Assembly: GCA_041538025.1 (NCBI GenBank)
Contig: JBGOEV010000008.1
Location: forward strand, 2,944 to 66,943
Source of the DNA: Candidatus Thermosaccharophagus gerlachensis
GTDB lineage: Bacteria; Armatimonadota; Fervidibacteria; Fervidibacterales; Thermosaccharophagaceae
DNA length: 64,000 bases
Reading direction: 5' to 3'
Shown here: positions 1 to 64,000 of the stretch, one piece after another
Layout: every line of letters begins with the position of its first letter
Numbering within the stretch: the first letter of the stretch is position 1
Translations under genes and position numbers: made by a program
Notes under the pieces: model-generated
The model's input: the letters and a program-made list of their open reading frames with translations, nothing else
What the model was told of the DNA's origin: nothing
The model's database searches: none

Positions 1-2321
1 TCGCTTGGGCGACTGTAGCCGGGCTCCTTAGGCAAATCCATGCCTATGTTGCCATAGAACTCAATCACCATGTCTCCACTAAACTTCATTTTCGTCCACA
101 CAACTGGCACTCTATCACCTAACCCACCATACCAAGACCAATCAAGCTCACATGGCCATCTCGGAACGATGTCCCAAGTGCCCCTCGTTTGATAGAACTC
201 AACTGGCGCTTTCCAGAAGGTCGTGTCAAATAAGTTTGAGGGATACAACTTGAACAGCGTAATATCAATTGGGCGCTCGCCAACTCTTATCGCAAGCTCG
301 TTCCCGTAAAGTTTGTTCTCAAGCAATGCCCCGATGACTGGTTCACCATCTATTAGCACAGCGATATACCCTGACGAGGCGCTTACGCGCACCAGCAACT
401 TTTCTTCTTCCTTTTGCCACTCAGTTTGTGCGAGCACCTTGTTACCCTCTTGTATCGTTAGGCGTATCCTGTTTGGGCGGTCAAGGCGAGAAAGCTTCAG
501 CAAAGCACCACTTGAGAAGTTGCGCTCGCTCGCACCAAAAGAGAAAGTGAGCTCACTGCAGTATTGAATGACACGTGGCCAGTCAAATTCAATCTCTACC
601 TCACCAAACCCTCCATCTTCACCATAGAAGCGCCCATAGCACCAGTATGTGAATGCGCCATCGGAGCGCGTGACATCCCACATGCCCCTACTCGTTGCCC
701 ATGGAATCATGTATTCCTCTTTGAGGAACTGGCGTGCAACTGGTGGCTCCTTGTATCTTCGTTCTCTGAACTGCACCAAAACATCGTCAAAGATTGCACT
801 GCCGTTACAGTATAGCGCTATGTAGCCCCTTCTAAGTGCTGTGTTGAACGCACGAACCACGAGTGCATCATCTATAAACCCTTCCAAGATACCACAAGGT
901 TTCACAACGACCTTAAGTTTGTGGGGAGCATTGCTCCACCGCTCAAACTTCCCTGTTGATAGCACATGCAAAGCCCCATTCTCAACGATTGAGAGTGTGA
1001 CAAGTGCCTCATTATTCCTTGGTGCACACCTGAACAAATAATGCTTCCCCACACCTTGACACAGAAAAGCAATTCCAGCAGCACCTTTAATGTTTGCGAC
1101 ATTGACCGAGACCTCGTAATCAGACCAGTTCTCCAATCCTGTTGCAAGGTATGCTGATTCACCTTGCCCACTCAAGACGCCACCTTTGATGCTCCATGCG
1201 CCACTCCAAACTTCCCAATCGCTCAACGAATGACCCATGAAGCTGTCATAAAAATGCTCCCATGTGCTTACTTCAATATCGTCAAAGTAAGCTTCATCAC
1301 AACCCTCAACATAGAGGGCGACTTTGCCCTGAGAGAAGTTAAGAGTCTGAGCATTCAACACTGGCACACCGTCAATTGAGCCTATAAGCGCTTCATCCGT
1401 TGCGCATAGGCTTATTGAATACCATATTCCGGGAACGAATCCGATTGGCTTTGACGCGAGCACGCTCACCTTATTATCAACGCACTGCAAAAGTTCACAC
1501 TTACCACCGCCAGCTGAGAGGGCGCTCGTCCAGCGCATCAGGATGTAATTTTTTTCGTCCTGATAGAAAGCACATAAGCCGACAGCGTTAGCCAGCGTTG
1601 GCTTCACAGCGACGCTCACTTTGTAATTGTCCCAGAACCAGTATCCGAAAACTGCTAACGATGGTTGCTTTGAGCTTGCCCTGAGCGCGAATGCGTTTGC
1701 CTTGTAATCTGGGTTGCCAGTTGGTTCGCCTAACCCTGTCAACCTCCATTCGCCTCCAACAAATTCAAACACCCCAACTTCCTGCGATGCCCTCGTGAAG
1801 TCATCTCCGTAGTAAATCTCTTCAATTGGTTGGAGACGCAACCGCTCAATTTGAAATGCACCATTTGGCACTGAGCTATAAGCTATGCGCCCAGAAACAT
1901 ATTCGCCATCAGATGCTCTCGCCACAACTTTATCGTCACAGATTACAACGATGCGCTTCTGACGACGCTTCACAGCGATTTTGACTTGTGGAGCAGTTGG
2001 ACGATACAGCTGTATAGGCATATCAATCCTCTTCTCACCACTTGGTGTGACCTTGAAGAGAGCCACACCAGCCCTGCTCAACTTGAGGTAATAGAACCTC
2101 TTCTCATCAATGTAGTTGAAGGCGATGTTGAACTGTGCATCTGTTTTCCAATCGTGGGTTGATTTAACTGTGCATGTAAGTGTGTATTCGGGCTCGCATT
2201 CAATGTCGGTTAGGGTGATGCCTTGTATTGCTGCCACCTCGTGCAGGAGAAGCAACACAAACACGATAAGCAATGCTCCAAAGTGACACATACCAGTGAT
2301 GGGAAAACAAGACGCACTCAT
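1..2321 (-). CDS. secreted multi-repeat concanavalin/LamG-like (DUF1080, 3-keto-disaccharide-hydrolase-like) protein; C-terminus runs off the left edge
   Basis: Absent from the supplied ORF track because it has no stop inside the window. My reverse-complement translation is open from ATG 2321 (MSASCFPITGMCHFGALLIVFVLLLLHEVAA, signal-peptide-like) down to position 1. I checked the frame at 1-120 and 1140-1200. Alternative upstream ATGs lie at 2375 and 2459. Repeated ~200-aa modules end in GRIAYSSVPNGAFQIERLRLQ, GKVALYVEGCDEAYFDDIEVS and RGYIALYCNGSAIFDDVLVQ. There is also a W-x-x-W-x-G-x-W-x-I-x-G-G-V-L type opening strand. Confidence 0.6.
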   Translation of the reverse strand, partial: MSASCFPITGMCHFGALLIVFVLLLLHEVAAIQGITLTDIECEPEYTLTCTVKSTHDWKTDAQFNIAFNYIDEKRFYYLKLSRAGVALFKVTPSGEKRIDMPIQLYRPTAPQVKIAVKRRQKRIVVICDDKVVARASDGEYVSGRIAYSSVPNGAFQIERLRLQPIEEIYYGDDFTRASQEVGVFEFVGGEWRLTGLGEPTGNPDYKANAFALRASSKQPSLAVFGYWFWDNYKVSVAVKPTLANAVGLCAFYQDEKNYILMRWTSALSAGGGKCELLQCVDNKVSVLASKPIGFVPGIWYSISLCATDEALIGSIDGVPVLNAQTLNFSQGKVALYVEGCDEAYFDDIEVSTWEHFYDSFMGHSLSDWEVWSGAWSIKGGVLSGQGESAYLATGLENWSDYEVSVNVANIKGAAGIAFLCQGVGKHYLFRCAPRNNEALVTLSIVENGALHVLSTGKFERWSNAPHKLKVVVKPCGILEGFIDDALVVRAFNTALRRGYIALYCNGSAIFDDVLVQFRERRYKEPPVARQFLKEEYMIPWATSRGMWDVTRSDGAFTYWCYGRFYGEDGGFGEVEIEFDWPRVIQYCSELTFSFGASERNFSSGALLKLSRLDRPNRIRLTIQEGNKVLAQTEWQKEEEKLLVRVSASSGYIAVLIDGEPVIGALLENKLYGNELAIRVGERPIDITLFKLYPSNLFDTTFWKAPVEFYQTRGTWDIVPRWPCELDWSWYGGLGDRVPVVWTKMKFSGDMVIEFYGNIGMDLPKEPGYSRPS

Positions 2322-2510
2322 CGCATTAGCTCCATTTGACACAAAAGAATAGAGAGAACGCCTTCCACCCAACATTGACACCCCCCGAAGGGTGAAAGCG
2401 TTGAAAGAGTGCACCTTGGTATCAAACCTATAGTGCTCCTTGCCTTTATCGTTAGACATCGTTTTTGCTCATCTCGTTTCCGAATATTCATCCTTAGCTG
2501 AACTTTGTTC

Positions 2511-2527
2511 GCATTACAATGTAATGC
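2511..2527. repeat. perfect 7-bp inverted repeat GCATTAC-AAT-GTAATGC upstream of glyQ (operator or small hairpin, function unknown)
   Basis: Read directly from the sequence, 54 nt upstream of the glyQ ATG. Confidence 0.3.
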
Positions 2528-2580
2528 AGTGGTGGTTCAATTCACCGAGTAGCTTCAGAAGAAGTTGAGGTGAGGAGCAA

Positions 2581-3465
2581 ATGACGTTTCAAGAGCTGTT
2601 GATGTCTCTGCAGCGCTTCTGGGCTGAGAAGGGTTGCCTTATCCTTCAACCTTTTGACATGGAAGTTGGTGCTGGGACAATGCACCCTGCGACTGCTCTT
2701 CGCTGTCTTGGTCCAGAACCTTGGAGGGCAGCTTATGTCCAGCCATCGCGTCGCCCAACGGATGGGAGATATGGTGAGAACCCAAACAGGTTGCAACACT
2801 ACTACCAATTCCAAGTTGTGATAAAGCCATCACCAGATGACATACAGGACATCTACTTAAGCAGCCTCCAGTATTTGGGAATTGACCCAGAGATGCATGA
2901 CATACGCTTCGTTGAGGACGATTGGGAATCACCAACACTTGGTGCTGCTGGGATAGGTTGGGAAGTTTGGCTCGACGGAATGGAAATAACCCAGTTCACA
3001 TACTTCCAACAGATGGGCGGTATTGAGCTTAACCCGATCACCGTTGAAATAACATATGGACCCGAAAGGATAGCGATGTTCCTTCAAGGTGTAAACAGCG
3101 TCTTTGAGCTTGAATGGGCTAACGGGATAACATATGGAGAACTCCATCACCGCTTTGAGGTTGAAGGCTCAAAATACAACTTTGAGCTTGCTGACACTGA
3201 CATGCTCTTCAAACTTTTTGAGATGTTTGAGCGTGAGAGTGAGAGGATAATTTCACATGGGCTCGTTCAGCCTGCGTTTGAGTATTGCCTCAAATGCTCA
3301 CACATCTTTAACCTGCTTGATGCTCGTGGTGTTTTGAGCGTCGTAGAGAGAACAAAATACATAGCCAGAGTCAGAAGGCTCGCAAAAGCGTGTTGCGAAG
3401 CCTACATTAAGCAACGCGAGGAAGCTGGCTTTCCACTGCTTGAGAAAACCACAAGCACAAAGTGA
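2581..3465 (+). CDS. glyQ: glycine--tRNA ligase alpha subunit
   Basis: The 294-aa ORF shows full-length GlyQ character ([49 protein letters not shown]). A GAGGTGAGGAG Shine-Dalgarno precedes the ATG. Confidence 0.95.
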
Positions 3466-3577
3466 GCGCTTACATGCAATACGCACACTGCTATCAGTGT
3501 TGCTTAAGCAACCACTTAATGCTAAGCTTGTTTCAAAGGGGACGGGAAGCAAACATGTAATAAGGAAGTGGTGAGTG

Positions 3578-4876
3578 ATGGATAGCAAAGTGAAAAACAT
3601 CTCACGTCGCCAATTCATTAGTGGGCTTGGTGGTGCCATAGCTACACTTGCAGTGCCAACAATAGTGCCAGCACAGGTCCTCGGAAAACGCACAGGTAAT
3701 GTTGCACCAAGCGATGTTAGCCTTAGGGCTGTTATTGGCGTTGGAGGAATGGGGACAGGTCACCTTAGGGGCTTGCTTAAACGCAAGGATGTGCGTGTAG
3801 TTGCAGTTTGCGATGTGGACAAAAATCACCTCGCAAGAGCACTCAAGATAGCCGAGGAGGCAGGCGTGAAATGTGATGGCTATACAGACTACCGCTACAT
3901 CTTGGATAGAGCAGATGTTGATGTGGTCTACATAGCCACACCGCCACATTGGCATGCCTTGCAGTGCATACACGCAGCACAAGCTGGCAAAGACATCTAC
4001 TGCGAGAAACCTATGACAAGATTCATCTACGAAGGGCGTGTCGTAGCAGATACTGTTAAGAGACATGGCGTCATATTCCACATAGGCACATTTGGGAGGT
4101 ATGGAGCAAGGATATGGCGTAAGCTTATAATGAGTGGGCTTTTGGGCAAGCCACTCGTTATAACGATGAACCATCACAAATACAACTGGAAGGTGCGCCA
4201 ATGGAGTGGTAGAATTGACCTTCAACCACAGCCAGTTCCACCGCACCTTGATTGGGACATGTGGCTTGGTCCAGCACCATATAAGCCATATCATCCACAC
4301 CGCTGTCATGGTAGCTTCCGTGGTTACTGGGATTATGATGGTGGTGGCTTTACTGACATGGGTTCTCACTACTTTGATCCGATACTGTATATGCTCGGCT
4401 TTGACGAAAACTGTCCAGGTCCAGTTGAGGTTGAAGCTGAGGCTGAGTTCCCAGCTCACCCAGATGCTGTGCGCTTGTGGGGTAAGATAACTTACAAGTT
4501 CGCAGATGGCACGATAATAAGGTGCGTAAGCGGTGAGTGGGGAACACCAGACCCACCTGATGTTCCTTGGATTGAAGGTCCAAAAGGGAAAGTGTTCAAC
4601 GATGGACGAACAGACCCACCAGACTTGCTGAAACAGCTTGACAGCTATCCAGATCCAGAGCCACTCGTTGACTTTGAAACTGCATTGAAGACAAGAAAGC
4701 AACCCGGAGGGAATGCCGAAGTCTCGCATCGCGTCTCAACGATACTGCATATAGGGAACATCGCTATAAGGGTTGGAAGGAAAGTTGTCTGGGACCCTGT
4801 TAAAGAGCAATTCATTGGGGACGATGAGGCTAATAGGTTCGTCAACATACCTTACAGAGCTCCTTGGCATCTTTGA
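3578..4876 (+). CDS. Gfo/Idh/MocA family oxidoreductase with twin-arginine (TAT) signal
   Basis: Motifs: SRRQFISGLGGAIATLAVPTIVPAQV TAT signal, Rossmann loop GVGGMGTGH, and CEKPM family motif. The ORF-track start (GTG 3575) is one codon upstream. Confidence 0.85.
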   Translation: MDSKVKNISRRQFISGLGGAIATLAVPTIVPAQVLGKRTGNVAPSDVSLRAVIGVGGMGTGHLRGLLKRKDVRVVAVCDVDKNHLARALKIAEEAGVKCDGYTDYRYILDRADVDVVYIATPPHWHALQCIHAAQAGKDIYCEKPMTRFIYEGRVVADTVKRHGVIFHIGTFGRYGARIWRKLIMSGLLGKPLVITMNHHKYNWKVRQWSGRIDLQPQPVPPHLDWDMWLGPAPYKPYHPHRCHGSFRGYWDYDGGGFTDMGSHYFDPILYMLGFDENCPGPVEVEAEAEFPAHPDAVRLWGKITYKFADGTIIRCVSGEWGTPDPPDVPWIEGPKGKVFNDGRTDPPDLLKQLDSYPDPEPLVDFETALKTRKQPGGNAEVSHRVSTILHIGNIAIRVGRKVVWDPVKEQFIGDDEANRFVNIPYRAPWHL

Positions 4877-4906
4877 TGACATAACCAATCCAAGGAGGCG
4901 ATAAGG

Positions 4907-6994
4907 GTGAGGAGAGAGTGGGTAGCGCTTCTCTTTGTTTTTGTGTTGCCGTTGGCACAGCAATGCATGACGACAGCTGGTGAGCCGAAAGAACCACAGG
5001 TGAAGCAAGAAGTGATTGAAAGCATAATCAAGGACATCGTTTCGGAAGACCAGAAGGTTCGCATGAAAGCATTTGAGAGGCTACGAGAGCTTGGGATGGA
5101 TGGTGTTAAGCAACTTGTTGAGATGATGCCGAAGCTCGGAGAGGGAAAGGATGGTGGTGTTAGGTTTGCGGTGCACGGTCTTGCTATGACATTCACCGCG
5201 AAGGGGATGGAGAAGGAAAGGAAGGAGTTGAGCATGACGCTCTGCAACTTGCTCAAAACTGACCTCCCCAATTGGGTTAAGCGTTTCCTCATTGAGCAAC
5301 TGCAAATAGTTGGCGGTGACGAAGCGGTAGAAACGCTATCAACTTTTCTGTCCGATGAAGAGCTTGCCGAGAGTAGCAGGCAAGCGCTTTGTGCAAATCC
5401 ATCTGAAACTGCTTTGAGTGCATTACGAGATTGGCTCCCTAAAGCGAAGGGAAACATCCGCATCGGTATAATTAACGCCCTCGGTGAGAGAAGGGATGGA
5501 AAGGCAGTCAAGCTTTTGTTGAATGAAGCGCTGAGTAAAGATGCAGATGTGCGTTGCGCAGCGCTTCAGGCACTGGGTAAGATAGGAGATCCAATCGCAA
5601 TTGACGCCATCCTTTTGGGGTTAAAGGACGCCAACGGTAGGGTTGTGCGTAGCGCCTTTTCTGCATTGCTTATGCTTTACGAGCATTTGCTCGCCTCGGG
5701 GCGAAAGAAAGAGGCACTGAGAGCTGGCATAGAGGCACTTAAGTCTGCAAAAGATTCAAGGCAAAGAAGAGCGTTGCTTTTGCACATAACAAAGATAGCC
5801 GACATTGGGGCGATTGGTGCTATCGCAACTTGCCTGAACGACAAAGATCCATTTGTGCGTTCTTTAGCGATGGAATGCTTGAGCGGGATGGAAGGGGAAG
5901 AAGCAAGCGCTGAGCTCGCAAAGTTGATGGAAACAGCTGATGATGTGACTCGCTCAAGGCTTGTGCTTATTTTGGGGAAGCGCAAAGACAAGGTCGCAAT
6001 GAAAGTGTTGAACGAAGCATTGCAGGATAAAAGCGATGCGGTAAAAGTAGCGAGCATGCAAGCACTCGGGAAACTCGGGGAGGCTTCAGAAGAGTTGCTA
6101 CTCAAAGCAGCTACATCGGGAGTTGACGAGATCCATGAGACAGCGCTCAAGGCTTACATCGCACTTGCCAACAAGAAGCTTGAGAAAGGTGACAGAGAAG
6201 GCGCTGTAAAGATGTTTGTCATAGCAGCAAGGACTTCTCGCACCGTTGAACTTGTTAGGGAAGCGTTAAGTGGGCTCGCAAAAGCACCAAGTGAGGAAGC
6301 AATTAGAATCATTGAGGAGTTGCTTGAAGAACCACGGTTGAAGGAAGATGCTACTCGTGCTTATTTTGCAGTTGCTGTATCGCTTGCTGATGCTGGGAAG
6401 AGAGACGAAGCTTTGCAAATGCTTTTCAGGCTCGCTGCAATGAGCACTCCAAGAACACTATCAGAGGCTGTTTTTTCCAAGCTGCGCCAACTCAACCCTG
6501 AAGTTGATGTTTCATCTGCACGAGGCTTTGTAACATCGTGGTGGCTCATCGGTCCGTTCAAGGGCACGGATATTGATGCGGTATTGCCACCAGAGAAGGA
6601 AGTGAATTTGGAAGCGCCAGTCAAGTTTGACGGTGTTGAGCTTAGATGGTTTAAGCATCACACGAAAGATATTGATGGCTTCGTCAACCTTTATGAACTG
6701 CTTAAGCCGAATGAAAATGTGAGCGCCTTCATGTATGCCGAGATTGAGGTTGAGAAAGATATGGATGCACTTTTCAAGCTCGGGAGCGACGACAGCTTAA
6801 AATGTTGGTTAAATGGAAAGCTCGTTCACCGCTACGCAGGGACTCGAGCTGTTGACCAGGAAGTTGTAAAGGTGCGCTTGCAAGCTGGCTTGAACAGGAT
6901 ACTGCTGAAAGTGGTCAACTTCGGTGGTGGTTGGTGGGCCACACTGCGCATAACCGATATTGACGGGCGCCCAATTAAGTTCAAGCAGAAGTGA
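4907..6994 (+). CDS. secreted HEAT/PBS-lyase-repeat protein with C-terminal beta-sandwich-like module
   Basis: GTG start with AAGGAGG 8 nt upstream. Signal peptide MRREWVALLFVFVLPLAQQ. Many repeats of the type DADVRCAALQALGKIGDPIAIDAILLGL. The tail (WWLIGPFKG ... LKCWLNGKLV ... ILLKVVNFGGGWW) looks like a jelly-roll or carbohydrate-binding-like domain. Confidence 0.7.
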   Translation: MRREWVALLFVFVLPLAQQCMTTAGEPKEPQVKQEVIESIIKDIVSEDQKVRMKAFERLRELGMDGVKQLVEMMPKLGEGKDGGVRFAVHGLAMTFTAKGMEKERKELSMTLCNLLKTDLPNWVKRFLIEQLQIVGGDEAVETLSTFLSDEELAESSRQALCANPSETALSALRDWLPKAKGNIRIGIINALGERRDGKAVKLLLNEALSKDADVRCAALQALGKIGDPIAIDAILLGLKDANGRVVRSAFSALLMLYEHLLASGRKKEALRAGIEALKSAKDSRQRRALLLHITKIADIGAIGAIATCLNDKDPFVRSLAMECLSGMEGEEASAELAKLMETADDVTRSRLVLILGKRKDKVAMKVLNEALQDKSDAVKVASMQALGKLGEASEELLLKAATSGVDEIHETALKAYIALANKKLEKGDREGAVKMFVIAARTSRTVELVREALSGLAKAPSEEAIRIIEELLEEPRLKEDATRAYFAVAVSLADAGKRDEALQMLFRLAAMSTPRTLSEAVFSKLRQLNPEVDVSSARGFVTSWWLIGPFKGTDIDAVLPPEKEVNLEAPVKFDGVELRWFKHHTKDIDGFVNLYELLKPNENVSAFMYAEIEVEKDMDALFKLGSDDSLKCWLNGKLVHRYAGTRAVDQEVVKVRLQAGLNRILLKVVNFGGGWWATLRITDIDGRPIKFKQK

Positions 6995-7132
6995 GGAGCT
7001 CACTCACCTACACCTCACAAGGATGTTCTTTCATCGTTTTGCGGAGAACCTCTCCACGCAACCAAGGTGATATAGCTGTGTCAGCTAATTTGATAAGCGT
7101 TGAGGCACCTATCTTTCATCTGGAGTTGATTA

Positions 7133-8356
7133 GTGATGCGTAAGAGGGTAGTTGTGACAGGGATGGGAGCGATAACATGTCTTGGATACGGTGTTAAGGC
7201 TTTATGGGAGGGTCTAATTGAGGGGAGGAGTGGCATATCAAGAATAACTCGTTTTGACCCAACTGGGCTTAGGAACGAGCAAGCTGGCGAGGTCAAAGAG
7301 GAAGTGTTGCTTAGTGCGCCGTTGCCTGATGAGGACATTGATGAAGCAACGCTTTTTGCTTACCTTGCATGCCTTGAGGCTGTGAACGATGCAGGCTTGC
7401 TTGAACTAAGTGATGAAGAACGCTTAAAGGTCGGGCTTGTCTTCTCCACCAACTTCGGTGGAGCAAGCCGTTGGGAAGAGTTCGCTTCACAATGGCTTTC
7501 TGGTGAGCAAATTGATGCTGTTTTGTTTGAGCAGTTTGAGTTTGACTTCCCGACTCGCTATGTAGCTCACAAGTTCGGCTTCTTCGGACCCTCAATCACG
7601 CTCTCCAATTCATGCTCCTCTGGAACGAGTGCGATAGGCGTCGCTATAGACTTGATCAGGTCTGGCATATCCGATGTAGTGATAGCCGAGGGTCATGATA
7701 TGCTCTCCAAATTTGCGCTTGGCGGTTTGAGCATACTCGGCACGATAACACCAGAGATGATACGCCCATTTGATAAGAGGCGTAGCGGGACAATATTCGG
7801 TGAGGGTGCAGGCGCACTCGTGCTTGAATCTGAAGAACATGCGAGGCGAAGGGGAGCAAAGATCTACGCTGAAGCAATGGGATACGCACTTAACAGCAAT
7901 GCCTACCATTTAACTGCACCCGGGAAAGGTGGAGAAGGGATGATACGAGTCATCATGGGAGCACTTAAAGATGCCCAAGTTGCACCACAACAAGTTGACT
8001 ACATTAATGCACATGGCACCGGGACACAACTTCATGATCCTGAGGAAACATTCGCCATAAAATCTGTGCTTGGCAGTAGGGCATATGAAATACCCGTTAG
8101 CTCAATTAAAGCTGCAGTTGGACATGTAATGGCTGGTGCTGGAAGCGTTGAGGCAATAGCTACGATAAAGGCGATCAATGAAGGCATTGTCCCGCCAACG
8201 CTGAATTATGAAGAGCCAGATCCAGAATGTGACCTTGATTATGTGCCCAACAAAGCAAGGGAACATAAGGTCAACATCGCCATATCAATATCAGCAGGCA
8301 TAGGTGGAAACAATAGCGCTCTCGTCCTTGCTCGTTACAATGGTGGTGAAAAATGA
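7133..8356 (+). CDS. beta-ketoacyl-ACP synthase (KAS I/II, FabF-like) with intact Cys-His-His triad
   Basis: Motifs: VVVTGMGAITCLG, active-site SNSCSSGTSAIG, INAHGTGT, and KAAVGHVMAGAG. Confidence 0.85.
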   Translation: MMRKRVVVTGMGAITCLGYGVKALWEGLIEGRSGISRITRFDPTGLRNEQAGEVKEEVLLSAPLPDEDIDEATLFAYLACLEAVNDAGLLELSDEERLKVGLVFSTNFGGASRWEEFASQWLSGEQIDAVLFEQFEFDFPTRYVAHKFGFFGPSITLSNSCSSGTSAIGVAIDLIRSGISDVVIAEGHDMLSKFALGGLSILGTITPEMIRPFDKRRSGTIFGEGAGALVLESEEHARRRGAKIYAEAMGYALNSNAYHLTAPGKGGEGMIRVIMGALKDAQVAPQQVDYINAHGTGTQLHDPEETFAIKSVLGSRAYEIPVSSIKAAVGHVMAGAGSVEAIATIKAINEGIVPPTLNYEEPDPECDLDYVPNKAREHKVNIAISISAGIGGNNSALVLARYNGGEK

Positions 8357-8371
8357 AGGTGAGGTGGTTAG

Positions 8372-9580
8372 ATGCACAGGGTGGCAATAACGGGTGTTGG
8401 CATAGTGACAGCCATCGGTGTTGGAGTTGAGGAATTCTCTCATGCTCTAATGGCGTGCAAATGCGGTGCAGTGGAATTGCAAGAGGAGTTTGTAAAACCA
8501 TTGCGTAGCAAAACTGCATACCGTATCGCAACCCCAATGGAGCAACTGTTGCCAACACAAAAAGCATACATTGACAGATGCTCCGCACTTACACTCGCAA
8601 GTTGTTGGCTTGCCCTCAATGACGCACGGCTTGTGGTAACTGATGAGGTGGCACCAAATCTTGGAATATGCCACGGGACCGCATACGGATGCCAAGACAG
8701 CATGCTCATCTTCTGGGAACGCATAATGAAGCGAGGCTTCAGGTATGCAAGTTCAATAATGTTTACACACGCCTACATGAACACTCCCATCAGCCTTGCA
8801 GCAATCGAATTCAACCTTAAAGGTTATCATTGCTGTTACAGCGCTGGGATGGTATCTGGGATGCAAGCAGTAGTAGGTGGCACGATGGCATTACAACGCT
8901 CGTTATCAAAGCGCTTGCTCGCTGGTGGCTCAGAGGCTTTCTCCGCACTACCATTCATGGCTAACTACGATGGTGGCGAGCTTTCACCACGCGATGAAGG
9001 GATTGAACAAATGCGCCCTTTTGATAACTCAAGGAATGGCTGGGTTATGGGTGAGGGTGCATGCATGCTTTTGCTTGAAACCGAGGAGGCAGCTTTGGAG
9101 AGAGATGCCGATGTGCATGCATACATTTCTGGTGTGGGCATAGCTATGTCACGCAGTGTAAATGTTGATGACATGGCAGACGCTATCTATGAGAGCATGG
9201 CAAAGTCATTGAGTGCTGCTCACATTGAGCCAAGTGAGATCGGCTGGATTTGCGCTTCTGCCAACGGTTCACCAGTGATTGATGAGGCAGAGGCTTTAGC
9301 CATATTGAGGCTTTATGAAGGTCGTGAAAATGTCCCTGTAAGCTCAATCAAGGCTGCAGTCGGAGAAACAATTGGTGCCTCAGGTCCTATCAACATATGC
9401 GCAGCTATAGCTTCTTTCAAGACAAAATCAATCCCGCCAACGCTTTTCTCATCTGAACCATGCATGGATGTGCGAATTGTGACAGGAAAGCCAATGAGTT
9501 GGGATGCAGCGAAGCCTGTGCTCGTTAACTGCGTTGATAAAGACGGAATGGCAATAAGCGTCATCATAGCTCCACCATAG
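8372..9580 (+). CDS. KS-like protein lacking all three catalytic residues (KS-beta / chain-length-factor-like partner)
   Basis: The fold signatures match the upstream KS (VAITGVGIVTAIG, VSSIKAAVG). The aligned catalytic positions instead read AGMVSG (Cys->Met), CASANGSP (His->Ser) and AAVGETIG (His->Glu). The gap after the upstream KS is 15 nt. Confidence 0.75.
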   Translation: MHRVAITGVGIVTAIGVGVEEFSHALMACKCGAVELQEEFVKPLRSKTAYRIATPMEQLLPTQKAYIDRCSALTLASCWLALNDARLVVTDEVAPNLGICHGTAYGCQDSMLIFWERIMKRGFRYASSIMFTHAYMNTPISLAAIEFNLKGYHCCYSAGMVSGMQAVVGGTMALQRSLSKRLLAGGSEAFSALPFMANYDGGELSPRDEGIEQMRPFDNSRNGWVMGEGACMLLLETEEAALERDADVHAYISGVGIAMSRSVNVDDMADAIYESMAKSLSAAHIEPSEIGWICASANGSPVIDEAEALAILRLYEGRENVPVSSIKAAVGETIGASGPINICAAIASFKTKSIPPTLFSSEPCMDVRIVTGKPMSWDAAKPVLVNCVDKDGMAISVIIAPP

Positions 9581-9613
9581 AGCGACAACAAGTGGTGAGG
9601 AGAGCTTTCGGGA

Positions 9614-10666
9614 ATGAGTAAGAGTATCAAAGTCCTTGTCGTTGAGGATTCAGTCTTTACCAGAAAGGCTATAACGAGGATGTTGGAAAGCGACGAAGAG
9701 ATTGAAGTCATCGGCGTAACTGGTAGCGGAAAAGAGGCAATAGAGCTTGCGGAAAGGCTTGACCCAGATGTTGTTACGCTTGACGTAATGCTCCCCGACA
9801 TGGATGGATTAAGTGTCCTCTCAACGCTAATGCAGGAGTTCCCATTGCCAGTCATCATTGTTTCAGCGCTCAATAAACAAGCGATTGTAAGCGGGCTCGC
9901 TGCACTTGAACTCGGTGCAATTGATGTCATTGAGAAGCCAACATCTTTGGCATCGGACGAAATTTATCACATTGCTCGCAGGCTTATAGCGAGTGTTAAG
10001 GCTGCGAGCAAGCTTAAGCAGATGGTGAAGAAATACAACGTAAGAAAACCAAGGAGAAGCTTCATAGGGCATTGGAGTGGGGAGAAAAAGTTTAAGGTCG
10101 TAGCTATAGGTTCATCAAGTGGTGGACCTGCTGCGCTAAAAACACTCCTATCGTCGCTCCCAGATGACTTTCCTGCACCGATACTTATAGCACAACACAT
10201 GCCAAAGCCGTTCACAAATCACTTCGCCGAACGGTTGAATAAGTATACCAAACTCACAGCACATGAGGCTAAAGATGGCGATGTTGTTGAAGCAGGCAAA
10301 GTGTTTATTGCGCCGGGGGATAAACATATGCTCGTCCAACGAAGTTGCATAACAGGTAAGGTTACGATAAGGCTTACAGATGAACCAAGGGATGCAATTT
10401 GCAAACCTTCAATTGATTTGCTATTCCACTCAGTGGCAAATACATTCGGTGATAGGTGTATAGGGGTGCTCTTGAGCGGGATGGGGAAGGACGGCGTTTC
10501 AGGCATGCTCGCAATTAAAAGACGTGGTGGAAAGTGCATAGTCCAAGATGAAGCATCCTGCATTATATTCGGCATGCCAAAAGCAGCCATTGAAGCTGGC
10601 GCAGTTGATGAGGTCGTCCCAATTGAACAAATGGGAGAGTATTTGAGTTCACTCGTGTGCAGATGA
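9614..10666 (+). CDS. cheB: protein-glutamate methylesterase/glutaminase response regulator CheB
   Basis: Receiver domain (VLVVEDS, TLDVMLPDMDG) plus a methylesterase domain with GSSSGGP, AQHMP and GMGKDG contexts. Confidence 0.85.
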   Translation: MSKSIKVLVVEDSVFTRKAITRMLESDEEIEVIGVTGSGKEAIELAERLDPDVVTLDVMLPDMDGLSVLSTLMQEFPLPVIIVSALNKQAIVSGLAALELGAIDVIEKPTSLASDEIYHIARRLIASVKAASKLKQMVKKYNVRKPRRSFIGHWSGEKKFKVVAIGSSSGGPAALKTLLSSLPDDFPAPILIAQHMPKPFTNHFAERLNKYTKLTAHEAKDGDVVEAGKVFIAPGDKHMLVQRSCITGKVTIRLTDEPRDAICKPSIDLLFHSVANTFGDRCIGVLLSGMGKDGVSGMLAIKRRGGKCIVQDEASCIIFGMPKAAIEAGAVDEVVPIEQMGEYLSSLVCR

Positions 10667-10673
10667 GTTTTAC

Positions 10674-11483
10674 TCAAAGCAAATTCTCCAAGCCATATGT
10701 CAAACCGGAGAGCGAAAGGACTTTCTCAATTGCAAGTAGCACTCCGGGCATGAATGACTCACGCCCAAGAGAATCGTGTCTTATCGTTAGCACTTGTCCT
10801 TGCCCACCGAATATAACTTCCTGATGTGCTACGAGCCCGGGGAGACGAACACTGTGTATCCTTACCCCATCCTTTAAGCCACCACGCACATCAGGGAGGG
10901 AAATCTCTGGTTCAGCTATACTTGGTTGCTTGAACGGTTTACCCCTCGCTTGAAGCATCACTTCGGCAGTCCTCAGAGCAGTTCCAGATGGCGCATCCAC
11001 TTTCTTATCGTGGTGGAGCTCGATTATTTCAACATGGTCAAAATACCTCGCAGCTTCTGCAGCGAACCTCATCATAAGGACGGCACCGATGGCAAAGTTT
11101 GGTGCAACAACGGCTGGCACATTGTGTCTCTCGCACAGCTCGCTCAGCTCTTTTAGCATCTGCTCTGTCCAACCAGTTGTGCCTACAACTGGTGCAACAC
11201 CGCATTCAATACATGTCTTTGCGTTTTCAAAAGTTGCGCTTGGATGTGTGAATTCAACCGCTACCTTCGCACCGCTCTCAAGTAACGCGTTTTTCAAGTC
11301 ATCCCTCACCTTTATACCGAGCTCCCCTATGCCAGCAAGGATGCCTACATCTTCACCAACCTGCACTACATCAACACCGGCAACCAACCTCATTCTTTCA
11401 TGCAATGTGACTGCCTTAACAACTTCCCTGCCCATACGCCCACAACAACCGATAACGCAAACGGTTATCACCTCACTACCCAC
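10674..11483 (-). CDS. dapB: 4-hydroxy-tetrahydrodipicolinate reductase
   Basis: Motifs: ELHHDKKVDAPSGTA signature and GCCGRMG nucleotide loop. I set the start at GTG 11483 (GAGGTGA 6 nt upstream). The ORF-track start is TTG 11489. Confidence 0.9.
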   Translation of the reverse strand: MGSEVITVCVIGCCGRMGREVVKAVTLHERMRLVAGVDVVQVGEDVGILAGIGELGIKVRDDLKNALLESGAKVAVEFTHPSATFENAKTCIECGVAPVVGTTGWTEQMLKELSELCERHNVPAVVAPNFAIGAVLMMRFAAEAARYFDHVEIIELHHDKKVDAPSGTALRTAEVMLQARGKPFKQPSIAEPEISLPDVRGGLKDGVRIHSVRLPGLVAHQEVIFGGQGQVLTIRHDSLGRESFMPGVLLAIEKVLSLSGLTYGLENLL

Positions 11484-11597
11484 TTTCAATCACCTCGCAA
11501 CACACTCACTATGTTTGTGTGGAGGTCTTTTGAAGCGCACCAAATGCATGGTCAACATTGTAGCATAAAATTGCGCGTGCCGAAAGGGACCGTGGTT

Positions 11598-12785
11598 ATG
11601 CTAAACATGGGGCGATGGCAAATGAGCAATTCTGCAAGAGTTCAAACTGGGAGCATGAAGCGTTTTGAAGTCGGTGTGGTCACAAACATTCTCACTGAAC
11701 ATCCAGATATACAACTCCTTGAAGTGCTCGTTAAAGCGGGGAGGGAAACCGCCATCAACTATGTTGCTTTGACTGGTAAGGCATCTGTTGGTGACGAAGT
11801 TTTGCTGAATGTCATCGCGGTGAGGCTTGGCTTGGGCACTGGTGGCTATCACTTTGTAGTTGCAAACTTGACATCGCCAACTGCTGTGCCATCATCGCAT
11901 GGTCACATAATGAAGATGCGCTATTCACCACACCAAATCAATGTGATGAGCGCCGATGCTCAAGAGAGCGAATATCATCAGGTGCTTAAGGATGCCGATA
12001 GCATCAACGGGATGCCAGTGTTGGTTGGTGAGTTGCACAGTATGCTTGCACCTGCCTCAGCTGGCTTCAAAGCTACGCTTGGTGAAGAATCAAATGTCGT
12101 TTACATCATGACCGATTCTGCAGCCTTACCGATTGCCTTTAGCGAACTTGTCAGGGAACTGAAATCCAAAGGGTTTGTTGATGCGACCATAACTATCGGA
12201 CAAGCCTTTGGTGGCGATGTTGAGTGCGTAAACATATTCACAGCCTTGCTAACAGCGAAGCACATACTGAATGCCAGTGTGGCGATTGTCACGCCTGGTC
12301 CGGGGCACGTTGGGACTGCAACAAAGTTTGGTTTTTCAGGTGTTGAGGCAGGATGGATGCTTGAAGCTGTTAAAGCTCTACATGGCGAACCAATACTGAT
12401 ACCGAGGGTGAGCTTCTCAGAAAAGCGCAGCAGGCATTTTGGGATAAGCCACCACACAGTAACAGTCCTAACACGAATAACGAACGTGCGTGCAACAGTT
12501 TGCTTCCACAACTTTGATGGCGACGAGCGTAAATATGTTGAGGGGCAAATCAAAAGCAATCGCATAGCGGAGCACCACAACATCGTTTGGGAAGATGGGA
12601 CACACGGCATAGAACTGGCGCTCTCACATAACCTGACTTTGAGGAGCATGGGGAGAAGGTTTGAGGATGACCCACAGTATTTCCTTACAGCCTCAGCTTC
12701 AGGCGTTTACGCTGCGAAACTGCTAATTGAACACAGGCTACCTCGGCATAATGATGTAGCGGACGAGAAAGAGAAAGGCAAATAA
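11598..12785 (+). CDS. DUF3866-like conserved hypothetical protein
   Basis: The LNVIAVRLGLGTGGYHFVV motif and overall layout match my recollection of the DUF3866 family. The track ORF starts at 11400, inside dapB, so I trimmed it. ATG 11598 has AAGGGA 8 nt upstream. Alternatives are 11607, 11622 and 11655. Confidence 0.5.
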   Translation: MLNMGRWQMSNSARVQTGSMKRFEVGVVTNILTEHPDIQLLEVLVKAGRETAINYVALTGKASVGDEVLLNVIAVRLGLGTGGYHFVVANLTSPTAVPSSHGHIMKMRYSPHQINVMSADAQESEYHQVLKDADSINGMPVLVGELHSMLAPASAGFKATLGEESNVVYIMTDSAALPIAFSELVRELKSKGFVDATITIGQAFGGDVECVNIFTALLTAKHILNASVAIVTPGPGHVGTATKFGFSGVEAGWMLEAVKALHGEPILIPRVSFSEKRSRHFGISHHTVTVLTRITNVRATVCFHNFDGDERKYVEGQIKSNRIAEHHNIVWEDGTHGIELALSHNLTLRSMGRRFEDDPQYFLTASASGVYAAKLLIEHRLPRHNDVADEKEKGK

Positions 12786-14093
12786 GTGCACGAGCCAGTT
12801 GAGTTCCTTCGCCCTCCCCGTGACCAGCTTCAATAGCGAACATGTTATGAAAGCGAAAGCTATTCCTTCGGTGATGCTGAATGTGACGGGCATAATGACG
12901 AGCGCAAAGAAAGCCGGCAAAGCCTCCGTTATATCGTCCCACTTAATGAACCTGATGCTCGTCATCATGAGGAAGCCGACAATAATCAACGGTGGAGCGA
13001 TGATTGGATGAAGTGTCATTCCGTTCACTTTTGCTTCAGCGCTGAACATCTCCATGATCGGGCTGAAGAAGAGCGAGAGGAGCAACAATATCGCAGTCAC
13101 AACACTTGCTAACCCAGTCCTCGCACCGACAGCTACGCCAGCTGCGCTCTCTATGTAGCTCGTAACTGTGCTTGTTCCAAGCAGTGCCCCTGCAACTGTT
13201 CCTATGGCGTCACTAAGTAGAGCTTGCCTTGCCTTCGGTAGCTTCCCATTCTTTAGTAGACCTGCTTGAACAGAGACACCAATGAGCGTCCCAACTGTAT
13301 CAAACACGTCAAGGAAGAAAAGCACAAACACAACCACGAGCAGGTCAAGGAACTTTCCCCATGGTAGCTCAAAGAAACTTAGTTTGAGGAATGTAGGTGC
13401 AATTGATGGTGGCATTGAGACCACACCTACAAACTTCGTCACGCCAGTCAGTAGCCCTAAGATAGCGCTCGCTACTATTCCAAGCAGTATTGCACCACGC
13501 ACATTCAATGCCATAAGGAACATCGCTACCAAAACACCGAAGATGGAGACGAGAGTATGCTTGGCTTTCAAGTTGCCCAAGCCAACAAGCGTTGCAGGGT
13601 TATCAACGACTATTCCAGCCCACTGCAATCCGAGCATCGCTATAAGCAACCCTATGCCGACTGCTATGCCATGTTTGAGCGATTCTGGAATGGCTTCTAT
13701 GATCGCTTCCCTAAAACCAACGTTTGATAGCAGTATGAAGAGAGAGCCAGAGATGAGGACGCATGCGAGCGCAGCACGCCAAGATAGCCCAAAACCACCA
13801 GCTGCTAAAGAGCCACATATTGTGAATGCAAAGAGCGCGTTGTGTCCCATGCCAGGAGCAAGTGCTATCGGATAATTGGCGAGGAATGCCATACAGAGGG
13901 TCGCAATAGCGCTTGAAACGCAAGTTGCGACCATGACAGCACCTTTGTCCATACCGGCTGCTGAAAGTATGACTGGGTTGACGAAAATAATGTAGCACAT
14001 CGTCAGGAATGTCGTTATCCCACCGAGGACTTCACGCTTGACATCTGTTCCATGCTCACTAAGCTTGAAAAGCTTATCGAGCACCTTGTTCAT
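12738..14093 (-). CDS. NCS2 (AzgA/PbuG-type) purine permease
   Basis: Motifs: LGGITTFLTMCYIIFVNP, ALAPGMGHNALFAF, and many hydrophobic helices. I moved the start to ATG 14093 (MNKVLDKLFKL, GGTGAT SD). The 3' end overlaps the convergent DUF3866-like gene by 48 nt. Confidence 0.85.
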   Translation of the reverse strand: MNKVLDKLFKLSEHGTDVKREVLGGITTFLTMCYIIFVNPVILSAAGMDKGAVMVATCVSSAIATLCMAFLANYPIALAPGMGHNALFAFTICGSLAAGGFGLSWRAALACVLISGSLFILLSNVGFREAIIEAIPESLKHGIAVGIGLLIAMLGLQWAGIVVDNPATLVGLGNLKAKHTLVSIFGVLVAMFLMALNVRGAILLGIVASAILGLLTGVTKFVGVVSMPPSIAPTFLKLSFFELPWGKFLDLLVVVFVLFFLDVFDTVGTLIGVSVQAGLLKNGKLPKARQALLSDAIGTVAGALLGTSTVTSYIESAAGVAVGARTGLASVVTAILLLLSLFFSPIMEMFSAEAKVNGMTLHPIIAPPLIIVGFLMMTSIRFIKWDDITEALPAFFALVIMPVTFSITEGIAFAFITCSLLKLVTGRAKELNWLVHLFAFLFLVRYIIMPR

Positions 14094-14351
14094 CTTGATC
14101 ACCACGCATGGTTTGACATATGCTTTTTCCATGCAAAATTGTAGCGACCATGGCTGTGGTTGACATAATAAACAAGGTTTACGAAAGGGCAAAAGTGTTT
14201 CATACTACACCGTTGCTACTTAAATGCCTTGCTCTTAGCGAGGTTAGTTATGAGCGCTCACTGTGTTATCAACATATCGTGAAGCAATGAAACCATGCTT
14301 AAACATAATGAGCATGAGTGCTTTCACCAACGGCATTGGTGGTGATTGAAT

Positions 14352-15704
14352 ATGAGCATGTTCAGAGGGTTGACCGAGAAGCTTCAGAGCATCTTTTGGA
14401 AGCTAAGAGGCAAAGCGAGGTTGACGGAGGAAGATGTAGAGAGAGCCCTTCGTGAGATACGCCTCAGCCTGCTTGAAGCCGATGTTAACTACAGAGTGGT
14501 AAAGGAGTTTCTTGAACACATAAGGCAAAGAGCTGTTGGCGAAGAGGTGCTAAAAAGCTTCACTCCAGCTCAGCATGTCATCAAGATAGTTTACGAGGAG
14601 CTGGTGCAACTGCTCGGTGGAAAACAAGAACCCTTAAAGCTTTCTCAGACTCCCCCAACAGTGATCATGCTTATGGGGCTTCAAGGGACTGGTAAAACAA
14701 CAACTGCAGGGAAGCTCGCTTTATGGCTCAAGAAGCGCGGGCATAACCCATTACTCTTAGCCTGTGATGTGAAGCGTCCAGCAGCAGTTGAGCAACTTGT
14801 GCAAGTTGGTAAGCAGGCAGGCGTGGAAGTTTTTGAGATGGGAGTAAGGGAGAAACCAGAGCGCATAGCTTTGCTCGGGCTTCAATATGCTAAAGAGAGG
14901 AAAAACGACATTGTCATCGCAGATACTGGTGGGCGCCTGCACACTGATGAAGAAATGATGCAGGAACTGAGACGAGTGAAAGAGGCATTAAACCCACATG
15001 AAGCCCTCCTCGTCGTTGATGCGATGATGGGTCAGGATGCAGTCAATGCTGCACGCCAGTTTGATGAGGAGGTTGGGTTAACTGGTTTCATACTTAGCAA
15101 AGTTGACAGTGACGCAAGAGGTGGCGCTGTCTTGTCAATACGAGCTGTTACAGGTAAGCCTGTAAAGTTTATAGGGACGGGCGAGAAGCTTTCCGACTTG
15201 GATGTCTTCCACCCTGACAGGATGGCTGAACGCATACTCGGGATGGGTGATATAAGGACGCTCATTGAGAAGGCACAAGAAGCATTCGCTCAAGAAGAAC
15301 TAAAGAAGCTTGCACACTTGGAGAAGAGGATCAAGGAGGGGCGCTTCAATCTTCAGGACATGCTTGAGCAGCTTCAAAGGCTGAGGTCTACAGGTCCACT
15401 TGACCAGCTACTTAAACTGCTCCCCGGCTTCAGTGGGATGCGACAGTTACCGTTTGCAATTGATGAACAGCGCTTAAAACGCTTCGAAGCAATCATACTT
15501 TCAATGACTCCAGAGGAGAGGCTCAATCCAGAGATAATTGATGGTAGCAGGAAAAAACGGATAGCCAAAGGAAGCGGAACAACGGTTCAGGATGTTAACA
15601 TGCTATTGAGGCAGTTCAAGATGCTGCGTGAGATGCTAAAACGCTTATCAAAAGTGAAGCTGAGTGATGAAGAGCTTTTGAGGGTGCTCGGCTTCATGAG
15701 GTGA
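14352..15704 (+). CDS. ffh: signal recognition particle protein Ffh
   Basis: GTPase motifs GLQGTGKTTT, DTGGRL and SKVD, plus a Met-rich M domain. ATG 14352 follows GGTGGTGA. The track start TTG 14346 and ATG 14358 are alternatives. Confidence 0.95.
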   Translation: MSMFRGLTEKLQSIFWKLRGKARLTEEDVERALREIRLSLLEADVNYRVVKEFLEHIRQRAVGEEVLKSFTPAQHVIKIVYEELVQLLGGKQEPLKLSQTPPTVIMLMGLQGTGKTTTAGKLALWLKKRGHNPLLLACDVKRPAAVEQLVQVGKQAGVEVFEMGVREKPERIALLGLQYAKERKNDIVIADTGGRLHTDEEMMQELRRVKEALNPHEALLVVDAMMGQDAVNAARQFDEEVGLTGFILSKVDSDARGGAVLSIRAVTGKPVKFIGTGEKLSDLDVFHPDRMAERILGMGDIRTLIEKAQEAFAQEELKKLAHLEKRIKEGRFNLQDMLEQLQRLRSTGPLDQLLKLLPGFSGMRQLPFAIDEQRLKRFEAIILSMTPEERLNPEIIDGSRKKRIAKGSGTTVQDVNMLLRQFKMLREMLKRLSKVKLSDEELLRVLGFMR

Positions 15705-15734
15705 GCAAACGAACTTGAAGGAGGTGATCGGCTT

Positions 15735-16025
15735 TTGGCAGTGCGAATAAGGCTCATGCGCGTTGGCTCAAAAAACAGACCCCGCTTCAGATTAGTTGTA
15801 GCTGATTCAAGGGCACCGAGGAATGGGAAGTTCATTGAGGTGGTTGGGTATTATAACCCAACCTCTGAACCAGCTGAGCTAAATATAAAACACGAGAGGG
15901 TATTGTATTGGCTCATGAAAGGTGCACAGCCTACAGAAACCGTTCTATCGCTACTGAAGCAAAAAGGCATCTGGCAGGAGTTTGAAAGATTACGCAAGGA
16001 AACTGGTAGAAGTGATAAGAGCTAA
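15735..16025 (+). CDS. rpsP: 30S ribosomal protein S16
   Basis: Sequence AVRIRLMRVGSKNRPRFRLVVADSRAPRNGKFIEVVGYYNP. TTG start with GGAGGTGA upstream. Confidence 0.95.
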   Translation: MAVRIRLMRVGSKNRPRFRLVVADSRAPRNGKFIEVVGYYNPTSEPAELNIKHERVLYWLMKGAQPTETVLSLLKQKGIWQEFERLRKETGRSDKS

Positions 16026-16078
16026 AAGAATGCTCTCACTGTCCGAACTCTAACTCCCAGTTGAAGGGGTGTTTGGGG

Positions 16079-16342
16079 ATGAGGGAGCTGGTTGAATACA
16101 TCGTGATGCATCTTGTTGATCAACCAGACAAAGTCCAAGTTAGAGAGATGGAAGGCGAAAGGGTCATCGTCATCGAGATAAAGGTCGCTGACGATGACTT
16201 GGGCAAAGTGATAGGGCGCAAGGGAAGAATAGCTCAGGCTATAAGGACACTCGTTAGAGCAGCTGCAACGAAGAGGGGAAAGAAGGTAACAGTTGAGATA
16301 CTGCCACCGTCACAGCAAACAACAAGCGAGCAAAAGCAATAA
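16079..16342 (+). CDS. KH domain RNA-binding protein (YlqC/UPF0109 family)
   Basis: Sequence LVEYIVMHLVDQPDKVQV ... DDLGKVIGRKGRIAQAIRTLV. It sits in the conserved position between rpsP and rimM. The start is at ATG 16079 (track start TTG 16061). Confidence 0.8.
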   Translation: MRELVEYIVMHLVDQPDKVQVREMEGERVIVIEIKVADDDLGKVIGRKGRIAQAIRTLVRAAATKRGKKVTVEILPPSQQTTSEQKQ

Positions 16343-16378
16343 GCATGCGTTACGCAATACCTGCATAACTTCCTTGAG

Positions 16379-16406
16379 GTGACTTCAGCGTTTAACTTGA
16401 AGTCAC
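16379..16406 (+). repeat. 9-bp stem hairpin (GTGACTTCA / TGAAGTCAC, 10-nt loop) between the KH gene and rimM
   Basis: Read directly from the sequence. There is no U-tract, so it is more likely a processing or attenuation element than a terminator. Confidence 0.3.
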
Positions 16407-16472
16407 GGGAAGTAACCAAGGGAGTGTTCAAGAGCTGTTTGTAGATTGTGCGCTTTGGTGAGGGGAGTTTTC

Positions 16473-17027
16473 GTGAAAGGGGAGAGTGCGGGAGCGAAAA
16501 AGCGCATACCGATACTTCGTGACCCGCTTAAAGAGTGGACTAAGGTGATCGGTGAAATTGTTTCCACACACGGGCTTGATGGGAGTGTCAAAGTATTCCC
16601 GCTGACCGAGCTAAAGGGCAGGTTTAAACCGGGGAATGAAGTGTGCCTTGTTAGCCCGACGGAAAGGAGGTTGCTCGTTAAGATAGAGCACTCCGAGAGC
16701 AGAGGAAAAGGAGTGATACTTAAGCTTGAGGGCGTGGACTCAATTGAAAAGGCTGAGAAGCTTATCGGATGGCAGATAACGATTCATCCAGATTCACTCC
16801 CACCACTTGAAGAAGGAGAATTTCTGGTCTCGGAGTTAATTGGCATGGTCATCGTCACTACAGATGGTGAGGAGATTGGCGAGGTCGTTGATGTCATTTC
16901 ATCACCAGCACATGACCTTTTTGTAACGAAGCGTGGTCTGATACCAGTAACAAAGCAGTTCGTCAAAGAAATAGATACGCAAGGCAAGCGCATTATCGTT
17001 GACTTACCTCCCGGTTTAATTGAGTGA
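16473..17027 (+). CDS. rimM: ribosome maturation factor RimM
   Basis: Motif IGEIVSTHGLDGSVKVFPLTE with a PRC-barrel-like C-terminus. GTG 16473 has GAGGGGAG 5 nt upstream. The track start is TTG 16446. Confidence 0.8.
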   Translation: MKGESAGAKKRIPILRDPLKEWTKVIGEIVSTHGLDGSVKVFPLTELKGRFKPGNEVCLVSPTERRLLVKIEHSESRGKGVILKLEGVDSIEKAEKLIGWQITIHPDSLPPLEEGEFLVSELIGMVIVTTDGEEIGEVVDVISSPAHDLFVTKRGLIPVTKQFVKEIDTQGKRIIVDLPPGLIE

Positions 17028-17107
17028 TTCAGGTAGCTGGAGTCAGTCTTTACAGCTGCCAGTGTGCGCATCAAAATAAAAGGTGAAGATGCGGGGCGTC
17101 ATCAAGT

Positions 17108-17179
17108 GGGCGGTTAGTTCAGAGGGAGAACGCCGTCTTGACAGGACGGAGGTCGCAGGTTCGATTCCTGCACCGCCCA
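17108..17179 (+). tRNA. tRNA-Val (anticodon GAC)
   Basis: Hand-folded cloverleaf: GGGCGGT/ACCGCCC acceptor, GTTC/GAAC D stem, CCGTC-TTGACAG-GACGG anticodon arm, GCAGG-TTCGATT-CCTGC T arm. CCA is not encoded. Confidence 0.9.
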
Positions 17180-17264
17180 CTATTTTAGTTTTTGCAATCG
17201 GCTGCGATGTGGCACCACACGTTTTATCGCCACCAATCGTTATGCTTATTGGGGATGAGCCACA

Positions 17265-19202
17265 ATGCGTATACTTGTTCAAATCGGTGATGAGGAAATT
17301 GAAGTAGAATGCGAAGCTGGTATAACACCTCTGCAAATCTTAGAGAAATGTGAGGCATGTTCTAAGCTGAAGGACAGTGTGTTGGTTGCTATCGTTGACG
17401 GAGTCCCATTTGACCTTAAGCGCCCTATAGAGAGTTGCTCAAGAATTCGCTTCGTCGGATTTGAGGATGAAGTTGGCAGGGATGTATATAGGCACACGAC
17501 TGCGCACATAATGGCACACGCTGTTAAAAGGCTTTTCCCCGAGGCGAAGCTTGGCATAGGACCACCAATTGAAAACGGCTTTTACTACGACTTTGATGTG
17601 GAGAAACCTTTTGAACCATACCACCTTGAGCTCATTGAGAAGGAGATGCAGAAACTGATAGATGCTGATATACCGATTGAGCGAATTGAGATGAGCCGTT
17701 CTAAAGCACGTGAACTCTTCGCCACGCTCGGTGAGAAATACAAAGTCGAGCTAATTGATGAGATGACCGAAGAAACAGTGACGGTTTACCGACAGGGTGA
17801 ATTTGTTGACCTGTGCAAAGGACCTCATCTGCCAAGCACTGGGTATGTGAAAGTTTTCAAATTGCTTCACAGCGCCGGCGCATATTGGCGCGGTGATGAG
17901 CGCAACCCGATGCTTCAACGTATCTATGGAACATCGTTTCCTGCTGTTGAACAGTTACAGGAGCACTTAAAGTCACTTGAGGAGGCACAGAGGAGAGACC
18001 ACAGGCGCTTAGGTAGAGAACTTGAGTTGTTCTCAATTGAAGAAGAAATAGGACCTGGGTTAGTCCTGTGGCATCCCAATGGAGCTATATTGAGACAGTT
18101 GATTGAAGATCTGCTCAGGGTAGAACTTACGAAGCGAGGCTACAAATTCGTTTACACACCTCACATAGCAAAAGCCGAGCTTTGGAAAATAAGTGGACAC
18201 CTGAGTTGGTATAAGGAGAACATGTTTTCAGGGATTGACGTTGAAGGTCAAGAATACCTTGTGCGTCCAATGAACTGTCCCTTCCACATCCTCATTTACA
18301 AAGCTGCCACCAGAAGCTATAGGGATTTACCGATGCGCCTCGCTGAGATGGGAACTGTCTACCGATATGAGCGTTCAGGGACACTTCATGGGTTGATGAG
18401 GGTCAGGGGGTTAACACAAGATGACGCACACATATTTTGCACTCTGGAACAGGTTGGTGATGAAATAGAGGCGCTCATCAACCTTACATACCACCTTCTC
18501 AAGCAGTTTGGGTTTGAGGAGTTTGATGTTGTGCTCTCAGTGAGGGATAAAAGTCATCCAGAGAAGTATGCGGGAAGAGATGAAGTATGGGAGTTAGCCG
18601 AAGCCGAGCTTGAAGGAGTGCTTAAGAAACTTGGCATCAAATACAAACGCCTTGAAGGTGAAGCCAACTTCTACGGTCCAAAGATTGATGTTTACCTGTT
18701 TGATGCTATCGGACGCAAATGGCAATGCACGACGATACAGCTTGATTTCAATTTGCCCGAGAGGTTTCAACTGACTTACATAGGGAGCGATGGCAAGGAA
18801 CATCGCCCAGTCATGATACATAGAGCCATACTTGGATCAATGGAGCGTTTCATCGGCATACTCATTGAACATTACGCTGGTGCCTTCCCGACGTGGCTTG
18901 CGCCAGTTCAGGTGAGCATTGTGCCAGTAGCTGATAGGCACCTTGAGTATGCAAGCAAGGTAGCAGAAGAGCTATCAAGGCTGAACATAAGGGTTGAAGT
19001 GATATCACGAAGTGAGACAGTGGCAGCTAAGATCAGGGATTGCGAGTTGCGAAAGGTGCCGTATATACTTGTTTGTGGTGATAGAGAAGTTAGTAGCAAT
19101 TGCGTTTCGGTGCGCCAGAGAGGAAGGAAGGATTTAGGGAGCATGAGCATCGAGCAATTCAAGGAGATGCTGTTAAACCAAATTGAATCAAAATGCGTTT
19201 GA
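17265..19202 (+). CDS. thrS: threonine--tRNA ligase
   Basis: TGS-like N-terminus, editing-domain HTTAHIMAHAV, and class II core (RGLTQDDAHIF, FYGPKID). 645 aa. Confidence 0.95.
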   Translation: MRILVQIGDEEIEVECEAGITPLQILEKCEACSKLKDSVLVAIVDGVPFDLKRPIESCSRIRFVGFEDEVGRDVYRHTTAHIMAHAVKRLFPEAKLGIGPPIENGFYYDFDVEKPFEPYHLELIEKEMQKLIDADIPIERIEMSRSKARELFATLGEKYKVELIDEMTEETVTVYRQGEFVDLCKGPHLPSTGYVKVFKLLHSAGAYWRGDERNPMLQRIYGTSFPAVEQLQEHLKSLEEAQRRDHRRLGRELELFSIEEEIGPGLVLWHPNGAILRQLIEDLLRVELTKRGYKFVYTPHIAKAELWKISGHLSWYKENMFSGIDVEGQEYLVRPMNCPFHILIYKAATRSYRDLPMRLAEMGTVYRYERSGTLHGLMRVRGLTQDDAHIFCTLEQVGDEIEALINLTYHLLKQFGFEEFDVVLSVRDKSHPEKYAGRDEVWELAEAELEGVLKKLGIKYKRLEGEANFYGPKIDVYLFDAIGRKWQCTTIQLDFNLPERFQLTYIGSDGKEHRPVMIHRAILGSMERFIGILIEHYAGAFPTWLAPVQVSIVPVADRHLEYASKVAEELSRLNIRVEVISRSETVAAKIRDCELRKVPYILVCGDREVSSNCVSVRQRGRKDLGSMSIEQFKEMLLNQIESKCV

Positions 19203-19311
19203 GATTTGAGAAAGGAGCTACACCAGCAAAGGGAAGCTATTGCCTTACTGATTGCGCCAAAATAATTTGAGTTAATGGGACTGCAAAAACGAATGAAGGA
19301 GGTGAAATGTT

Positions 19312-19866
19312 ATCAGGGGAGGGGGAAAAGAGCAACCTTTCTTCAGGCGCAATGAACGCATCAGGGCGAGCGAAGTGAGAGTGATTGATGAGGATGGGAA
19401 ACAACTTGGGATAATGCCAACTAAACAGGCGTTACAGATAGCTCGAGAGAAAGGACTTGATTTAATTGAAGTTGCGCCACACGCTTCTCCACCTGTGTGT
19501 AGAATAATAGACTACGGTAAATTCCTGTATCAGTTGCGTAAGCGTGAGAAGGAAGCTCGCAAGCACCAAAAGGGGTTGAAAGAAATAAGACTGCGCCCGC
19601 TTACAGATAAACATGACTTGGAATTCAAAGCACGCAACGCAGCAGAAGCACTTCAAGAGGGACATAAAGTGCGCATATGCATGATACTTCGTGGAAGGGA
19701 AATGGCGCATATGGAGATGGCTTACAACAAGTTAAATGAGCTGTTTGAAAAGCTCTCGCATGTAGCACAGGTGGAAGCGGAACCAAAATTACAAGGGAGT
19801 CAAATTATAGCTACTCTTACACCGAGGCGAGATGCCCTTAAAGTCCGACAGGACAAACAAAGTTAG
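19312..19866 (+). CDS. infC: translation initiation factor IF-3, probable AUC start
   Basis: Motifs: VRVIDEDGKQLGIM and PPVCRIIDYGKF. The conserved N-terminal segment (IRGGGKEQPFFRRNERIRASE) lies upstream of the track start GTG 19375. That stretch is in frame and contains no ATG, GTG or TTG. The only plausible start after the in-frame stop at 19303 is ATC 19312, 9 nt after AAGGAGG. Confidence 0.8.
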   Translation: MRGGGKEQPFFRRNERIRASEVRVIDEDGKQLGIMPTKQALQIAREKGLDLIEVAPHASPPVCRIIDYGKFLYQLRKREKEARKHQKGLKEIRLRPLTDKHDLEFKARNAAEALQEGHKVRICMILRGREMAHMEMAYNKLNELFEKLSHVAQVEAEPKLQGSQIIATLTPRRDALKVRQDKQS

Positions 19867-19916
19867 GTAGTGGAAACAAGACAAAAACAAGTTTCTGCTA
19901 AATGGAGGCGAGGAAA

Positions 19917-20111
19917 GTGCCGGGGACAAAATCAAAGCGCACAGCGAAGAAGCGTTTTAAGTTGACTGCTACAGGTAAGGTTATACATGTGCGGATGGGA
20001 GGAGGACATTACATGCGCCGTAAATGTAAGCGCAGAAAAAGATTGTTGAAGAGAGAGACCGAAGTATACAGCGGGCAAGCGAAGGCTATAAAAGAATTGC
20101 TTTCGCCATAA
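19917..20111 (+). CDS. rpmI: 50S ribosomal protein L35
   Basis: Sequence KSKRTAKKRFKLTATGKV ... RRKRLL. GTG 19917 lies 8 nt after GGAGG and gives the usual ~64 aa. The track start ATG 19902 is the alternative. Confidence 0.85.
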   Translation: MPGTKSKRTAKKRFKLTATGKVIHVRMGGGHYMRRKCKRRKRLLKRETEVYSGQAKAIKELLSP

Positions 20112-20139
20112 CCATGTCTTTCTGGGGGTGTAAATCAGC

Positions 20140-20499
20140 ATGCGAGTCAAAGGTGGAATAGTCACAAGGCGAAGACACAAAAAGATACTCAAGCTTGCCA
20201 AAGGGTATTGGGGAGCAAAGAGTAGGTGTTTTAGAAGAGCAAACGAGGCAGTGATTAGGGCACTCGCAAACGCATACAGAGATAGGAAATTGAAAAAGCG
20301 CATGTTTAGGAGATGGTGGATAGCTCGGATAAACGCTGCTGTGCGCTTGCATGGTCTTTCGTATAGCAAATTCATTCATGGATTGAAGCTTGCGGGCATA
20401 GGGCTGAACAGAAAGATGCTTGCTGAAATGGCTGTCAATGACCCGCATGGCTTTTCTGAGGTCATCAGCAAGGTGAAAGCTGCCCTTGCATCAGGATAG
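20140..20499 (+). CDS. rplT: 50S ribosomal protein L20
   Basis: Sequence [28 protein letters not shown] ... WIARINAA. Confidence 0.95.
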
Positions 20500-20525
20500 C
20501 GATTAATTGCTTCCATCTTATCCAC

Positions 20526-21371
20526 ATGAAGCAGCTTCAATGCATCTCAAGCCCTGAGAACGAAAGGTATAAGCTCGCAAAGGCACTCACTAAAGGGCAT
20601 GGAAGGAAAAAGTATGGCTTGTTCATCGTTGAAACACCAGTGCTTGTCCTTGATGTCTTGAAGGGTGGATGGCATATTGAGTGGGTTGCGCTAACACCAC
20701 ATTTCGCTGAGACTGCTAAAGGAATGGAAATCATTGAGCTGGCAAAGGGGAAGGCAATAGATATAACGCTGATGAAGGAAAAACTTATGGACGAGATATC
20801 AACTGTTGAATCTGGGGGCAGTGTAATAGCCATCGTTAAGCAACGCCATCAAAACCTCTCGGACATCCAACTTAAACAGAAAGACTGTGTCTTCATCCTC
20901 GAAGATGTTCAAGATCCAACTAACGTGGGCGCAATCGCGAGAATAGCTGATGCTATAGGAGCTGCAGGCATTATAGCCACAGTGGGCACAGCAGATAGAT
21001 ACAACCCCAAGGTCCTGCGTTCAAGTGCAGGAAGTGCTTTACATATCACCTTTGTGAAAGTCGCGAATACAGGCGAATTACATGGATGGCTTAAGGAGAA
21101 CGAGTTTAAAGTTATCGCTACAGATCCACACTATGGAGAATGTTGCTACAAGTATCACTTCGGTGAGAGAGTGGCTTTTCTCTTTGGCAACGAAGCGAGA
21201 GGGTTAAGTGAAAGCATGCGTTCCATCGCTGATCTAACACTGACTATACCGATGCATGGGAGAGCAGAATCATTAAATGTCTCGCACGCATGTGCCATAC
21301 TTGCGTATGAACTCTTAAGGCAATGGTATTACGCTGATGAAATGGCAAAACAACATAAGGGAGGGGAGTGA
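20526..21371 (+). CDS. TrmH/SpoU family RNA 2'-O-methyltransferase (RlmB-like)
   Basis: SpoU motifs LEDVQDPTNVGAIARIADA, FLFGNEARGLS and ESLNVSHACAILAYE. Confidence 0.8.
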   Translation: MKQLQCISSPENERYKLAKALTKGHGRKKYGLFIVETPVLVLDVLKGGWHIEWVALTPHFAETAKGMEIIELAKGKAIDITLMKEKLMDEISTVESGGSVIAIVKQRHQNLSDIQLKQKDCVFILEDVQDPTNVGAIARIADAIGAAGIIATVGTADRYNPKVLRSSAGSALHITFVKVANTGELHGWLKENEFKVIATDPHYGECCYKYHFGERVAFLFGNEARGLSESMRSIADLTLTIPMHGRAESLNVSHACAILAYELLRQWYYADEMAKQHKGGE

Positions 21372-22420
21372 CCAACCAAATGGTGGAGAGTGATGAACTG
21401 TTAAGGACATTGGAAGAAATTGAGTCAGAGGCACTTAGGCTTATAAGAGAGGCAAACAGCGTTGAGGAAATTGAGGCTGTTCGCCTTCGCTACTTGACAA
21501 AGAGAAGCAAACTACAACAGGTGCTGCGTAGCATAGGGAAACTACCAGTTGAGATGCGCCCGAAGGTTGGTGAGCTTGCGAATCGTGTTAGAGAAGTGAT
21601 CCAGTCAGCGTTTGAAGAAAAACGAATGGAACTTGAAGCTGTTGAGCGTGATAAAAGACTTGCAAGCGAAAAGATTGATATTACGATGCCAGGGAGGATA
21701 TGGCGAGTAGGTGGTCTTCATCCAATAACGCAAACAATAAATGAGATATGTGGCATCTTCACGGACTTAGGGTTTGAAGTTGTTGACGGTCCCGAGATTG
21801 AGACGGAATGGCATAACTTTATAGCTTTAAACATGCCTCAAGACCACCCAGCAAGGGATGACCACGATAGCTTCTACATAACTGATAAGATACTACTGCG
21901 CACTGAGACCTCGGCAGTGCAAATAAGAGTTATGGAATCACGCCAACCACCGATAAGGATTGTCTCTCCCGGAAGGGTATACCGAAGGGATGAAGTTGAT
22001 AGGACACACTCACATACATTCCATCAGGTTGAAGGATTGCTTGTTGATGAAGATGTGACATTTGCAGACCTCAAGGGAACCCTTGTAGTCTTTGCGAAAC
22101 GCTTTTTTGGGGAGGATGTAAAAGTGCGTTTCAGACCCCATTACTTCCCCTTCACTGAACCGAGTGCAGAAGTTGATGTAAGCTGTCCTATATGCGATGC
22201 TCATGGTTGCCCCGTTTGCAAGCAGAGGGGATGGGTTGAAGTGCTCGGTTGTGGTATGGTTCACCCAAATGTGCTTCGCAATGTCGGATATGATACTGAG
22301 AGGTGGCAAGGATACGCATTCGGGATGGGTGTTGAAAGGCTCGCGATGCTTCGCCACAAAATAGATGACATAAGGCTCTTCTACGAAAACGACATACGTT
22401 TCCTGCGCCAGTTCATATAA
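21368..22420 (+). CDS. pheS: phenylalanine--tRNA ligase alpha subunit
   Basis: Motifs: HPITQTINEI, MPQDHPARD, FRPHYFPFTEPSAEVDV, and GMGVERLAM. GTG 21368 overlaps the upstream stop (GTGA). ATG 21380 is the alternative. Confidence 0.95.
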   Translation: MTNQMVESDELLRTLEEIESEALRLIREANSVEEIEAVRLRYLTKRSKLQQVLRSIGKLPVEMRPKVGELANRVREVIQSAFEEKRMELEAVERDKRLASEKIDITMPGRIWRVGGLHPITQTINEICGIFTDLGFEVVDGPEIETEWHNFIALNMPQDHPARDDHDSFYITDKILLRTETSAVQIRVMESRQPPIRIVSPGRVYRRDEVDRTHSHTFHQVEGLLVDEDVTFADLKGTLVVFAKRFFGEDVKVRFRPHYFPFTEPSAEVDVSCPICDAHGCPVCKQRGWVEVLGCGMVHPNVLRNVGYDTERWQGYAFGMGVERLAMLRHKIDDIRLFYENDIRFLRQFI

Positions 22421-22432
22421 GAAACATCAACT

Positions 22433-23665
22433 ATGCGGGGAGAAAAACAGATGCTGCTTGAAGATGTGATGAAGCTTGATGAGGAGTTTGTGATCCATAC
22501 TTATTCGCGTTCACCGGTTGCGTTTGTTAAGGGGGAAGGCGCCTACCTATGGGACACGGATGGTAGAAAGTATCTTGACTTCCTTTCAGGGATAGGCGTG
22601 ACAGGTGCAGGACACTGCCACCCAAAAATCGTCTCGGCGATAAAAGAGCAAGCTGAGAGATTGATACACACTTCAAACCTCTTTTACATCATTCCTCAAG
22701 CTAAACTTGCAAAACGCTTATCAGAGCTAAGCAATGGATACAAATGCTTCTTCTGCAACAGTGGTGCGGAGGCGAATGAGGCTGCAATAAAGCTTGCGCG
22801 AAGATATATGAAGCTGAAAGGGAACTCAAGACGCTATGAAATCATAACGACTCTTGGCTCATTTCATGGGCGCACATATGCTGCCATGACAGCAACTGGT
22901 CAAGAAAAATATCGTAATGGCTTTGAGCCTCTTGTTGATGGCTTCGTGTATGTGCCGTTCAATGACATTGAAGCCATAAAGGGAGCTATAAGCGAAAGGA
23001 CATGCGCTATAATGCTTGAACCAATCCAGGGTGAAAGCGGTGTTAACATACCAGACGATGATTACTTGCCGGGCGTCGCAGAGCTATGCAATGAGCATGG
23101 TATCTTGCTAATACTTGATGAAGTGCAAACTGGACTTGGGCGAACTGGTAAACTCTTCGCACATGAACACTATGGCGTTAAGCCAAGTATATTCACCATC
23201 GCAAAATCCATAGCTGGTGGAATCCCGATGGGTGTTATGTTAGCGAAGCCCGAGGTAGCTGAAGGCTTTGAACCCGGATCTCATGGAAGCACTTTTGGGG
23301 GAAACTTTATCGCGTGTGCAGCTGCCCTCGCTTTCTTAGATGTCTTGGACGAGGAGCAACTCGTTGAAAATGCAGCTATGATGGGTAACGAATTGCTCAA
23401 ACGATTGAAGGAACTTGCAGAGCGAAGCAAAATTGTGAAGGAAGTGCGTGGGAAGGGCTTAATGCTCGCAATTGAGTTCAAAGATGGTGTGGCAAAAGAA
23501 GTGCAACACATTTTGCTTGAGCGTGGCTTGATAGTAAACGCAATAGGCGAATACATAATACGGCTTCTCCCACCGCTTATCATTACGCTTGATGAAGTTG
23601 AATTTGCGGTTAGCCTAATTGAACAGGTCATAAGCGAAGTTGAGAGTGTAAAGGGGCAGGGTTAA
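22433..23665 (+). CDS. argD: acetylornithine/class III aminotransferase
   Basis: Motifs: TYSRSPVAFVKGEGAYLWDTDGRKYLDF, LILDEVQTGLGRTGKLF, and a PLP-lysine context FTIAKSIAGG. ATG 22451 is an alternative start. Confidence 0.75.
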   Translation: MRGEKQMLLEDVMKLDEEFVIHTYSRSPVAFVKGEGAYLWDTDGRKYLDFLSGIGVTGAGHCHPKIVSAIKEQAERLIHTSNLFYIIPQAKLAKRLSELSNGYKCFFCNSGAEANEAAIKLARRYMKLKGNSRRYEIITTLGSFHGRTYAAMTATGQEKYRNGFEPLVDGFVYVPFNDIEAIKGAISERTCAIMLEPIQGESGVNIPDDDYLPGVAELCNEHGILLILDEVQTGLGRTGKLFAHEHYGVKPSIFTIAKSIAGGIPMGVMLAKPEVAEGFEPGSHGSTFGGNFIACAAALAFLDVLDEEQLVENAAMMGNELLKRLKELAERSKIVKEVRGKGLMLAIEFKDGVAKEVQHILLERGLIVNAIGEYIIRLLPPLIITLDEVEFAVSLIEQVISEVESVKGQG

Positions 23666-23676
23666 GGAAGGGGTAT

Positions 23677-23706
23677 TGACAACATCACATCAATGTCGCT
23701 ATCATT
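23677..23706 (+). promoter_or_regulatory. sigma-70-like promoter (TTGACA - 18 nt - TATCAT) ahead of the OMP gene
   Basis: Hexamers read directly at 23677-23682 and 23701-23706. Confidence 0.3.
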
Positions 23707-23885
23707 TTGTGAGAAGGTGGTTGTTAGATCACCAATCATGCGAAAGGAGGTGATGAATAGAGGGATTGAGTTGTGGCATGGTGGGTGTGGTAAACAACGG
23801 AGAACACACCTACCATAATACTACCTTTCATTCAACCTTCAACAAGCACTGTAGCAAAACACAAACGCTAAGGAGGGGGTAAAAG

Positions 23886-24383
23886 ATGCGGAAGATGGCA
23901 TGGGTGATGGTGGCGTTGGTCGCTGTGGCATTAGCAACGAGCAAAGCACCTGCACAGGAAGAGAGGGCGTATCCATTTGAGGGCAAGTTCACACTGACTG
24001 CTGATGTCGGACGCTGGTTCACCGAAGGCGAAGATGTATGGGGATACAGTGTTACGCTTGGCTACTTCGTTTCACCCAACATTGACATCGCTGTAGCTTT
24101 TTCTGACCCTGAAGGCAGTGGAGCGATGTGGAGCGCTAAGCTACGATACTGGTTCGTAAGCGGTGCTGAGCGTCCTAACCCAACATTCTACATTGGTGGC
24201 GAAGTTGGCAGGACAACAGGATTTGATCCTGAGAATGTGACAGTGTGGGGTGCGCATGTGGGTGTTGATTGGCTCATAACAGGAAGGGTGAGCCTGTATG
24301 GTGAGGTTGCATGGCGCCACTTCGGTGGGGATGTGGATGAAGATGCGTGGATTGTGAGTGTTGGCTTACGCACATCATTCTAA
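23886..24383 (+). CDS. small outer-membrane beta-barrel protein
   Basis: Signal peptide MRKMAWVMVALVAVALATSKAPAQE. Alternating aromatic/Gly-rich strands and a C-terminal ...GLRTSF ending in Phe. GGAGGGGG SD. Confidence 0.55.
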   Translation: MRKMAWVMVALVAVALATSKAPAQEERAYPFEGKFTLTADVGRWFTEGEDVWGYSVTLGYFVSPNIDIAVAFSDPEGSGAMWSAKLRYWFVSGAERPNPTFYIGGEVGRTTGFDPENVTVWGAHVGVDWLITGRVSLYGEVAWRHFGGDVDEDAWIVSVGLRTSF

Positions 24384-24403
24384 TGCCACAGCGATAAAAT
24401 TAA

Positions 24404-24444
24404 GGGGCAGGCATTAACCTATCATGCCTGCCCCTGTTCTTTTT
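24404..24444 (+). terminator. rho-independent terminator
   Basis: 11-bp GC-rich stem GGGGCAGGCAT / ATGCCTGCCCC with a 9-nt loop, followed by TGTTCTTTTT. It sits between convergent genes. Confidence 0.65.
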
Positions 24445-24473
24445 AACCTCTCATGCTCCTCCAAAGGGGGTGC

Positions 24474-24902
24474 TTATTTCGTCACCCGCCTTAGAACCCT
24501 GCATGCTTTTTTGGCATCTTGCGGGCTTTCAAATGAAAAGACAACCCTAAACTTCTTCCCGATGACGAGTGCACTTACGCCGTGAATGTTTATGCCTGCA
24601 TCAGCGAGTGCCCTCGAAAGCTTCTGACCCATCCCGGGTTTGTCATCGCCTTCAACGAGCACAAATGGTGATTCACTCACTTGCTTGAAACCAGCTTTGC
24701 TTGCTGCGTTTATAGCCTTGCGCCCAGTTATTGGATAAACGAATATGCTTGCCTTACCTGGTTCAGCCTCATGTGCATACGCTTCGACATACTCCAAGTT
24801 AACTCCTGCCTCAGCGAGTGGTGCAAGAGCATCAGCCAATGCTCCGGGGCGATCTTCGGTCTCAAGTTTCCAAGGCTTGATTTGCATCACTCGTATTGCC
24901 AT
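24474..24902 (-). CDS. tandem ACT-domain protein
   Basis: Two DRPGALADALAPLAEAGVNL / DKPGMGQKLSRALADAGINI ligand-binding-type repeats. The start is at ATG 24902 behind GCAGGAGGTGA. The track ORF extends to 24995. Confidence 0.55.
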   Translation of the reverse strand: MAIRVMQIKPWKLETEDRPGALADALAPLAEAGVNLEYVEAYAHEAEPGKASIFVYPITGRKAINAASKAGFKQVSESPFVLVEGDDKPGMGQKLSRALADAGINIHGVSALVIGKKFRVVFSFESPQDAKKACRVLRRVTK

Positions 24903-25069
24903 CTGTATCACCTCCTGCAGATATGGTTCAGTTACAATTTTATCGCACACCCTATGGGGTGTGGCTTTGTCCGAGCTTGACAAATGGTTCAACACATGGC
25001 ATCAGTTAATCGGCAGCGATAGAGAAAGAGGCAATTCTATGAAAACCACCGCAGTGTGAGGTGATAATC

Positions 25070-26398
25070 ATGAGTAACACTCAATCAAGGCGTGAATTCA
25101 TTGAAAAGGTTTTAAGCGTGAGCATTATCGGGCTGTCAGCAAAGCAATACCATTCACATGGTAAAGTTATAAGCCCAAATGAACGCATACACATCGGCTT
25201 GATAGGGTGCGGTGGGAGAGGCAGAGCTATCTTAAACGAGTGCGCAAAATACCCAGATGTAGTTGTGACAGGTGCATGCGATGTCTGGAAGGAAAGGCTT
25301 AATGCCACTGTTGCTCAGTTTAAAGAGACATGCAAACCTTACGACGACTTTCGTGAGATGCTTTCGCAAAAAGACATTGATGCAGTTATAATTGCGACAC
25401 CACCACACTGGCATGCGCTTCAAGCCATTGCTGCATGTGAAGCTCGCAAAGACTTTTACATTGAGAAACCAATGACTCTGCATCTTGCTGAAAGCCTCGC
25501 TGTCAGAAATGCTGTCAAGCGTTATGGCGTAATCACACAGGTTGGAACGCAAATCCATTCAACTGAAAACTACATCCGCGTTGTTGAGATAATTCGTTCG
25601 GGCATACTTGGCGATATAGGCATGGTGAAAACATTCCATGTGCTCAATCAGGGCAAGGAAGGGATAGGGAAGCATGAGCAGGTTAAGCCTCCAGAGGGCT
25701 TAAACTGGGATATGTGGTGTGGACCTGCGCCACTTCGTCCATACCACCCAATGCTTGCTGCAAGCTCATACCATCATTGCTCATGGATTGATTACAGTGG
25801 TGGTTGGACTGCAGGCATGGCACCGCATATCATTGACCTGCCTATATGGGCACTTGAGCTTGAATACCCGACACTCACAACCTCGGTTGGCGGGAGGTTC
25901 ATTATCCAAGATGATGGTGATGCATATGACCACCACTACGTTCTATGGCGCTATGAGAAGCTCATCATGACATGGTGGACTTCAATGACGAACAGCTATG
26001 GGTTTGATTTCCATGGTGAGCCAGTTATAAGGCGTAGGCTCGGAATATACTTCCATGGCACTAACGGGACACTCTTCGCCGACTATGGTTCGTTCAAGAT
26101 TGTCCCTGAAGGCGATAGGATGAAGGATGCACAGTTGCCACCTAAGGATTTGCCACGCCCTCAAAGCCACGTGCGAGAGTGGCTCGATTGCATAAAGGAA
26201 AGAAGACAACCAAACTGCAGTGTTCTATATCATGTTAAGGTTGATGTGCCAATCGTTTTAAGTTTGCTCTCGCTGAAGCTTGGGAGGGCAATAAAGTTTG
26301 ATCCGAAGACCGAGAGCATCGTTGATGATAAAGAAGCTGTAAAGCTTTCTATACCTGAATACCGCCACCCATGGAAATTCCCAACTCAATACCTGTGA
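25070..26398 (+). CDS. Gfo/Idh/MocA family oxidoreductase with twin-arginine signal
   Basis: Motifs: SRREFIEKVLSVSIIGLSA, GLIGCGGRG, and IEKPM. It is a paralog of 3578..4876 (shared PPHWHALQ and YRxPW tail). ATG 25070 lies 5 nt after GAGGTGA. Confidence 0.85.
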   Translation: MSNTQSRREFIEKVLSVSIIGLSAKQYHSHGKVISPNERIHIGLIGCGGRGRAILNECAKYPDVVVTGACDVWKERLNATVAQFKETCKPYDDFREMLSQKDIDAVIIATPPHWHALQAIAACEARKDFYIEKPMTLHLAESLAVRNAVKRYGVITQVGTQIHSTENYIRVVEIIRSGILGDIGMVKTFHVLNQGKEGIGKHEQVKPPEGLNWDMWCGPAPLRPYHPMLAASSYHHCSWIDYSGGWTAGMAPHIIDLPIWALELEYPTLTTSVGGRFIIQDDGDAYDHHYVLWRYEKLIMTWWTSMTNSYGFDFHGEPVIRRRLGIYFHGTNGTLFADYGSFKIVPEGDRMKDAQLPPKDLPRPQSHVREWLDCIKERRQPNCSVLYHVKVDVPIVLSLLSLKLGRAIKFDPKTESIVDDKEAVKLSIPEYRHPWKFPTQYL

Positions 26399-26478
26399 TG
26401 GTTACTTGGGACAAGACACTTATTCCGCTACCTTGCAACAAGATATAACCATGCACTGTTGTTGGTTTATTCAAAACT

Positions 26479-26517
26479 AAAGCAGGTCCACCACTGCTTC
26501 CGTGGTGAACCTGCTTT
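26479..26517. terminator. 16-bp (one mismatch) hairpin between convergent genes, probable bidirectional terminator
   Basis: AAAGCAGGTCCACCAC - TGCTTCC - GTGGTGAACCTGCTTT. It is A-rich on the 5' side and T-rich at the 3' end of the stem. Confidence 0.4.
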
Positions 26518-26529
26518 GAGAGGGTAAAA

Positions 26530-26691
26530 TTAGACTGTCCTAATTGAGTTGTTAACTGTGACGAAGAGGTTACGGACGCGCTCGCCGAGGAGCGTCAAAA
26601 TGGCGATGCAGACGAGCGCGATGAGGCTCACAAGCAAACCATACTCCAAGAGGGTCTGTCCACCCTCCTCATGAAGAAGCCTCTTCATCAT
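26530..26691 (-). CDS. flp: Flp family type IVb pilin (53 aa)
   Basis: Below the ORF-track size cutoff. My translation is MMKRLLHEEGGQTLLEYGLLVSLIALVCIAILTLLGERVRNLFVTVNNSIRTV. It has the Flp G-x-x-x-x-EY-G/A-L-L prepilin motif plus a hydrophobic helix. A GGAAGGAGGTGA SD lies upstream. Confidence 0.7.
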   Translation of the reverse strand: MMKRLLHEEGGQTLLEYGLLVSLIALVCIAILTLLGERVRNLFVTVNNSIRTV

Positions 26692-26737
26692 CTCTTTTCA
26701 CCTCCTTCCAAAGGATAGGTTTGATGTTGCAATTTAT

Positions 26738-26766
26738 ATTATAGCCAAGTTGAGGTGAAAACGCAA
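26738..26766 (-). promoter_or_regulatory. sigma-70-like promoter for flp (TTGCGT - 17 nt - TATAAT on the minus strand)
   Basis: Hexamers are read as the reverse complement of 26761-26766 and 26738-26743, about 40 nt upstream of the flp ATG. Confidence 0.35.
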
Positions 26767-26775
26767 GTGCCAAAT

Positions 26776-27204
26776 TCAACTCAGGTTGTTTTCTCTGTCC
26801 TGCAACAGACTTAGATAGCGCTCGGCAAGGACTATAGCAGCGTAGTGGTCATATGGTTCTGGTGGTGTCTGAAGCGAAACAGGTATGAGGCGCCTCCATC
26901 CTTTCGGTGGATGTTCCTTGAAATATCTCTGTCTCGCCTCAAGCGTTGAGAAACGCTCATCAACTTTTAGCACCGACACACTCAAATTGGCTTTGAGCAA
27001 ACTTTCAACGACAACCTTTGATCCAGTGCTCCCACCAACCAAAATGAAATCCACTTTAAACATCTTTACGAGCTCGGAGACACAATTCACCACTTCGTTT
27101 GTTTGGACGATCCCTGCCCACAGGACACCGCTTTTCTCGCCAACCACTGCCACACCACACTTTGAACTTCCCGGATCTATGCTTAATGCTATGCGCTCTT
27201 TCAT
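26776..27204 (-). CDS. RNase H-fold nuclease (YqgF/RuvX- or RuvC-like)
   Basis: Motifs: LSIDPGSSKCGVAVV, FILVGGSTGS, VDERFSTLEARQ, and DHYAAIVLAERYL. Confidence 0.5.
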   Translation of the reverse strand: MKERIALSIDPGSSKCGVAVVGEKSGVLWAGIVQTNEVVNCVSELVKMFKVDFILVGGSTGSKVVVESLLKANLSVSVLKVDERFSTLEARQRYFKEHPPKGWRRLIPVSLQTPPEPYDHYAAIVLAERYLSLLQDRENNLS

Positions 27205-27239
27205 TACTTCGTTCTCTCCCTGCGACCACTATGGGAGCT

Positions 27240-29087
27240 TCATCGCATAGCTCTTACCACAGACCTTGCAACCCAAAGTAGCAATTTTGGTATTGCGATG
27301 AGACGCTTAAACCTGTGTGGCTCCTTTATCGCCCTATATAGCCATTCCATGCAAATATGCTGAACCCACCTTGGTGCACGCTTTACAACACCGGCATAAA
27401 CATCAAAGCTCCCGCCAACCCCTATGCATACAGGGACATTAAGGTCATGCAAGTGCTTTGCTATCCATTTTTCCTGCTTCGGAATCCCCATAGCGACAAA
27501 AAGGATGTGTGGTTTACTTTGTCGGATGAGCTGGACTACCTTTTCTTCCTCAGCCTCGCTGAAGTAGCCATGATGTGTCCCAACGATTTTTAAACCACGA
27601 TGTTTTTCAGAAAGCCTTTTCGCTGCCAACTCGGCGACACCTTCTTTAGCACCAAGTAGAAATACACGGTAGCCATTTGCAGCAGCCATTGCACAAAGCT
27701 TGTCCATCAGTTCAACACCGCAGATGCGTTGTGCCAAGCTGTAGCCTAAAAGACGCGCAGCTATGACTACTCCAATCCCGTCAGGTGTGACAAGTGAGGC
27801 GTTCTTAAGGATGTGCTTAAACTCATCATCTTCCTGAGCACGCACGAGCGCCGATGTGTCAGCCGTTACAATGATGTTCGGTCTCCCACTGGATATGAGT
27901 TGCTCAATGTGCTTGAGCGTCTCATCCCAATCAAGGGTGCTAATTGGTATCCCAAGGAGCTCAATGAAGGTTTCCCTTGGTCGTGATTTCTGGGAGAGCA
28001 GTCTCGTTGAAACATAAACGAGCATGACAGCAAAAGAAGCAAGCGAAGCCAAGATGATCAACTTGAGGATAAAGTAAATCTGCACAAGCGCCACAAGAGC
28101 TATTGCAATAAGACAGAGGTAAGAGTTGGCGAGTATAAGGACAAACCAAAGCCTCCTCTCAGCGAGCCCTTCTGATGCAAGCAGTTCAAACAAGCTTATG
28201 CGCCTCTTGAGTTGTTTGCCTGAAGCCACCTCGCACAGAGCGCATGTAGCCTCAACAACGGGTATTCCAAGGACGAGCATAGGGACAACCACAAGCAACA
28301 TAGCAGTATTCTTGAGCGCTCCAGAAACGCTTATAGCACTTGTTAGCACACCAATGGAGCTTGATGCTGCAAATGTTATGAAATCTTGCCCAGCTATCAT
28401 TGCCCATGGTAGCATACCTAAACATGCACCGAAAGTAGTGCCAGATAATACTACCGAGACCTGTGATGTGCGCTGTGGCAACATCAAAGCAGCAAAAGCA
28501 AGCGTGAGCGACGAGAGAGCACCAATACCAAGCGAAAGACACCAAACTCGCGCTGTCATCTGGAAGGCTACTATGAGCAGTGTCATCCAAAACGTTGTTA
28601 TTGGAACTGCAAGGAAGCCAAGGTTTACAAACGTCGTCGTGAAAGGCATCTTAATGGTATCAAAGGCGATGCCATGCAAAACCATAATGAAAGCACATAC
28701 CGCTGCAATGAGAATGCGAAGCATAAGCACTGTGTTCTTTTTCGCCCTTCTTGAAAGAGCAAGCACAGCCCACCCACCAATCATCGCTATAAGCAAAGAA
28801 ACAGCGCATCCGATGAACATCCTGTAAACATGCTTTTGACCGAACGAAAGATAAATGTAGCTCGCCACAAAGACTGGGATAGCAAGTGAGGAAGAGACTG
28901 CGAGATCACCACAAAACGATTTGAGCCAGTTTGGCTTCTTGTATTCGGGCAGATGAGAGATGGTGTATATTAAACCACCAAATAGCATCGCTAACACGAA
29001 TGCCATCGCTCCAATGAGGAAAGCAAATTGCTTTGCCTCATTCAGCACTGCTTGAGAAAGCTCGCAAGGAGCCATTTCCTTACTCAC
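27240..29087 (-). CDS. fusion protein: polytopic membrane domain (degenerate MraY/WecA/TagO-like) plus WecB/TagA/CpsF family glycosyltransferase (GT26)
   Basis: The C-terminal ~240 aa carry LLGIPISTLDWDETL, VTPDGIGVV, VFLLGAKEGVAE, ILFVAMGIPKQEKW and GVGGSFDVYAGVVKRAPRW. The N-terminal ~370 aa have about 10 hydrophobic helices. Confidence 0.75.
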   Translation of the reverse strand: MSKEMAPCELSQAVLNEAKQFAFLIGAMAFVLAMLFGGLIYTISHLPEYKKPNWLKSFCGDLAVSSSLAIPVFVASYIYLSFGQKHVYRMFIGCAVSLLIAMIGGWAVLALSRRAKKNTVLMLRILIAAVCAFIMVLHGIAFDTIKMPFTTTFVNLGFLAVPITTFWMTLLIVAFQMTARVWCLSLGIGALSSLTLAFAALMLPQRTSQVSVVLSGTTFGACLGMLPWAMIAGQDFITFAASSSIGVLTSAISVSGALKNTAMLLVVVPMLVLGIPVVEATCALCEVASGKQLKRRISLFELLASEGLAERRLWFVLILANSYLCLIAIALVALVQIYFILKLIILASLASFAVMLVYVSTRLLSQKSRPRETFIELLGIPISTLDWDETLKHIEQLISSGRPNIIVTADTSALVRAQEDDEFKHILKNASLVTPDGIGVVIAARLLGYSLAQRICGVELMDKLCAMAAANGYRVFLLGAKEGVAELAAKRLSEKHRGLKIVGTHHGYFSEAEEEKVVQLIRQSKPHILFVAMGIPKQEKWIAKHLHDLNVPVCIGVGGSFDVYAGVVKRAPRWVQHICMEWLYRAIKEPHRFKRLIAIPKLLLWVARSVVRAMR

Positions 29088-29103
29088 AACCCTTTGAGCA
29101 ATG

Positions 29104-30366
<1,263 letters not shown>

Positions 30367-31863
30367 TCACCTCCCAATCTTCCATGTGGGTATTGGTGCG
30401 CCATCAATCCGCCACTCATGCTTTAACTCAATGCTACCACCACTGACATTGTATAAGTGGCTATACGCTTCGTAGTGGAACGGTTTATTCGGTTGTGGCA
30501 TACCCCTTGTTGCTATGAAGTAACGCACACCTTTATCACGAATGTAATCAATGAACCTACCATGCAAAAGGTATTCCTGATACTCATAGCTGTTGATAAG
30601 CCCATCAAGGTTGATGACACGCCTTTGAGAGAAGTAACCGATGATGCCAGCATCTTCAGCGATGCAAACTGCATCAGGTTCTGTGTTCGCCTTGAGCCAC
30701 ATAGCCTGCTTGTATAGCGTCCGCAAACCAGCATGACGAGATGGCAGAAACAGTTTGCTCATAGCAATCGCAACCAGCAAAGCACACAGCACTACTATGC
30801 ACGCATCCAGCAAATGACTTCTCTGGAGAAGCGAAAGAAGCAAGGGGATGTTTAAAGAAGCTATAGCGAGTGGCAACGCGAAATACCACGGGAAGACACC
30901 CCAGTCTTGAAGGAAAGCCGAATAGCACGCATGCAAGAGAACATACAAATTGAAGGTGAGCAATGGTAAATGTAAGCCCTTGAACTTTACTTTCACAGCA
31001 CCATACATGATCATGTAGGCGATTGAGAGGACAAGCGGTATAGCCATCCTTACAAGGACTGGCTTTATCAGAAGATGCCTTGGGATGAAGACAACATTTG
31101 GGAATGCACTCTTCAGTGCACCGCTTATTGGCATCAAGTGCCCAAAGTGAACGTAATTCCAAATCAGGTATGGCACGAGCAAGACAGCGTAAGCGACGGT
31201 CACGGTTAAAAGCTTGGCGATGCTTAACCGATTTCTCTGAAACACAAGGACAGCAATGTAAGAGATGAAGATGAAAACTGAATCGAGCCTTGAAAGAGTT
31301 ACCAGCGAGAGTAGCAAGGCAAAAAGGACATCGTCAATGCTTACTTTTTGCGATTCAAAGACGATGTGCCTGCTTACGGAGAACCTTACGGCAAGCAAGG
31401 AGAGCAAAACCAGCAAGTGGCTTTCAAGCGCATAAAATCCAGCAAGCCCAACAAAAGCATAAACCAGCATCGGCGCAATTATTGAAAGTGGCTTTGATAC
31501 AAATCGCTTCATCACATCAAACGAAAGCCACATTGAAAGCGAAAGCATTATGACTTGAAGCGTTAAAACGATACGCAACGGCTCTTCAACACCGCCAACC
31601 AAGCTGTAAATTGGAATGAGGATGAGCATCCAAAGAGGATGGTAGCCATTTGTGAAATTGATACGGTCAAATGTTGAACCATACCCACGAGCGATGTTGA
31701 GGGCAGTGTTGAGGTAATAGTAAGCGTCGTCTGGCGTGAACCGCTCTATCACATAAGGGATCGGCTTCCACATTGAAACAAGCAATGGTAGGCACAGGAA
31801 AACAATCAGCAGAATACAGAGAGATGTTAAACTGGCTTGTTCTGATGCGCTGTTCTTTTCCAT
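30367..31863 (-). CDS. GT-C-like polytopic membrane protein (putative glycosyltransferase), paralog of 62289..63962
   Basis: About 12 hydrophobic helices. The first loop reads TPDDAYYYLNTALNIARGYG ... TNGYHPLW, and the C-terminal soluble tail has RRVINLDGLIN. The stop lies inside the ahcY SD. Confidence 0.55.
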   Translation of the reverse strand: MEKNSASEQASLTSLCILLIVFLCLPLLVSMWKPIPYVIERFTPDDAYYYLNTALNIARGYGSTFDRINFTNGYHPLWMLILIPIYSLVGGVEEPLRIVLTLQVIMLSLSMWLSFDVMKRFVSKPLSIIAPMLVYAFVGLAGFYALESHLLVLLSLLAVRFSVSRHIVFESQKVSIDDVLFALLLSLVTLSRLDSVFIFISYIAVLVFQRNRLSIAKLLTVTVAYAVLLVPYLIWNYVHFGHLMPISGALKSAFPNVVFIPRHLLIKPVLVRMAIPLVLSIAYMIMYGAVKVKFKGLHLPLLTFNLYVLLHACYSAFLQDWGVFPWYFALPLAIASLNIPLLLSLLQRSHLLDACIVVLCALLVAIAMSKLFLPSRHAGLRTLYKQAMWLKANTEPDAVCIAEDAGIIGYFSQRRVINLDGLINSYEYQEYLLHGRFIDYIRDKGVRYFIATRGMPQPNKPFHYEAYSHLYNVSGGSIELKHEWRIDGAPIPTWKIGR

Positions 31864-31886
31864 CTCCGTTTGCTGAGCAAGCCCCC

Positions 31887-33419
31887 TCAGATAAGCTTAT
31901 GCTTGATCACTTTGCCAGCAGGGTTTCGTGGCAGTTGTTCTCTGAACTCAACTATGTGCGGCACTTTGTAGCTTGGAAGTATGGATGCACAGTGCTTTTT
32001 TATATCTGCTTCTGTGAGCCTCACCCCAGGCTTCGTGACAACGACAGCTTTTATCAACTCCCCAAGGTATGACAGTGCACCTTTAGCTGGGACTCCTACA
32101 ACTGCTACATCCATGACACCATCATGTGACAATATAGCGTTCTCAACCTCAAGGGCGTATACATTCTCACCAGCAACGATTATCATGTCTTTCTTTCGCC
32201 CTTTCAGGTAGACATAACCATCTTCATCTATGCAAGCCAAATCACCCGTCTTGAACCAGTCACCTAACATTGCCTCACGCATTAGTTCGGGTTGATTCCA
32301 ATAGCCTTTAACAACATTGTGCTTGTGGAAACAAAGCTCGCCAACCTCACCAACTTGCACGTCGTTACCGTTTTCATCAATGATGCGCTGCCACACTTCT
32401 GGTAGGACTTTGCCTATTGATTCAGGGCGTGTCAAAGCGTCCTTGTTTGGCAAGACATGAGTCATTGATATCGTCTCTGTCAAGCCAAAGAAGTTATGAA
32501 GCCACACCCATGGGAATTTCTCCCTCAGCCTCCTTATCGTTTGAGGTGGCATTGGAGCACCAGCATAAGCAATTAACCTTAGGCTTGTAAGGTCATGCTT
32601 CTCAAGCTCTCTGTATGTGGTGAGGAAGTAGAAGAGAGTGGGGACACCAAAAAATGTTGTGCACCTGTGCCTCTCAATAAGCTCAACTATCTCTGGTATC
32701 TCAGGGCGCGGTGCTATGACAACTGTGCTACCAAGGTATGCAGAAGCAGGGAGCATACTGTAAAGCGCAGTAGCATGAAACATTGGCACAACAAGTAAAT
32801 GAACATCTTCATGACGCCAACTGTGCGCTATTATCGCCATGCGTATGTTGAAGAGTATGTTGCTGTGTGTAACCATTGCACCTTTAGGGCGCCCAGTAGT
32901 CCCAGATGTGTGCATGATAATAACAAGCTGCTCAGGGTCAATCTCTGTGTAAGTTGGCTCACCTTCATAGTTGAGCAATTCTTCGAAGTTGACTGCATCA
33001 GTTTCTTCAAAGCCGATTGTAACAAGCTTTGGTGCTTTCCTCATGTTGCTCACAGCTTTGAGTGCTGTATCCTTTACACTTGCGTGGATGCAGAAAACGA
33101 GTGGGTCTATATTTTCAAGCATGAAAAGCATGTCATCGCTCGTCAGACGAGTGTTCACTGGGACGACAACGCCTCCACCCTTGACTATGCCCCAGTAAAG
33201 CAAAAAGAACTCAAGGCAGTTTGGGGCACATATAGCTATGCGATCTTCAGAGCCCATACCAAAACGCCTCTGCAAATATGCGCATATCCTGTCTGTGACT
33301 TCATCAACCTGAGCGAACGAGTATTCACGACCATGCCAAATGACGCATGTCTTCCTCGGGAAGTTACGCATGTTGTTGACCCAAAGGTCTCTCACATTTT
33401 TAAGCGCAATACCGTCCAT
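31887..33419 (-). CDS. AMP-dependent acyl-CoA synthetase/ligase (adenylate-forming enzyme)
   Basis: Motifs: IMHTSGTTGRPKGAMVTH, FFGLTE, WFKTGDLACIDEDGYVYLKGRKKDMI, and PRNPAGKV. Confidence 0.85.
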   Translation of the reverse strand: MDGIALKNVRDLWVNNMRNFPRKTCVIWHGREYSFAQVDEVTDRICAYLQRRFGMGSEDRIAICAPNCLEFFLLYWGIVKGGGVVVPVNTRLTSDDMLFMLENIDPLVFCIHASVKDTALKAVSNMRKAPKLVTIGFEETDAVNFEELLNYEGEPTYTEIDPEQLVIIMHTSGTTGRPKGAMVTHSNILFNIRMAIIAHSWRHEDVHLLVVPMFHATALYSMLPASAYLGSTVVIAPRPEIPEIVELIERHRCTTFFGVPTLFYFLTTYRELEKHDLTSLRLIAYAGAPMPPQTIRRLREKFPWVWLHNFFGLTETISMTHVLPNKDALTRPESIGKVLPEVWQRIIDENGNDVQVGEVGELCFHKHNVVKGYWNQPELMREAMLGDWFKTGDLACIDEDGYVYLKGRKKDMIIVAGENVYALEVENAILSHDGVMDVAVVGVPAKGALSYLGELIKAVVVTKPGVRLTEADIKKHCASILPSYKVPHIVEFREQLPRNPAGKVIKHKLI

Positions 33420-33447
33420 TCAAATCACCTCTCCGCCAAGTTATAAT
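33419..33447 (+). promoter_or_regulatory. sigma-70-like promoter (TTCAAA - 17 nt - TATAAT) for the ABC ATPase gene
   Basis: Hexamers at 33419-33424 and 33442-33447 in the divergent intergenic region. Confidence 0.3.
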
Positions 33448-33519
33448 CCCAACATTGGTATGATGCCACTTTGGAGCAATAAGCGTATGCCGTTTAAAAA
33501 TGCCGAGGCGGTGAGCACA

Positions 33520-34290
33520 ATGTCATCTTGTAGCAAAGACAAATCGCACGATGTTGCTATACGAGTCAAAGGGTTGCGCAAAGTCTTCGTAAGCTATTTT
33601 GATCGTCCAGCAACGTTCAAAGAGATGGTGGTGCGTTTTGGGAGAATTCGTCCAGCGGAGGTTGTAGCATTAAACAATGTCTCCTTTGAAATAAGCAAAG
33701 GTGAAAGCGTGGCTATAATCGGTCCGAACGGGAGTGGTAAAACAACATTGCTTGCAACAATAGCTGGCATATACAAACCTACAAGTGGTGTATGTGAAGT
33801 CTTCGGGAAAGCCGTTGCGATGCTCGGTGTGGCTGGTGGCTTTCATCCAGAGCTAACAGTGTATGAGAACTTGCTCTTCGTAGGCATCTCAATGGGTATG
33901 AGCATAGCTGAAGTAAACCAGAAGCTTAACAGCATAATTGAGTTTGCCCAAATTGAGGGTATGCTTAATGCGCCTGTGAGAACACTTTCCACAGGGATGT
34001 GCATACGGCTTGGCTTTTCTCTCGGCATACACGCTTCGCCTCAGATACTCCTCTTGGATGAGCAGTTGCAAGCTACAGATGAGCATTTCCAAAGCAAAGC
34101 CTTGAAGAAGTTGCACGAGATGCACGAGATGGGAGTTACAATCCTCTTTGTGACGCACTACATGCCATGGGTTAGAAGCCTCGCATCAAGGGCTATATGG
34201 CTTGAGCATGGGGAAGTGCGCATGGACGGTCCACCAAACGATGTTGTGGATGCATACATCAAAGCTTCGCATTCACTCAAGGGCGCATAA
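33520..34290 (+). CDS. ABC transporter ATP-binding protein (polysaccharide/teichoic-acid exporter Wzt/TagH-like)
   Basis: Walker A GPNGSGKTT, signature LSTGMCIRL, Walker B ILLLDE, and HYM switch. The track ORF start (33340) overlaps the divergent ligase gene. I trimmed it to ATG 33520 (alternatives 33460 and 33487). Confidence 0.8.
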   Translation: MSSCSKDKSHDVAIRVKGLRKVFVSYFDRPATFKEMVVRFGRIRPAEVVALNNVSFEISKGESVAIIGPNGSGKTTLLATIAGIYKPTSGVCEVFGKAVAMLGVAGGFHPELTVYENLLFVGISMGMSIAEVNQKLNSIIEFAQIEGMLNAPVRTLSTGMCIRLGFSLGIHASPQILLLDEQLQATDEHFQSKALKKLHEMHEMGVTILFVTHYMPWVRSLASRAIWLEHGEVRMDGPPNDVVDAYIKASHSLKGA

Positions 34291-34383
34291 AAGTGTGCGA
34301 CAAATGGACAGCGTAACGAAACGATGCGCATCGGGAGCTCTTGAAGCACTTGGCATCGCTCACTTCATTTCAGAGGACACAGC

Positions 34384-34428
34384 ATGAACGAGAACAAGCC
34401 AACTGTGTCGGTCATCGTTACGACATAG
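34384..34428 (+). pseudogene. 14-codon stub resembling the N-terminus of a family-2 glycosyltransferase
   Basis: ATG...TAG encodes MNENKPTVSVIVTT, the typical GT2 opening strand (K-P-x-V-S-V-I-V/I-P/T-T). It stops 44 nt before the tRNA-Ser genes. Confidence 0.3.
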
Positions 34429-34471
34429 GAATGCTTCTTAGGATGCTTCACATCTGATGGTTCATCTCATG

Positions 34472-34564
34472 CGGAGTGGGCGGGATTCGAACCCGCGAGG
34501 GACGGTATTCTCCGCCCCTACGGCTTTTCCAGAGCCGCCCCTTCGTCCACTCGGGCACCACTCC
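34472..34564 (-). tRNA. tRNA-Ser (anticodon GGA)
   Basis: Hand-folded class II tRNA: GGAGTGG acceptor, CGGCT-CTGGAAA-AGCCG anticodon arm, long variable arm, GCGGG-TTCGAAT-CCCGC T arm. Confidence 0.9.
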
Positions 34565-34575
34565 ATTTTCATGAG

Positions 34576-34670
34576 CGGAGAGGGGGGGATTTGAACCCCC
34601 GAGGGATGGTTTTTGCCACCCCTACGCGATTTCGAGTCGCGCCCCTTCAACCAGGCTCGGGCACCTCTCC
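34576..34670 (-). tRNA. tRNA-Ser (anticodon CGA)
   Basis: Hand-folded class II tRNA: GGAGAGG acceptor, CGCGA-CTCGAAA-TCGCG anticodon arm, long variable arm, GGGGG-TTCAAAT-CCCCC T arm. It lies 11 nt from the other tRNA-Ser. Confidence 0.9.
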
Positions 34671-34715
34671 AATTAACCAAGTTTAACGCAACCAGACAGG
34701 ACGAGAAGCCCGTTT

Positions 34716-35537
34716 CTAAGCTTCAACGATTGCCTTCATCTTTTCAAGCCCGATCCGCGCAACCTCCATTGGGTCCTTCTCCCAGAGCGCCCTGTTGAAC
34801 AGCTCAAGCGATATTGCACCACTGTAGCCTCGCTTCATAACCTCTTCAACAGTCTGCCGAAGTGGCAATATGCCGTCACCAGGGTAGATTCTATCGGCAT
34901 CGGTGAGTTTTTCCCTCGGTATCTCTGCTGGCACATCATTGAAGTGGAATATGGCAATAAACTGACCAGTCAGATCTGGCACATCCTCAAGCGATGAACC
35001 ACCTCTGTAAAGGTGAAATGTGTCAAGCACAATTGAGCCATCACTTGCTTTTGAGAGCTTCACTATATCCCATGCTTGCCCAACTTTACTTACGACCTCA
35101 GAAAAGCCAAGGAACTCAACAGCAGGCAGAACACCTATACCCCTGCCAAGCTCAAGCAACTGGAGGTATCTCTCAGCAGCAGCCGAAGGATCAAACGGAA
35201 CTTCACTACGAACAGGCGGTGTTGCAACGATGTGCTTTGCACCAACTTCTGCTGCCTGCTCCATGCGCCTTTTGGCTTCATCAATTGCTTTTCTGTATTC
35301 GTCGCCCGATGTTGTCATCCAGTTGTGGATGGCTATGACGCTTGGAACACTCAAGTTATAATCAGACAACGCCTTAGCTATATCGCTCATCTTTCCACCA
35401 GAGCGGATGTATTCATCCATCTCGTCGTTCCAGAGCTCAATAGCGTCGTAACCGCATTCTCCAGCTATGCGTATCTTATCAAGCAACTTTGCTTGGCGTA
35501 TCGTGCTTGTGTTGAGACAGTATGCCAAACGCTGCAT
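34716..35537 (-). CDS. sugar phosphate isomerase/epimerase (xylose-isomerase-like TIM barrel)
   Basis: Motifs: CGYDAIELW, HIVATPP, LDTFHLY, IFHFNDVP, and ISLELF. The start is at ATG 35537 behind AGGAGGTGA (track start 35588). Confidence 0.8.
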   Translation of the reverse strand: MQRLAYCLNTSTIRQAKLLDKIRIAGECGYDAIELWNDEMDEYIRSGGKMSDIAKALSDYNLSVPSVIAIHNWMTTSGDEYRKAIDEAKRRMEQAAEVGAKHIVATPPVRSEVPFDPSAAAERYLQLLELGRGIGVLPAVEFLGFSEVVSKVGQAWDIVKLSKASDGSIVLDTFHLYRGGSSLEDVPDLTGQFIAIFHFNDVPAEIPREKLTDADRIYPGDGILPLRQTVEEVMKRGYSGAISLELFNRALWEKDPMEVARIGLEKMKAIVEA

Positions 35538-35553
35538 TACCGATCTCACCTCC

Positions 35554-36165
35554 TTACTTGGAACGAGATTCACGCTCCAGCCACTCACTTAACAGTTGCC
35601 TCTGCTCAGCTTCATCCAGCCTCGGCTTGTCATACATCCCAACGCTTCTTCGCTGTTTAAGCGCTTCATACAAGATGACAGCGACCGAGGCAGATACATT
35701 GAGGCTTTGCGAGAAACCCATCTGCGGTATAACTATGCGCTCGTCAGCAAAGCGCAAAGCTGTTTCCGAGACACCATGCTGTTCATTCCCAAAAACGATT
35801 GCTACAGGACGCGTGTAATCAACCTCAGTGAAATCCTTTGCAGTCACATCAATGTGCGTGCAATAGATCAAATAACCAAGCGACTTAAGTTCACACAGAC
35901 ATTCCTCAGTTGATGTGTGGATTATCATCGTGATCCATTGCTGTGCACCTTTGCTTATGCTTGGGTCAAGCACAAGCGGTTTCAAACCGGTGTAAATCAC
36001 ATGCACATACTGCACACCTACGCTATCACAAGTTCGCATTATCGCCGATATGTTGCGCGGGTTACGAATCTCTTCGAGCACCACCCTCAAGTCCGTTTGG
36101 CGCTTCTTCAGCACCTCTACCATCTTGCGCATTCTTTCCTCGGTGACCCGTTGACACATGCTCAC
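35554..36165 (-). CDS. TrmH family tRNA/rRNA 2'-O-methyltransferase
   Basis: SpoU motifs LEEIRNPRNISAIMRTCDSVG, VFGNEQHGVS and QSLNVSASVAVILYE. Confidence 0.8.
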   Translation of the reverse strand: MSMCQRVTEERMRKMVEVLKKRQTDLRVVLEEIRNPRNISAIMRTCDSVGVQYVHVIYTGLKPLVLDPSISKGAQQWITMIIHTSTEECLCELKSLGYLIYCTHIDVTAKDFTEVDYTRPVAIVFGNEQHGVSETALRFADERIVIPQMGFSQSLNVSASVAVILYEALKQRRSVGMYDKPRLDEAEQRQLLSEWLERESRSK

Positions 36166-36193
36166 ACCACTCCAGATGTGGCTTCAAGAAACT

Positions 36194-37210
36194 CTACCGT
36201 TCAACTAATGGAATGGCTACTGGCTTCTTGGTTTCAATTGACATATAGGCAGCCTCAGCAAGCTCAACAGCAGCCATGCCATCGTAACCAGTTATCTCTG
36301 GTTCCCTTCCTTCCCTTATTGCGCTTATGAATTCGTTTAACTCCTGCCAGACTGGCGAATGAGGGAATCGCTCCGAAAGCTCGTCCATGCTTATGCTCCT
36401 TTCCTCACCGTCTGCAGTTCTCACCACCATCTTAGCTCCTTCGCCCCAAAATGATGGGAGCAGTATTGAACCTTTGGTGCAATCAACACGACATCCATAA
36501 CCGCCAATCGCCGAGACTTGGCTTGAATGTAATAAACCGATAGCACCACTTCGGTAGCTCAATGATACGAAAGCGCAATCTGGGTAGTCCCAATCACTGT
36601 GCACATAGTTTCCGCCATGTGCAAAGACACACTCAACTTCACCGCCCACCCACCGCATGAAATCCAACTCGTGCGTGTTTATCTCCATTAAGGCACCACC
36701 AGACTGTGCCCTTGACTTGCGCCAAGGAACATCCCAAACACCACTAAAGCCTCCTCCAACCCTGTAAACGAAAAGCGAGATAAGTTCCCCGAGCCTCCCA
36801 GAAGCTACATTTTCTTTGACAGCCCTATGGAGAGGATAATATCTACACACTTGACCTATCATGAGCTTAACACCGTTGCGCTCGCAAGCTCTAATCATCT
36901 CAAGGCAATCGGAGGTGGTCGGAGCCATCGGCTTTTCACAAAAGATGTGTTTCTTAGCCTCTGCAGCTGTGATAGTTAATTCCTTGTGAGTGAATGGTGG
37001 TGTAGCTATAACAACTGCATCAATTTCAGGATGCGTCACAAAAGCTATCGGGTCCGAGTATGCTGGCACACCATAGCTGTTTGCAAGCTCCATTGCCCTC
37101 TCCTGTGACACATCACAGAAGCCCACAATCTTTGCCCCCTCAACTTTTGCAAGCTCAGATGCAAGCGAACGCCCCATCGCTCCACACCCAACTATGCCAA
37201 CCTTGATCAT
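36194..37210 (-). CDS. Gfo/Idh/MocA family oxidoreductase (no signal peptide)
   Basis: Motifs: IKVGIVGCGAMGRS and CEKPMA. ATG 37210 lies 8 nt after AGGAGGTGA. The track start GTG 37222 is part of that SD. Confidence 0.85.
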   Translation of the reverse strand: MIKVGIVGCGAMGRSLASELAKVEGAKIVGFCDVSQERAMELANSYGVPAYSDPIAFVTHPEIDAVVIATPPFTHKELTITAAEAKKHIFCEKPMAPTTSDCLEMIRACERNGVKLMIGQVCRYYPLHRAVKENVASGRLGELISLFVYRVGGGFSGVWDVPWRKSRAQSGGALMEINTHELDFMRWVGGEVECVFAHGGNYVHSDWDYPDCAFVSLSYRSGAIGLLHSSQVSAIGGYGCRVDCTKGSILLPSFWGEGAKMVVRTADGEERSISMDELSERFPHSPVWQELNEFISAIREGREPEITGYDGMAAVELAEAAYMSIETKKPVAIPLVER

Positions 37211-37393
37211 ATTGCTTTTCACCTCCTAAGCGAGTAACCTGCTTGCAATATTGTCGCATAGAACAATTATAGCGGGTAAGGACCGCGAGCAGGAATGCCT
37301 TAACAAAATGAGGGCATAAACATGAACAAGCTTTCCATCTTGTATCGTCATTTGCTGTAACTTTTACTTCGGCTTTTATCAATGCTTGCCATC

Positions 37394-37894
37394 CTATGGT
37401 GCACTCGCAACCTGTTGAACGGCTGCTTTAAGAGTTTCAAGACGAGGACAGCCGACAAAACCGATGTGGACAAATCCTTTTTTATCAACCAGCAAAACCG
37501 TCGGCACTTTAGTGACCTTGTAGCGTTTCCTGACTCGGCTTCCTCTGTCCAGCAGGATAGGGAAAGAGCCATTAGTTCTTCGCTTCATTCTTTGCCCAAT
37601 CTCTTTCCAAGTTGGATCAACTGTGACGCACAAAATTTGCACCAATGAGGGTGGAATGCTTCCTCTCAAATCGTTTAGGGTCTTCACTGCTCCCTTCCAA
37701 GTATCGCACCAGAATGCCCAAAACACTAAAACGACGACCTTGCCGCGAAACTGAGATAGGCGAACTACCTTGCCACTCAAATCAGGCAATGCAAAGTCAG
37801 GTGCTTGTTTCCCAATTAAATCTTCAACCGCAAATGAACTCTTTAAAAGAGTGAGCAACAAAAACCAAGCAATGCAAAAACTTGTCACCCTCAT
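37394..37894 (-). CDS. secreted thioredoxin-fold redoxin (TlpA/AhpC-TSA-like) with single-Cys WCDTW motif
   Basis: Signal peptide MRVTSFCIAWFLLLTLLKSSFA. Motifs: APDFALPDLSGKVVRLSQFRGKVVVLVFWAFWCDTWK and PTVLLVDKKG. Confidence 0.7.
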   Translation of the reverse strand: MRVTSFCIAWFLLLTLLKSSFAVEDLIGKQAPDFALPDLSGKVVRLSQFRGKVVVLVFWAFWCDTWKGAVKTLNDLRGSIPPSLVQILCVTVDPTWKEIGQRMKRRTNGSFPILLDRGSRVRKRYKVTKVPTVLLVDKKGFVHIGFVGCPRLETLKAAVQQVASAP

Positions 37895-38229
37895 CGCTAC
37901 TCACTTATGTCCTGCACTCGTTCAATCAACTCAGCAGGAGCCTCGCCTTCCAAAAATTCGCCCGCCTTCAGCGCCAGCAAAGAAGCAGGTTCAGGGAAAA
38001 GAGTTTTGAGAGTCTCACGTTCCGCTTGGCTCACTTCGTTTCATTCTTCCCATGCTTGCTCACTTTGCCAAAAAACGCTCCCAGAACTGCTGTTGCACCT
38101 TTTCGGTATCCATAGCGCTCCTGCTTCGCCTTTATGCAGCATAATAGTTGACACTTTAGTAACCTCACAGCGTTTTTCAATTTAGGTCTCCATCCAATGG
38201 GATAGGGAAAGAGCCATCGGCTCTTTAAA

Positions 38230-40101
38230 TCAGAAAACCATGTTGTGAATTGACTCAGCCTCTTTGAGGAAGGCGCTGAATGTCCAAGTCAAATAAAGAA
38301 ATCGTTGTCGGGCAACTGGATCGTCAGCTAACTCAACCAATGCCTTGTCATGCAATGCCTTTAGTTGGGCAACAACCCTTGGAGACCAGATTTCGCGGAA
38401 CAATTCTGCAGGTATGCGCCCTGCATCCCCCAAGTGGCGGCGAAGCCTCCATTCACCAGCTTCCCAAAGGTTGCACTCCAACTGAATAAACTCACGCACG
38501 GTATCACTTGCTTTGCCAAAGAGCCTCCGGCACATCTCATCCAGCACTGCATCCACATCCAAATCAGGGTTCCATAGCACTTTCATCCAAACATAAAGTG
38601 TTGGAGCTGTCGTAGTCCAGTCGCTCGCAATGCCACCATTGATGAATGTTCCAGCAATGATGTCCTTAACAGCTTGATACCAGTCGCGCACGATGTGTGG
38701 ATATTGGAATGGGGCATATGTCCAGCCACTACCTCGGTCGGAATAATCCCAAGTGGTGATAGGTAGCGTGCACTTTGATCTCCAAGCACGCAGGTTCTCA
38801 ATAGCAGCCTTCCATGCACGAGGCATAGTTCTCAGAGCCATTGGGTAGCCAGTCATGCAAACTTGGACTACAAGGTTGTCAGGGAAGTCAATCTCCTTTG
38901 GGCACTCTTGGTAGTTCCAATAGGGAAGGTAAATCACCTTTTTATCAGGCCAACGATGTTTTACAGCCTCGCACATGCGCTTAACAAACAAACCCACAAG
39001 CAATGATGCACCACCTTTTGCTATCGTTTCTCGGCAGGCAGAACAATGACAGCTCACTGGATAATCAGCAGGAGAAACAGTCACGCATGTGGAAGTGACC
39101 CAAGAAGCTACCCTCTCATCGCCACCTTTGTCCCAAACTCGTTCGCAACCTTCAAGAAGAAACTCCAGTGTCTTTGGCGAACTGTAACACAACATGCTCC
39201 AATTTCGGCTACCATCCTCTTTGAGTGCAAACATTTCCTTGTGTTCCTCAAGCCACTTCTCACCGCGTGTCCAGAGGCGCTGAGGCTCGTGAACCTTGAT
39301 CTTGTAAGGCCAACTGCACCCAGCGCGCACAAGTGGCAAATAACTCGCCATCGGAATCTCTTTAACATCTTCAGGGATTGCGCCTGAAGGAAAGGGAAGT
39401 GGTTCCTTGTCAAACCAGCGTGCCTTTGTTGGGAGCTTCCATCCATACGAAGGGTGAAACTCCCGTTGGCGAAAGACAGGTTGATCGCTGTAATGCACTG
39501 GTGGAATGGTGAGCGATGAAGACCGAATAATGCTTCGTCCACCAACCTCAGCAGGCCAATACCATCGCACGCCAACAAACCTCTCCAAGAAATCAGCAAC
39601 AGCCCACGCTGTCCCCTCATTGCTCCAATGTGCCCATGGCGAACTCCCGGAAGGCAATGCCTGTTTACTGCCCACAAGGTAAACCCGGTTCTTGGCTGTC
39701 TTAACCACAAAACCTTCAACCGGGATCTCCTTAGCATCAATGCCAGCCTCGCGTGTCTCCTCACACTCACCAATTACGATGGCGGGTTGGTCAGCAGGTG
39801 GAAGCTCACTGACCACCTTAAGTTTCGCACCGGTGCTCAATTGAATGACATCTATTAGCTCATCAATCAACCGCTTAAGCGTCGCGCTTGGATTTTGCTC
39901 AGCTACATAGACTACTGCTTTTGCCTGCCCGTTGCGCACTATCTCAACTGGTGGATGTGCAGGCGCGTTCTTCCATGTCACGGGTGGTAAGTCAGGTGGT
40001 TTCAGGTCAAGAGCTTGCACTTGTGTGTAGACTACCATCAAAGAGGCTACCCATAGGGACACGAATACAATCCTTTGGATCTGCCAACGAGCTTTTAACA
40101 T
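38230..40101 (-). CDS. DUF4838-like secreted glycan-active protein
   Basis: The GTAWAVADFLERFVGVRWYWP motif and the FVVKTAKNRVYLVG strand match my recollection of DUF4838. The start is set at ATG 40101 (MLKARWQIQRIVFVSLWVASLMVVYTQVQA signal). It has a weak SD, so the start is uncertain (the track ORF reaches 40260). Confidence 0.6.
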   Translation of the reverse strand: MLKARWQIQRIVFVSLWVASLMVVYTQVQALDLKPPDLPPVTWKNAPAHPPVEIVRNGQAKAVVYVAEQNPSATLKRLIDELIDVIQLSTGAKLKVVSELPPADQPAIVIGECEETREAGIDAKEIPVEGFVVKTAKNRVYLVGSKQALPSGSSPWAHWSNEGTAWAVADFLERFVGVRWYWPAEVGGRSIIRSSSLTIPPVHYSDQPVFRQREFHPSYGWKLPTKARWFDKEPLPFPSGAIPEDVKEIPMASYLPLVRAGCSWPYKIKVHEPQRLWTRGEKWLEEHKEMFALKEDGSRNWSMLCYSSPKTLEFLLEGCERVWDKGGDERVASWVTSTCVTVSPADYPVSCHCSACRETIAKGGASLLVGLFVKRMCEAVKHRWPDKKVIYLPYWNYQECPKEIDFPDNLVVQVCMTGYPMALRTMPRAWKAAIENLRAWRSKCTLPITTWDYSDRGSGWTYAPFQYPHIVRDWYQAVKDIIAGTFINGGIASDWTTTAPTLYVWMKVLWNPDLDVDAVLDEMCRRLFGKASDTVREFIQLECNLWEAGEWRLRRHLGDAGRIPAELFREIWSPRVVAQLKALHDKALVELADDPVARQRFLYLTWTFSAFLKEAESIHNMVF

Positions 40102-40385
40102 CCAAGTTGCGACAACATATTTTGCTCCCTTGCCACCTCCACCAAATTCGGGGAACTGAAGCAGATAAAAGCATGCAACCATACTACACCACCTCATAGC
40201 TTTGTTTTGGGAGTTACACAGTTGACTGCCAATTCCCTCCTTCATCAGACTATGGCACAAAATCCCACTTCAAGTATAATTGAACACACTCCCAATCCAG
40301 AGAAAATTGCAACGAGCTATATGTGCTAACTGGAGTGTTTCAATAACCTCAAACTGCTTTTTAGATTCTTTAGCAAACCCTGCCC

Positions 40386-41795
40386 TCATTGATGAACTGT
40401 TAACTTCACTCCAACACCTCTTCCACGCAACTGTGGGCGATACATGATTTGCGCAACTGGTGGGAGTGCAGTTTGAGTGCCCTCTATTTCTGGTCTTAGC
40501 AAATAACTGAAGTGATGTGTCCCTTTCGGCATGTAGGTCATGAAGAGAGCCATCCTGTCATCATGGATTTCGGTTTTCGTCCACCAGTCGCTTGGCAACC
40601 CTTCCACTTTAGCTGGGACTCCAATCACATACTGGACAACTTCCCAACCAGATGGCAATGGGTCTTCAACCATGACATATTCCAAGTTCTGTTTCGCTGT
40701 AATTGTCAACTGCACGGCAACATCTGTCCCAATGCGAACTTCGCTTCCCAAAGGTATCCATTTGCCCCTCTTGTCTTTAACGAGATAGCGACGTTGCACC
40801 GTCAGTAAATTGCCTTCAGCTCTGTTCATGCCCTTCGTTACGAAACCACGAAGAAGCACAGTGTAGTAAACACGACCAATCCCCATTTTCTGGATGGTCA
40901 CCTTGTTTTCACCAACCGAGGCAGGGACTGTCAAAACTATCTCCCCTTGTGGAATATGCTCCGTCGTTATATGCTGCTCATGGACGATATCACCATTCAC
41001 AAAGACTTTCAGTGAATAATTGGCTTGGAATTCACGGAAGCGGGTGATGTAATCAGTCAAAGCTAACAAAGCCACTGCTGTGCTCTTAGTTGAATACCAG
41101 AAGTTGCCTGTGCGTTTAAGCATTAACCACAAAACAGCACCTGTAACTTTCGGATCGTTTGGCTTAAGGCTTAGCAGTGCCTTTAGCGCATACGCTGTCG
41201 CCTCTACATCGCTTTCACCAAGCCTGCACCAAGTCCCTTCCCAAAAACAATATCTGTCAACAAACCGGGCTTGCTTTTCCAAAGCATTGAGGCTTTGTTG
41301 CGCCAAGGTTTTTTCATCCAATCGTGATAAGGCGATGGTAAGAACAGCATGCGCCATTGGAGGTAAAGCCGATTTGCTGGAAGCCTTAACGATGGTTTGG
41401 GCAATCTTTCGCATCTCAATTTCTGAGCCTGCCAACTTGCCCCACGCCGCCTTTGCTTCAGTGAGGGCAAACAGCATGTAAGCCTTCAAAGGCGGTGTGT
41501 TTTCTGAACGAATCAATCTCCATAACGCTTCAATGCCTCTTTGTATACACTTTTGGTCAACATCAAAGCCCATTTGTTGTGCCAAAGCCAGCCCATAGAC
41601 AACATATGCGGTCATGAACCTGTGAGTTATGTCTCCCTTAAACCAACCCCAGCCACCATCGTAGTTCTGCTCATCGTAGATTCTGATCAAACACTCACGC
41701 ACCATCTTAGGGACTTCACGTTCCAGCTTCTCGTTTCGCATCCCCAGCTCCTTCAGGATGTTGAGGACAACAATGTTTGGGACAAACTGCCCCAT
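40386..41795 (-). CDS. alpha-2-macroglobulin family protein, C-terminal part (thioester domain remainder plus receptor-binding-like domains)
   Basis: Motifs: QNYDGGWGWF and FMTAYVVYGLALA (alpha/alpha-toroid thioester domain), followed by beta-rich C-terminal domains. It is in the same frame as 41808..44870 and separated from it only by TGA plus 4 codons (IEQI). Confidence 0.8.
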   Translation of the reverse strand: MGQFVPNIVVLNILKELGMRNEKLEREVPKMVRECLIRIYDEQNYDGGWGWFKGDITHRFMTAYVVYGLALAQQMGFDVDQKCIQRGIEALWRLIRSENTPPLKAYMLFALTEAKAAWGKLAGSEIEMRKIAQTIVKASSKSALPPMAHAVLTIALSRLDEKTLAQQSLNALEKQARFVDRYCFWEGTWCRLGESDVEATAYALKALLSLKPNDPKVTGAVLWLMLKRTGNFWYSTKSTAVALLALTDYITRFREFQANYSLKVFVNGDIVHEQHITTEHIPQGEIVLTVPASVGENKVTIQKMGIGRVYYTVLLRGFVTKGMNRAEGNLLTVQRRYLVKDKRGKWIPLGSEVRIGTDVAVQLTITAKQNLEYVMVEDPLPSGWEVVQYVIGVPAKVEGLPSDWWTKTEIHDDRMALFMTYMPKGTHHFSYLLRPEIEGTQTALPPVAQIMYRPQLRGRGVGVKLTVHQ

Positions 41796-41807
41796 GATTT
41801 GCTCAAT

Positions 41808-44800
41808 TCACCCGTAAGGGTAGCCAACGAGGTATTCCAAACTCCCAAGCATCGGTCCGATAAGTGATGGCGACAAGCGAATCTCTAAGTAACTTGCAGG
41901 AAGGATTGCGTCTTCGGGGAGACGGAGGGTCAAAGTGGCTGTTGTATCCGTAATACCTGACTTTGATTGAACTACTTCCACACCTTTAGGCTTAACGGGC
42001 ACAGATAACTCCAATGCGTCTGTCAAACCACTTTCGGAGGCTACGGCAGCAGTAAAAGTTGCCTTGCCCCTAAACGAAGCTTCAGGGACGTAAACCCACC
42101 AAGTAAATGTGTGAGTGCTGTGAGGCGGAATGACTGCTGTTTGCTCAGGCGCTTCTTGAGTTGCAAGTGCTAATTTACTCGCCGTCACAAAGACCAAAGT
42201 GTGTAGCAAGCCATTGGGCGTTGGTGAATTGTTAGCGAAATTCCAACCCCCTACATTCCTCGCTGCGAACCTTCTTAAGATGTGTTGGTATTTCATTACT
42301 CTCAATGCCACATAACTTGATGAAACTATTGCGCCCTTCGCCTTCAACCCAACGCTAACCTTCTGTGGTTCGTCAGTGTTGTTGTGGACGACTGTGAGGA
42401 TTTTCGCAACATCATGTTGGGTAAAGAAGCGCGGGAGTTGTAAACGGACAAGGATTGGCTTAGTGACGCGAATTTTTTGAATTGTGCTTCCAACCTGTGA
42501 TTGCAAAGTTATTGCTCGAACCGTTGCGCGCCACGTTGTTAAGTTGTCGGGCAATGGAACTTCTACAGTTGCTTCTCCGTTCTCGTCCGTGACTACAAAT
42601 GGATGCCAAAAAGCAGTATCTTCAAATCGGCGACGGACTTCTTCTTCGCTGATTTTTTGGAACGCGCCCGCTGGAATAAGCCCATATCGTGCCTTCTCCT
42701 TCCCCACAACAATATCTCTTTTCACCACCACACTTTCCCAACTTGTCTCAACCAAGTTAGGTCGCCAACCAAAGAAGTATTCGCGTATGTCTGGTGTGCG
42801 ATCGGCTCTCATCGCGAAAATAGCCTCATCAACCAACGCAAAAGATAACTCAGCACTAACTGGTTTGCCTTCAGCATCTCTCGTAACTATACGGTAGCGA
42901 ACTTTCTCGCGAGGTTGATAGATAGGTTTTTCGGTAGTTACTTCCACACGCAAAAATTTCTCGCGGGCTGGAACAACGATTGATTTGTGAGCGCTAATGA
43001 ACCTGCCTTCAAACACATAACCAACACGCAAGTAACTTACGGGTCGCATTTTCTTTGTGATTGGCAATTCAAAAATGGATGACTGATGGTGAAGCGGTAT
43101 CACAAAAGCCTCAAGTATGTCATCACCCTCAACGGTAACAAGCGCCCATACGCCTTTGCGGTTGCTGTTGATGAGCACTTTCGCCACTTCGCCGATGCGG
43201 TAAGTCTTTTTGTCGCAGACAAGTTCCAAAGTTGGGTAGGAGTAGTCAAAATCTCCCTCAGCGCAAACCCAAACCCACACCGCACCAGATGTTAAGTTAC
43301 CTCGTTCGTCACGACCCCAGCAAGCAATGCGATAGTAACCTGCTTTTTGCAACTTGAAAGTCGCATTTGCTGTGCCGTCAGCATCGGTCGTCACCTGTTG
43401 TCGCTCAACCTCTATTCTTTCGTAGCGCTTTGCCTTCCTGTTCCATCTCTCACTTTCAAGAGCCAGATAAAGTTTTACCGAAACCGGTCGCCTTTCAAAA
43501 TCACCCGTTTTGATTTTCACTTTCGCAATTTCGCCAACACGATAAGCATATCTGTCAGTTGCCAGCGCAATTTGGAAAGATGCCCTAAACACCGAACACG
43601 ATGCTGACCCTGAAACTGTCCTGTTGCTTTGGTCGGTTACTTCACAACGGATGAAGTAACGCATGTCATAGTTAGTGCTTCGTTTATGGGCAGTTGGAAC
43701 GGTAAATTTAACAGTTCCGTCCTTGCCTAACTTGGTGGTGCTGCGCATGATGAACTCGCCGTAGTATGGAGGTGTCTCATACCAAGTCTCAAACTCTTCG
43801 GCGAAGGGAGACCACCAAATCGGTGAAGCACTGACGATATATGTGACCTTGCCTTCAGCAACTGGCGCACCAAAGAAATAATTTGCTTTGACGCTAACAT
43901 GAATTTGCTCGCCTTTGATGTAGTAGGGTTTATCAACCGTGACCTTGACTTCAAATTCTGGCTTGCGATACTTAGCGACTTCAAAGTGGGCGAAATGTGT
44001 CTCACCGTCAATCGTTGCGATAATGCCATATTGCCCCAAAGGGGTTGCCTCAGGCAAATCCACCTCACCTGCAAAACTGCCATAGCGATTTGTTGTTAGC
44101 GTCAACCTGGCTATTTCAGTATCTTCAGGGTTGCGGACAACAACCCGAACTTGCTTATCAGCCACAGTTAAATATTCTCCATCCTCAAACTTTCGCACGA
44201 TGCCTTTGAAGTAAACTTTTTGTTTCGGACGGTAAACTGGTCGGTCGGTGTAGATGTAAACAGTGTAGCGTTCTCGTGTCTCTGACCAAACTTCCGTTGT
44301 AGCGATGCTTCCATCAGGAGCAGTTGCAATAACTGTTACATCTTCAAGTTTGTAATCCACCAACGCTAATCCTTTCTTGTCCGTTTTGCCTTGTGCGATG
44401 AGTTTCCGTTTCTCATCAAACAGCCTGACGGAGCATCCACCAATAGGCTTACCAGTTTCTGCATCTGCGGTGAAGACCAAAACTCGTGTTGGCGATTTCT
44501 TAGCGACCAAAAGCACTCGTGTGACATTGATGGTGCGGTCTTCCCTCACCTTGCCTGCTATCATCTCCAACTTATAAACACCAACTTGTAGTAGCGGGAC
44601 TTTTATGAGCGTCTTGTATTCTTTTGGTTTTCGTGTAAAGGTTTTGCTCCAGACCAGTTCTTGCACTGCTTTTTGTCCCATCAACACTTCCTCAAAATTT
44701 TTCACGCGATAAACTCGGAGTGTTGCGGTTCTTCTTCCATCCCACCAAAGTTCAACAGGGACGGAAGGCGAAGGGACTACTTGGTATGGGGCGTATATCC

Positions 44801-44870
44801 ACTGCCCATTTGAAAACGATGGTAACAAAACCATGCAAAGGAGCAAAGTCAACCAACTGTATCGCCACAT
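41808..44870 (-). CDS. alpha-2-macroglobulin family protein, N-terminal part (MG-domain array), ending at an in-frame TGA on the thioester Cys position
   Basis: Signal peptide MWRYSWLTLLLCMVLLPSFSNG after a GGGAGGTGG SD (ATG 44870; track start 45005 overlaps the upstream gene). There are successive ~100-aa beta-sandwich repeats. It ends ...SLEYLVGYPYG-TGA. Confidence 0.8.
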   Translation of the reverse strand: MWRYSWLTLLLCMVLLPSFSNGQWIYAPYQVVPSPSVPVELWWDGRRTATLRVYRVKNFEEVLMGQKAVQELVWSKTFTRKPKEYKTLIKVPLLQVGVYKLEMIAGKVREDRTINVTRVLLVAKKSPTRVLVFTADAETGKPIGGCSVRLFDEKRKLIAQGKTDKKGLALVDYKLEDVTVIATAPDGSIATTEVWSETRERYTVYIYTDRPVYRPKQKVYFKGIVRKFEDGEYLTVADKQVRVVVRNPEDTEIARLTLTTNRYGSFAGEVDLPEATPLGQYGIIATIDGETHFAHFEVAKYRKPEFEVKVTVDKPYYIKGEQIHVSVKANYFFGAPVAEGKVTYIVSASPIWWSPFAEEFETWYETPPYYGEFIMRSTTKLGKDGTVKFTVPTAHKRSTNYDMRYFIRCEVTDQSNRTVSGSASCSVFRASFQIALATDRYAYRVGEIAKVKIKTGDFERRPVSVKLYLALESERWNRKAKRYERIEVERQQVTTDADGTANATFKLQKAGYYRIACWGRDERGNLTSGAVWVWVCAEGDFDYSYPTLELVCDKKTYRIGEVAKVLINSNRKGVWALVTVEGDDILEAFVIPLHHQSSIFELPITKKMRPVSYLRVGYVFEGRFISAHKSIVVPAREKFLRVEVTTEKPIYQPREKVRYRIVTRDAEGKPVSAELSFALVDEAIFAMRADRTPDIREYFFGWRPNLVETSWESVVVKRDIVVGKEKARYGLIPAGAFQKISEEEVRRRFEDTAFWHPFVVTDENGEATVEVPLPDNLTTWRATVRAITLQSQVGSTIQKIRVTKPILVRLQLPRFFTQHDVAKILTVVHNNTDEPQKVSVGLKAKGAIVSSSYVALRVMKYQHILRRFAARNVGGWNFANNSPTPNGLLHTLVFVTASKLALATQEAPEQTAVIPPHSTHTFTWWVYVPEASFRGKATFTAAVASESGLTDALELSVPVKPKGVEVVQSKSGITDTTATLTLRLPEDAILPASYLEIRLSPSLIGPMLGSLEYLVGYPYG

Positions 44871-44944
44871 AAAATCCACCTCCCAACCTAACGACCTTTG
44901 TGATGCACTATCGTTCATCGCTGTTAAAAATTTTGTCCTATCCC

Positions 44945-45580
44945 CTACCCCGAAAGGAAGGAGTGGACGAAAGAGACCCTCCACCTTATTGCTTTCATCA
45001 ACCACATTTCAAAGTTTTCGTTTTTGCTCAAACCCGCCTTTCGCATTGCCCACTCCAAACGAACCAAAGGGTCTTTCCCTTCGTAGGGCAATACTACACC
45101 AACTTTCTCACCTCGCCTTACAACCAAGCCATGCTCAGGGCTCAAAGCATAGATGTTGTCCAATGGTGTTAACTTTTGGACGACAGTAATGCTGACGATA
45201 AGGCGGGACAACTCATTTACCTTCAGAGGGCGAAAACGCTTATCACGGCAGGCATGAATAGATGCTCGGATAATTTCATCAGCCAATGAACGCTGTGTAG
45301 GAAATAAAGTCCCTCTACAACCTCGCAAGGTGAGAGTGCCGTTTCTTTCCTTTGTCTCAATTGTGACAAAACAACCTGCTCGGATGCGGATGTTGGTGTT
45401 GGTTGGCTTAGGTAAATCAGCACCTTTGTCTTTGACAGTTGCTACGATAGCACTGTAGGCAAGTTGAGCAAGCTGATTTTGGACTTTTCTGTCATGTAAC
45501 TTTTCCCAGTCACCTTCTTCAGCGTGCCTCAAATTTGTGCTCAACAGCACCAACATAAGACACAGCTTTGCATGACTCAT
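44945..45580 (-). CDS. AMMECR1 domain protein with N-terminal signal peptide
   Basis: Core sequence RAGCFVTIETKERNGTLTLRGCRGTL ... DKRFRPL (AMMECR1). N-terminus MSHAKLCLMLVLLSTNLRHAEE. GGAGGAAA SD. Confidence 0.75.
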   Translation of the reverse strand: MSHAKLCLMLVLLSTNLRHAEEGDWEKLHDRKVQNQLAQLAYSAIVATVKDKGADLPKPTNTNIRIRAGCFVTIETKERNGTLTLRGCRGTLFPTQRSLADEIIRASIHACRDKRFRPLKVNELSRLIVSITVVQKLTPLDNIYALSPEHGLVVRRGEKVGVVLPYEGKDPLVRLEWAMRKAGLSKNENFEMWLMKAIRWRVSFVHSFLSG

Positions 45581-45831
45581 TTCTCTATTTCCTCCAGCGC
45601 ATGGTCAAACAGCGATGCCCTCAGTAACAACCTAATAGCACGTAAGGTAGCAGAGAAGTGTAGCAAGGACTTTTGTAAAGCCCTGCATGAGAGGCTTCAG
45701 CAGATTGATGCAAAACAACCATCACGATATTAGCGCTTCGGTATCGGTTACACTTAAACTGCCCATAGGTCAACGCAAACTAAACGAATGCTAAAATGCA
45801 ACTTAGCACATGATGTGGGAGGTGCTACGCT

Positions 45832-46629
45832 ATGTGCAGTGAAGGCATAGTTGATTACTCGTGTGCGAAAAGGCGTGGACAAAGGTTATCGCCTACTCTG
45901 GTATTGCTTCTCTTCATTATCGCGAAGCTGTTTGAATTTTCGCACGGGTTAGCGTTTGCAACACAACAAAGCTCAACACAAACTGCAGGTAAGGACATAA
46001 CGTGCTTGTTTGATGATGAGGCTTTCAAAGAGCGCATAAAGAAGAAACTCCCACTGCTCTTCCAAATCGCTGAGGAGCGCTCGTCAAGGGCTGGCAAAAT
46101 AGGCATGGAAGTAGGCACGCTCAGGGAGCAGATACTTATAGCGATGCTGATTTACAAATTCGGGCGAAAGGCTGTTGATGTGAACACTCCGCCAAACTAT
46201 CCAGAAGTAGATGTGATGCTCTTTGGGAAACCAATTTCAATCAAGACAGTCACTGTGAGGTCAAATGCGACACCCACTTTAAAGCTCGTCTGGACCGTTG
46301 ACTGGCTCAAGGTGGAAGAGTTTGTGAGAGGCTATGAGCCACGCTCTGATATGCTTCTTGTCATCATAAGGTGGGGTGGCTATGGTGGTCTGTTCGCTAT
46401 ACCATTGAGTGCACAGAAGGATGTCTTCAACAAGATGGGTAAAGAGAGCTATCTCAAGCTGCCTCAAAAGGGGACGAACCCGAGAGGCATTGAAATTTCA
46501 AAGGAGGCTCTCTCAGCATTGCTGAAGCACCATGAAACGCGCTCTGTTGAAATATTTTGGGAGCGCAAGAAGGGAACAGAAGAGCTTGAGCCATATTCAC
46601 AATGGCTGGCATATTGGGCTGAGGAGTGA
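45832..46629 (+). CDS. hypothetical protein, possible PD-(D/E)XK nuclease / small type II restriction-endonuclease-like
   Basis: GGGAGGTG SD 7 nt upstream of the ATG. Candidate nuclease core PEVDVMLFGKPISIKT preceded by SRAGKIGMEVGTLREQILIAMLIYKFG. The N-terminal 60 aa contain a hydrophobic stretch, so the true start may be internal. Confidence 0.4.
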   Translation: MCSEGIVDYSCAKRRGQRLSPTLVLLLFIIAKLFEFSHGLAFATQQSSTQTAGKDITCLFDDEAFKERIKKKLPLLFQIAEERSSRAGKIGMEVGTLREQILIAMLIYKFGRKAVDVNTPPNYPEVDVMLFGKPISIKTVTVRSNATPTLKLVWTVDWLKVEEFVRGYEPRSDMLLVIIRWGGYGGLFAIPLSAQKDVFNKMGKESYLKLPQKGTNPRGIEISKEALSALLKHHETRSVEIFWERKKGTEELEPYSQWLAYWAEE

Positions 46630-46655
46630 GAACTTAAAGCGGGTGAGTAGGAGAC

Positions 46656-48992
46656 ATGGACGAACGGACTTTGAAGCTGCTTGAATTTGACAAAATTGTT
46701 GAAATGCTACAACTGCATGCACGCACAACATTCGGTCGTGAGCTTGTAGCATCACTGAAGCCCTTTACCAATTTTGAGGAGGTAAAGAGGAAGCTTAAGG
46801 ATACGAGCGATGTGAGAAGGTGGCTTGAAAAACATGGCGTGCCACCGATTGGCTCAGTTAGGGATGTGAGGGCAGAAATTGAGAAAGCCTCTTCTGGCAT
46901 AATGCTTGATACAAGCGAATTGCTTAAGATAGCAAGCGCCCTCTCAGCTGCGTGGGAGGTAAAAACACAACTTGAAAGGAGCAACGAGTTGCCCGAGTGC
47001 TTGCAGAGGCTGTCAAGCCAGATCTCGGATTTAAGATGGCTCTCAGAATCCATACGGAGGGCAATTGATGAAAACGGAAATGTAGTTGATGATGCGTCAC
47101 CGAGACTGCGTCGTATAAGGGCTTCAATACGCTCCACAAGGGATAGCCTAATGCGAAAACTGCAGTCAATCCTCTCCGACAAAGATATCCAAGCTGCTCT
47201 GCAAGAACCAATAGTGACTGTGCGGAATGGCAGATATTGCATCCCAGTGAAGGCTTCAAGGAGACAAAGCGTCAAGGGCATCGTGCATGATAAGTCATCT
47301 TCTGGGCTAACGCTTTTCGTTGAGCCAGAGGAAATCGTAGAGTTGGGCAACCAACTTCGGGAGCTTCAACTTGACGAGGAAAGAGAGGTTAAACACATAC
47401 TGCGTAGCTTAACCGATGCTTTCATCAACTCAATAGAGGAGGTCAAGATAACGCTCAACGCGATAGCTCACATTGACTGTCTATTCTCGCTCGCTGAGTT
47501 TTCGCTCTCCCTCAAATGTGTTGAACCAGAGGTAAGCCCGGATGGCGCAACGAAGCTACTTGGTGCTCGCCACCCATTGCTTGGTGAGAGGGCAGTCCCG
47601 ATTGATGTCGCTATTGGTGGTGATTTTGATGTTCTGGTCATAACTGGTCCAAACATGGGTGGCAAAACCGTGACATTAAAGACGATAGGGCTTTTGACGC
47701 TCATGGCGCAAGCTGGCATGCACATACCTGCGAAAGAGGGCTCACGCATAAGAGTGTTTGAGAAGGTTTTCGCTGACATCGGTGAGGAACAAAGCATAGA
47801 ACAAAACATCAGCACATTCTCATCCCACATACTGAACATCATCAAGATGCTGAAACACGCCGATGAAAGAACACTCGTGCTTATTGATGAGATTGGGGCA
47901 GGCACAGATCCAGAGGAAGGAGCTGCGCTCGCTAAGGCGATACTGCTCAAGTTCCACGAAATGGGAGCAAAGGTTGTATGCACAACACACATCGGTGAAC
48001 TAAAAGCTTTCTCATACACCCACCAAAGGTTTATGAACGCCTCAATGGGGTTTAACATGGAGAAGTTACAGCCCACTTACAAGCTCATCATGGGTTTCCC
48101 TGGCAGGAGCTATGCTCTTACTGTAGCAAGCCAACTTGGGATGCCGAGCGAAGTGATTGAGAAGGCAATGCAGTTGCGCCGTTCAATTTCTGTTGAGTGG
48201 GAGGAAGCTCTCAAAACACTTGAAGCACAGAAGAGAGAAATGCAAAAGATGATGGAGGAGGTTGAACATGAACGTTCCAACCTACAGCAGTTGATTCAAC
48301 GTTACAACATGGAGCTTGAAGAACTTCGCGAGGAGAAAGAACGCATCTTGGAACAGGCTCGTAAAGAAGCAACGGAGATGCTAAACAAGGTGAGCGAGGA
48401 AGCCGAGAGGATATTGGCTGACATGCGAAGACAAACAAGAGAAAGTGTAGTTACAGAAAGATTGCGCAGGCGTTTGCACAAACTCAAGCAAGAGATCATG
48501 CCGAAGACAGGCGATGCGATTCAGCCTTCGGAACTCCCGAAGGTTGGCGAAAAGGTGTTTGTGCCTAAAGCGCAAGTTTATGGAGTGGTCATCAAAGTGA
48601 AGGAAGAAACAAAAGAGGTGCTCGTTGAAGCTAATGGTATTCGCATCTGGCTTCCAGCAAGCGACATCCAAAAGGTTGCAGAAGAAAGCACGGTTGAAAA
48701 GACATATCTCCCATCTGGGTTGAGGTTGCGCAAGTTCGCCTCAATCCCAAAGGAGATAAACATCATCGGTAAGACAGTAGATGAGGCTCTACCGATGGTG
48801 GATAAGTTCCTTGATGACGCAGTTCTTGCTGGACATGAAGTGGTGCGCATAATACACGGTAAAGGGACAGGCAAACTCCGTCAAGCTATACATGAGTTTT
48901 TGAGCAAGCACTTACATGTAGAGTCGTTTGGATTCGCACCACTTAACGAAGGTGGTTCTGGCACAACAGTTGTTAGGTTGAAGAAGCTGTAG
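46656..48992 (+). CDS. mutS2: endonuclease MutS2 (Smr domain)
   Basis: Motifs: ITGPNMGGKTVTLKT, LIDEIGAGTDPEEGAALA, a long coiled-coil, and the C-terminal Smr sequence INIIGKTVDEAL ... RIIHGKGTGKLR. Confidence 0.95.
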   Translation: MDERTLKLLEFDKIVEMLQLHARTTFGRELVASLKPFTNFEEVKRKLKDTSDVRRWLEKHGVPPIGSVRDVRAEIEKASSGIMLDTSELLKIASALSAAWEVKTQLERSNELPECLQRLSSQISDLRWLSESIRRAIDENGNVVDDASPRLRRIRASIRSTRDSLMRKLQSILSDKDIQAALQEPIVTVRNGRYCIPVKASRRQSVKGIVHDKSSSGLTLFVEPEEIVELGNQLRELQLDEEREVKHILRSLTDAFINSIEEVKITLNAIAHIDCLFSLAEFSLSLKCVEPEVSPDGATKLLGARHPLLGERAVPIDVAIGGDFDVLVITGPNMGGKTVTLKTIGLLTLMAQAGMHIPAKEGSRIRVFEKVFADIGEEQSIEQNISTFSSHILNIIKMLKHADERTLVLIDEIGAGTDPEEGAALAKAILLKFHEMGAKVVCTTHIGELKAFSYTHQRFMNASMGFNMEKLQPTYKLIMGFPGRSYALTVASQLGMPSEVIEKAMQLRRSISVEWEEALKTLEAQKREMQKMMEEVEHERSNLQQLIQRYNMELEELREEKERILEQARKEATEMLNKVSEEAERILADMRRQTRESVVTERLRRRLHKLKQEIMPKTGDAIQPSELPKVGEKVFVPKAQVYGVVIKVKEETKEVLVEANGIRIWLPASDIQKVAEESTVEKTYLPSGLRLRKFASIPKEINIIGKTVDEALPMVDKFLDDAVLAGHEVVRIIHGKGTGKLRQAIHEFLSKHLHVESFGFAPLNEGGSGTTVVRLKKL

Positions 48993-49021
48993 AAGCGCAA
49001 CGATGAAGGGTGAAACGGGTA

Positions 49022-50980
49022 ATGAAAGGGAATCCGTGGTTTCACCTTGCACTTTTGTTTATAGCCATATGCATAGTCAGCGCAAGCCAAAAGGAAGCAA
49101 ATGACAAACCCATTGTGCAGTTATCGGTCAAACTCCCGTGGAGAGTGGAAGCGATAGAAAAGTTGCGTGACTTGGTTGAATCCACTGAGAAGCTGTTAGA
49201 AAAAGTTACAGTTGAACTAAGCCTTGAAGACGGCTTGAAGGAGGTAGAGGGAATTGATGTAGCGCTTGAGCGACTGAGCCAATTTATATCGGTTGCAAGG
49301 CATAACGGGTTTGCCATAGCTGTGAGCGTTGACTTGGACAACATCCCAAAGCTTTCTGGGGTTGATCTGCCAACTCGTTCACTCGTCGTATCGGGGAAAG
49401 CATCAGAAGAGCCATCACTGTTTGCGCCTCATGCTGTTCAAGCTTATGCTACGGTTTTCAAATTGCTCTCAAGGCGCCTAAAGGGGCAGGTTAATGCACT
49501 CACGCTGCGGATACCACAACTTGACCCTCAACCTTTAAAGGGCAACGAGATTGGTTGGCATATGCCTTACGACCTCTGGTGTGGAGATAGGTTCGCGAAG
49601 ATCGCTTTCAGGGATTATGTGAGGAGCAAGTATGTGGCGCTCTCAGCTTTGAGAGAAGCATGGGGAGTGAGTGTTGAGCGATGGGAGGATGTTGTTTATC
49701 CGATGCAGCGGAGTGATGAGGATTGGGTGAACTTGCCCGCTGGCATGCGTCGCCATTGGCTTGACTTCGTCAGCTGGTATTGTGAAGCAGTAAACAGCTT
49801 CATTAGTGAGCTTGCAAGACAAGCAAGGAAAGCCTTTCCACAGGTAATGCTCACATTTGAATTACCTTTGAAAGCAACACCGCTGACTGGGTGGCAGTTG
49901 AGCACACTCGTGCGTGAAGCCCCAATTGATACCAACACATCCTTTAGGGTGGACGCAGATGCGCCTTTGCTCTGTTTGGCATTACTTTCAAAGGCTTGCG
50001 AGTTCTACAAAGTTAAAGTTGCTTGCAATGTGCACCTCGGTGATAAGAAGGCAAAAAGAGGTAGCCTTATGCTTCAAGGTAACAACGCTATTGGCTTTCA
50101 AGCGTTTGCTGTAGCACTCCTTCAACCAGAAGCATTGGCACTAACCGTTGATGAGGTGCCAAGGTTGCTGCGCATGTTTGAGGACGGTGAATTGCTCATC
50201 CCACGCAAGCATTTGACGGATGTTGCGGTGCTTTTACCAACTACTTCAATTTTGCTTTCCCCACAAACGCTTTTAGAGTTCGGTGAGCGCTTAAGCACTA
50301 TTGTTGATGCAGTGCCCTGCGATTTGATTGACGAGATTCTACTACTTAATGGCGCATGCGAGGACTACCGCTTGCTTATTGCGCCTGCCGGGAGTATCTT
50401 TTGCCATGCTTCGTTAGAGAAGATGATGAGTTGGGTTGAAAGGGGTGGCATTCTCCTCATCGGATCAAATGAGGTGTGGACAGATGTAAGTGGCAAATGT
50501 GAGATCGCAAAAAGAATCGGAATTGAGCATCGGGGTGATGATGCACAACTCATACAGCTTATAAAGCTTCTTTCTGGCTTTAAGCGTGTTGCCGATGTCC
50601 CGCTTGAAGTCATGAAGGACGTATACGCAGGTTTGATTAAGCGTTTGGGGAATGGGTTTATCGTGTGGTTTCCAATTGGTGAGTTAAAAGAGAGTCCAAA
50701 AGCTTTTACGCTCGTTGCATCCGATCTGGCATTTGATATTTCAAAGTGTGCAAGCGTTGCAGGGCGTGCCATCTCACCGTTTCACACATGGCAACCGATA
50801 GCAAAGCTCTCAGAAATTGATGACATCCTTTTCCTCTGGCACGATGGAGTTGTTACACTTTTTAACGCCTCTACACAAATGCAAACTATTACTATGCAAA
50901 CACGCGTGGGAGATGTAAAGCGAACATTGGCACCATACGAAGCATCCTTTGTATCTGTGCGTAGTAGCAACAATCCATAA
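49022..50980 (+). CDS. secreted hypothetical protein with GH42-like (beta-galactosidase-like) layout
   Basis: Signal peptide MKGNPWFHLALLFIAICIVSASQ. FRDYVRSKYVALSALREAWG and DYRLLIAPAGSIFCHASLEKMMSWVERGGILLIG resemble the GH42 barrel and trimerisation-domain segments. This assignment is weak. Confidence 0.4.
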   Translation: MKGNPWFHLALLFIAICIVSASQKEANDKPIVQLSVKLPWRVEAIEKLRDLVESTEKLLEKVTVELSLEDGLKEVEGIDVALERLSQFISVARHNGFAIAVSVDLDNIPKLSGVDLPTRSLVVSGKASEEPSLFAPHAVQAYATVFKLLSRRLKGQVNALTLRIPQLDPQPLKGNEIGWHMPYDLWCGDRFAKIAFRDYVRSKYVALSALREAWGVSVERWEDVVYPMQRSDEDWVNLPAGMRRHWLDFVSWYCEAVNSFISELARQARKAFPQVMLTFELPLKATPLTGWQLSTLVREAPIDTNTSFRVDADAPLLCLALLSKACEFYKVKVACNVHLGDKKAKRGSLMLQGNNAIGFQAFAVALLQPEALALTVDEVPRLLRMFEDGELLIPRKHLTDVAVLLPTTSILLSPQTLLEFGERLSTIVDAVPCDLIDEILLLNGACEDYRLLIAPAGSIFCHASLEKMMSWVERGGILLIGSNEVWTDVSGKCEIAKRIGIEHRGDDAQLIQLIKLLSGFKRVADVPLEVMKDVYAGLIKRLGNGFIVWFPIGELKESPKAFTLVASDLAFDISKCASVAGRAISPFHTWQPIAKLSEIDDILFLWHDGVVTLFNASTQMQTITMQTRVGDVKRTLAPYEASFVSVRSSNNP

Positions 50981-51003
50981 ACGGGAGTGGAGGTGAAAGG
51001 GCG

Positions 51004-51990
51004 ATGGGAAACGGTATAGGCGTGTGTGTTGTTGGTTATGGTATGGGTAAGTTTCACTGCGATGCAATAAAGCAAGTTGATGGCTTGAACCTCGTGGCTG
51101 TTTGCGAGATAGACGAAGCTAAGCTCAAAAGGGCAGTTGAGGAACAAGGTGTAAAGGGATACTCAAAGCTGTCAGATGCCCTTAAGGACGATGAAGTTGA
51201 ACTTGTTGTGCTCGTCACACCGCATGACACCCATGCACCATTATCGCTGCAAGTAATGAATGCTGGCAGGCATTGCATTGTTGAGAAGGTAATGTGTTTG
51301 AATGTAAAGGAAGCCGACAGAATGATTGAGGCAAGCCAACGGAATGGTGTTTTGCTTTCCGTCTTTCAAAACAGGCGTTGGGACAGCGACTACCTGACAA
51401 TCAAACGGATATGCGAACTTGGCTTAATAGGCGAGCCGTTTGAGTTCCAATCCTTCGTTGGCGGTTATGGCAAGCCGGGTGGATGGCGTTCCATGAGGAA
51501 GCATGGAGGTGGAATGGTTTACGATTGGGGTGCACACTTGGTTGATCAAGCACTACAAATTGTGAAGGCTAATGTTGAGTGGGTTTTTGCCGAGATGCAT
51601 TACAAGCATTGGGATGTTGAGGTTGAAACGCATTCTCAGATTTGGATACGCTTTGAGAACGGTGTGCTGTTTAACATTGAGCTTTCAAACCTGTCACGCA
51701 TACCAAGACCAAGGTGGCGTGTGCTCGGGACGAGGGGCACAATTGTGAAAGAATCGTTTGACCCAAATGAGAAGGCGAAGGTGCACACAACCATAGACAA
51801 TGTCACAGTTGAAATACTCTTTGAGAGCGTAAGAGGCGATTGGATTGACTACTACCGAAACATAGCTGATGTTCTATTGAGAGGCGCTGAGCTCATCGTT
51901 AAGCCAGAGGAGACAAGGGAAGTCGTGCGCGTTATAGAGGCTGCACATAAATCAGCCATAACACAAAAGCCAGTGAGGCTTCAAAAGTAA
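51004..51990 (+). CDS. Gfo/Idh/MocA family oxidoreductase
   Basis: Motifs: IGVCVVGYGMGKFH, VEKVM, and a C-terminal alpha/beta domain. Confidence 0.85.
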   Translation: MGNGIGVCVVGYGMGKFHCDAIKQVDGLNLVAVCEIDEAKLKRAVEEQGVKGYSKLSDALKDDEVELVVLVTPHDTHAPLSLQVMNAGRHCIVEKVMCLNVKEADRMIEASQRNGVLLSVFQNRRWDSDYLTIKRICELGLIGEPFEFQSFVGGYGKPGGWRSMRKHGGGMVYDWGAHLVDQALQIVKANVEWVFAEMHYKHWDVEVETHSQIWIRFENGVLFNIELSNLSRIPRPRWRVLGTRGTIVKESFDPNEKAKVHTTIDNVTVEILFESVRGDWIDYYRNIADVLLRGAELIVKPEETREVVRVIEAAHKSAITQKPVRLQK

Positions 51991-52038
51991 TCTCACAATG
52001 CCGTAAGAGCGCTTGGTCCAAAAACTCTGCCCAAGTGA

Positions 52039-52066
52039 TTACAAGTTCGCTTTGGTGCGGTAAAAT
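52039..52066 (+). promoter_or_regulatory. sigma-70-like promoter (TTACAA - 16 nt - TAAAAT) upstream of ssrA
   Basis: Hexamers at 52039-52044 and 52061-52066, about 40 nt before the mature tmRNA 5' end. Confidence 0.3.
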
Positions 52067-52104
52067 AAGATACGGCAATACTGAACCTTCCGAAACGATA
52101 AAGT

Positions 52105-52455
52105 GGGGGCGAATTGGGCTCGACGCTGAAAGCCGAGGTGTTGGCTGCGAGCCGGGTGGGCGCGAGTCCCGTTAACAACGCGCAAACTTACAAATGCCGA
52201 GCCTGTTGCTTTGGCTGCCTAATTGACGGCAGCACGTCCTGCTGACGCTCGCCGGTGGCGTTGGACAGGGCGTCAGATAGCCGGCTGCGCAGCGGTGAGA
52301 GCCAGCATAGCCGCTGCTAAGACAGATGCTGGCTTGCTCGCTTGGTATTCCGCTCGCCGAAGACCAAGCGAGGAGAGGTAAAAGGCGAGATACGCTCGTA
52401 GACGCCAACACTGAGGTTTCAGCGGACGCGGGTTCGATTCCCGCCGCCTCCACCA
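52105..52455 (+). ncRNA. ssrA: tmRNA (SsrA)
   Basis: The 5' end reads GGGGGCGAAUUGGGCUCGACG. The 3' end is tRNA-like: GCGGG-UUCGAUU-CCCGC T arm, CGCCUCC acceptor strand, and encoded ACCA. The internal tag frame ends ...AAU GCC GAG CCU GUU GCU UUG GCU GCC UAA (NAEPVALAA stop at 52220-52222). Confidence 0.9.
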
Positions 52456-52523
52456 AATCCTTCGCAGTAGCTCGTAATAGTAGGCTGGTTGAAAGGGCAC
52501 GCAGAAGGAAAAGGTGCAAAGAA

Positions 52524-54212
52524 GTGCAGCTCCAAATAAAGCAATACCAACCTAAACCCACACGCATACCTTCAAAGTGCTTCCTCACCTTAATGCTCCT
52601 CATGCTGATTGCGGGAAGAGAAATCAAATGTGAGGCGCAAATGCGTCTCTTTGTCCTCGGTAAGGATGCAGGATGGCTTCTATGCAAGTTTGTTGATGAC
52701 GAGGTTCTTATCCCCTATGGCGAGTGGCTTAAGGAAGTCGCAAAAGATGTTGAGGAGGTAAAGGGTAACGCCCTAAGGATAAAGTGCCATGATGGGAAAT
52801 GCATTGAACTGCGTCCATTTTCCACTGAAGCAGTTGTTGAGGAGAAAAGTGTAAAGCTACAGTATCCACCTGAGTTGAAGGATGGAAAACTATACCTGCC
52901 AATCAGGTCGCTTTGTGAGTTGCTCAACTTTGGTTTCACTTACGATAGCAAAACAGGGGTTGGTTACATTTGTGCACTGCTATCGTCGGTTGATATAAAG
53001 CAATCAGGTGCTGGGTGGCTTCTTGATGTTTCGCTAAGCTCAAATGTTTCTTACAACATTGAGAGGCTAAGCGCACCTGAACGAATTTACATTGATGCCC
53101 ACCACTGCCTCATCATCCCCACAAAATACGGTGAAGTAATAGGCAGGCATGGTTCAATAGCTCGTGTGCGCATCGGGCAGTATTCGTCATCGCCACCAAT
53201 AGCAAGGGTAGTGGTAGACACAGATGGAAGACTTGCATGGGACGATAAAACAGAGAAAGACGAAAACGGGAAAGCAAACAAGATAAGGATCTTGATACAT
53301 GATGCGTTGGCTTCGGAAGCTTCAAAAGGAAAGGTAAACGCTGTAAAGCTTGAGAAGCTTGATGGGCGTGTTAAGGGCTTAATAACGGCTGAAGGTGCTT
53401 TCAGGTGGCGCACATTTACATTGAGTGATCCATACAGGGTTGTTGTTGACTTCCGAAATTGCGAGCTCATGATTCAACCCGGATCTTGTGAGATACCCAA
53501 AAACGATATAGTCAAAGAGGTGAGGGTTGGGACACCCGAGGTTGACGGTGAAATTGTAACGAGGGTTGTCTTTGAGCTATTCAAGCCGGTGCGATACAGG
53601 GTCATTGATAAGCGTGCCGATGGACTTGTTTCCGTTGAATTTGGTGGGAGCCGACTTGCAAATGCAACAATAGTTCTTGACCCCGGTCATGGTGGGCACG
53701 ACCCGGGCGCTATGAGCCCACCATCAATGTTTGTGAAGCGCCTCATTGAAAAGGAATTAACGCTTGACATAGCCACAAAGCTACAAAGGTTGCTCACGAG
53801 CGCAGGAGTGAATGTCATTATGACTCGCTCGGGCGATTACTACGTCTCTCTACAAGACAGGGTAAACTTGGCTAACAGTGTAAATGCAACTGCTTTCATC
53901 AGCATCCATATCAACTCTTATCCAATACAAGGTGGAAAGAGGGGCACAGAGACTTACTACTTTACTCCTCAAAGTGAACGGCTCGCAGCAATAATACATA
54001 GGCACATGATCTCCACCTTGCAACTCCCAGACAACGGTATCAGAAGGAGGGGCTTCTTCGTGTTACGCAACACAACAATACCAGCTGTGCTTGTTGAGGT
54101 CTGCTACATAAACCACCCTTCCGATGGAGCGCTTCTCATGGATGAGCAGTTCCGTGAGAGGGTAGCAACTGCTATATTCAATGGGATTAACGAATACCTT
54201 AGTCAGTTCTAA
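52524..54212 (+). CDS. N-acetylmuramoyl-L-alanine amidase (AmiC-like) with stalk and AMIN-like N-terminal domains
   Basis: Amidase_3 motifs VLDPGHGGHDPGA, FISIHINS and TETYYF. AMIN-like strands ARVVVD and YRVVVDF. The track ORF start (52326) lies inside the tmRNA. I trimmed it to GTG 52524, which gives the signal peptide ...KCFLTLMLLMLIAGREIKCEAQ. ATG 52593 is the alternative. Confidence 0.8.
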   Translation: MQLQIKQYQPKPTRIPSKCFLTLMLLMLIAGREIKCEAQMRLFVLGKDAGWLLCKFVDDEVLIPYGEWLKEVAKDVEEVKGNALRIKCHDGKCIELRPFSTEAVVEEKSVKLQYPPELKDGKLYLPIRSLCELLNFGFTYDSKTGVGYICALLSSVDIKQSGAGWLLDVSLSSNVSYNIERLSAPERIYIDAHHCLIIPTKYGEVIGRHGSIARVRIGQYSSSPPIARVVVDTDGRLAWDDKTEKDENGKANKIRILIHDALASEASKGKVNAVKLEKLDGRVKGLITAEGAFRWRTFTLSDPYRVVVDFRNCELMIQPGSCEIPKNDIVKEVRVGTPEVDGEIVTRVVFELFKPVRYRVIDKRADGLVSVEFGGSRLANATIVLDPGHGGHDPGAMSPPSMFVKRLIEKELTLDIATKLQRLLTSAGVNVIMTRSGDYYVSLQDRVNLANSVNATAFISIHINSYPIQGGKRGTETYYFTPQSERLAAIIHRHMISTLQLPDNGIRRRGFFVLRNTTIPAVLVEVCYINHPSDGALLMDEQFRERVATAIFNGINEYLSQF

Positions 54213-54236
54213 CATCCATCCTCATCTTTTGTTGCC

Positions 54237-55475
54237 TCAGTTTGCAAACTCCTCAACCAACTTCATCGCCATGTGAACCCATTCCCACATCCTTTGCGGT
54301 TGCTTGCGACATGTGTGAAGATCCTTCATGAGGATTTCAACGACACATCCTCTTGCCTTCTCAAGCATCTCCCTGAGTTTCCTTTCGGCGAGCTTTATGT
54401 CCCATTGCTCAATACTGAATATGCTTGGGTTAGGCTTCAGCGACATGATATAATCTTTGCCCAAGCTCTCCGCAGCCTTCTCAACATCAGCCCATGGGCT
54501 TATGCTTACTCGCCTAAGGTTCGGTATCCAACGCTTGATTATCTCAAGCTTATTATGCAATGGCTCACAACAACCGTAACTGCTAAGCCCAAAACGTGAA
54601 AGGAACTTGCTTTCGTAGCGGAGGGCAAATTCCTCATGCATCGCTGGTGAGACATCGGCGAATATCTGAGTTGTGGCGTGTCCCCATTGGTCTTTTGTGC
54701 GCACATGCACACCGTCAAAGTCTGGTTGCGGGAGCTCGTCTGTCACTCCAAGCCCTCCGGGACCTATGTTGACTGGACCGTTGTTAAGTGATAGCAAGCC
54801 AAGCTTTTCGTATTGCTCCAAAAGACATAAGTGCCATTGTGTCATCCTTTCAAGCCAACCATGTAGCCATTCTGGGCGCTCAATCATGTCAATGAATGTG
54901 TTCTCAACACCACGCCATTGAATGAACTCATCAATGATCGCAAACCAATGCGAATACACACCGCGCTTCTCAACCGTCAATATGCCATCATAGATCTCAC
55001 AAAGGCGCTCATAGTTTCTCTCCGTCTCTTCCCAATCAACAGTTACTTCGGGCATCTTTAACATAGTTGGGTCATCTTTCTCGCTTATGACGGGGTTGAA
55101 CCGAGCTGCACCAAATTCATGCTGAGGACGATCAATATTCGGTGTTATGCCACGACTGCTCACCCTTATGGTTATCGGGCAATAAACCTTCGCTTCATAA
55201 ACATGGTCGTCGGGCATATGCTCAAAGTGATACAGCATCCTCCTTAACATCCATTCTTGGCTTCGAGCAAACTCATCTTCGCACTCCAATTTGATTTCGT
55301 CCTTGTTCTCATGCCATGTGTCGTTTAGAAGCAAAACCATCGGGCGGATAGGCTTAAGTTTGTTCAGGCAACGCCATAGCTCCATCTTCTCCTGCTGTAT
55401 CGGCAAGGAGGCTATCTCGGCAAGCCTCTTTGCAAGCTCTCTTAAAACCGCTTTGTCACGCTCAGGTATCGCCAT
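54237..55475 (-). CDS. conserved hypothetical protein (no motif I can name with confidence)
   Basis: Clean 412-aa ORF with protein-like composition. ATG 55475 lies behind a GAAGGGTGGTGA SD-like run. It is convergent with the amidase gene. Confidence 0.5.
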   Translation of the reverse strand: MAIPERDKAVLRELAKRLAEIASLPIQQEKMELWRCLNKLKPIRPMVLLLNDTWHENKDEIKLECEDEFARSQEWMLRRMLYHFEHMPDDHVYEAKVYCPITIRVSSRGITPNIDRPQHEFGAARFNPVISEKDDPTMLKMPEVTVDWEETERNYERLCEIYDGILTVEKRGVYSHWFAIIDEFIQWRGVENTFIDMIERPEWLHGWLERMTQWHLCLLEQYEKLGLLSLNNGPVNIGPGGLGVTDELPQPDFDGVHVRTKDQWGHATTQIFADVSPAMHEEFALRYESKFLSRFGLSSYGCCEPLHNKLEIIKRWIPNLRRVSISPWADVEKAAESLGKDYIMSLKPNPSIFSIEQWDIKLAERKLREMLEKARGCVVEILMKDLHTCRKQPQRMWEWVHMAMKLVEEFAN

Positions 55476-55560
55476 CTTCACCACCCTTCGACAAAAGCGC
55501 TATCATCTTAGTTGGTTAAGGCTTCTTCATATTATTATGTTTCCTCTGCTACAAGGGGGA

Positions 55561-57840
55561 ATGTTTATCGTGGTTCGTAGTGGCATAGGTGAGAGGGTAA
55601 AACGCATTGATGCGCTCGCTATGGTTACAGGACAGGCAAAGTATGGCGCTGATGTGCATCTCCCTGGTATGCTTCACGGGAAGATACTCCGTAGCCCATT
55701 CGCACATGCACGCATATTGCGCATTGATATATCCAAAGCGCTACAAGTGGAAGGCGTTAGAGCTGTTGTTACAGCAAAGGATACTCCAAACAATGGCTTG
55801 TTTGCGAGTGACTATATCCGCTTCCATGGTCAAAAGATAGCAGCAGTAGCAGCTGATAGTGTTTATGCAGCAAACAAAGCTGTGGAGGCGATTGAGGTTG
55901 AGTATGAGCTTCTGCCAGCTGTTACAGATGTTCGTGAGGCTATAAAGCCAGATGCACCTTGCGCTTTCCTTGGAGGCGAGTTCAAGGATGTTTGTGACAT
56001 TGACGGCAAGCCATTGAGAAACATCTCGCAATACCGAGAGTTTATAAGTGGCGATGTGGATGAAATGATGCGTCTATCAGATGTTGTTGTTGAGGGTGAA
56101 TTTTATGTCCCATCGGTGCACCAGTGTTACCTTGAGCCAAATGCATCTGTCGCATGCCCAATAGATGGAGGTAAGCGCATTGTCATATGGACAAGCACTC
56201 AAGGTCACTTCCAAGTCCGTTCTCTTACTGCTCGTATGCTGGGCATACCGCTCCACAGAATAAAAGTCATTCCAACTTTCATTGGTGGTGGTTTTGGTGG
56301 TAGAAACACGCAAGTTTATACTGAGCCAGTTGCAGCACTCCTCGCTTTGAAGACAGGAAAGCCAGTTCAAGTTGTTGATGATTACAGTGAAGTCCTTCTT
56401 GATTCTCATCCAGCACCAGCATGCTATGCGAGAGCTCGTTTGGGTGCAAAGCGTGACGGGACTTTGATGGCTCTTGATGCACAGGTTTTCTGGGATGGCG
56501 GTGTGAGTGGTTATATGGGCGCATCCATAAGGTTGCGCGGTCTATACCGATTAAAGAGCTACCGAATACGCTCATACGGAGTGTTCACAAACAGACCGGC
56601 ACCGGGGGCATACAGAGCACCAGATGCACCACAAATGGCTTTCGTGCGTGAATCGCTTATGGACATGCTCGCACAAGAACTCAGTGTTGACCCATGGGAG
56701 TTGCGTATGAAGAACGCTGTGCAAGAAGGAGATGTATCAATTGATGGCGTGCCTCTTCCCAAAATCGGATTCAAGGAAACTTTGCAAGCACTCGTAGATT
56801 ACGCTTCAAAGAAAAGCGAACTTTCAACGGCTGCAATATTAACTGCTTCGCCAACAGCCAAGCTCAATGGTGTAAAGCCGAAGGAGGAAGTGCTGAAGAA
56901 ACTTGGTTATGGCAACTGGCGTGTCGGTAGGGGGTTGGCGTGCGGTGAATGGGTAAACTATTCTGGTTACTCAAGCGCAACAATTATGCTAAACGAGAAT
57001 GGCACATTACAAGTCATCACTGGCTCCTGCGATGTCACTGGGACTAACACGCTGTTTGCTCAAATCGTGTCGCAAGAGCTCAATGTGCCAATTGAGAAAG
57101 TGACAGTGACAGTTGGTGATACAGATTCTGTTCCATGGCATCACCAAACCGGTGGTAGCCGTGTAGCATACACAACTGGCATGGCAGTGCTAAAAGCAGC
57201 TGAACAACTTCGTGAGAAGATGCTACAGATCGGTGCGAAGATACTCGGTGTTGAGCCATCTCAGGTTGAGTTAGGTGAGGAATGCATCCAGCTAAAGGGG
57301 AACCAGAATCAGAGGGTTAGCTACATTGAGCTTGGGAGGGCTTGCATAGCGGAATATGGACCACTGTATGGTTCATACAGTGTTGCATGGCTTCCAACAC
57401 GCCCTGCATATGCGGTTGCCCTCGCTGAAGTGGCAGTTGATCTTGATACTGGAAGGGTTAAAGTGCTTCGCTACATAGCTGCACAGGATGTTGGGAAAGC
57501 GCTCAACCCACTCGCAATTGAAGGACAAATAGAAGGTGCTGTGGTTCAAGGTGTTGGTTGGGCAACAATGGAAGGCTACAAATACACACCAGACGGCAGG
57601 ATCGCAAACCAAACACTTGCAGATTACCTCCTGCCAACAAGTGTAGATGCGCCTCATGTAGAGCCAGTGATAGTTGAGGTGCCAAACCCAGATGGACCTT
57701 ATGGTGCAAAAGGTGTTGGTGAACCATCAATCATTCCAACACTTGCAGCAATCGCAAACGCTGTTGCAGATGCCATCGGGAAACGAATAACTACTCTCCC
57801 ACTCACACCAGAGAGAGTCCTCTCGGTCATCTTACAGTGA
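55561..57840 (+). CDS. xanthine dehydrogenase/aldehyde oxidase family molybdopterin-binding large subunit
   Basis: Motifs: RIDALAMVTGQAKYGADV, FIGGGFGGRN, APGAYRAPDAPQ, and GAKGVGEPS. The track ORF start (55291) overlaps the divergent gene, so I trimmed it to ATG 55561 (alternative 55537). Confidence 0.85.
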   Translation: MFIVVRSGIGERVKRIDALAMVTGQAKYGADVHLPGMLHGKILRSPFAHARILRIDISKALQVEGVRAVVTAKDTPNNGLFASDYIRFHGQKIAAVAADSVYAANKAVEAIEVEYELLPAVTDVREAIKPDAPCAFLGGEFKDVCDIDGKPLRNISQYREFISGDVDEMMRLSDVVVEGEFYVPSVHQCYLEPNASVACPIDGGKRIVIWTSTQGHFQVRSLTARMLGIPLHRIKVIPTFIGGGFGGRNTQVYTEPVAALLALKTGKPVQVVDDYSEVLLDSHPAPACYARARLGAKRDGTLMALDAQVFWDGGVSGYMGASIRLRGLYRLKSYRIRSYGVFTNRPAPGAYRAPDAPQMAFVRESLMDMLAQELSVDPWELRMKNAVQEGDVSIDGVPLPKIGFKETLQALVDYASKKSELSTAAILTASPTAKLNGVKPKEEVLKKLGYGNWRVGRGLACGEWVNYSGYSSATIMLNENGTLQVITGSCDVTGTNTLFAQIVSQELNVPIEKVTVTVGDTDSVPWHHQTGGSRVAYTTGMAVLKAAEQLREKMLQIGAKILGVEPSQVELGEECIQLKGNQNQRVSYIELGRACIAEYGPLYGSYSVAWLPTRPAYAVALAEVAVDLDTGRVKVLRYIAAQDVGKALNPLAIEGQIEGAVVQGVGWATMEGYKYTPDGRIANQTLADYLLPTSVDAPHVEPVIVEVPNPDGPYGAKGVGEPSIIPTLAAIANAVADAIGKRITTLPLTPERVLSVILQ

Positions 57841-57861
57841 GCTTTTTCAAATCTTGTTTGC

Positions 57862-58698
57862 TCACACGAACTGGCGAAGGTATTTCAACCCTTTTATCAA
57901 TCCTTCCTCTCTTGGCAGTGACGCATCTTCGTGCTCAATGCTCAAGACACCATCATAGCCATTACTGCGTAGGATGCCAATCAATTGTCCCCAATCAATC
58001 ACACCAAAACCTGGTATGACATAACGCCACCAACCGTGCTCTTGATTCCCGATGTATCTTCGCCTGTGCCAGAGTATCATCGTGTCCTTTGCATGGACAT
58101 GAAATATGCGGTCAGCAAACTTCTCAGCTGCATACAAGTAGTCAATGTCCTGCCAGACAAGATGTGATGGATCAAAGTTTAAGCCGATGTTGTCGTAATT
58201 GACAACCTCAAAGAAGCGATCCCAATGCAAAAGTGTTTGCAGGTTTGTCGCATACCAGTTTTCAAGCGCTATCTTTATACCCTTTTCAGCGGCGTGCTCA
58301 CAGAGTCTTCTAAACGCTTTTGGAGCATCTTCCTCAATTGTCTGCAGCTTCGTTTTGTTTGGCATTGGCATGCCAGCAAGGGTGCACACAACTTCAACAC
58401 CAAGTATGGCTGCAGCATCTATCATCTTGTGCAAAGAGGACAAGAAACGCCTCCTCTCAGTTTGGTCTGGCGCAAGCGTATTTCCATACATTGCCAGAGC
58501 CGAAATAGTTAACCCAGCTGACTCAATGAGCTGTTTTATCTTTCCACCACCTGTGCGTAGCACCTGCTGTGCATCAATATGTCCTGAACCAACCCCACAT
58601 AAAACCTCAAGCGCTTTGAAACCTGCTTTGCTCGCGAATTCAACGACACGCTCAAATGGCTCGTTGCGAAATGGAGCAGTGTAAAAGCCGATCAACAT
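57862..58698 (-). CDS. sugar phosphate isomerase/epimerase (xylose-isomerase-like TIM barrel)
   Basis: Motifs: AGFKALEV, IALENW, HVHAKD, and LSIEHED. GGAGGTGGA SD. Confidence 0.8.
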   Translation of the reverse strand: MLIGFYTAPFRNEPFERVVEFASKAGFKALEVLCGVGSGHIDAQQVLRTGGGKIKQLIESAGLTISALAMYGNTLAPDQTERRRFLSSLHKMIDAAAILGVEVVCTLAGMPMPNKTKLQTIEEDAPKAFRRLCEHAAEKGIKIALENWYATNLQTLLHWDRFFEVVNYDNIGLNFDPSHLVWQDIDYLYAAEKFADRIFHVHAKDTMILWHRRRYIGNQEHGWWRYVIPGFGVIDWGQLIGILRSNGYDGVLSIEHEDASLPREEGLIKGLKYLRQFV

Positions 58699-58809
58699 TT
58701 TTCATCCACCTCCAGTTGCTGTTTCTGTGCTACTGTAGTTGACAGCGTTATAGCGATTCAAAATCGTCTTTAGCGACATACACATTGTAACCAATTTGCC
58801 AAGCGCTGC

Positions 58810-59988
58810 TCACCAAGGCTTGCATATTTCATCAATTGCCTCAAGAACCTCTTCGAGCGTGATTGCGCTCATGCATTTGTAATCGTTACACCTGTAATCA
58901 TGCCCTAAGCGTAAGCACGGAACACAGGGGAGCTTACTTTGCACTATACGATGTGCTTCACCTATTGGACGCCATTGCACTGGGTTAGTTGGTCCGTGCA
59001 ATGCAACCGTTGGTCTACCAAGCGCTGCTGCAAGGTGCATGATGCCGGTGTTTGGACAAAGGACGAAATTTGCCATGCTCACCAACGCGACAAGTTGCGC
59101 AAAAGATGTTCTACCAACAAAGAACGCAACACTACTTGATTCAGCGATTCTGAAGACACGTTTAGCAATTTCAACATCATCGCCTCCACCCGTCAGGACA
59201 ATGAAAACGCCTCTGTCACATAGGATGCGCACTACTTGCGCATATCGTTCTACAACCCATGTCCTCGGTTCACCACCAGAACCGCAACCTGGGTGGACAA
59301 TCGCCAGCGGTTGTGAATCGCCTTTCCATCCGTAAGCTAACAACATACGGCGCATAGCTTCAACTTCGTCTTGCCTTGGACTAATGCAACCAACGAAGCC
59401 TTTCAAACTTTCCATGACTATGTCCTCACCGAGGAAGAGTGAAGCAAGTTGCGCAAAAGATACGAGTGTGTGTTGTGTAAAACTGTAGGTGACCGAATGA
59501 GTATACAGCGAGTTTCGGAACTGTGCTGCTGTAGAGAAGCCATAGCGCATCGGAGCTCCGCAAAGGTAAGAAATGAGGCTGCTGAAACGCATCCACTGCT
59601 CAAAATCAATAACCACACGAAAGCGCTCACGGCGTAGATTCAGGATCGTTTTTACAAGTTCAAGTGGGCGGGAAAAGCTCGTAGCAAAATCAATGTAATA
59701 AATCGCTCCGTTAGAAAGCTGGAGGTAGCTCACGACTTCCTTCATTGCCCTTGAAGTGAGGAAGTAAATGCGCAGGTTGCTACGCCGCTTAATTCCATCA
59801 ACTACGGGTTTCATGAGGATGATGTCTCCCATCCCAGCAAACTTTATGAGAAGTAGCTTATCGGAGACATCTTCAAAAGTTACCCAATGCTTCACAGGCT
59901 TAAGGACGCACAGGAGCAATATCCCGACGTAGCGGTCAATTTGGCGAGCTACAGCGCTTTTGCGCATTCTTAGTTTATGTGCCCCCAC
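58810..59988 (-). CDS. glycosyltransferase family 9 (heptosyltransferase-like)
   Basis: Motifs: LLIKFAGMGDIILMKPVV and CPNTGIMHLAAALGRPTVALHGPTNP. The start is uncertain (GTG 59988 or ATG 59967). Confidence 0.8.
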   Translation of the reverse strand: MGAHKLRMRKSAVARQIDRYVGILLLCVLKPVKHWVTFEDVSDKLLLIKFAGMGDIILMKPVVDGIKRRSNLRIYFLTSRAMKEVVSYLQLSNGAIYYIDFATSFSRPLELVKTILNLRRERFRVVIDFEQWMRFSSLISYLCGAPMRYGFSTAAQFRNSLYTHSVTYSFTQHTLVSFAQLASLFLGEDIVMESLKGFVGCISPRQDEVEAMRRMLLAYGWKGDSQPLAIVHPGCGSGGEPRTWVVERYAQVVRILCDRGVFIVLTGGGDDVEIAKRVFRIAESSSVAFFVGRTSFAQLVALVSMANFVLCPNTGIMHLAAALGRPTVALHGPTNPVQWRPIGEAHRIVQSKLPCVPCLRLGHDYRCNDYKCMSAITLEEVLEAIDEICKPW

Positions 59989-60021
59989 ATCGCAAAGCTA
60001 ACTCAAGTGCTTTAGAGACGA

Positions 60022-61422
60022 TCAATATGCTTGCTTGTGAAAGAAGACCTCAAATGCTGTCTTGATGAGTATCTTGAGGTCAAGTAACAACGACCAGTTC
60101 TCAACATAGTAAAGGTCGTATTTTGTTCGCTCCTCTATTGAGCAGTTACCGCGAAGCCCGTTGACTTGAGCCCACCCTGTTATGCCTGATTTCACTCTAT
60201 GGCGTTCCATATACCTTGGGATGTGCTCTGCGAACTGCTCAACGAAGTATGGGCGTTCTGGTCTTGGTCCGACAAGCGACATATCCCCTTTGAGGACATT
60301 GAAAAGTTGAGGTAGCTCATCTAAGCTTAATCGCCTTAGCACCCTCCCAACAGGTGTGCAACGAGGGTCATTCGGCTTAGCCCAAACTGGACCTGTTTCA
60401 TCTTCAGCCCCTTCATACATCGTGCGGAACTTAAGCATAACAAAAACTTTGCCATCTTGCCCAACTCTCTCCTGACGATAGAGGACAGGACCTTTTGATG
60501 TGAGCTTTATGAGCAAAGCAATTATGAGCATGGGGAGCGAAAAGAGGACGAGGAGAAAAAGGGAAAGGAAGATATCCATGATGCGCTTCACGAATGCCCC
60601 CCATGTGCGCAGTGGTAGCCTTGCTACAATCACCGACGGCATGCCCGCTAATTCCTCAAACTGACCGCGCCTTTTTATCACATCAACGAGACTAAGCATC
60701 AACCGAACATTTATCCTTTTCCCGTCAGCCCAATTGAGGAGTTGGAGAAGCACATCTTCGTTGAGCGAACCAGCTTGCACAATGACTTCATCAAACTCAC
60801 CCATGCTTGAAAGATGCTTTATCAATTCATCAGCACTAACAAAGCCATCTCCCTTTGATTGCTCACCGAGTTCAAGCGTCCCGACCACTTTGCAGTTTTT
60901 TTCCAGCTCGCAAATTTGCTTTGCGAACTGGTTTGCGTCAGAACCAATAACAACAACTCTAACAAGCCCAATCCCTGCACGGTTAAGCATGCGTTCTACA
61001 GCCCTCATGCAAACCCTACCAAAACTGATTAAGAGGGTCGTGAACGCCTCAGCCATGATGAAAACGAGCCGTGATAACCATTGGTAACGCAGCAGTGTTG
61101 CGAGCGTCCCAACGATGGCACTCGCAAGGAGACCGCATATCAAGACACTGTAAAATTCATCAACTGCATAACGATCGCGATGCCTCTTGTAAAGACCAAC
61201 CATATTCAAGCAAATCAACCACGCTATGACATGAAGCATGATAAAGCCAGCATGGATGCCGATCGGTGGTATGCCAAGATGTGGTGGAAACCATTTAGAC
61301 ACCGCCCAAAAGAAGCGCATGTGGTAAGCGAGCACGAAACCGATCAAAGCCATTAACGCATCTTGCAGGAGCAAGATGAATGGCATAAGCGAGTAGAATC
61401 GTAGCCTCCGCAAGAAATGCAT
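60022..61422 (-). CDS. polyprenyl-phosphate hexose-1-phosphate transferase (WbaP/EpsB-type initiating sugar transferase)
   Basis: Four N-terminal helices and a central Rossmann-like segment. The C-terminal bacterial sugar transferase domain has KRIMDIFLSLFLLV, LKFRTM, and DELPQLFNVLKGDMSLVGPRP. Confidence 0.9.
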   Translation of the reverse strand: MHFLRRLRFYSLMPFILLLQDALMALIGFVLAYHMRFFWAVSKWFPPHLGIPPIGIHAGFIMLHVIAWLICLNMVGLYKRHRDRYAVDEFYSVLICGLLASAIVGTLATLLRYQWLSRLVFIMAEAFTTLLISFGRVCMRAVERMLNRAGIGLVRVVVIGSDANQFAKQICELEKNCKVVGTLELGEQSKGDGFVSADELIKHLSSMGEFDEVIVQAGSLNEDVLLQLLNWADGKRINVRLMLSLVDVIKRRGQFEELAGMPSVIVARLPLRTWGAFVKRIMDIFLSLFLLVLFSLPMLIIALLIKLTSKGPVLYRQERVGQDGKVFVMLKFRTMYEGAEDETGPVWAKPNDPRCTPVGRVLRRLSLDELPQLFNVLKGDMSLVGPRPERPYFVEQFAEHIPRYMERHRVKSGITGWAQVNGLRGNCSIEERTKYDLYYVENWSLLLDLKILIKTAFEVFFHKQAY

Positions 61423-61455
61423 ATACTGTCACCTCACAAAACTATTTACCGCTAT

Positions 61456-62289
61456 TCAAACCTTGATTGCAAACACTTCTATGCTATTGCCTATTTGCCA
61501 CTTGAACACCGCGCTTACCAGCAGAGCCACAGCCCAATAGGCAATACGAAGCGCATCAAAGAACCGTCTACCATAGATGTTCGGGACGCCCGGTCTCACT
61601 TCAAGTATCTTGAAGCCCATTTCAGTTAAGCCTTCGGTGAGCGAGCGAACTGTGAAATGATTGATGTGATTATGCGAATCAAGCCCTATGAAGTGTTTTC
61701 TCTTTGTTGCCCTCAGGAGGAGAGTTTTAATCCAGTGGAATTTGAAATTTGGGACGCGCAAGACGAGCAACCCACCATGTCGCAATATTCGTCTCACTTC
61801 CCTCAAAGTCTTCGCTGGTTCAGCGATGTGTTCAAGCACATCAATTAGCGTGACCACATCAAAGCTTTCATCATTGAATTTGGCTTCCTCAAGTGTTCCG
61901 ATGTGGACACTTAACCCCATGCGAGTGCGCGCGTATCTTGCTGCAGGTTCACTTATCTCAACACCGACAACTTTATATCCAGCTTGTCTTGCCATGCTCG
62001 CGAAGTGACCGAAGGAGCATCCAACATCAACAAGTTCACCTTGCGCCCTATAATGCATTATGCGTGAGAGCAAACGCCTATGTAGCCATGGGCGAGCCGA
62101 AGAAAGCACTACCTCCCAGTGACGCTCATCGGAGAACTGTTCTGTGTAGTATCTTCGGATAGCTTCAAGTGTCGGTATCACGAGCGCATAGGCTATCCCA
62201 CAGTTCACACATGCAACAACGGGAACACCCTCATCAATGATGAGGAAGCGTTTCTCTTTAAATCCACACCAAGGACAGGATGTCCTCAT
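61456..62289 (-). CDS. class I SAM-dependent methyltransferase with N-terminal Cys4 zinc ribbon
   Basis: Motifs: CPWCG...CVNCG, motif I LVDVGCSFG, and FDVVTLIDVLEHI. ATG 62289 shares one base with the upstream TGA (TGATG). Confidence 0.8.
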   Translation of the reverse strand: MRTSCPWCGFKEKRFLIIDEGVPVVACVNCGIAYALVIPTLEAIRRYYTEQFSDERHWEVVLSSARPWLHRRLLSRIMHYRAQGELVDVGCSFGHFASMARQAGYKVVGVEISEPAARYARTRMGLSVHIGTLEEAKFNDESFDVVTLIDVLEHIAEPAKTLREVRRILRHGGLLVLRVPNFKFHWIKTLLLRATKRKHFIGLDSHNHINHFTVRSLTEGLTEMGFKILEVRPGVPNIYGRRFFDALRIAYWAVALLVSAVFKWQIGNSIEVFAIKV

Positions 62290-63962
62290 CACTTTACCTT
62301 CACAAGCTTGTAAACCGACATCTCCCCTTTCCGAACCTTTATCAACATCCACTTTGAAAGCTCCTCCTTCCCTGAGCGTTTTAGGAGTAGCAGTTCAATG
62401 AGCTCATCCCAGTCCGCAATGTAACTTATGCCTTCGGAGACGATGTAATTTAGCATCCTCTTTTCAAGCATTGCTGAGAGTGCTTTGCCGTTAACGACTC
62501 CGTCAAGGTTTATCACAGTGCGCTCAGAGAGGTAACTTGAAGTGCCAGATTGAAACATACCTATGCGCGCATCTTTTGGGGTGTGTTTCTTGAGCCAAAG
62601 CGCTACATTCAAATACTCCTCAAATCCACAAAACGACTCGGAGCGCAAGTAAGCACAACCAATGCAAAGCTGCATGAGTTGGCTCACTACGATTATTCCA
62701 ATTGCTGTTTGCGCCACACACCTGCACTGCTTGAAACGCTCTAACAGACACCTGTATAATGCCTCGGCACAAAAAGCACCGACAAGGACACCAACAGGGA
62801 TTACGGGGAAGAAGTATCGTGGGAAGAACCACCAACCAAATTGATAAAGCGAGTAAGCTAAGAACAACGAAACGATGTGAAAGAGCCAGAACCAAAGCTT
62901 GCGCATCTCTTTAAGCATCGGCATGAGGTGCTCAAAATATCCAAAGCGATAAAGCAATACGATGAGCAAGATGGACATAACCAAAAGCGAAGCTAAGAAA
63001 CCATGCGCACTTACTGCACCAACAAGTTCAACAAGTTTTGAGGACAGATACCTCCACTGCTTAACTCTTAAGAGCGTTGAAAGTGCTTGTGAAAACGAAT
63101 AGCTTATCACACGCCAACTTATACCTTCGTCGAGGGCACCAATATACGCCATTGAAAGGAATCTGATAGCCATGCCACTCTCTGGGATAACCTTCCCTGT
63201 CGTTGCAATGCCGTAAATTAGCCACGGCAAAAGTGTGAGCACGACAATAGCAGAAATGAAAACGCCTGAGACAATACGAGAGACTAATTTTTGTGATGCA
63301 TTGCGCACTCGTGCACCAGTTCCATTTGAGCTCAAGGTGTGAGCTACTATAGCTGCCAGCACAAATGGTAAACCATCAACCCTGCTCAAAATGGTCAGAC
63401 CAAGCACGAACCCGAAAAGGATTTGCATACCGATTTTTCCAAACTTACTTTCACACAGCGTTCCATGATTTTGTGTTGAGCTAACGAGAAGAAGTGCAGC
63501 CAAAGTGAGCATGAAGACATAAAGCCCTGTCTCCATGCCGTTCATGGACTGCTTTAATACCGTCGGTGACGTCATCCAAAAGAAGGTTGCAAGGAGACCA
63601 ACACGTTCACTCCAAACCTTCCTTGCGAGAAGGAAAAGCAAGAGCCCGTTGAGCGTGCTGATCAATGCGAGCAAAGTCATCGCTATGTTTATTGCGGTTT
63701 CCTTCGGTGCACCAAGAGCATAGATTGGCACGAGGATGAAAGCCCAAAGTGGTTGGAAGCCGTTGGTCATATGAATGCCATCTGTGGTTGGACCTTTACC
63801 AGTGGCAATGTTATAAGAGATGCTCGCATAATAACAGGCATCATCACCGAAAGCACCAGTGCTTATCAACCTCTCCCACGGTTGCCATGCTATTGCAAGC
63901 CTTATTGAGAGACCGAAGATGAGCATTAAAACTAACAACCTTATCAGGCTACTCACCCTCAC
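62289..63962 (-). CDS. GT-C-like polytopic membrane protein, paralog of 30367..31863
   Basis: Motifs: FGDDACYYASISYNIATGKG ... TNGFQPLW, about 13 hydrophobic helices, and the C-terminal tail ERTVINLDGVVN. The GTG start overlaps the upstream stop (GTGA). Confidence 0.55.
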   Translation of the reverse strand: MRVSSLIRLLVLMLIFGLSIRLAIAWQPWERLISTGAFGDDACYYASISYNIATGKGPTTDGIHMTNGFQPLWAFILVPIYALGAPKETAINIAMTLLALISTLNGLLLFLLARKVWSERVGLLATFFWMTSPTVLKQSMNGMETGLYVFMLTLAALLLVSSTQNHGTLCESKFGKIGMQILFGFVLGLTILSRVDGLPFVLAAIVAHTLSSNGTGARVRNASQKLVSRIVSGVFISAIVVLTLLPWLIYGIATTGKVIPESGMAIRFLSMAYIGALDEGISWRVISYSFSQALSTLLRVKQWRYLSSKLVELVGAVSAHGFLASLLVMSILLIVLLYRFGYFEHLMPMLKEMRKLWFWLFHIVSLFLAYSLYQFGWWFFPRYFFPVIPVGVLVGAFCAEALYRCLLERFKQCRCVAQTAIGIIVVSQLMQLCIGCAYLRSESFCGFEEYLNVALWLKKHTPKDARIGMFQSGTSSYLSERTVINLDGVVNGKALSAMLEKRMLNYIVSEGISYIADWDELIELLLLKRSGKEELSKWMLIKVRKGEMSVYKLVKVK

Positions 63963-64000
63963 CGCTTCTGCCCTTTCAAAACAACCTCAGTTGCCCATCG
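63959..64000 (-). CDS. 3' end of an upstream operon gene (only 13 codons visible)
   Basis: The open frame ...RWATEVVLKGQKR-TGA runs in from the right edge. The stop overlaps the next start codon. The product is unknown. Confidence 0.25.
   Translation of the reverse strand, partial: RWATEVVLKGQKR

Follow-up and report, generated by a model that had tools for sequence, protein, structure and literature searches.

An alpha-2-macroglobulin gene with a single internal stop codon

We have studied a 64-kb stretch of DNA (the window) whose minus strand carries an alpha-2-macroglobulin gene with an in-frame TGA codon (Table 1). The open reading frames 41808..45005 and 40386..41795 had been described as sharing one frame, with nothing but this TGA and four sense codons between them. 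Translation confirms this arrangement, together with the claimed span of 1495 codons between Met 44870 and the terminator at 40386 (itself TGA, 40386-40388). The only internal stop is codon 1021, and counting the recoded position the product has 1494 residues. The minus-strand junction reads GGC TAC CCT TAC GGG TGA ATT GAG CAA ATC ATG GGG CAG TTT GTC CCA, translated as GYPYG*IEQIMGQFVP. All the database copies that we met for this clade are given as two genes.

Table 1. Positions of features in the window
Feature	Position	Strand	Basis
Alpha-2-macroglobulin gene, internal TGA read through	40386..44870	minus	Translation, Pfam, alignment with orthologues
Shine-Dalgarno-like GGGAGG, 5′ of Met 44870	44879..44884	minus	Sequence
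Signal-peptide-like N-terminal segment, MWRYSWLTLLLCMVLLPSFSNGQ	44802..44870	minus	By eye, from translation
In-frame TGA at thioester Cys position, proposed Sec codon (residue 1021)	41808..41810	minus	Conservation, alignment
Thioester box U-I-E-Q (TGA ATT GAG CAA)	41799..41810	minus	Read in sequence
Upper stem-loop, proposed bacterial SECIS	41778..41794	minus	Fold, comparative data
Possible lower helix, nt 7-12 with nt 41-48	41763..41804	minus	MFE fold; weakly supported
DUF4838-family ORF	38230..40260	minus	Between macroglobulin and thioredoxin-fold gene, this lineage only
Exported single-Cys thioredoxin-fold protein, motif FWAFWCDTWK	37394..37894	minus	NCBIfam, synteny

Comparison of the read-through product with Pfam gave matches to bMG3, MG2, MG3, bMG5, A2M_BRD, A2M, TED_complement and bMG10, i.e., a complete macroglobulin architecture. 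Every match exceeds its gathering score, with E-values of 1.3e-29 for MG2, 2.3e-24 for TED_complement, 1.3e-23 for bMG10, 1.2e-22 for A2M and 1.2e-18 for A2M_BRD. The multiple MG domains, bait region, TED and C-terminal MG8/bMG10 expected of the family are thus all present. The protein aligns end to end with the intact orthologues L086, L006 and L008, and this alignment bears out the earlier view that the downstream half has not decayed further, the window copy being free of other defects. The same domain architecture and a homologous TED are found in ECAM/YfhM (PDB 5a42), Salmonella A2M (4u48), TEP1, C3, human A2M and CD109. Judged by eye, the protein has a putative N-terminal export signal, a hydrophobic segment that is conserved in the orthologues and is the only such signal in the macroglobulin. 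The E. coli and Salmonella proteins of known structure have been deposited as lipoproteins, whereas no lipobox is evident by eye here.

The preliminary description placed the TGA exactly on the thioester cysteine codon, and it does indeed align with the Cys of Anopheles TEP1 (PDB 2pn5, GCGEQNM). The surrounding TED region gave matches to Salmonella A2M (4u48) and to E. coli YfhM/ECAM (5a42) as well. The context of the reactive box (YPYG-x-x-EQ-x-M) is identical to that of the CxEQ macroglobulins, from which the gene differs in having UGA, with a putative recoding hairpin, as the reactive Cys codon. The sequence Cys-x-Glu-Gln is therefore not present as written; the Glu-Gln and the flanks are there, including the Gln that would be the acyl partner, and the Cys codon is TGA. 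If UGA encodes selenocysteine (Sec), the box would contain a chalcogen analogue of the Cys.

Could UGA be a sense codon throughout this genome? Nothing beyond the in-frame TGA itself speaks for a reassigned code. TGA had been noted as an ordinary stop elsewhere, and it proves to be the commonest stop in the window, ending 27 of the 46 long ORFs; glyQ, ffh and thrS all terminate with it, and a look through the 64 kb gave no second in-frame TGA that is credible. A reassigned code is therefore excluded, its probability being negligible.

Conservation of the TGA codon and selection on the gene

An alignment of orthologues had been proposed as a way of telling recoding from mutation. The six orthologous lineages (54-84% protein identity), taken from NCBI MAGs and from JGI, ENA and Logan assemblies, have without exception kept TGA rather than TGY, in all of their assemblies. 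In the more distant homologues, 47 distinct sequences, this codon is TGC or TGT in every case. On either side of the TGA dN/dS lies between 0.08 and 0.14, with dS ranging from 0.6 to >2. The gene thus presents what is looked for in a selenoprotein, a UGA that is conserved in orthologues, with coding sequence that is intact and under selection on both sides.

It had previously been left open whether the TGA might mark a very fresh pseudogene or an assembly error. TGA is one substitution from TGC or TGT, and some relatives are truly disrupted elsewhere in the gene. The macroglobulins of L002 and L003 have an 8-nt deletion and that of L088 a 1-nt insertion, and one relative has lost most of the gene, mere remnants being left in Ca. 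Thermosaccharophagus yellowstonensis. Evidently the gene is dispensable, and at times decaying, in this clade. However, a fresh pseudogene is refuted by the conservation of the TGA despite saturated synonymous sites, and by purifying selection on each half of the gene (dN/dS about 0.1); the window copy, moreover, has no other defects. An assembly error is refuted since independent assemblies of strain-level variants of the window, with 12 substitutions over 4871 nt, all carry the same TGA. The same substitution is also found in 37 further genomes of other phyla (see below). We judge it highly improbable that the TGA at 41808-41810 is a plain nonsense mutation, the mark of a recent pseudogene, or an artifact of sequencing or assembly; for practical purposes the comparative data refute all of these.

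Constraint at the nucleotide level, beyond that on the protein, starts at the TGA. In the codons immediately 5′ to it every third position varies. The 33-nt segment beginning with the TGA has four variable positions, the minimum for the gene, for which the median is 18. The next four codons, ATT GAG CAA ATC (Ile-Glu-Gln-Ile, to 41796), have undergone no synonymous change in the six lineages, compared with synonymous change in 86% of the comparable codons of the gene. Their invariance still held in a metagenome scan that admitted synonymous variants of these codons.

A candidate SECIS hairpin and its recurrence in other phyla

The preliminary description included a hairpin folded by hand, numbered from the U of UGA. 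The upper part exists as drawn, with the pairs U17-A33, G18-C32, G19-C31, G20-C30, G21·U29 and C22-G28 closing the apical loop AGUUU (A23 G24 U25 U26 U27, 41784-41788). In the bSECIS model of Zhang and Gladyshev (as summarized in PMC13188914), a loop of 3-9 nt with G in its first two positions, followed by G or U, is carried on an upper stem of 4-16 bp; the loop lies 16-37 nt from the UGA, and the minimum free energy is ≤ −7.5 kcal/mol. The hairpin found here agrees with each of these, having a 5-nt loop beginning A-G-U, a 6-bp stem, a spacing of 19 nt and ΔG = −8.4 kcal/mol (−14.2 kcal/mol for the region). As in genes with an intragenic SECIS such as E. coli fdhF, there is an in-frame UGA, homologues have Cys, and the hairpin lies immediately 3′, its small apical loop carrying G-U at the canonical distance. 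Unlike the prototype, it has no evident bulged U, and the stems of this clade are short at 5-6 bp.

The support for the hairpin comes from comparative data, not from folding energy. The folding energy of the single sequence is unremarkable (z = −0.17 versus dinucleotide shuffles), and the MFE of the whole segment relative to synonymous recodings gave a moderate separation, with a mean z of −1.3 for Sec forms and −0.4 for Cys forms. A search of 41650-41900 against Rfam gave no match to a SECIS family, even at E up to 10. In the six lineages all 30 cells of the core pairs 18-22/28-32 are paired. Codon choice favors the hairpin: when the peptide was recoded synonymously 5000 times, only 44 recodings (0.9%) gave an equally good hairpin at this place. 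Across three phyla the upper helix is 82% paired, compared with 25-53% in slid registers. Compensatory exchanges are seen between phyla at pair 20-30 (CG in six, GC in six) and at pair 22-28 (CG in seven, AU in four), a covariation that amounts to few evolutionary events.

A weaker lower helix had also been proposed. This is present in the MFE fold, and 81% of its cells are paired in the six lineages, where changes from G-C to G·U are tolerated. There is no compensatory change, and none can be scored because the 5′ arm is invariant.

We scanned 185,579 species-representative genomes for YPYG-TGA-x-EQ. Of 83 matches, 37 lie within macroglobulin genes, in Poribacteria, Myxococcota, Thermodesulfobacteriota, Planctomycetota, Verrucomicrobiota, Acidobacteriota and Armatimonadota. 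A correctly placed hairpin (≥5 bp, with the loop starting at +20 to +30) was found for 33 of 40 Sec forms compared with 5 of 47 Cys forms, counts that ignore the kinship of the sequences. In a neighbor-joining tree the Sec forms are interleaved with the Cys forms, and at least five separate clades have the stop precisely at the Cys codon. Judged from these sequences, the combination of TGA and hairpin appears to have arisen, or spread, in several macroglobulin clades of at least seven bacterial phyla.

These results bear on whether the macroglobulin might instead be made in two conserved pieces. The TGA would then be a true stop, the TED/MG8 half being re-initiated 12 nt downstream at ATG 41795, and the conserved nucleotides would constitute a coupling signal. 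Gene callers in every database split the macroglobulin here, an in-frame ATG does occur four codons past the stop in this clade, and the 12-nt spacer is invariant. However, the ATG (41795-41793) lacks the Shine-Dalgarno sequence that most genes here possess, the macroglobulin start included. It encodes the Met conserved in the CxEQxM box, and its G lies within the hairpin stem. The intervening codons still spell the thioester I-E-Q, which a spacer would have no reason to keep, and the C-terminal piece would have no export signal. TGA forms from Poribacteria and Myxococcota have no Met in the approximately 30 residues inspected past the stop. Taken with the recurrence of the stop precisely at the Cys codon in separate clades, this makes a two-piece protein very unlikely.

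Proposed decoding as selenocysteine in an acyl-transfer site

The conserved UGA, the Cys of the homologues, the covarying and well-spaced hairpin, and the purifying selection on both sides all point to Sec. We conclude that the gene probably encodes one secreted alpha-2-macroglobulin of 1494 residues in which UGA 1021 is decoded as selenocysteine. This was the reading preferred in the preliminary description, which had the SECIS-like hairpin begin at U17, and the conserved TGA and covarying hairpin lend it support. By analogy with the canonical bacterial pathway, SelB with GTP and Sec-tRNA(Sec) would bind the hairpin, 17-33 nt 3′ of the U of UGA, and Sec would be delivered as UGA enters the ribosomal A site.

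The genes for tRNA-Sec (selC), selA, selB and selD were found neither in the window nor in the fetched loci, a search that covered part of the source genome and of its relatives GCA_025062135.1 and GCA_033581935.1. This could be taken to favor a SelB-independent read-through, in which the hairpin stimulates near-cognate decoding of UGA as Trp or Cys without Sec machinery, giving a minority of full-length and a majority of truncated product. In other systems, read-through can be stimulated by structures that lie 3′ of the stop codon. Against such an explanation, the hairpin has the specific features of a bSECIS (G-U in a small loop, 19 nt from UGA), and codon and hairpin recur together in phyla that include the selenoprotein-rich Thermodesulfobacteriota. 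Insertion of Trp would abolish the reactive center, and Cys could be encoded simply by TGY, as in all other homologues. We therefore regard SelB-independent decoding as unlikely.

If UGA is decoded as Sec, the residue would take the place of the thioester Cys in a box G-U-I-E-Q. Its selenol could then attack the side chain of Gln1024, giving an internal γ-glutamyl selenoester, which would be analogous to the A2M/C3 thioester but more reactive. Upon cleavage of the bait region this selenoester would acylate a nucleophile on the attacking protease, thereby trapping it covalently. Selenoesters are used in synthetic chemistry, where they are far better acyl donors than thioesters.

Such a protein would differ from known bacterial selenoproteins, since a macroglobulin is not an oxidoreductase and Sec would occupy an acyl-transfer (thioester) site instead of a UxxC/CxxU redox motif. 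Macroglobulins are absent from the 119 prokaryotic selenoprotein families of the 2026 catalogue, and a literature search found no Sec macroglobulin, in keeping with the earlier remark that a seleno-ester A2M would be undescribed. To our knowledge this would be the first natural protein selenoester. On balance we lean toward the wider interpretation, that the protein may be a natural hyper-reactive selenoester trap with a non-redox function for Sec, belonging to a previously unrecognized family of at least seven phyla that is mis-annotated as two truncated genes. Sec at the position of the acyl-bearing warhead would then be a mechanistically different use of the residue, and a natural experiment on how the reactivity of macroglobulin and complement traps is tuned; the existence of paired Sec and Cys forms in several phyla opens this question to direct test. 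Because database copies from this clade are split into two genes, both macroglobulin censuses and selenoproteome counts would be affected.

Bacterial macroglobulins are usually paired with pbpC, and no pbpC neighbor was identified among the annotated flanking genes of the TGA macroglobulin. The DUF4838-family ORF gave no match in NCBIfam, and a near-identical product in L175 is assigned PF16126. It is missing at this position in L002-L009, and is probably outside the macroglobulin system. The conserved neighbors are an AMMECR1-like gene and the single-Cys thioredoxin-fold gene. The product of the latter has ResA-like NCBIfam matches, and its match to the ResA-like WAxxUGC family (NF041054) is partial and far below cut-off (E = 4.5e-15; 55.8 bits against a cut-off of 300); its motif WAFWCDTW has one Cys and no Sec. 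The thioredoxin-fold protein is a possible partner of the macroglobulin: its gene is the conserved downstream neighbor, adjacent in L002, L004, L007, L008 and L009, and in L011 the two genes are degraded together.

The interrupted thioester codon and its conservation

On the minus strand the junction reads GGC TAC CCT TAC GGG TGA ATT GAG CAA ATC ATG GGG CAG TTT GTC CCA, which is translated as GYPYG*IEQIMGQFVP. Re-reading the sequence bears out the preliminary description of two ORFs (41808..45005 and 40386..41795) that share one frame and are separated by the TGA and four sense codons. Starting at Met 44870, this frame comprises 1495 codons, and its sole internal stop is codon 1021. The read-through product is matched above thresholds by the Pfam families bMG3, MG2, MG3, bMG5, A2M_BRD, A2M, TED and bMG10, a complete architecture for a bacterial alpha-2-macroglobulin. 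The thioester Cys of TEP1 (2pn5) aligns with the internal stop, and Salmonella A2M (4u48) and E. coli YfhM/ECAM (5a42) match the TEP1-aligned region. The preliminary observation, a single in-frame TGA on the thioester Cys codon of an alpha-2-macroglobulin, is fully confirmed. The protein has the common architecture of the macroglobulin/TEP family but lacks its defining Cys, having UGA instead.

Could TGA have been reassigned? As noted at the outset, it is an ordinary stop elsewhere in the window; indeed it is the commonest, terminating 27 of 46 long ORFs. The genetic code is therefore standard, and reassignment is rejected. Further genes with an in-frame TGA were sought, both in the window and in loci of genomes with TGA macroglobulins, and off-frame noise was all that emerged.

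In a protein search the closest relatives were split at the same site, with C-terminal halves of 464-469 aa (54-84% identity) and matching N-terminal halves, while homologues of 37% identity or less were all unsplit. We fetched the relatives' DNA and scanned metagenomes, accepting any synonymous variant of G-Y-P-Y-G-*-I-E-Q-I-M. Six distinct lineages were obtained including that of the window, and the synonymous-tolerant scan found no lineage past these. In the orthologue alignment TGA occupies the thioester codon in 6/6. Pairwise dN/dS is 0.08-0.14 on either side of the TGA (dS 0.6 to >2), and the window gene aligns end to end with intact orthologues, showing no second defect. Since the TGA has been kept despite saturated synonymous divergence, with purifying selection on both sides, it is not a recent nonsense mutation; the very fresh pseudogene initially offered as an explanation is rejected. 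Sequence or assembly error is likewise rejected, because two further assemblies of the population that yielded the window (JGI 3300009598 and ENA ERZ27245611) carry the TGA, with 12 substitutions in 4871 nt relative to the window.

The hairpin following the TGA

Constraint at the nucleotide level was analyzed over 742 aligned codons common to the six lineages. Third positions are variable in 88% of codons, and synonymous variation is found in 86% of those that are degenerate and whose amino acid is invariant. In the codons directly 5' of the TGA every third position varies. Beginning with the TGA itself there are 20 invariant nucleotides, and the 33-nt window from this point contains four variable sites, the minimum for the whole gene (median 18). 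The conserved block, TGA ATT GAG CAA ATC ATG GGR CRG TTY GTC CC, includes a hairpin GGGRC / RGUUY / GUCCC, in which R21 lies opposite U29, so that this pair alternates between A-U and G.U.

The hairpin is present as originally drawn, in both structure and location. According to a 2026 review (PMC13188914), a bacterial SECIS (bSECIS) has an apical loop of 3-9 nt with G among the first two positions, usually followed by G or U, an upper stem of 4-16 bp, a UGA-to-loop spacing of 16-37 nt and a minimum free energy (MFE) of -7.5 kcal/mol or lower. Numbering from the U of UGA, we find a 5-nt loop (AGUUU, beginning A-G-U), a 6-bp upper stem (U17-A33 to C22-G28), a spacing of 19 nt and an MFE of -8.4 kcal/mol for the hairpin (-14.2 for the region), all within these limits. 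The single-sequence fold energy is unremarkable against shuffles (z = -0.17) and is uninformative. Comparison of whole-segment MFE with synonymous recodings gave modest separation, and a position-specific test was much sharper: of 5000 synonymous recodings of IEQIMGQFVPNIVVLN, sampled at the codon frequencies of the gene, 44 placed a G-loop hairpin of equal stability there. Across the six lineages, 30/30 cells form the core pairs 18-22 with 28-32. The weaker lower helix proposed earlier is 81% paired, but compensatory change is absent, and it therefore stays optional. Rfam returned only tRNAs and tmRNA for the whole window at gathering thresholds, and zero matches for 41650-41900 at E up to 10; no Rfam family fits the hairpin. 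The behavior of the putative recoding element is that of a canonical bacterial SECIS.

TGA macroglobulins in other phyla

A query with a single Cys-containing protein missed relatives that were found using alignment and DNA-pattern queries. A scan of 185,579 species, each represented by a single genome, for TAY CCN TAY GGN TGA NNN GAR CAR gave 83 matches, against ~70 estimated by chance. Of these, 37 are macroglobulin genes with an open frame on both sides, two having extra stops shortly past the junction. They come from Candidatus Poribacteria (12 species), Thermodesulfobacteriota / 'delta proteobacterium' (7), Myxococcota / Polyangia (6), Planctomycetota (6), Verrucomicrobiota (2), and one each from Vicinamibacteria (Acidobacteriota), Abditibacteriales (Armatimonadota), the Armatimonadota relative SKYB17 (GCA_025062135.1) and an unclassified species.

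We compared Sec forms (TGA at the thioester codon) with Cys forms (TGC or TGT). Of 40 distinct Sec-form junctions, 33 carry a hairpin with a stem of 5 bp or more, dG <= -5 and a loop start between +20 and +30, compared with 5/47 Cys-form junctions (Fisher p = 6.5e-12, not phylogeny-corrected). Over nt +4 to +52 the Sec forms have a mean MFE of -15.4 and the Cys forms one of -10.6, kinship not being corrected for. The usual Sec-form loops are GGUUC, GGUCU(U) and CGUCG.

One peptide register, x-E-Q-x-M-x-[RK]-F-x-P, is common to the forms from Armatimonadota, Planctomycetota and Thermodesulfobacteriota. Across these three phyla 82% pairing is seen in the helix 16-22 with 28-34, compared with 25-53% for slid registers. 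At pair 20-30 six sequences have CG and six GC, and at pair 22-28 seven have CG and four AU; the covariation score is 0.30 (0.13 in shuffles), a value reached by 0/500 shuffles. A rough neighbor-joining tree divides the Sec forms among five or more clades, with Cys forms interspersed, as is usual where selenoprotein families exchange Cys and Sec.

TGA macroglobulins may have more than one class of recoding element. Among the fetched loci (L-numbers), the best hairpin is farther 3' (loop start +36 to +38) or longer-looped in L100 (Abditibacteriales SKYG70), L105/L163 (Verrucomicrobiales, Vicinamibacteria), L154 and L164, and in L172 no simple hairpin reaches 5 bp.

Probable read-through with selenocysteine, and gene neighborhood

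A Shine-Dalgarno motif, GGGAGG, precedes the start at 44870. Such a motif is lacking at the internal ATG 41795, whose G sits in the hairpin stem and which encodes the Met conserved in the CxEQxM box. The ~30 residues displayed past the TGA include no Met in Poribacteria and Myxococcota, and an export-signal-like segment is found at the N-terminus only. The downstream half would need read-through of the TGA.

The conserved UGA, the Cys homologues, the SECIS-compatible covarying hairpin and the selection on both gene halves together indicate that the macroglobulin is probably read through, with UGA 1021 decoded as selenocysteine. We place this reading no higher, mainly because the search for Sec genes was confined to the window and fetched loci. 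ARAGORN found no tRNA-Sec in the window and 49 loci, NCBIfam no selA, selB or selD among 32 window ORFs, and tblastn with E. coli SelA, SelB and SelD no match in the window and ~180 loci.

SelB-dependent insertion of Sec at residue 1021 would give a product with the junction YPYG-U-IEQIMGQFVPNIVVLNILK. By analogy with the Cys-Gln thioester, an internal selenoester Sec1021-Gln1024 could form, and acyl transfer to the trapped protease might be faster once the bait is cleaved. This is a putative new selenoprotein family, in which Sec would occupy an acyl-transfer site and not a redox site. A full-text literature search returned no paper that ties selenocysteine or SECIS to a bacterial macroglobulin, though supplementary candidate lists (e.g., Deng et al., 2026) could include one. 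A catalogue published in May 2026, covering 119 families of prokaryotic selenoproteins, makes no mention of a macroglobulin, thioester or selenoester, the deep-Sep supplements none of a macroglobulin or thioester, and papers on Fervidibacter and Sungai Klah MAGs say nothing about selenium.

Features of the window around and beyond the macroglobulin gene
Feature	Coordinates	Strand	Remark
Alpha-2-macroglobulin gene	40386-44870	-	TGA at 41808-41810
Hypervariable segment, residues ~875-930	~42080-42250	-	indel-rich, between A2M domain and TED
AMMECR1 / AmmeMemoRadiSam-A-like gene	44945-45580	-	directly upstream of macroglobulin
DUF4838-family ORF, 650-676 aa	38230-40260	-	between macroglobulin and thioredoxin-fold gene, window lineage only
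Exported thioredoxin-fold protein, single Cys	37394-37894	-	FWAFWCDTWK (WAFWCDTW) replaces CxxC
Beta-ketoacyl-ACP synthase II paralogues, two adjoining	7133-9580	+	
GFO/IDH/MocA-type sugar dehydrogenase paralogues, four	3575-4876, 25061-26398, 36194-37222, 51004-51990		

The thioredoxin-fold protein weakly matches the model of the WAxxUGC selenoprotein family, and its gene is directly 3' of the TGA macroglobulin in 5/5 other lineages of the clade. Speculatively, the protein might handle the selenol, for example by way of a selenenylsulfide. It is rejected as a general partner, the adjacency being limited to the Fervidibacteria-like clade. The DUF4838-family ORF has no NCBIfam match. The AMMECR1-like neighbor also occurs in L002 and L008. 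Relative to L006, L008, L007 and L009, the window and L086 have ~25-30 additional residues in the hypervariable segment.

The macroglobulin gene is clearly dispensable in the clade of the window. L086, L002/L003 and L088 represent one lineage, ~98% identical, with three states of the same gene: it is intact in L086, carries an 8-nt deletion (CAAGCAAG) in the region 7629-7700 of L002 and L003, and has a 1-nt insertion ~2010 nt upstream of its TGA in L088. The disrupted copies reflect either ongoing pseudogenization in some populations or assembly errors. L011 (JBGOEK010000007.1, 3244-13925, Ca. Thermosaccharophagus yellowstonensis) is syntenic with window 34471-52455, the two having in common a tmRNA with the tag AEPVALAA as well as a tRNA-Ser(cga)/tRNA-Ser(gga) pair. 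In L011 the macroglobulin survives as fragments covering residues 1043-1199 and 1306-1350, and the thioredoxin-fold protein as its last 51 residues, which looks like joint loss of the two genes in this sister lineage.

Elsewhere in the window, the second beta-ketoacyl-ACP synthase II paralogue is far more divergent (fabF model, 185 bits vs 380). Two of the sugar dehydrogenases resemble glycoside 3-dehydrogenases (BT_2158 family), and the occurrence of four in 64 kb is consistent with a polysaccharide-degrading Fervidibacteria-like organism.
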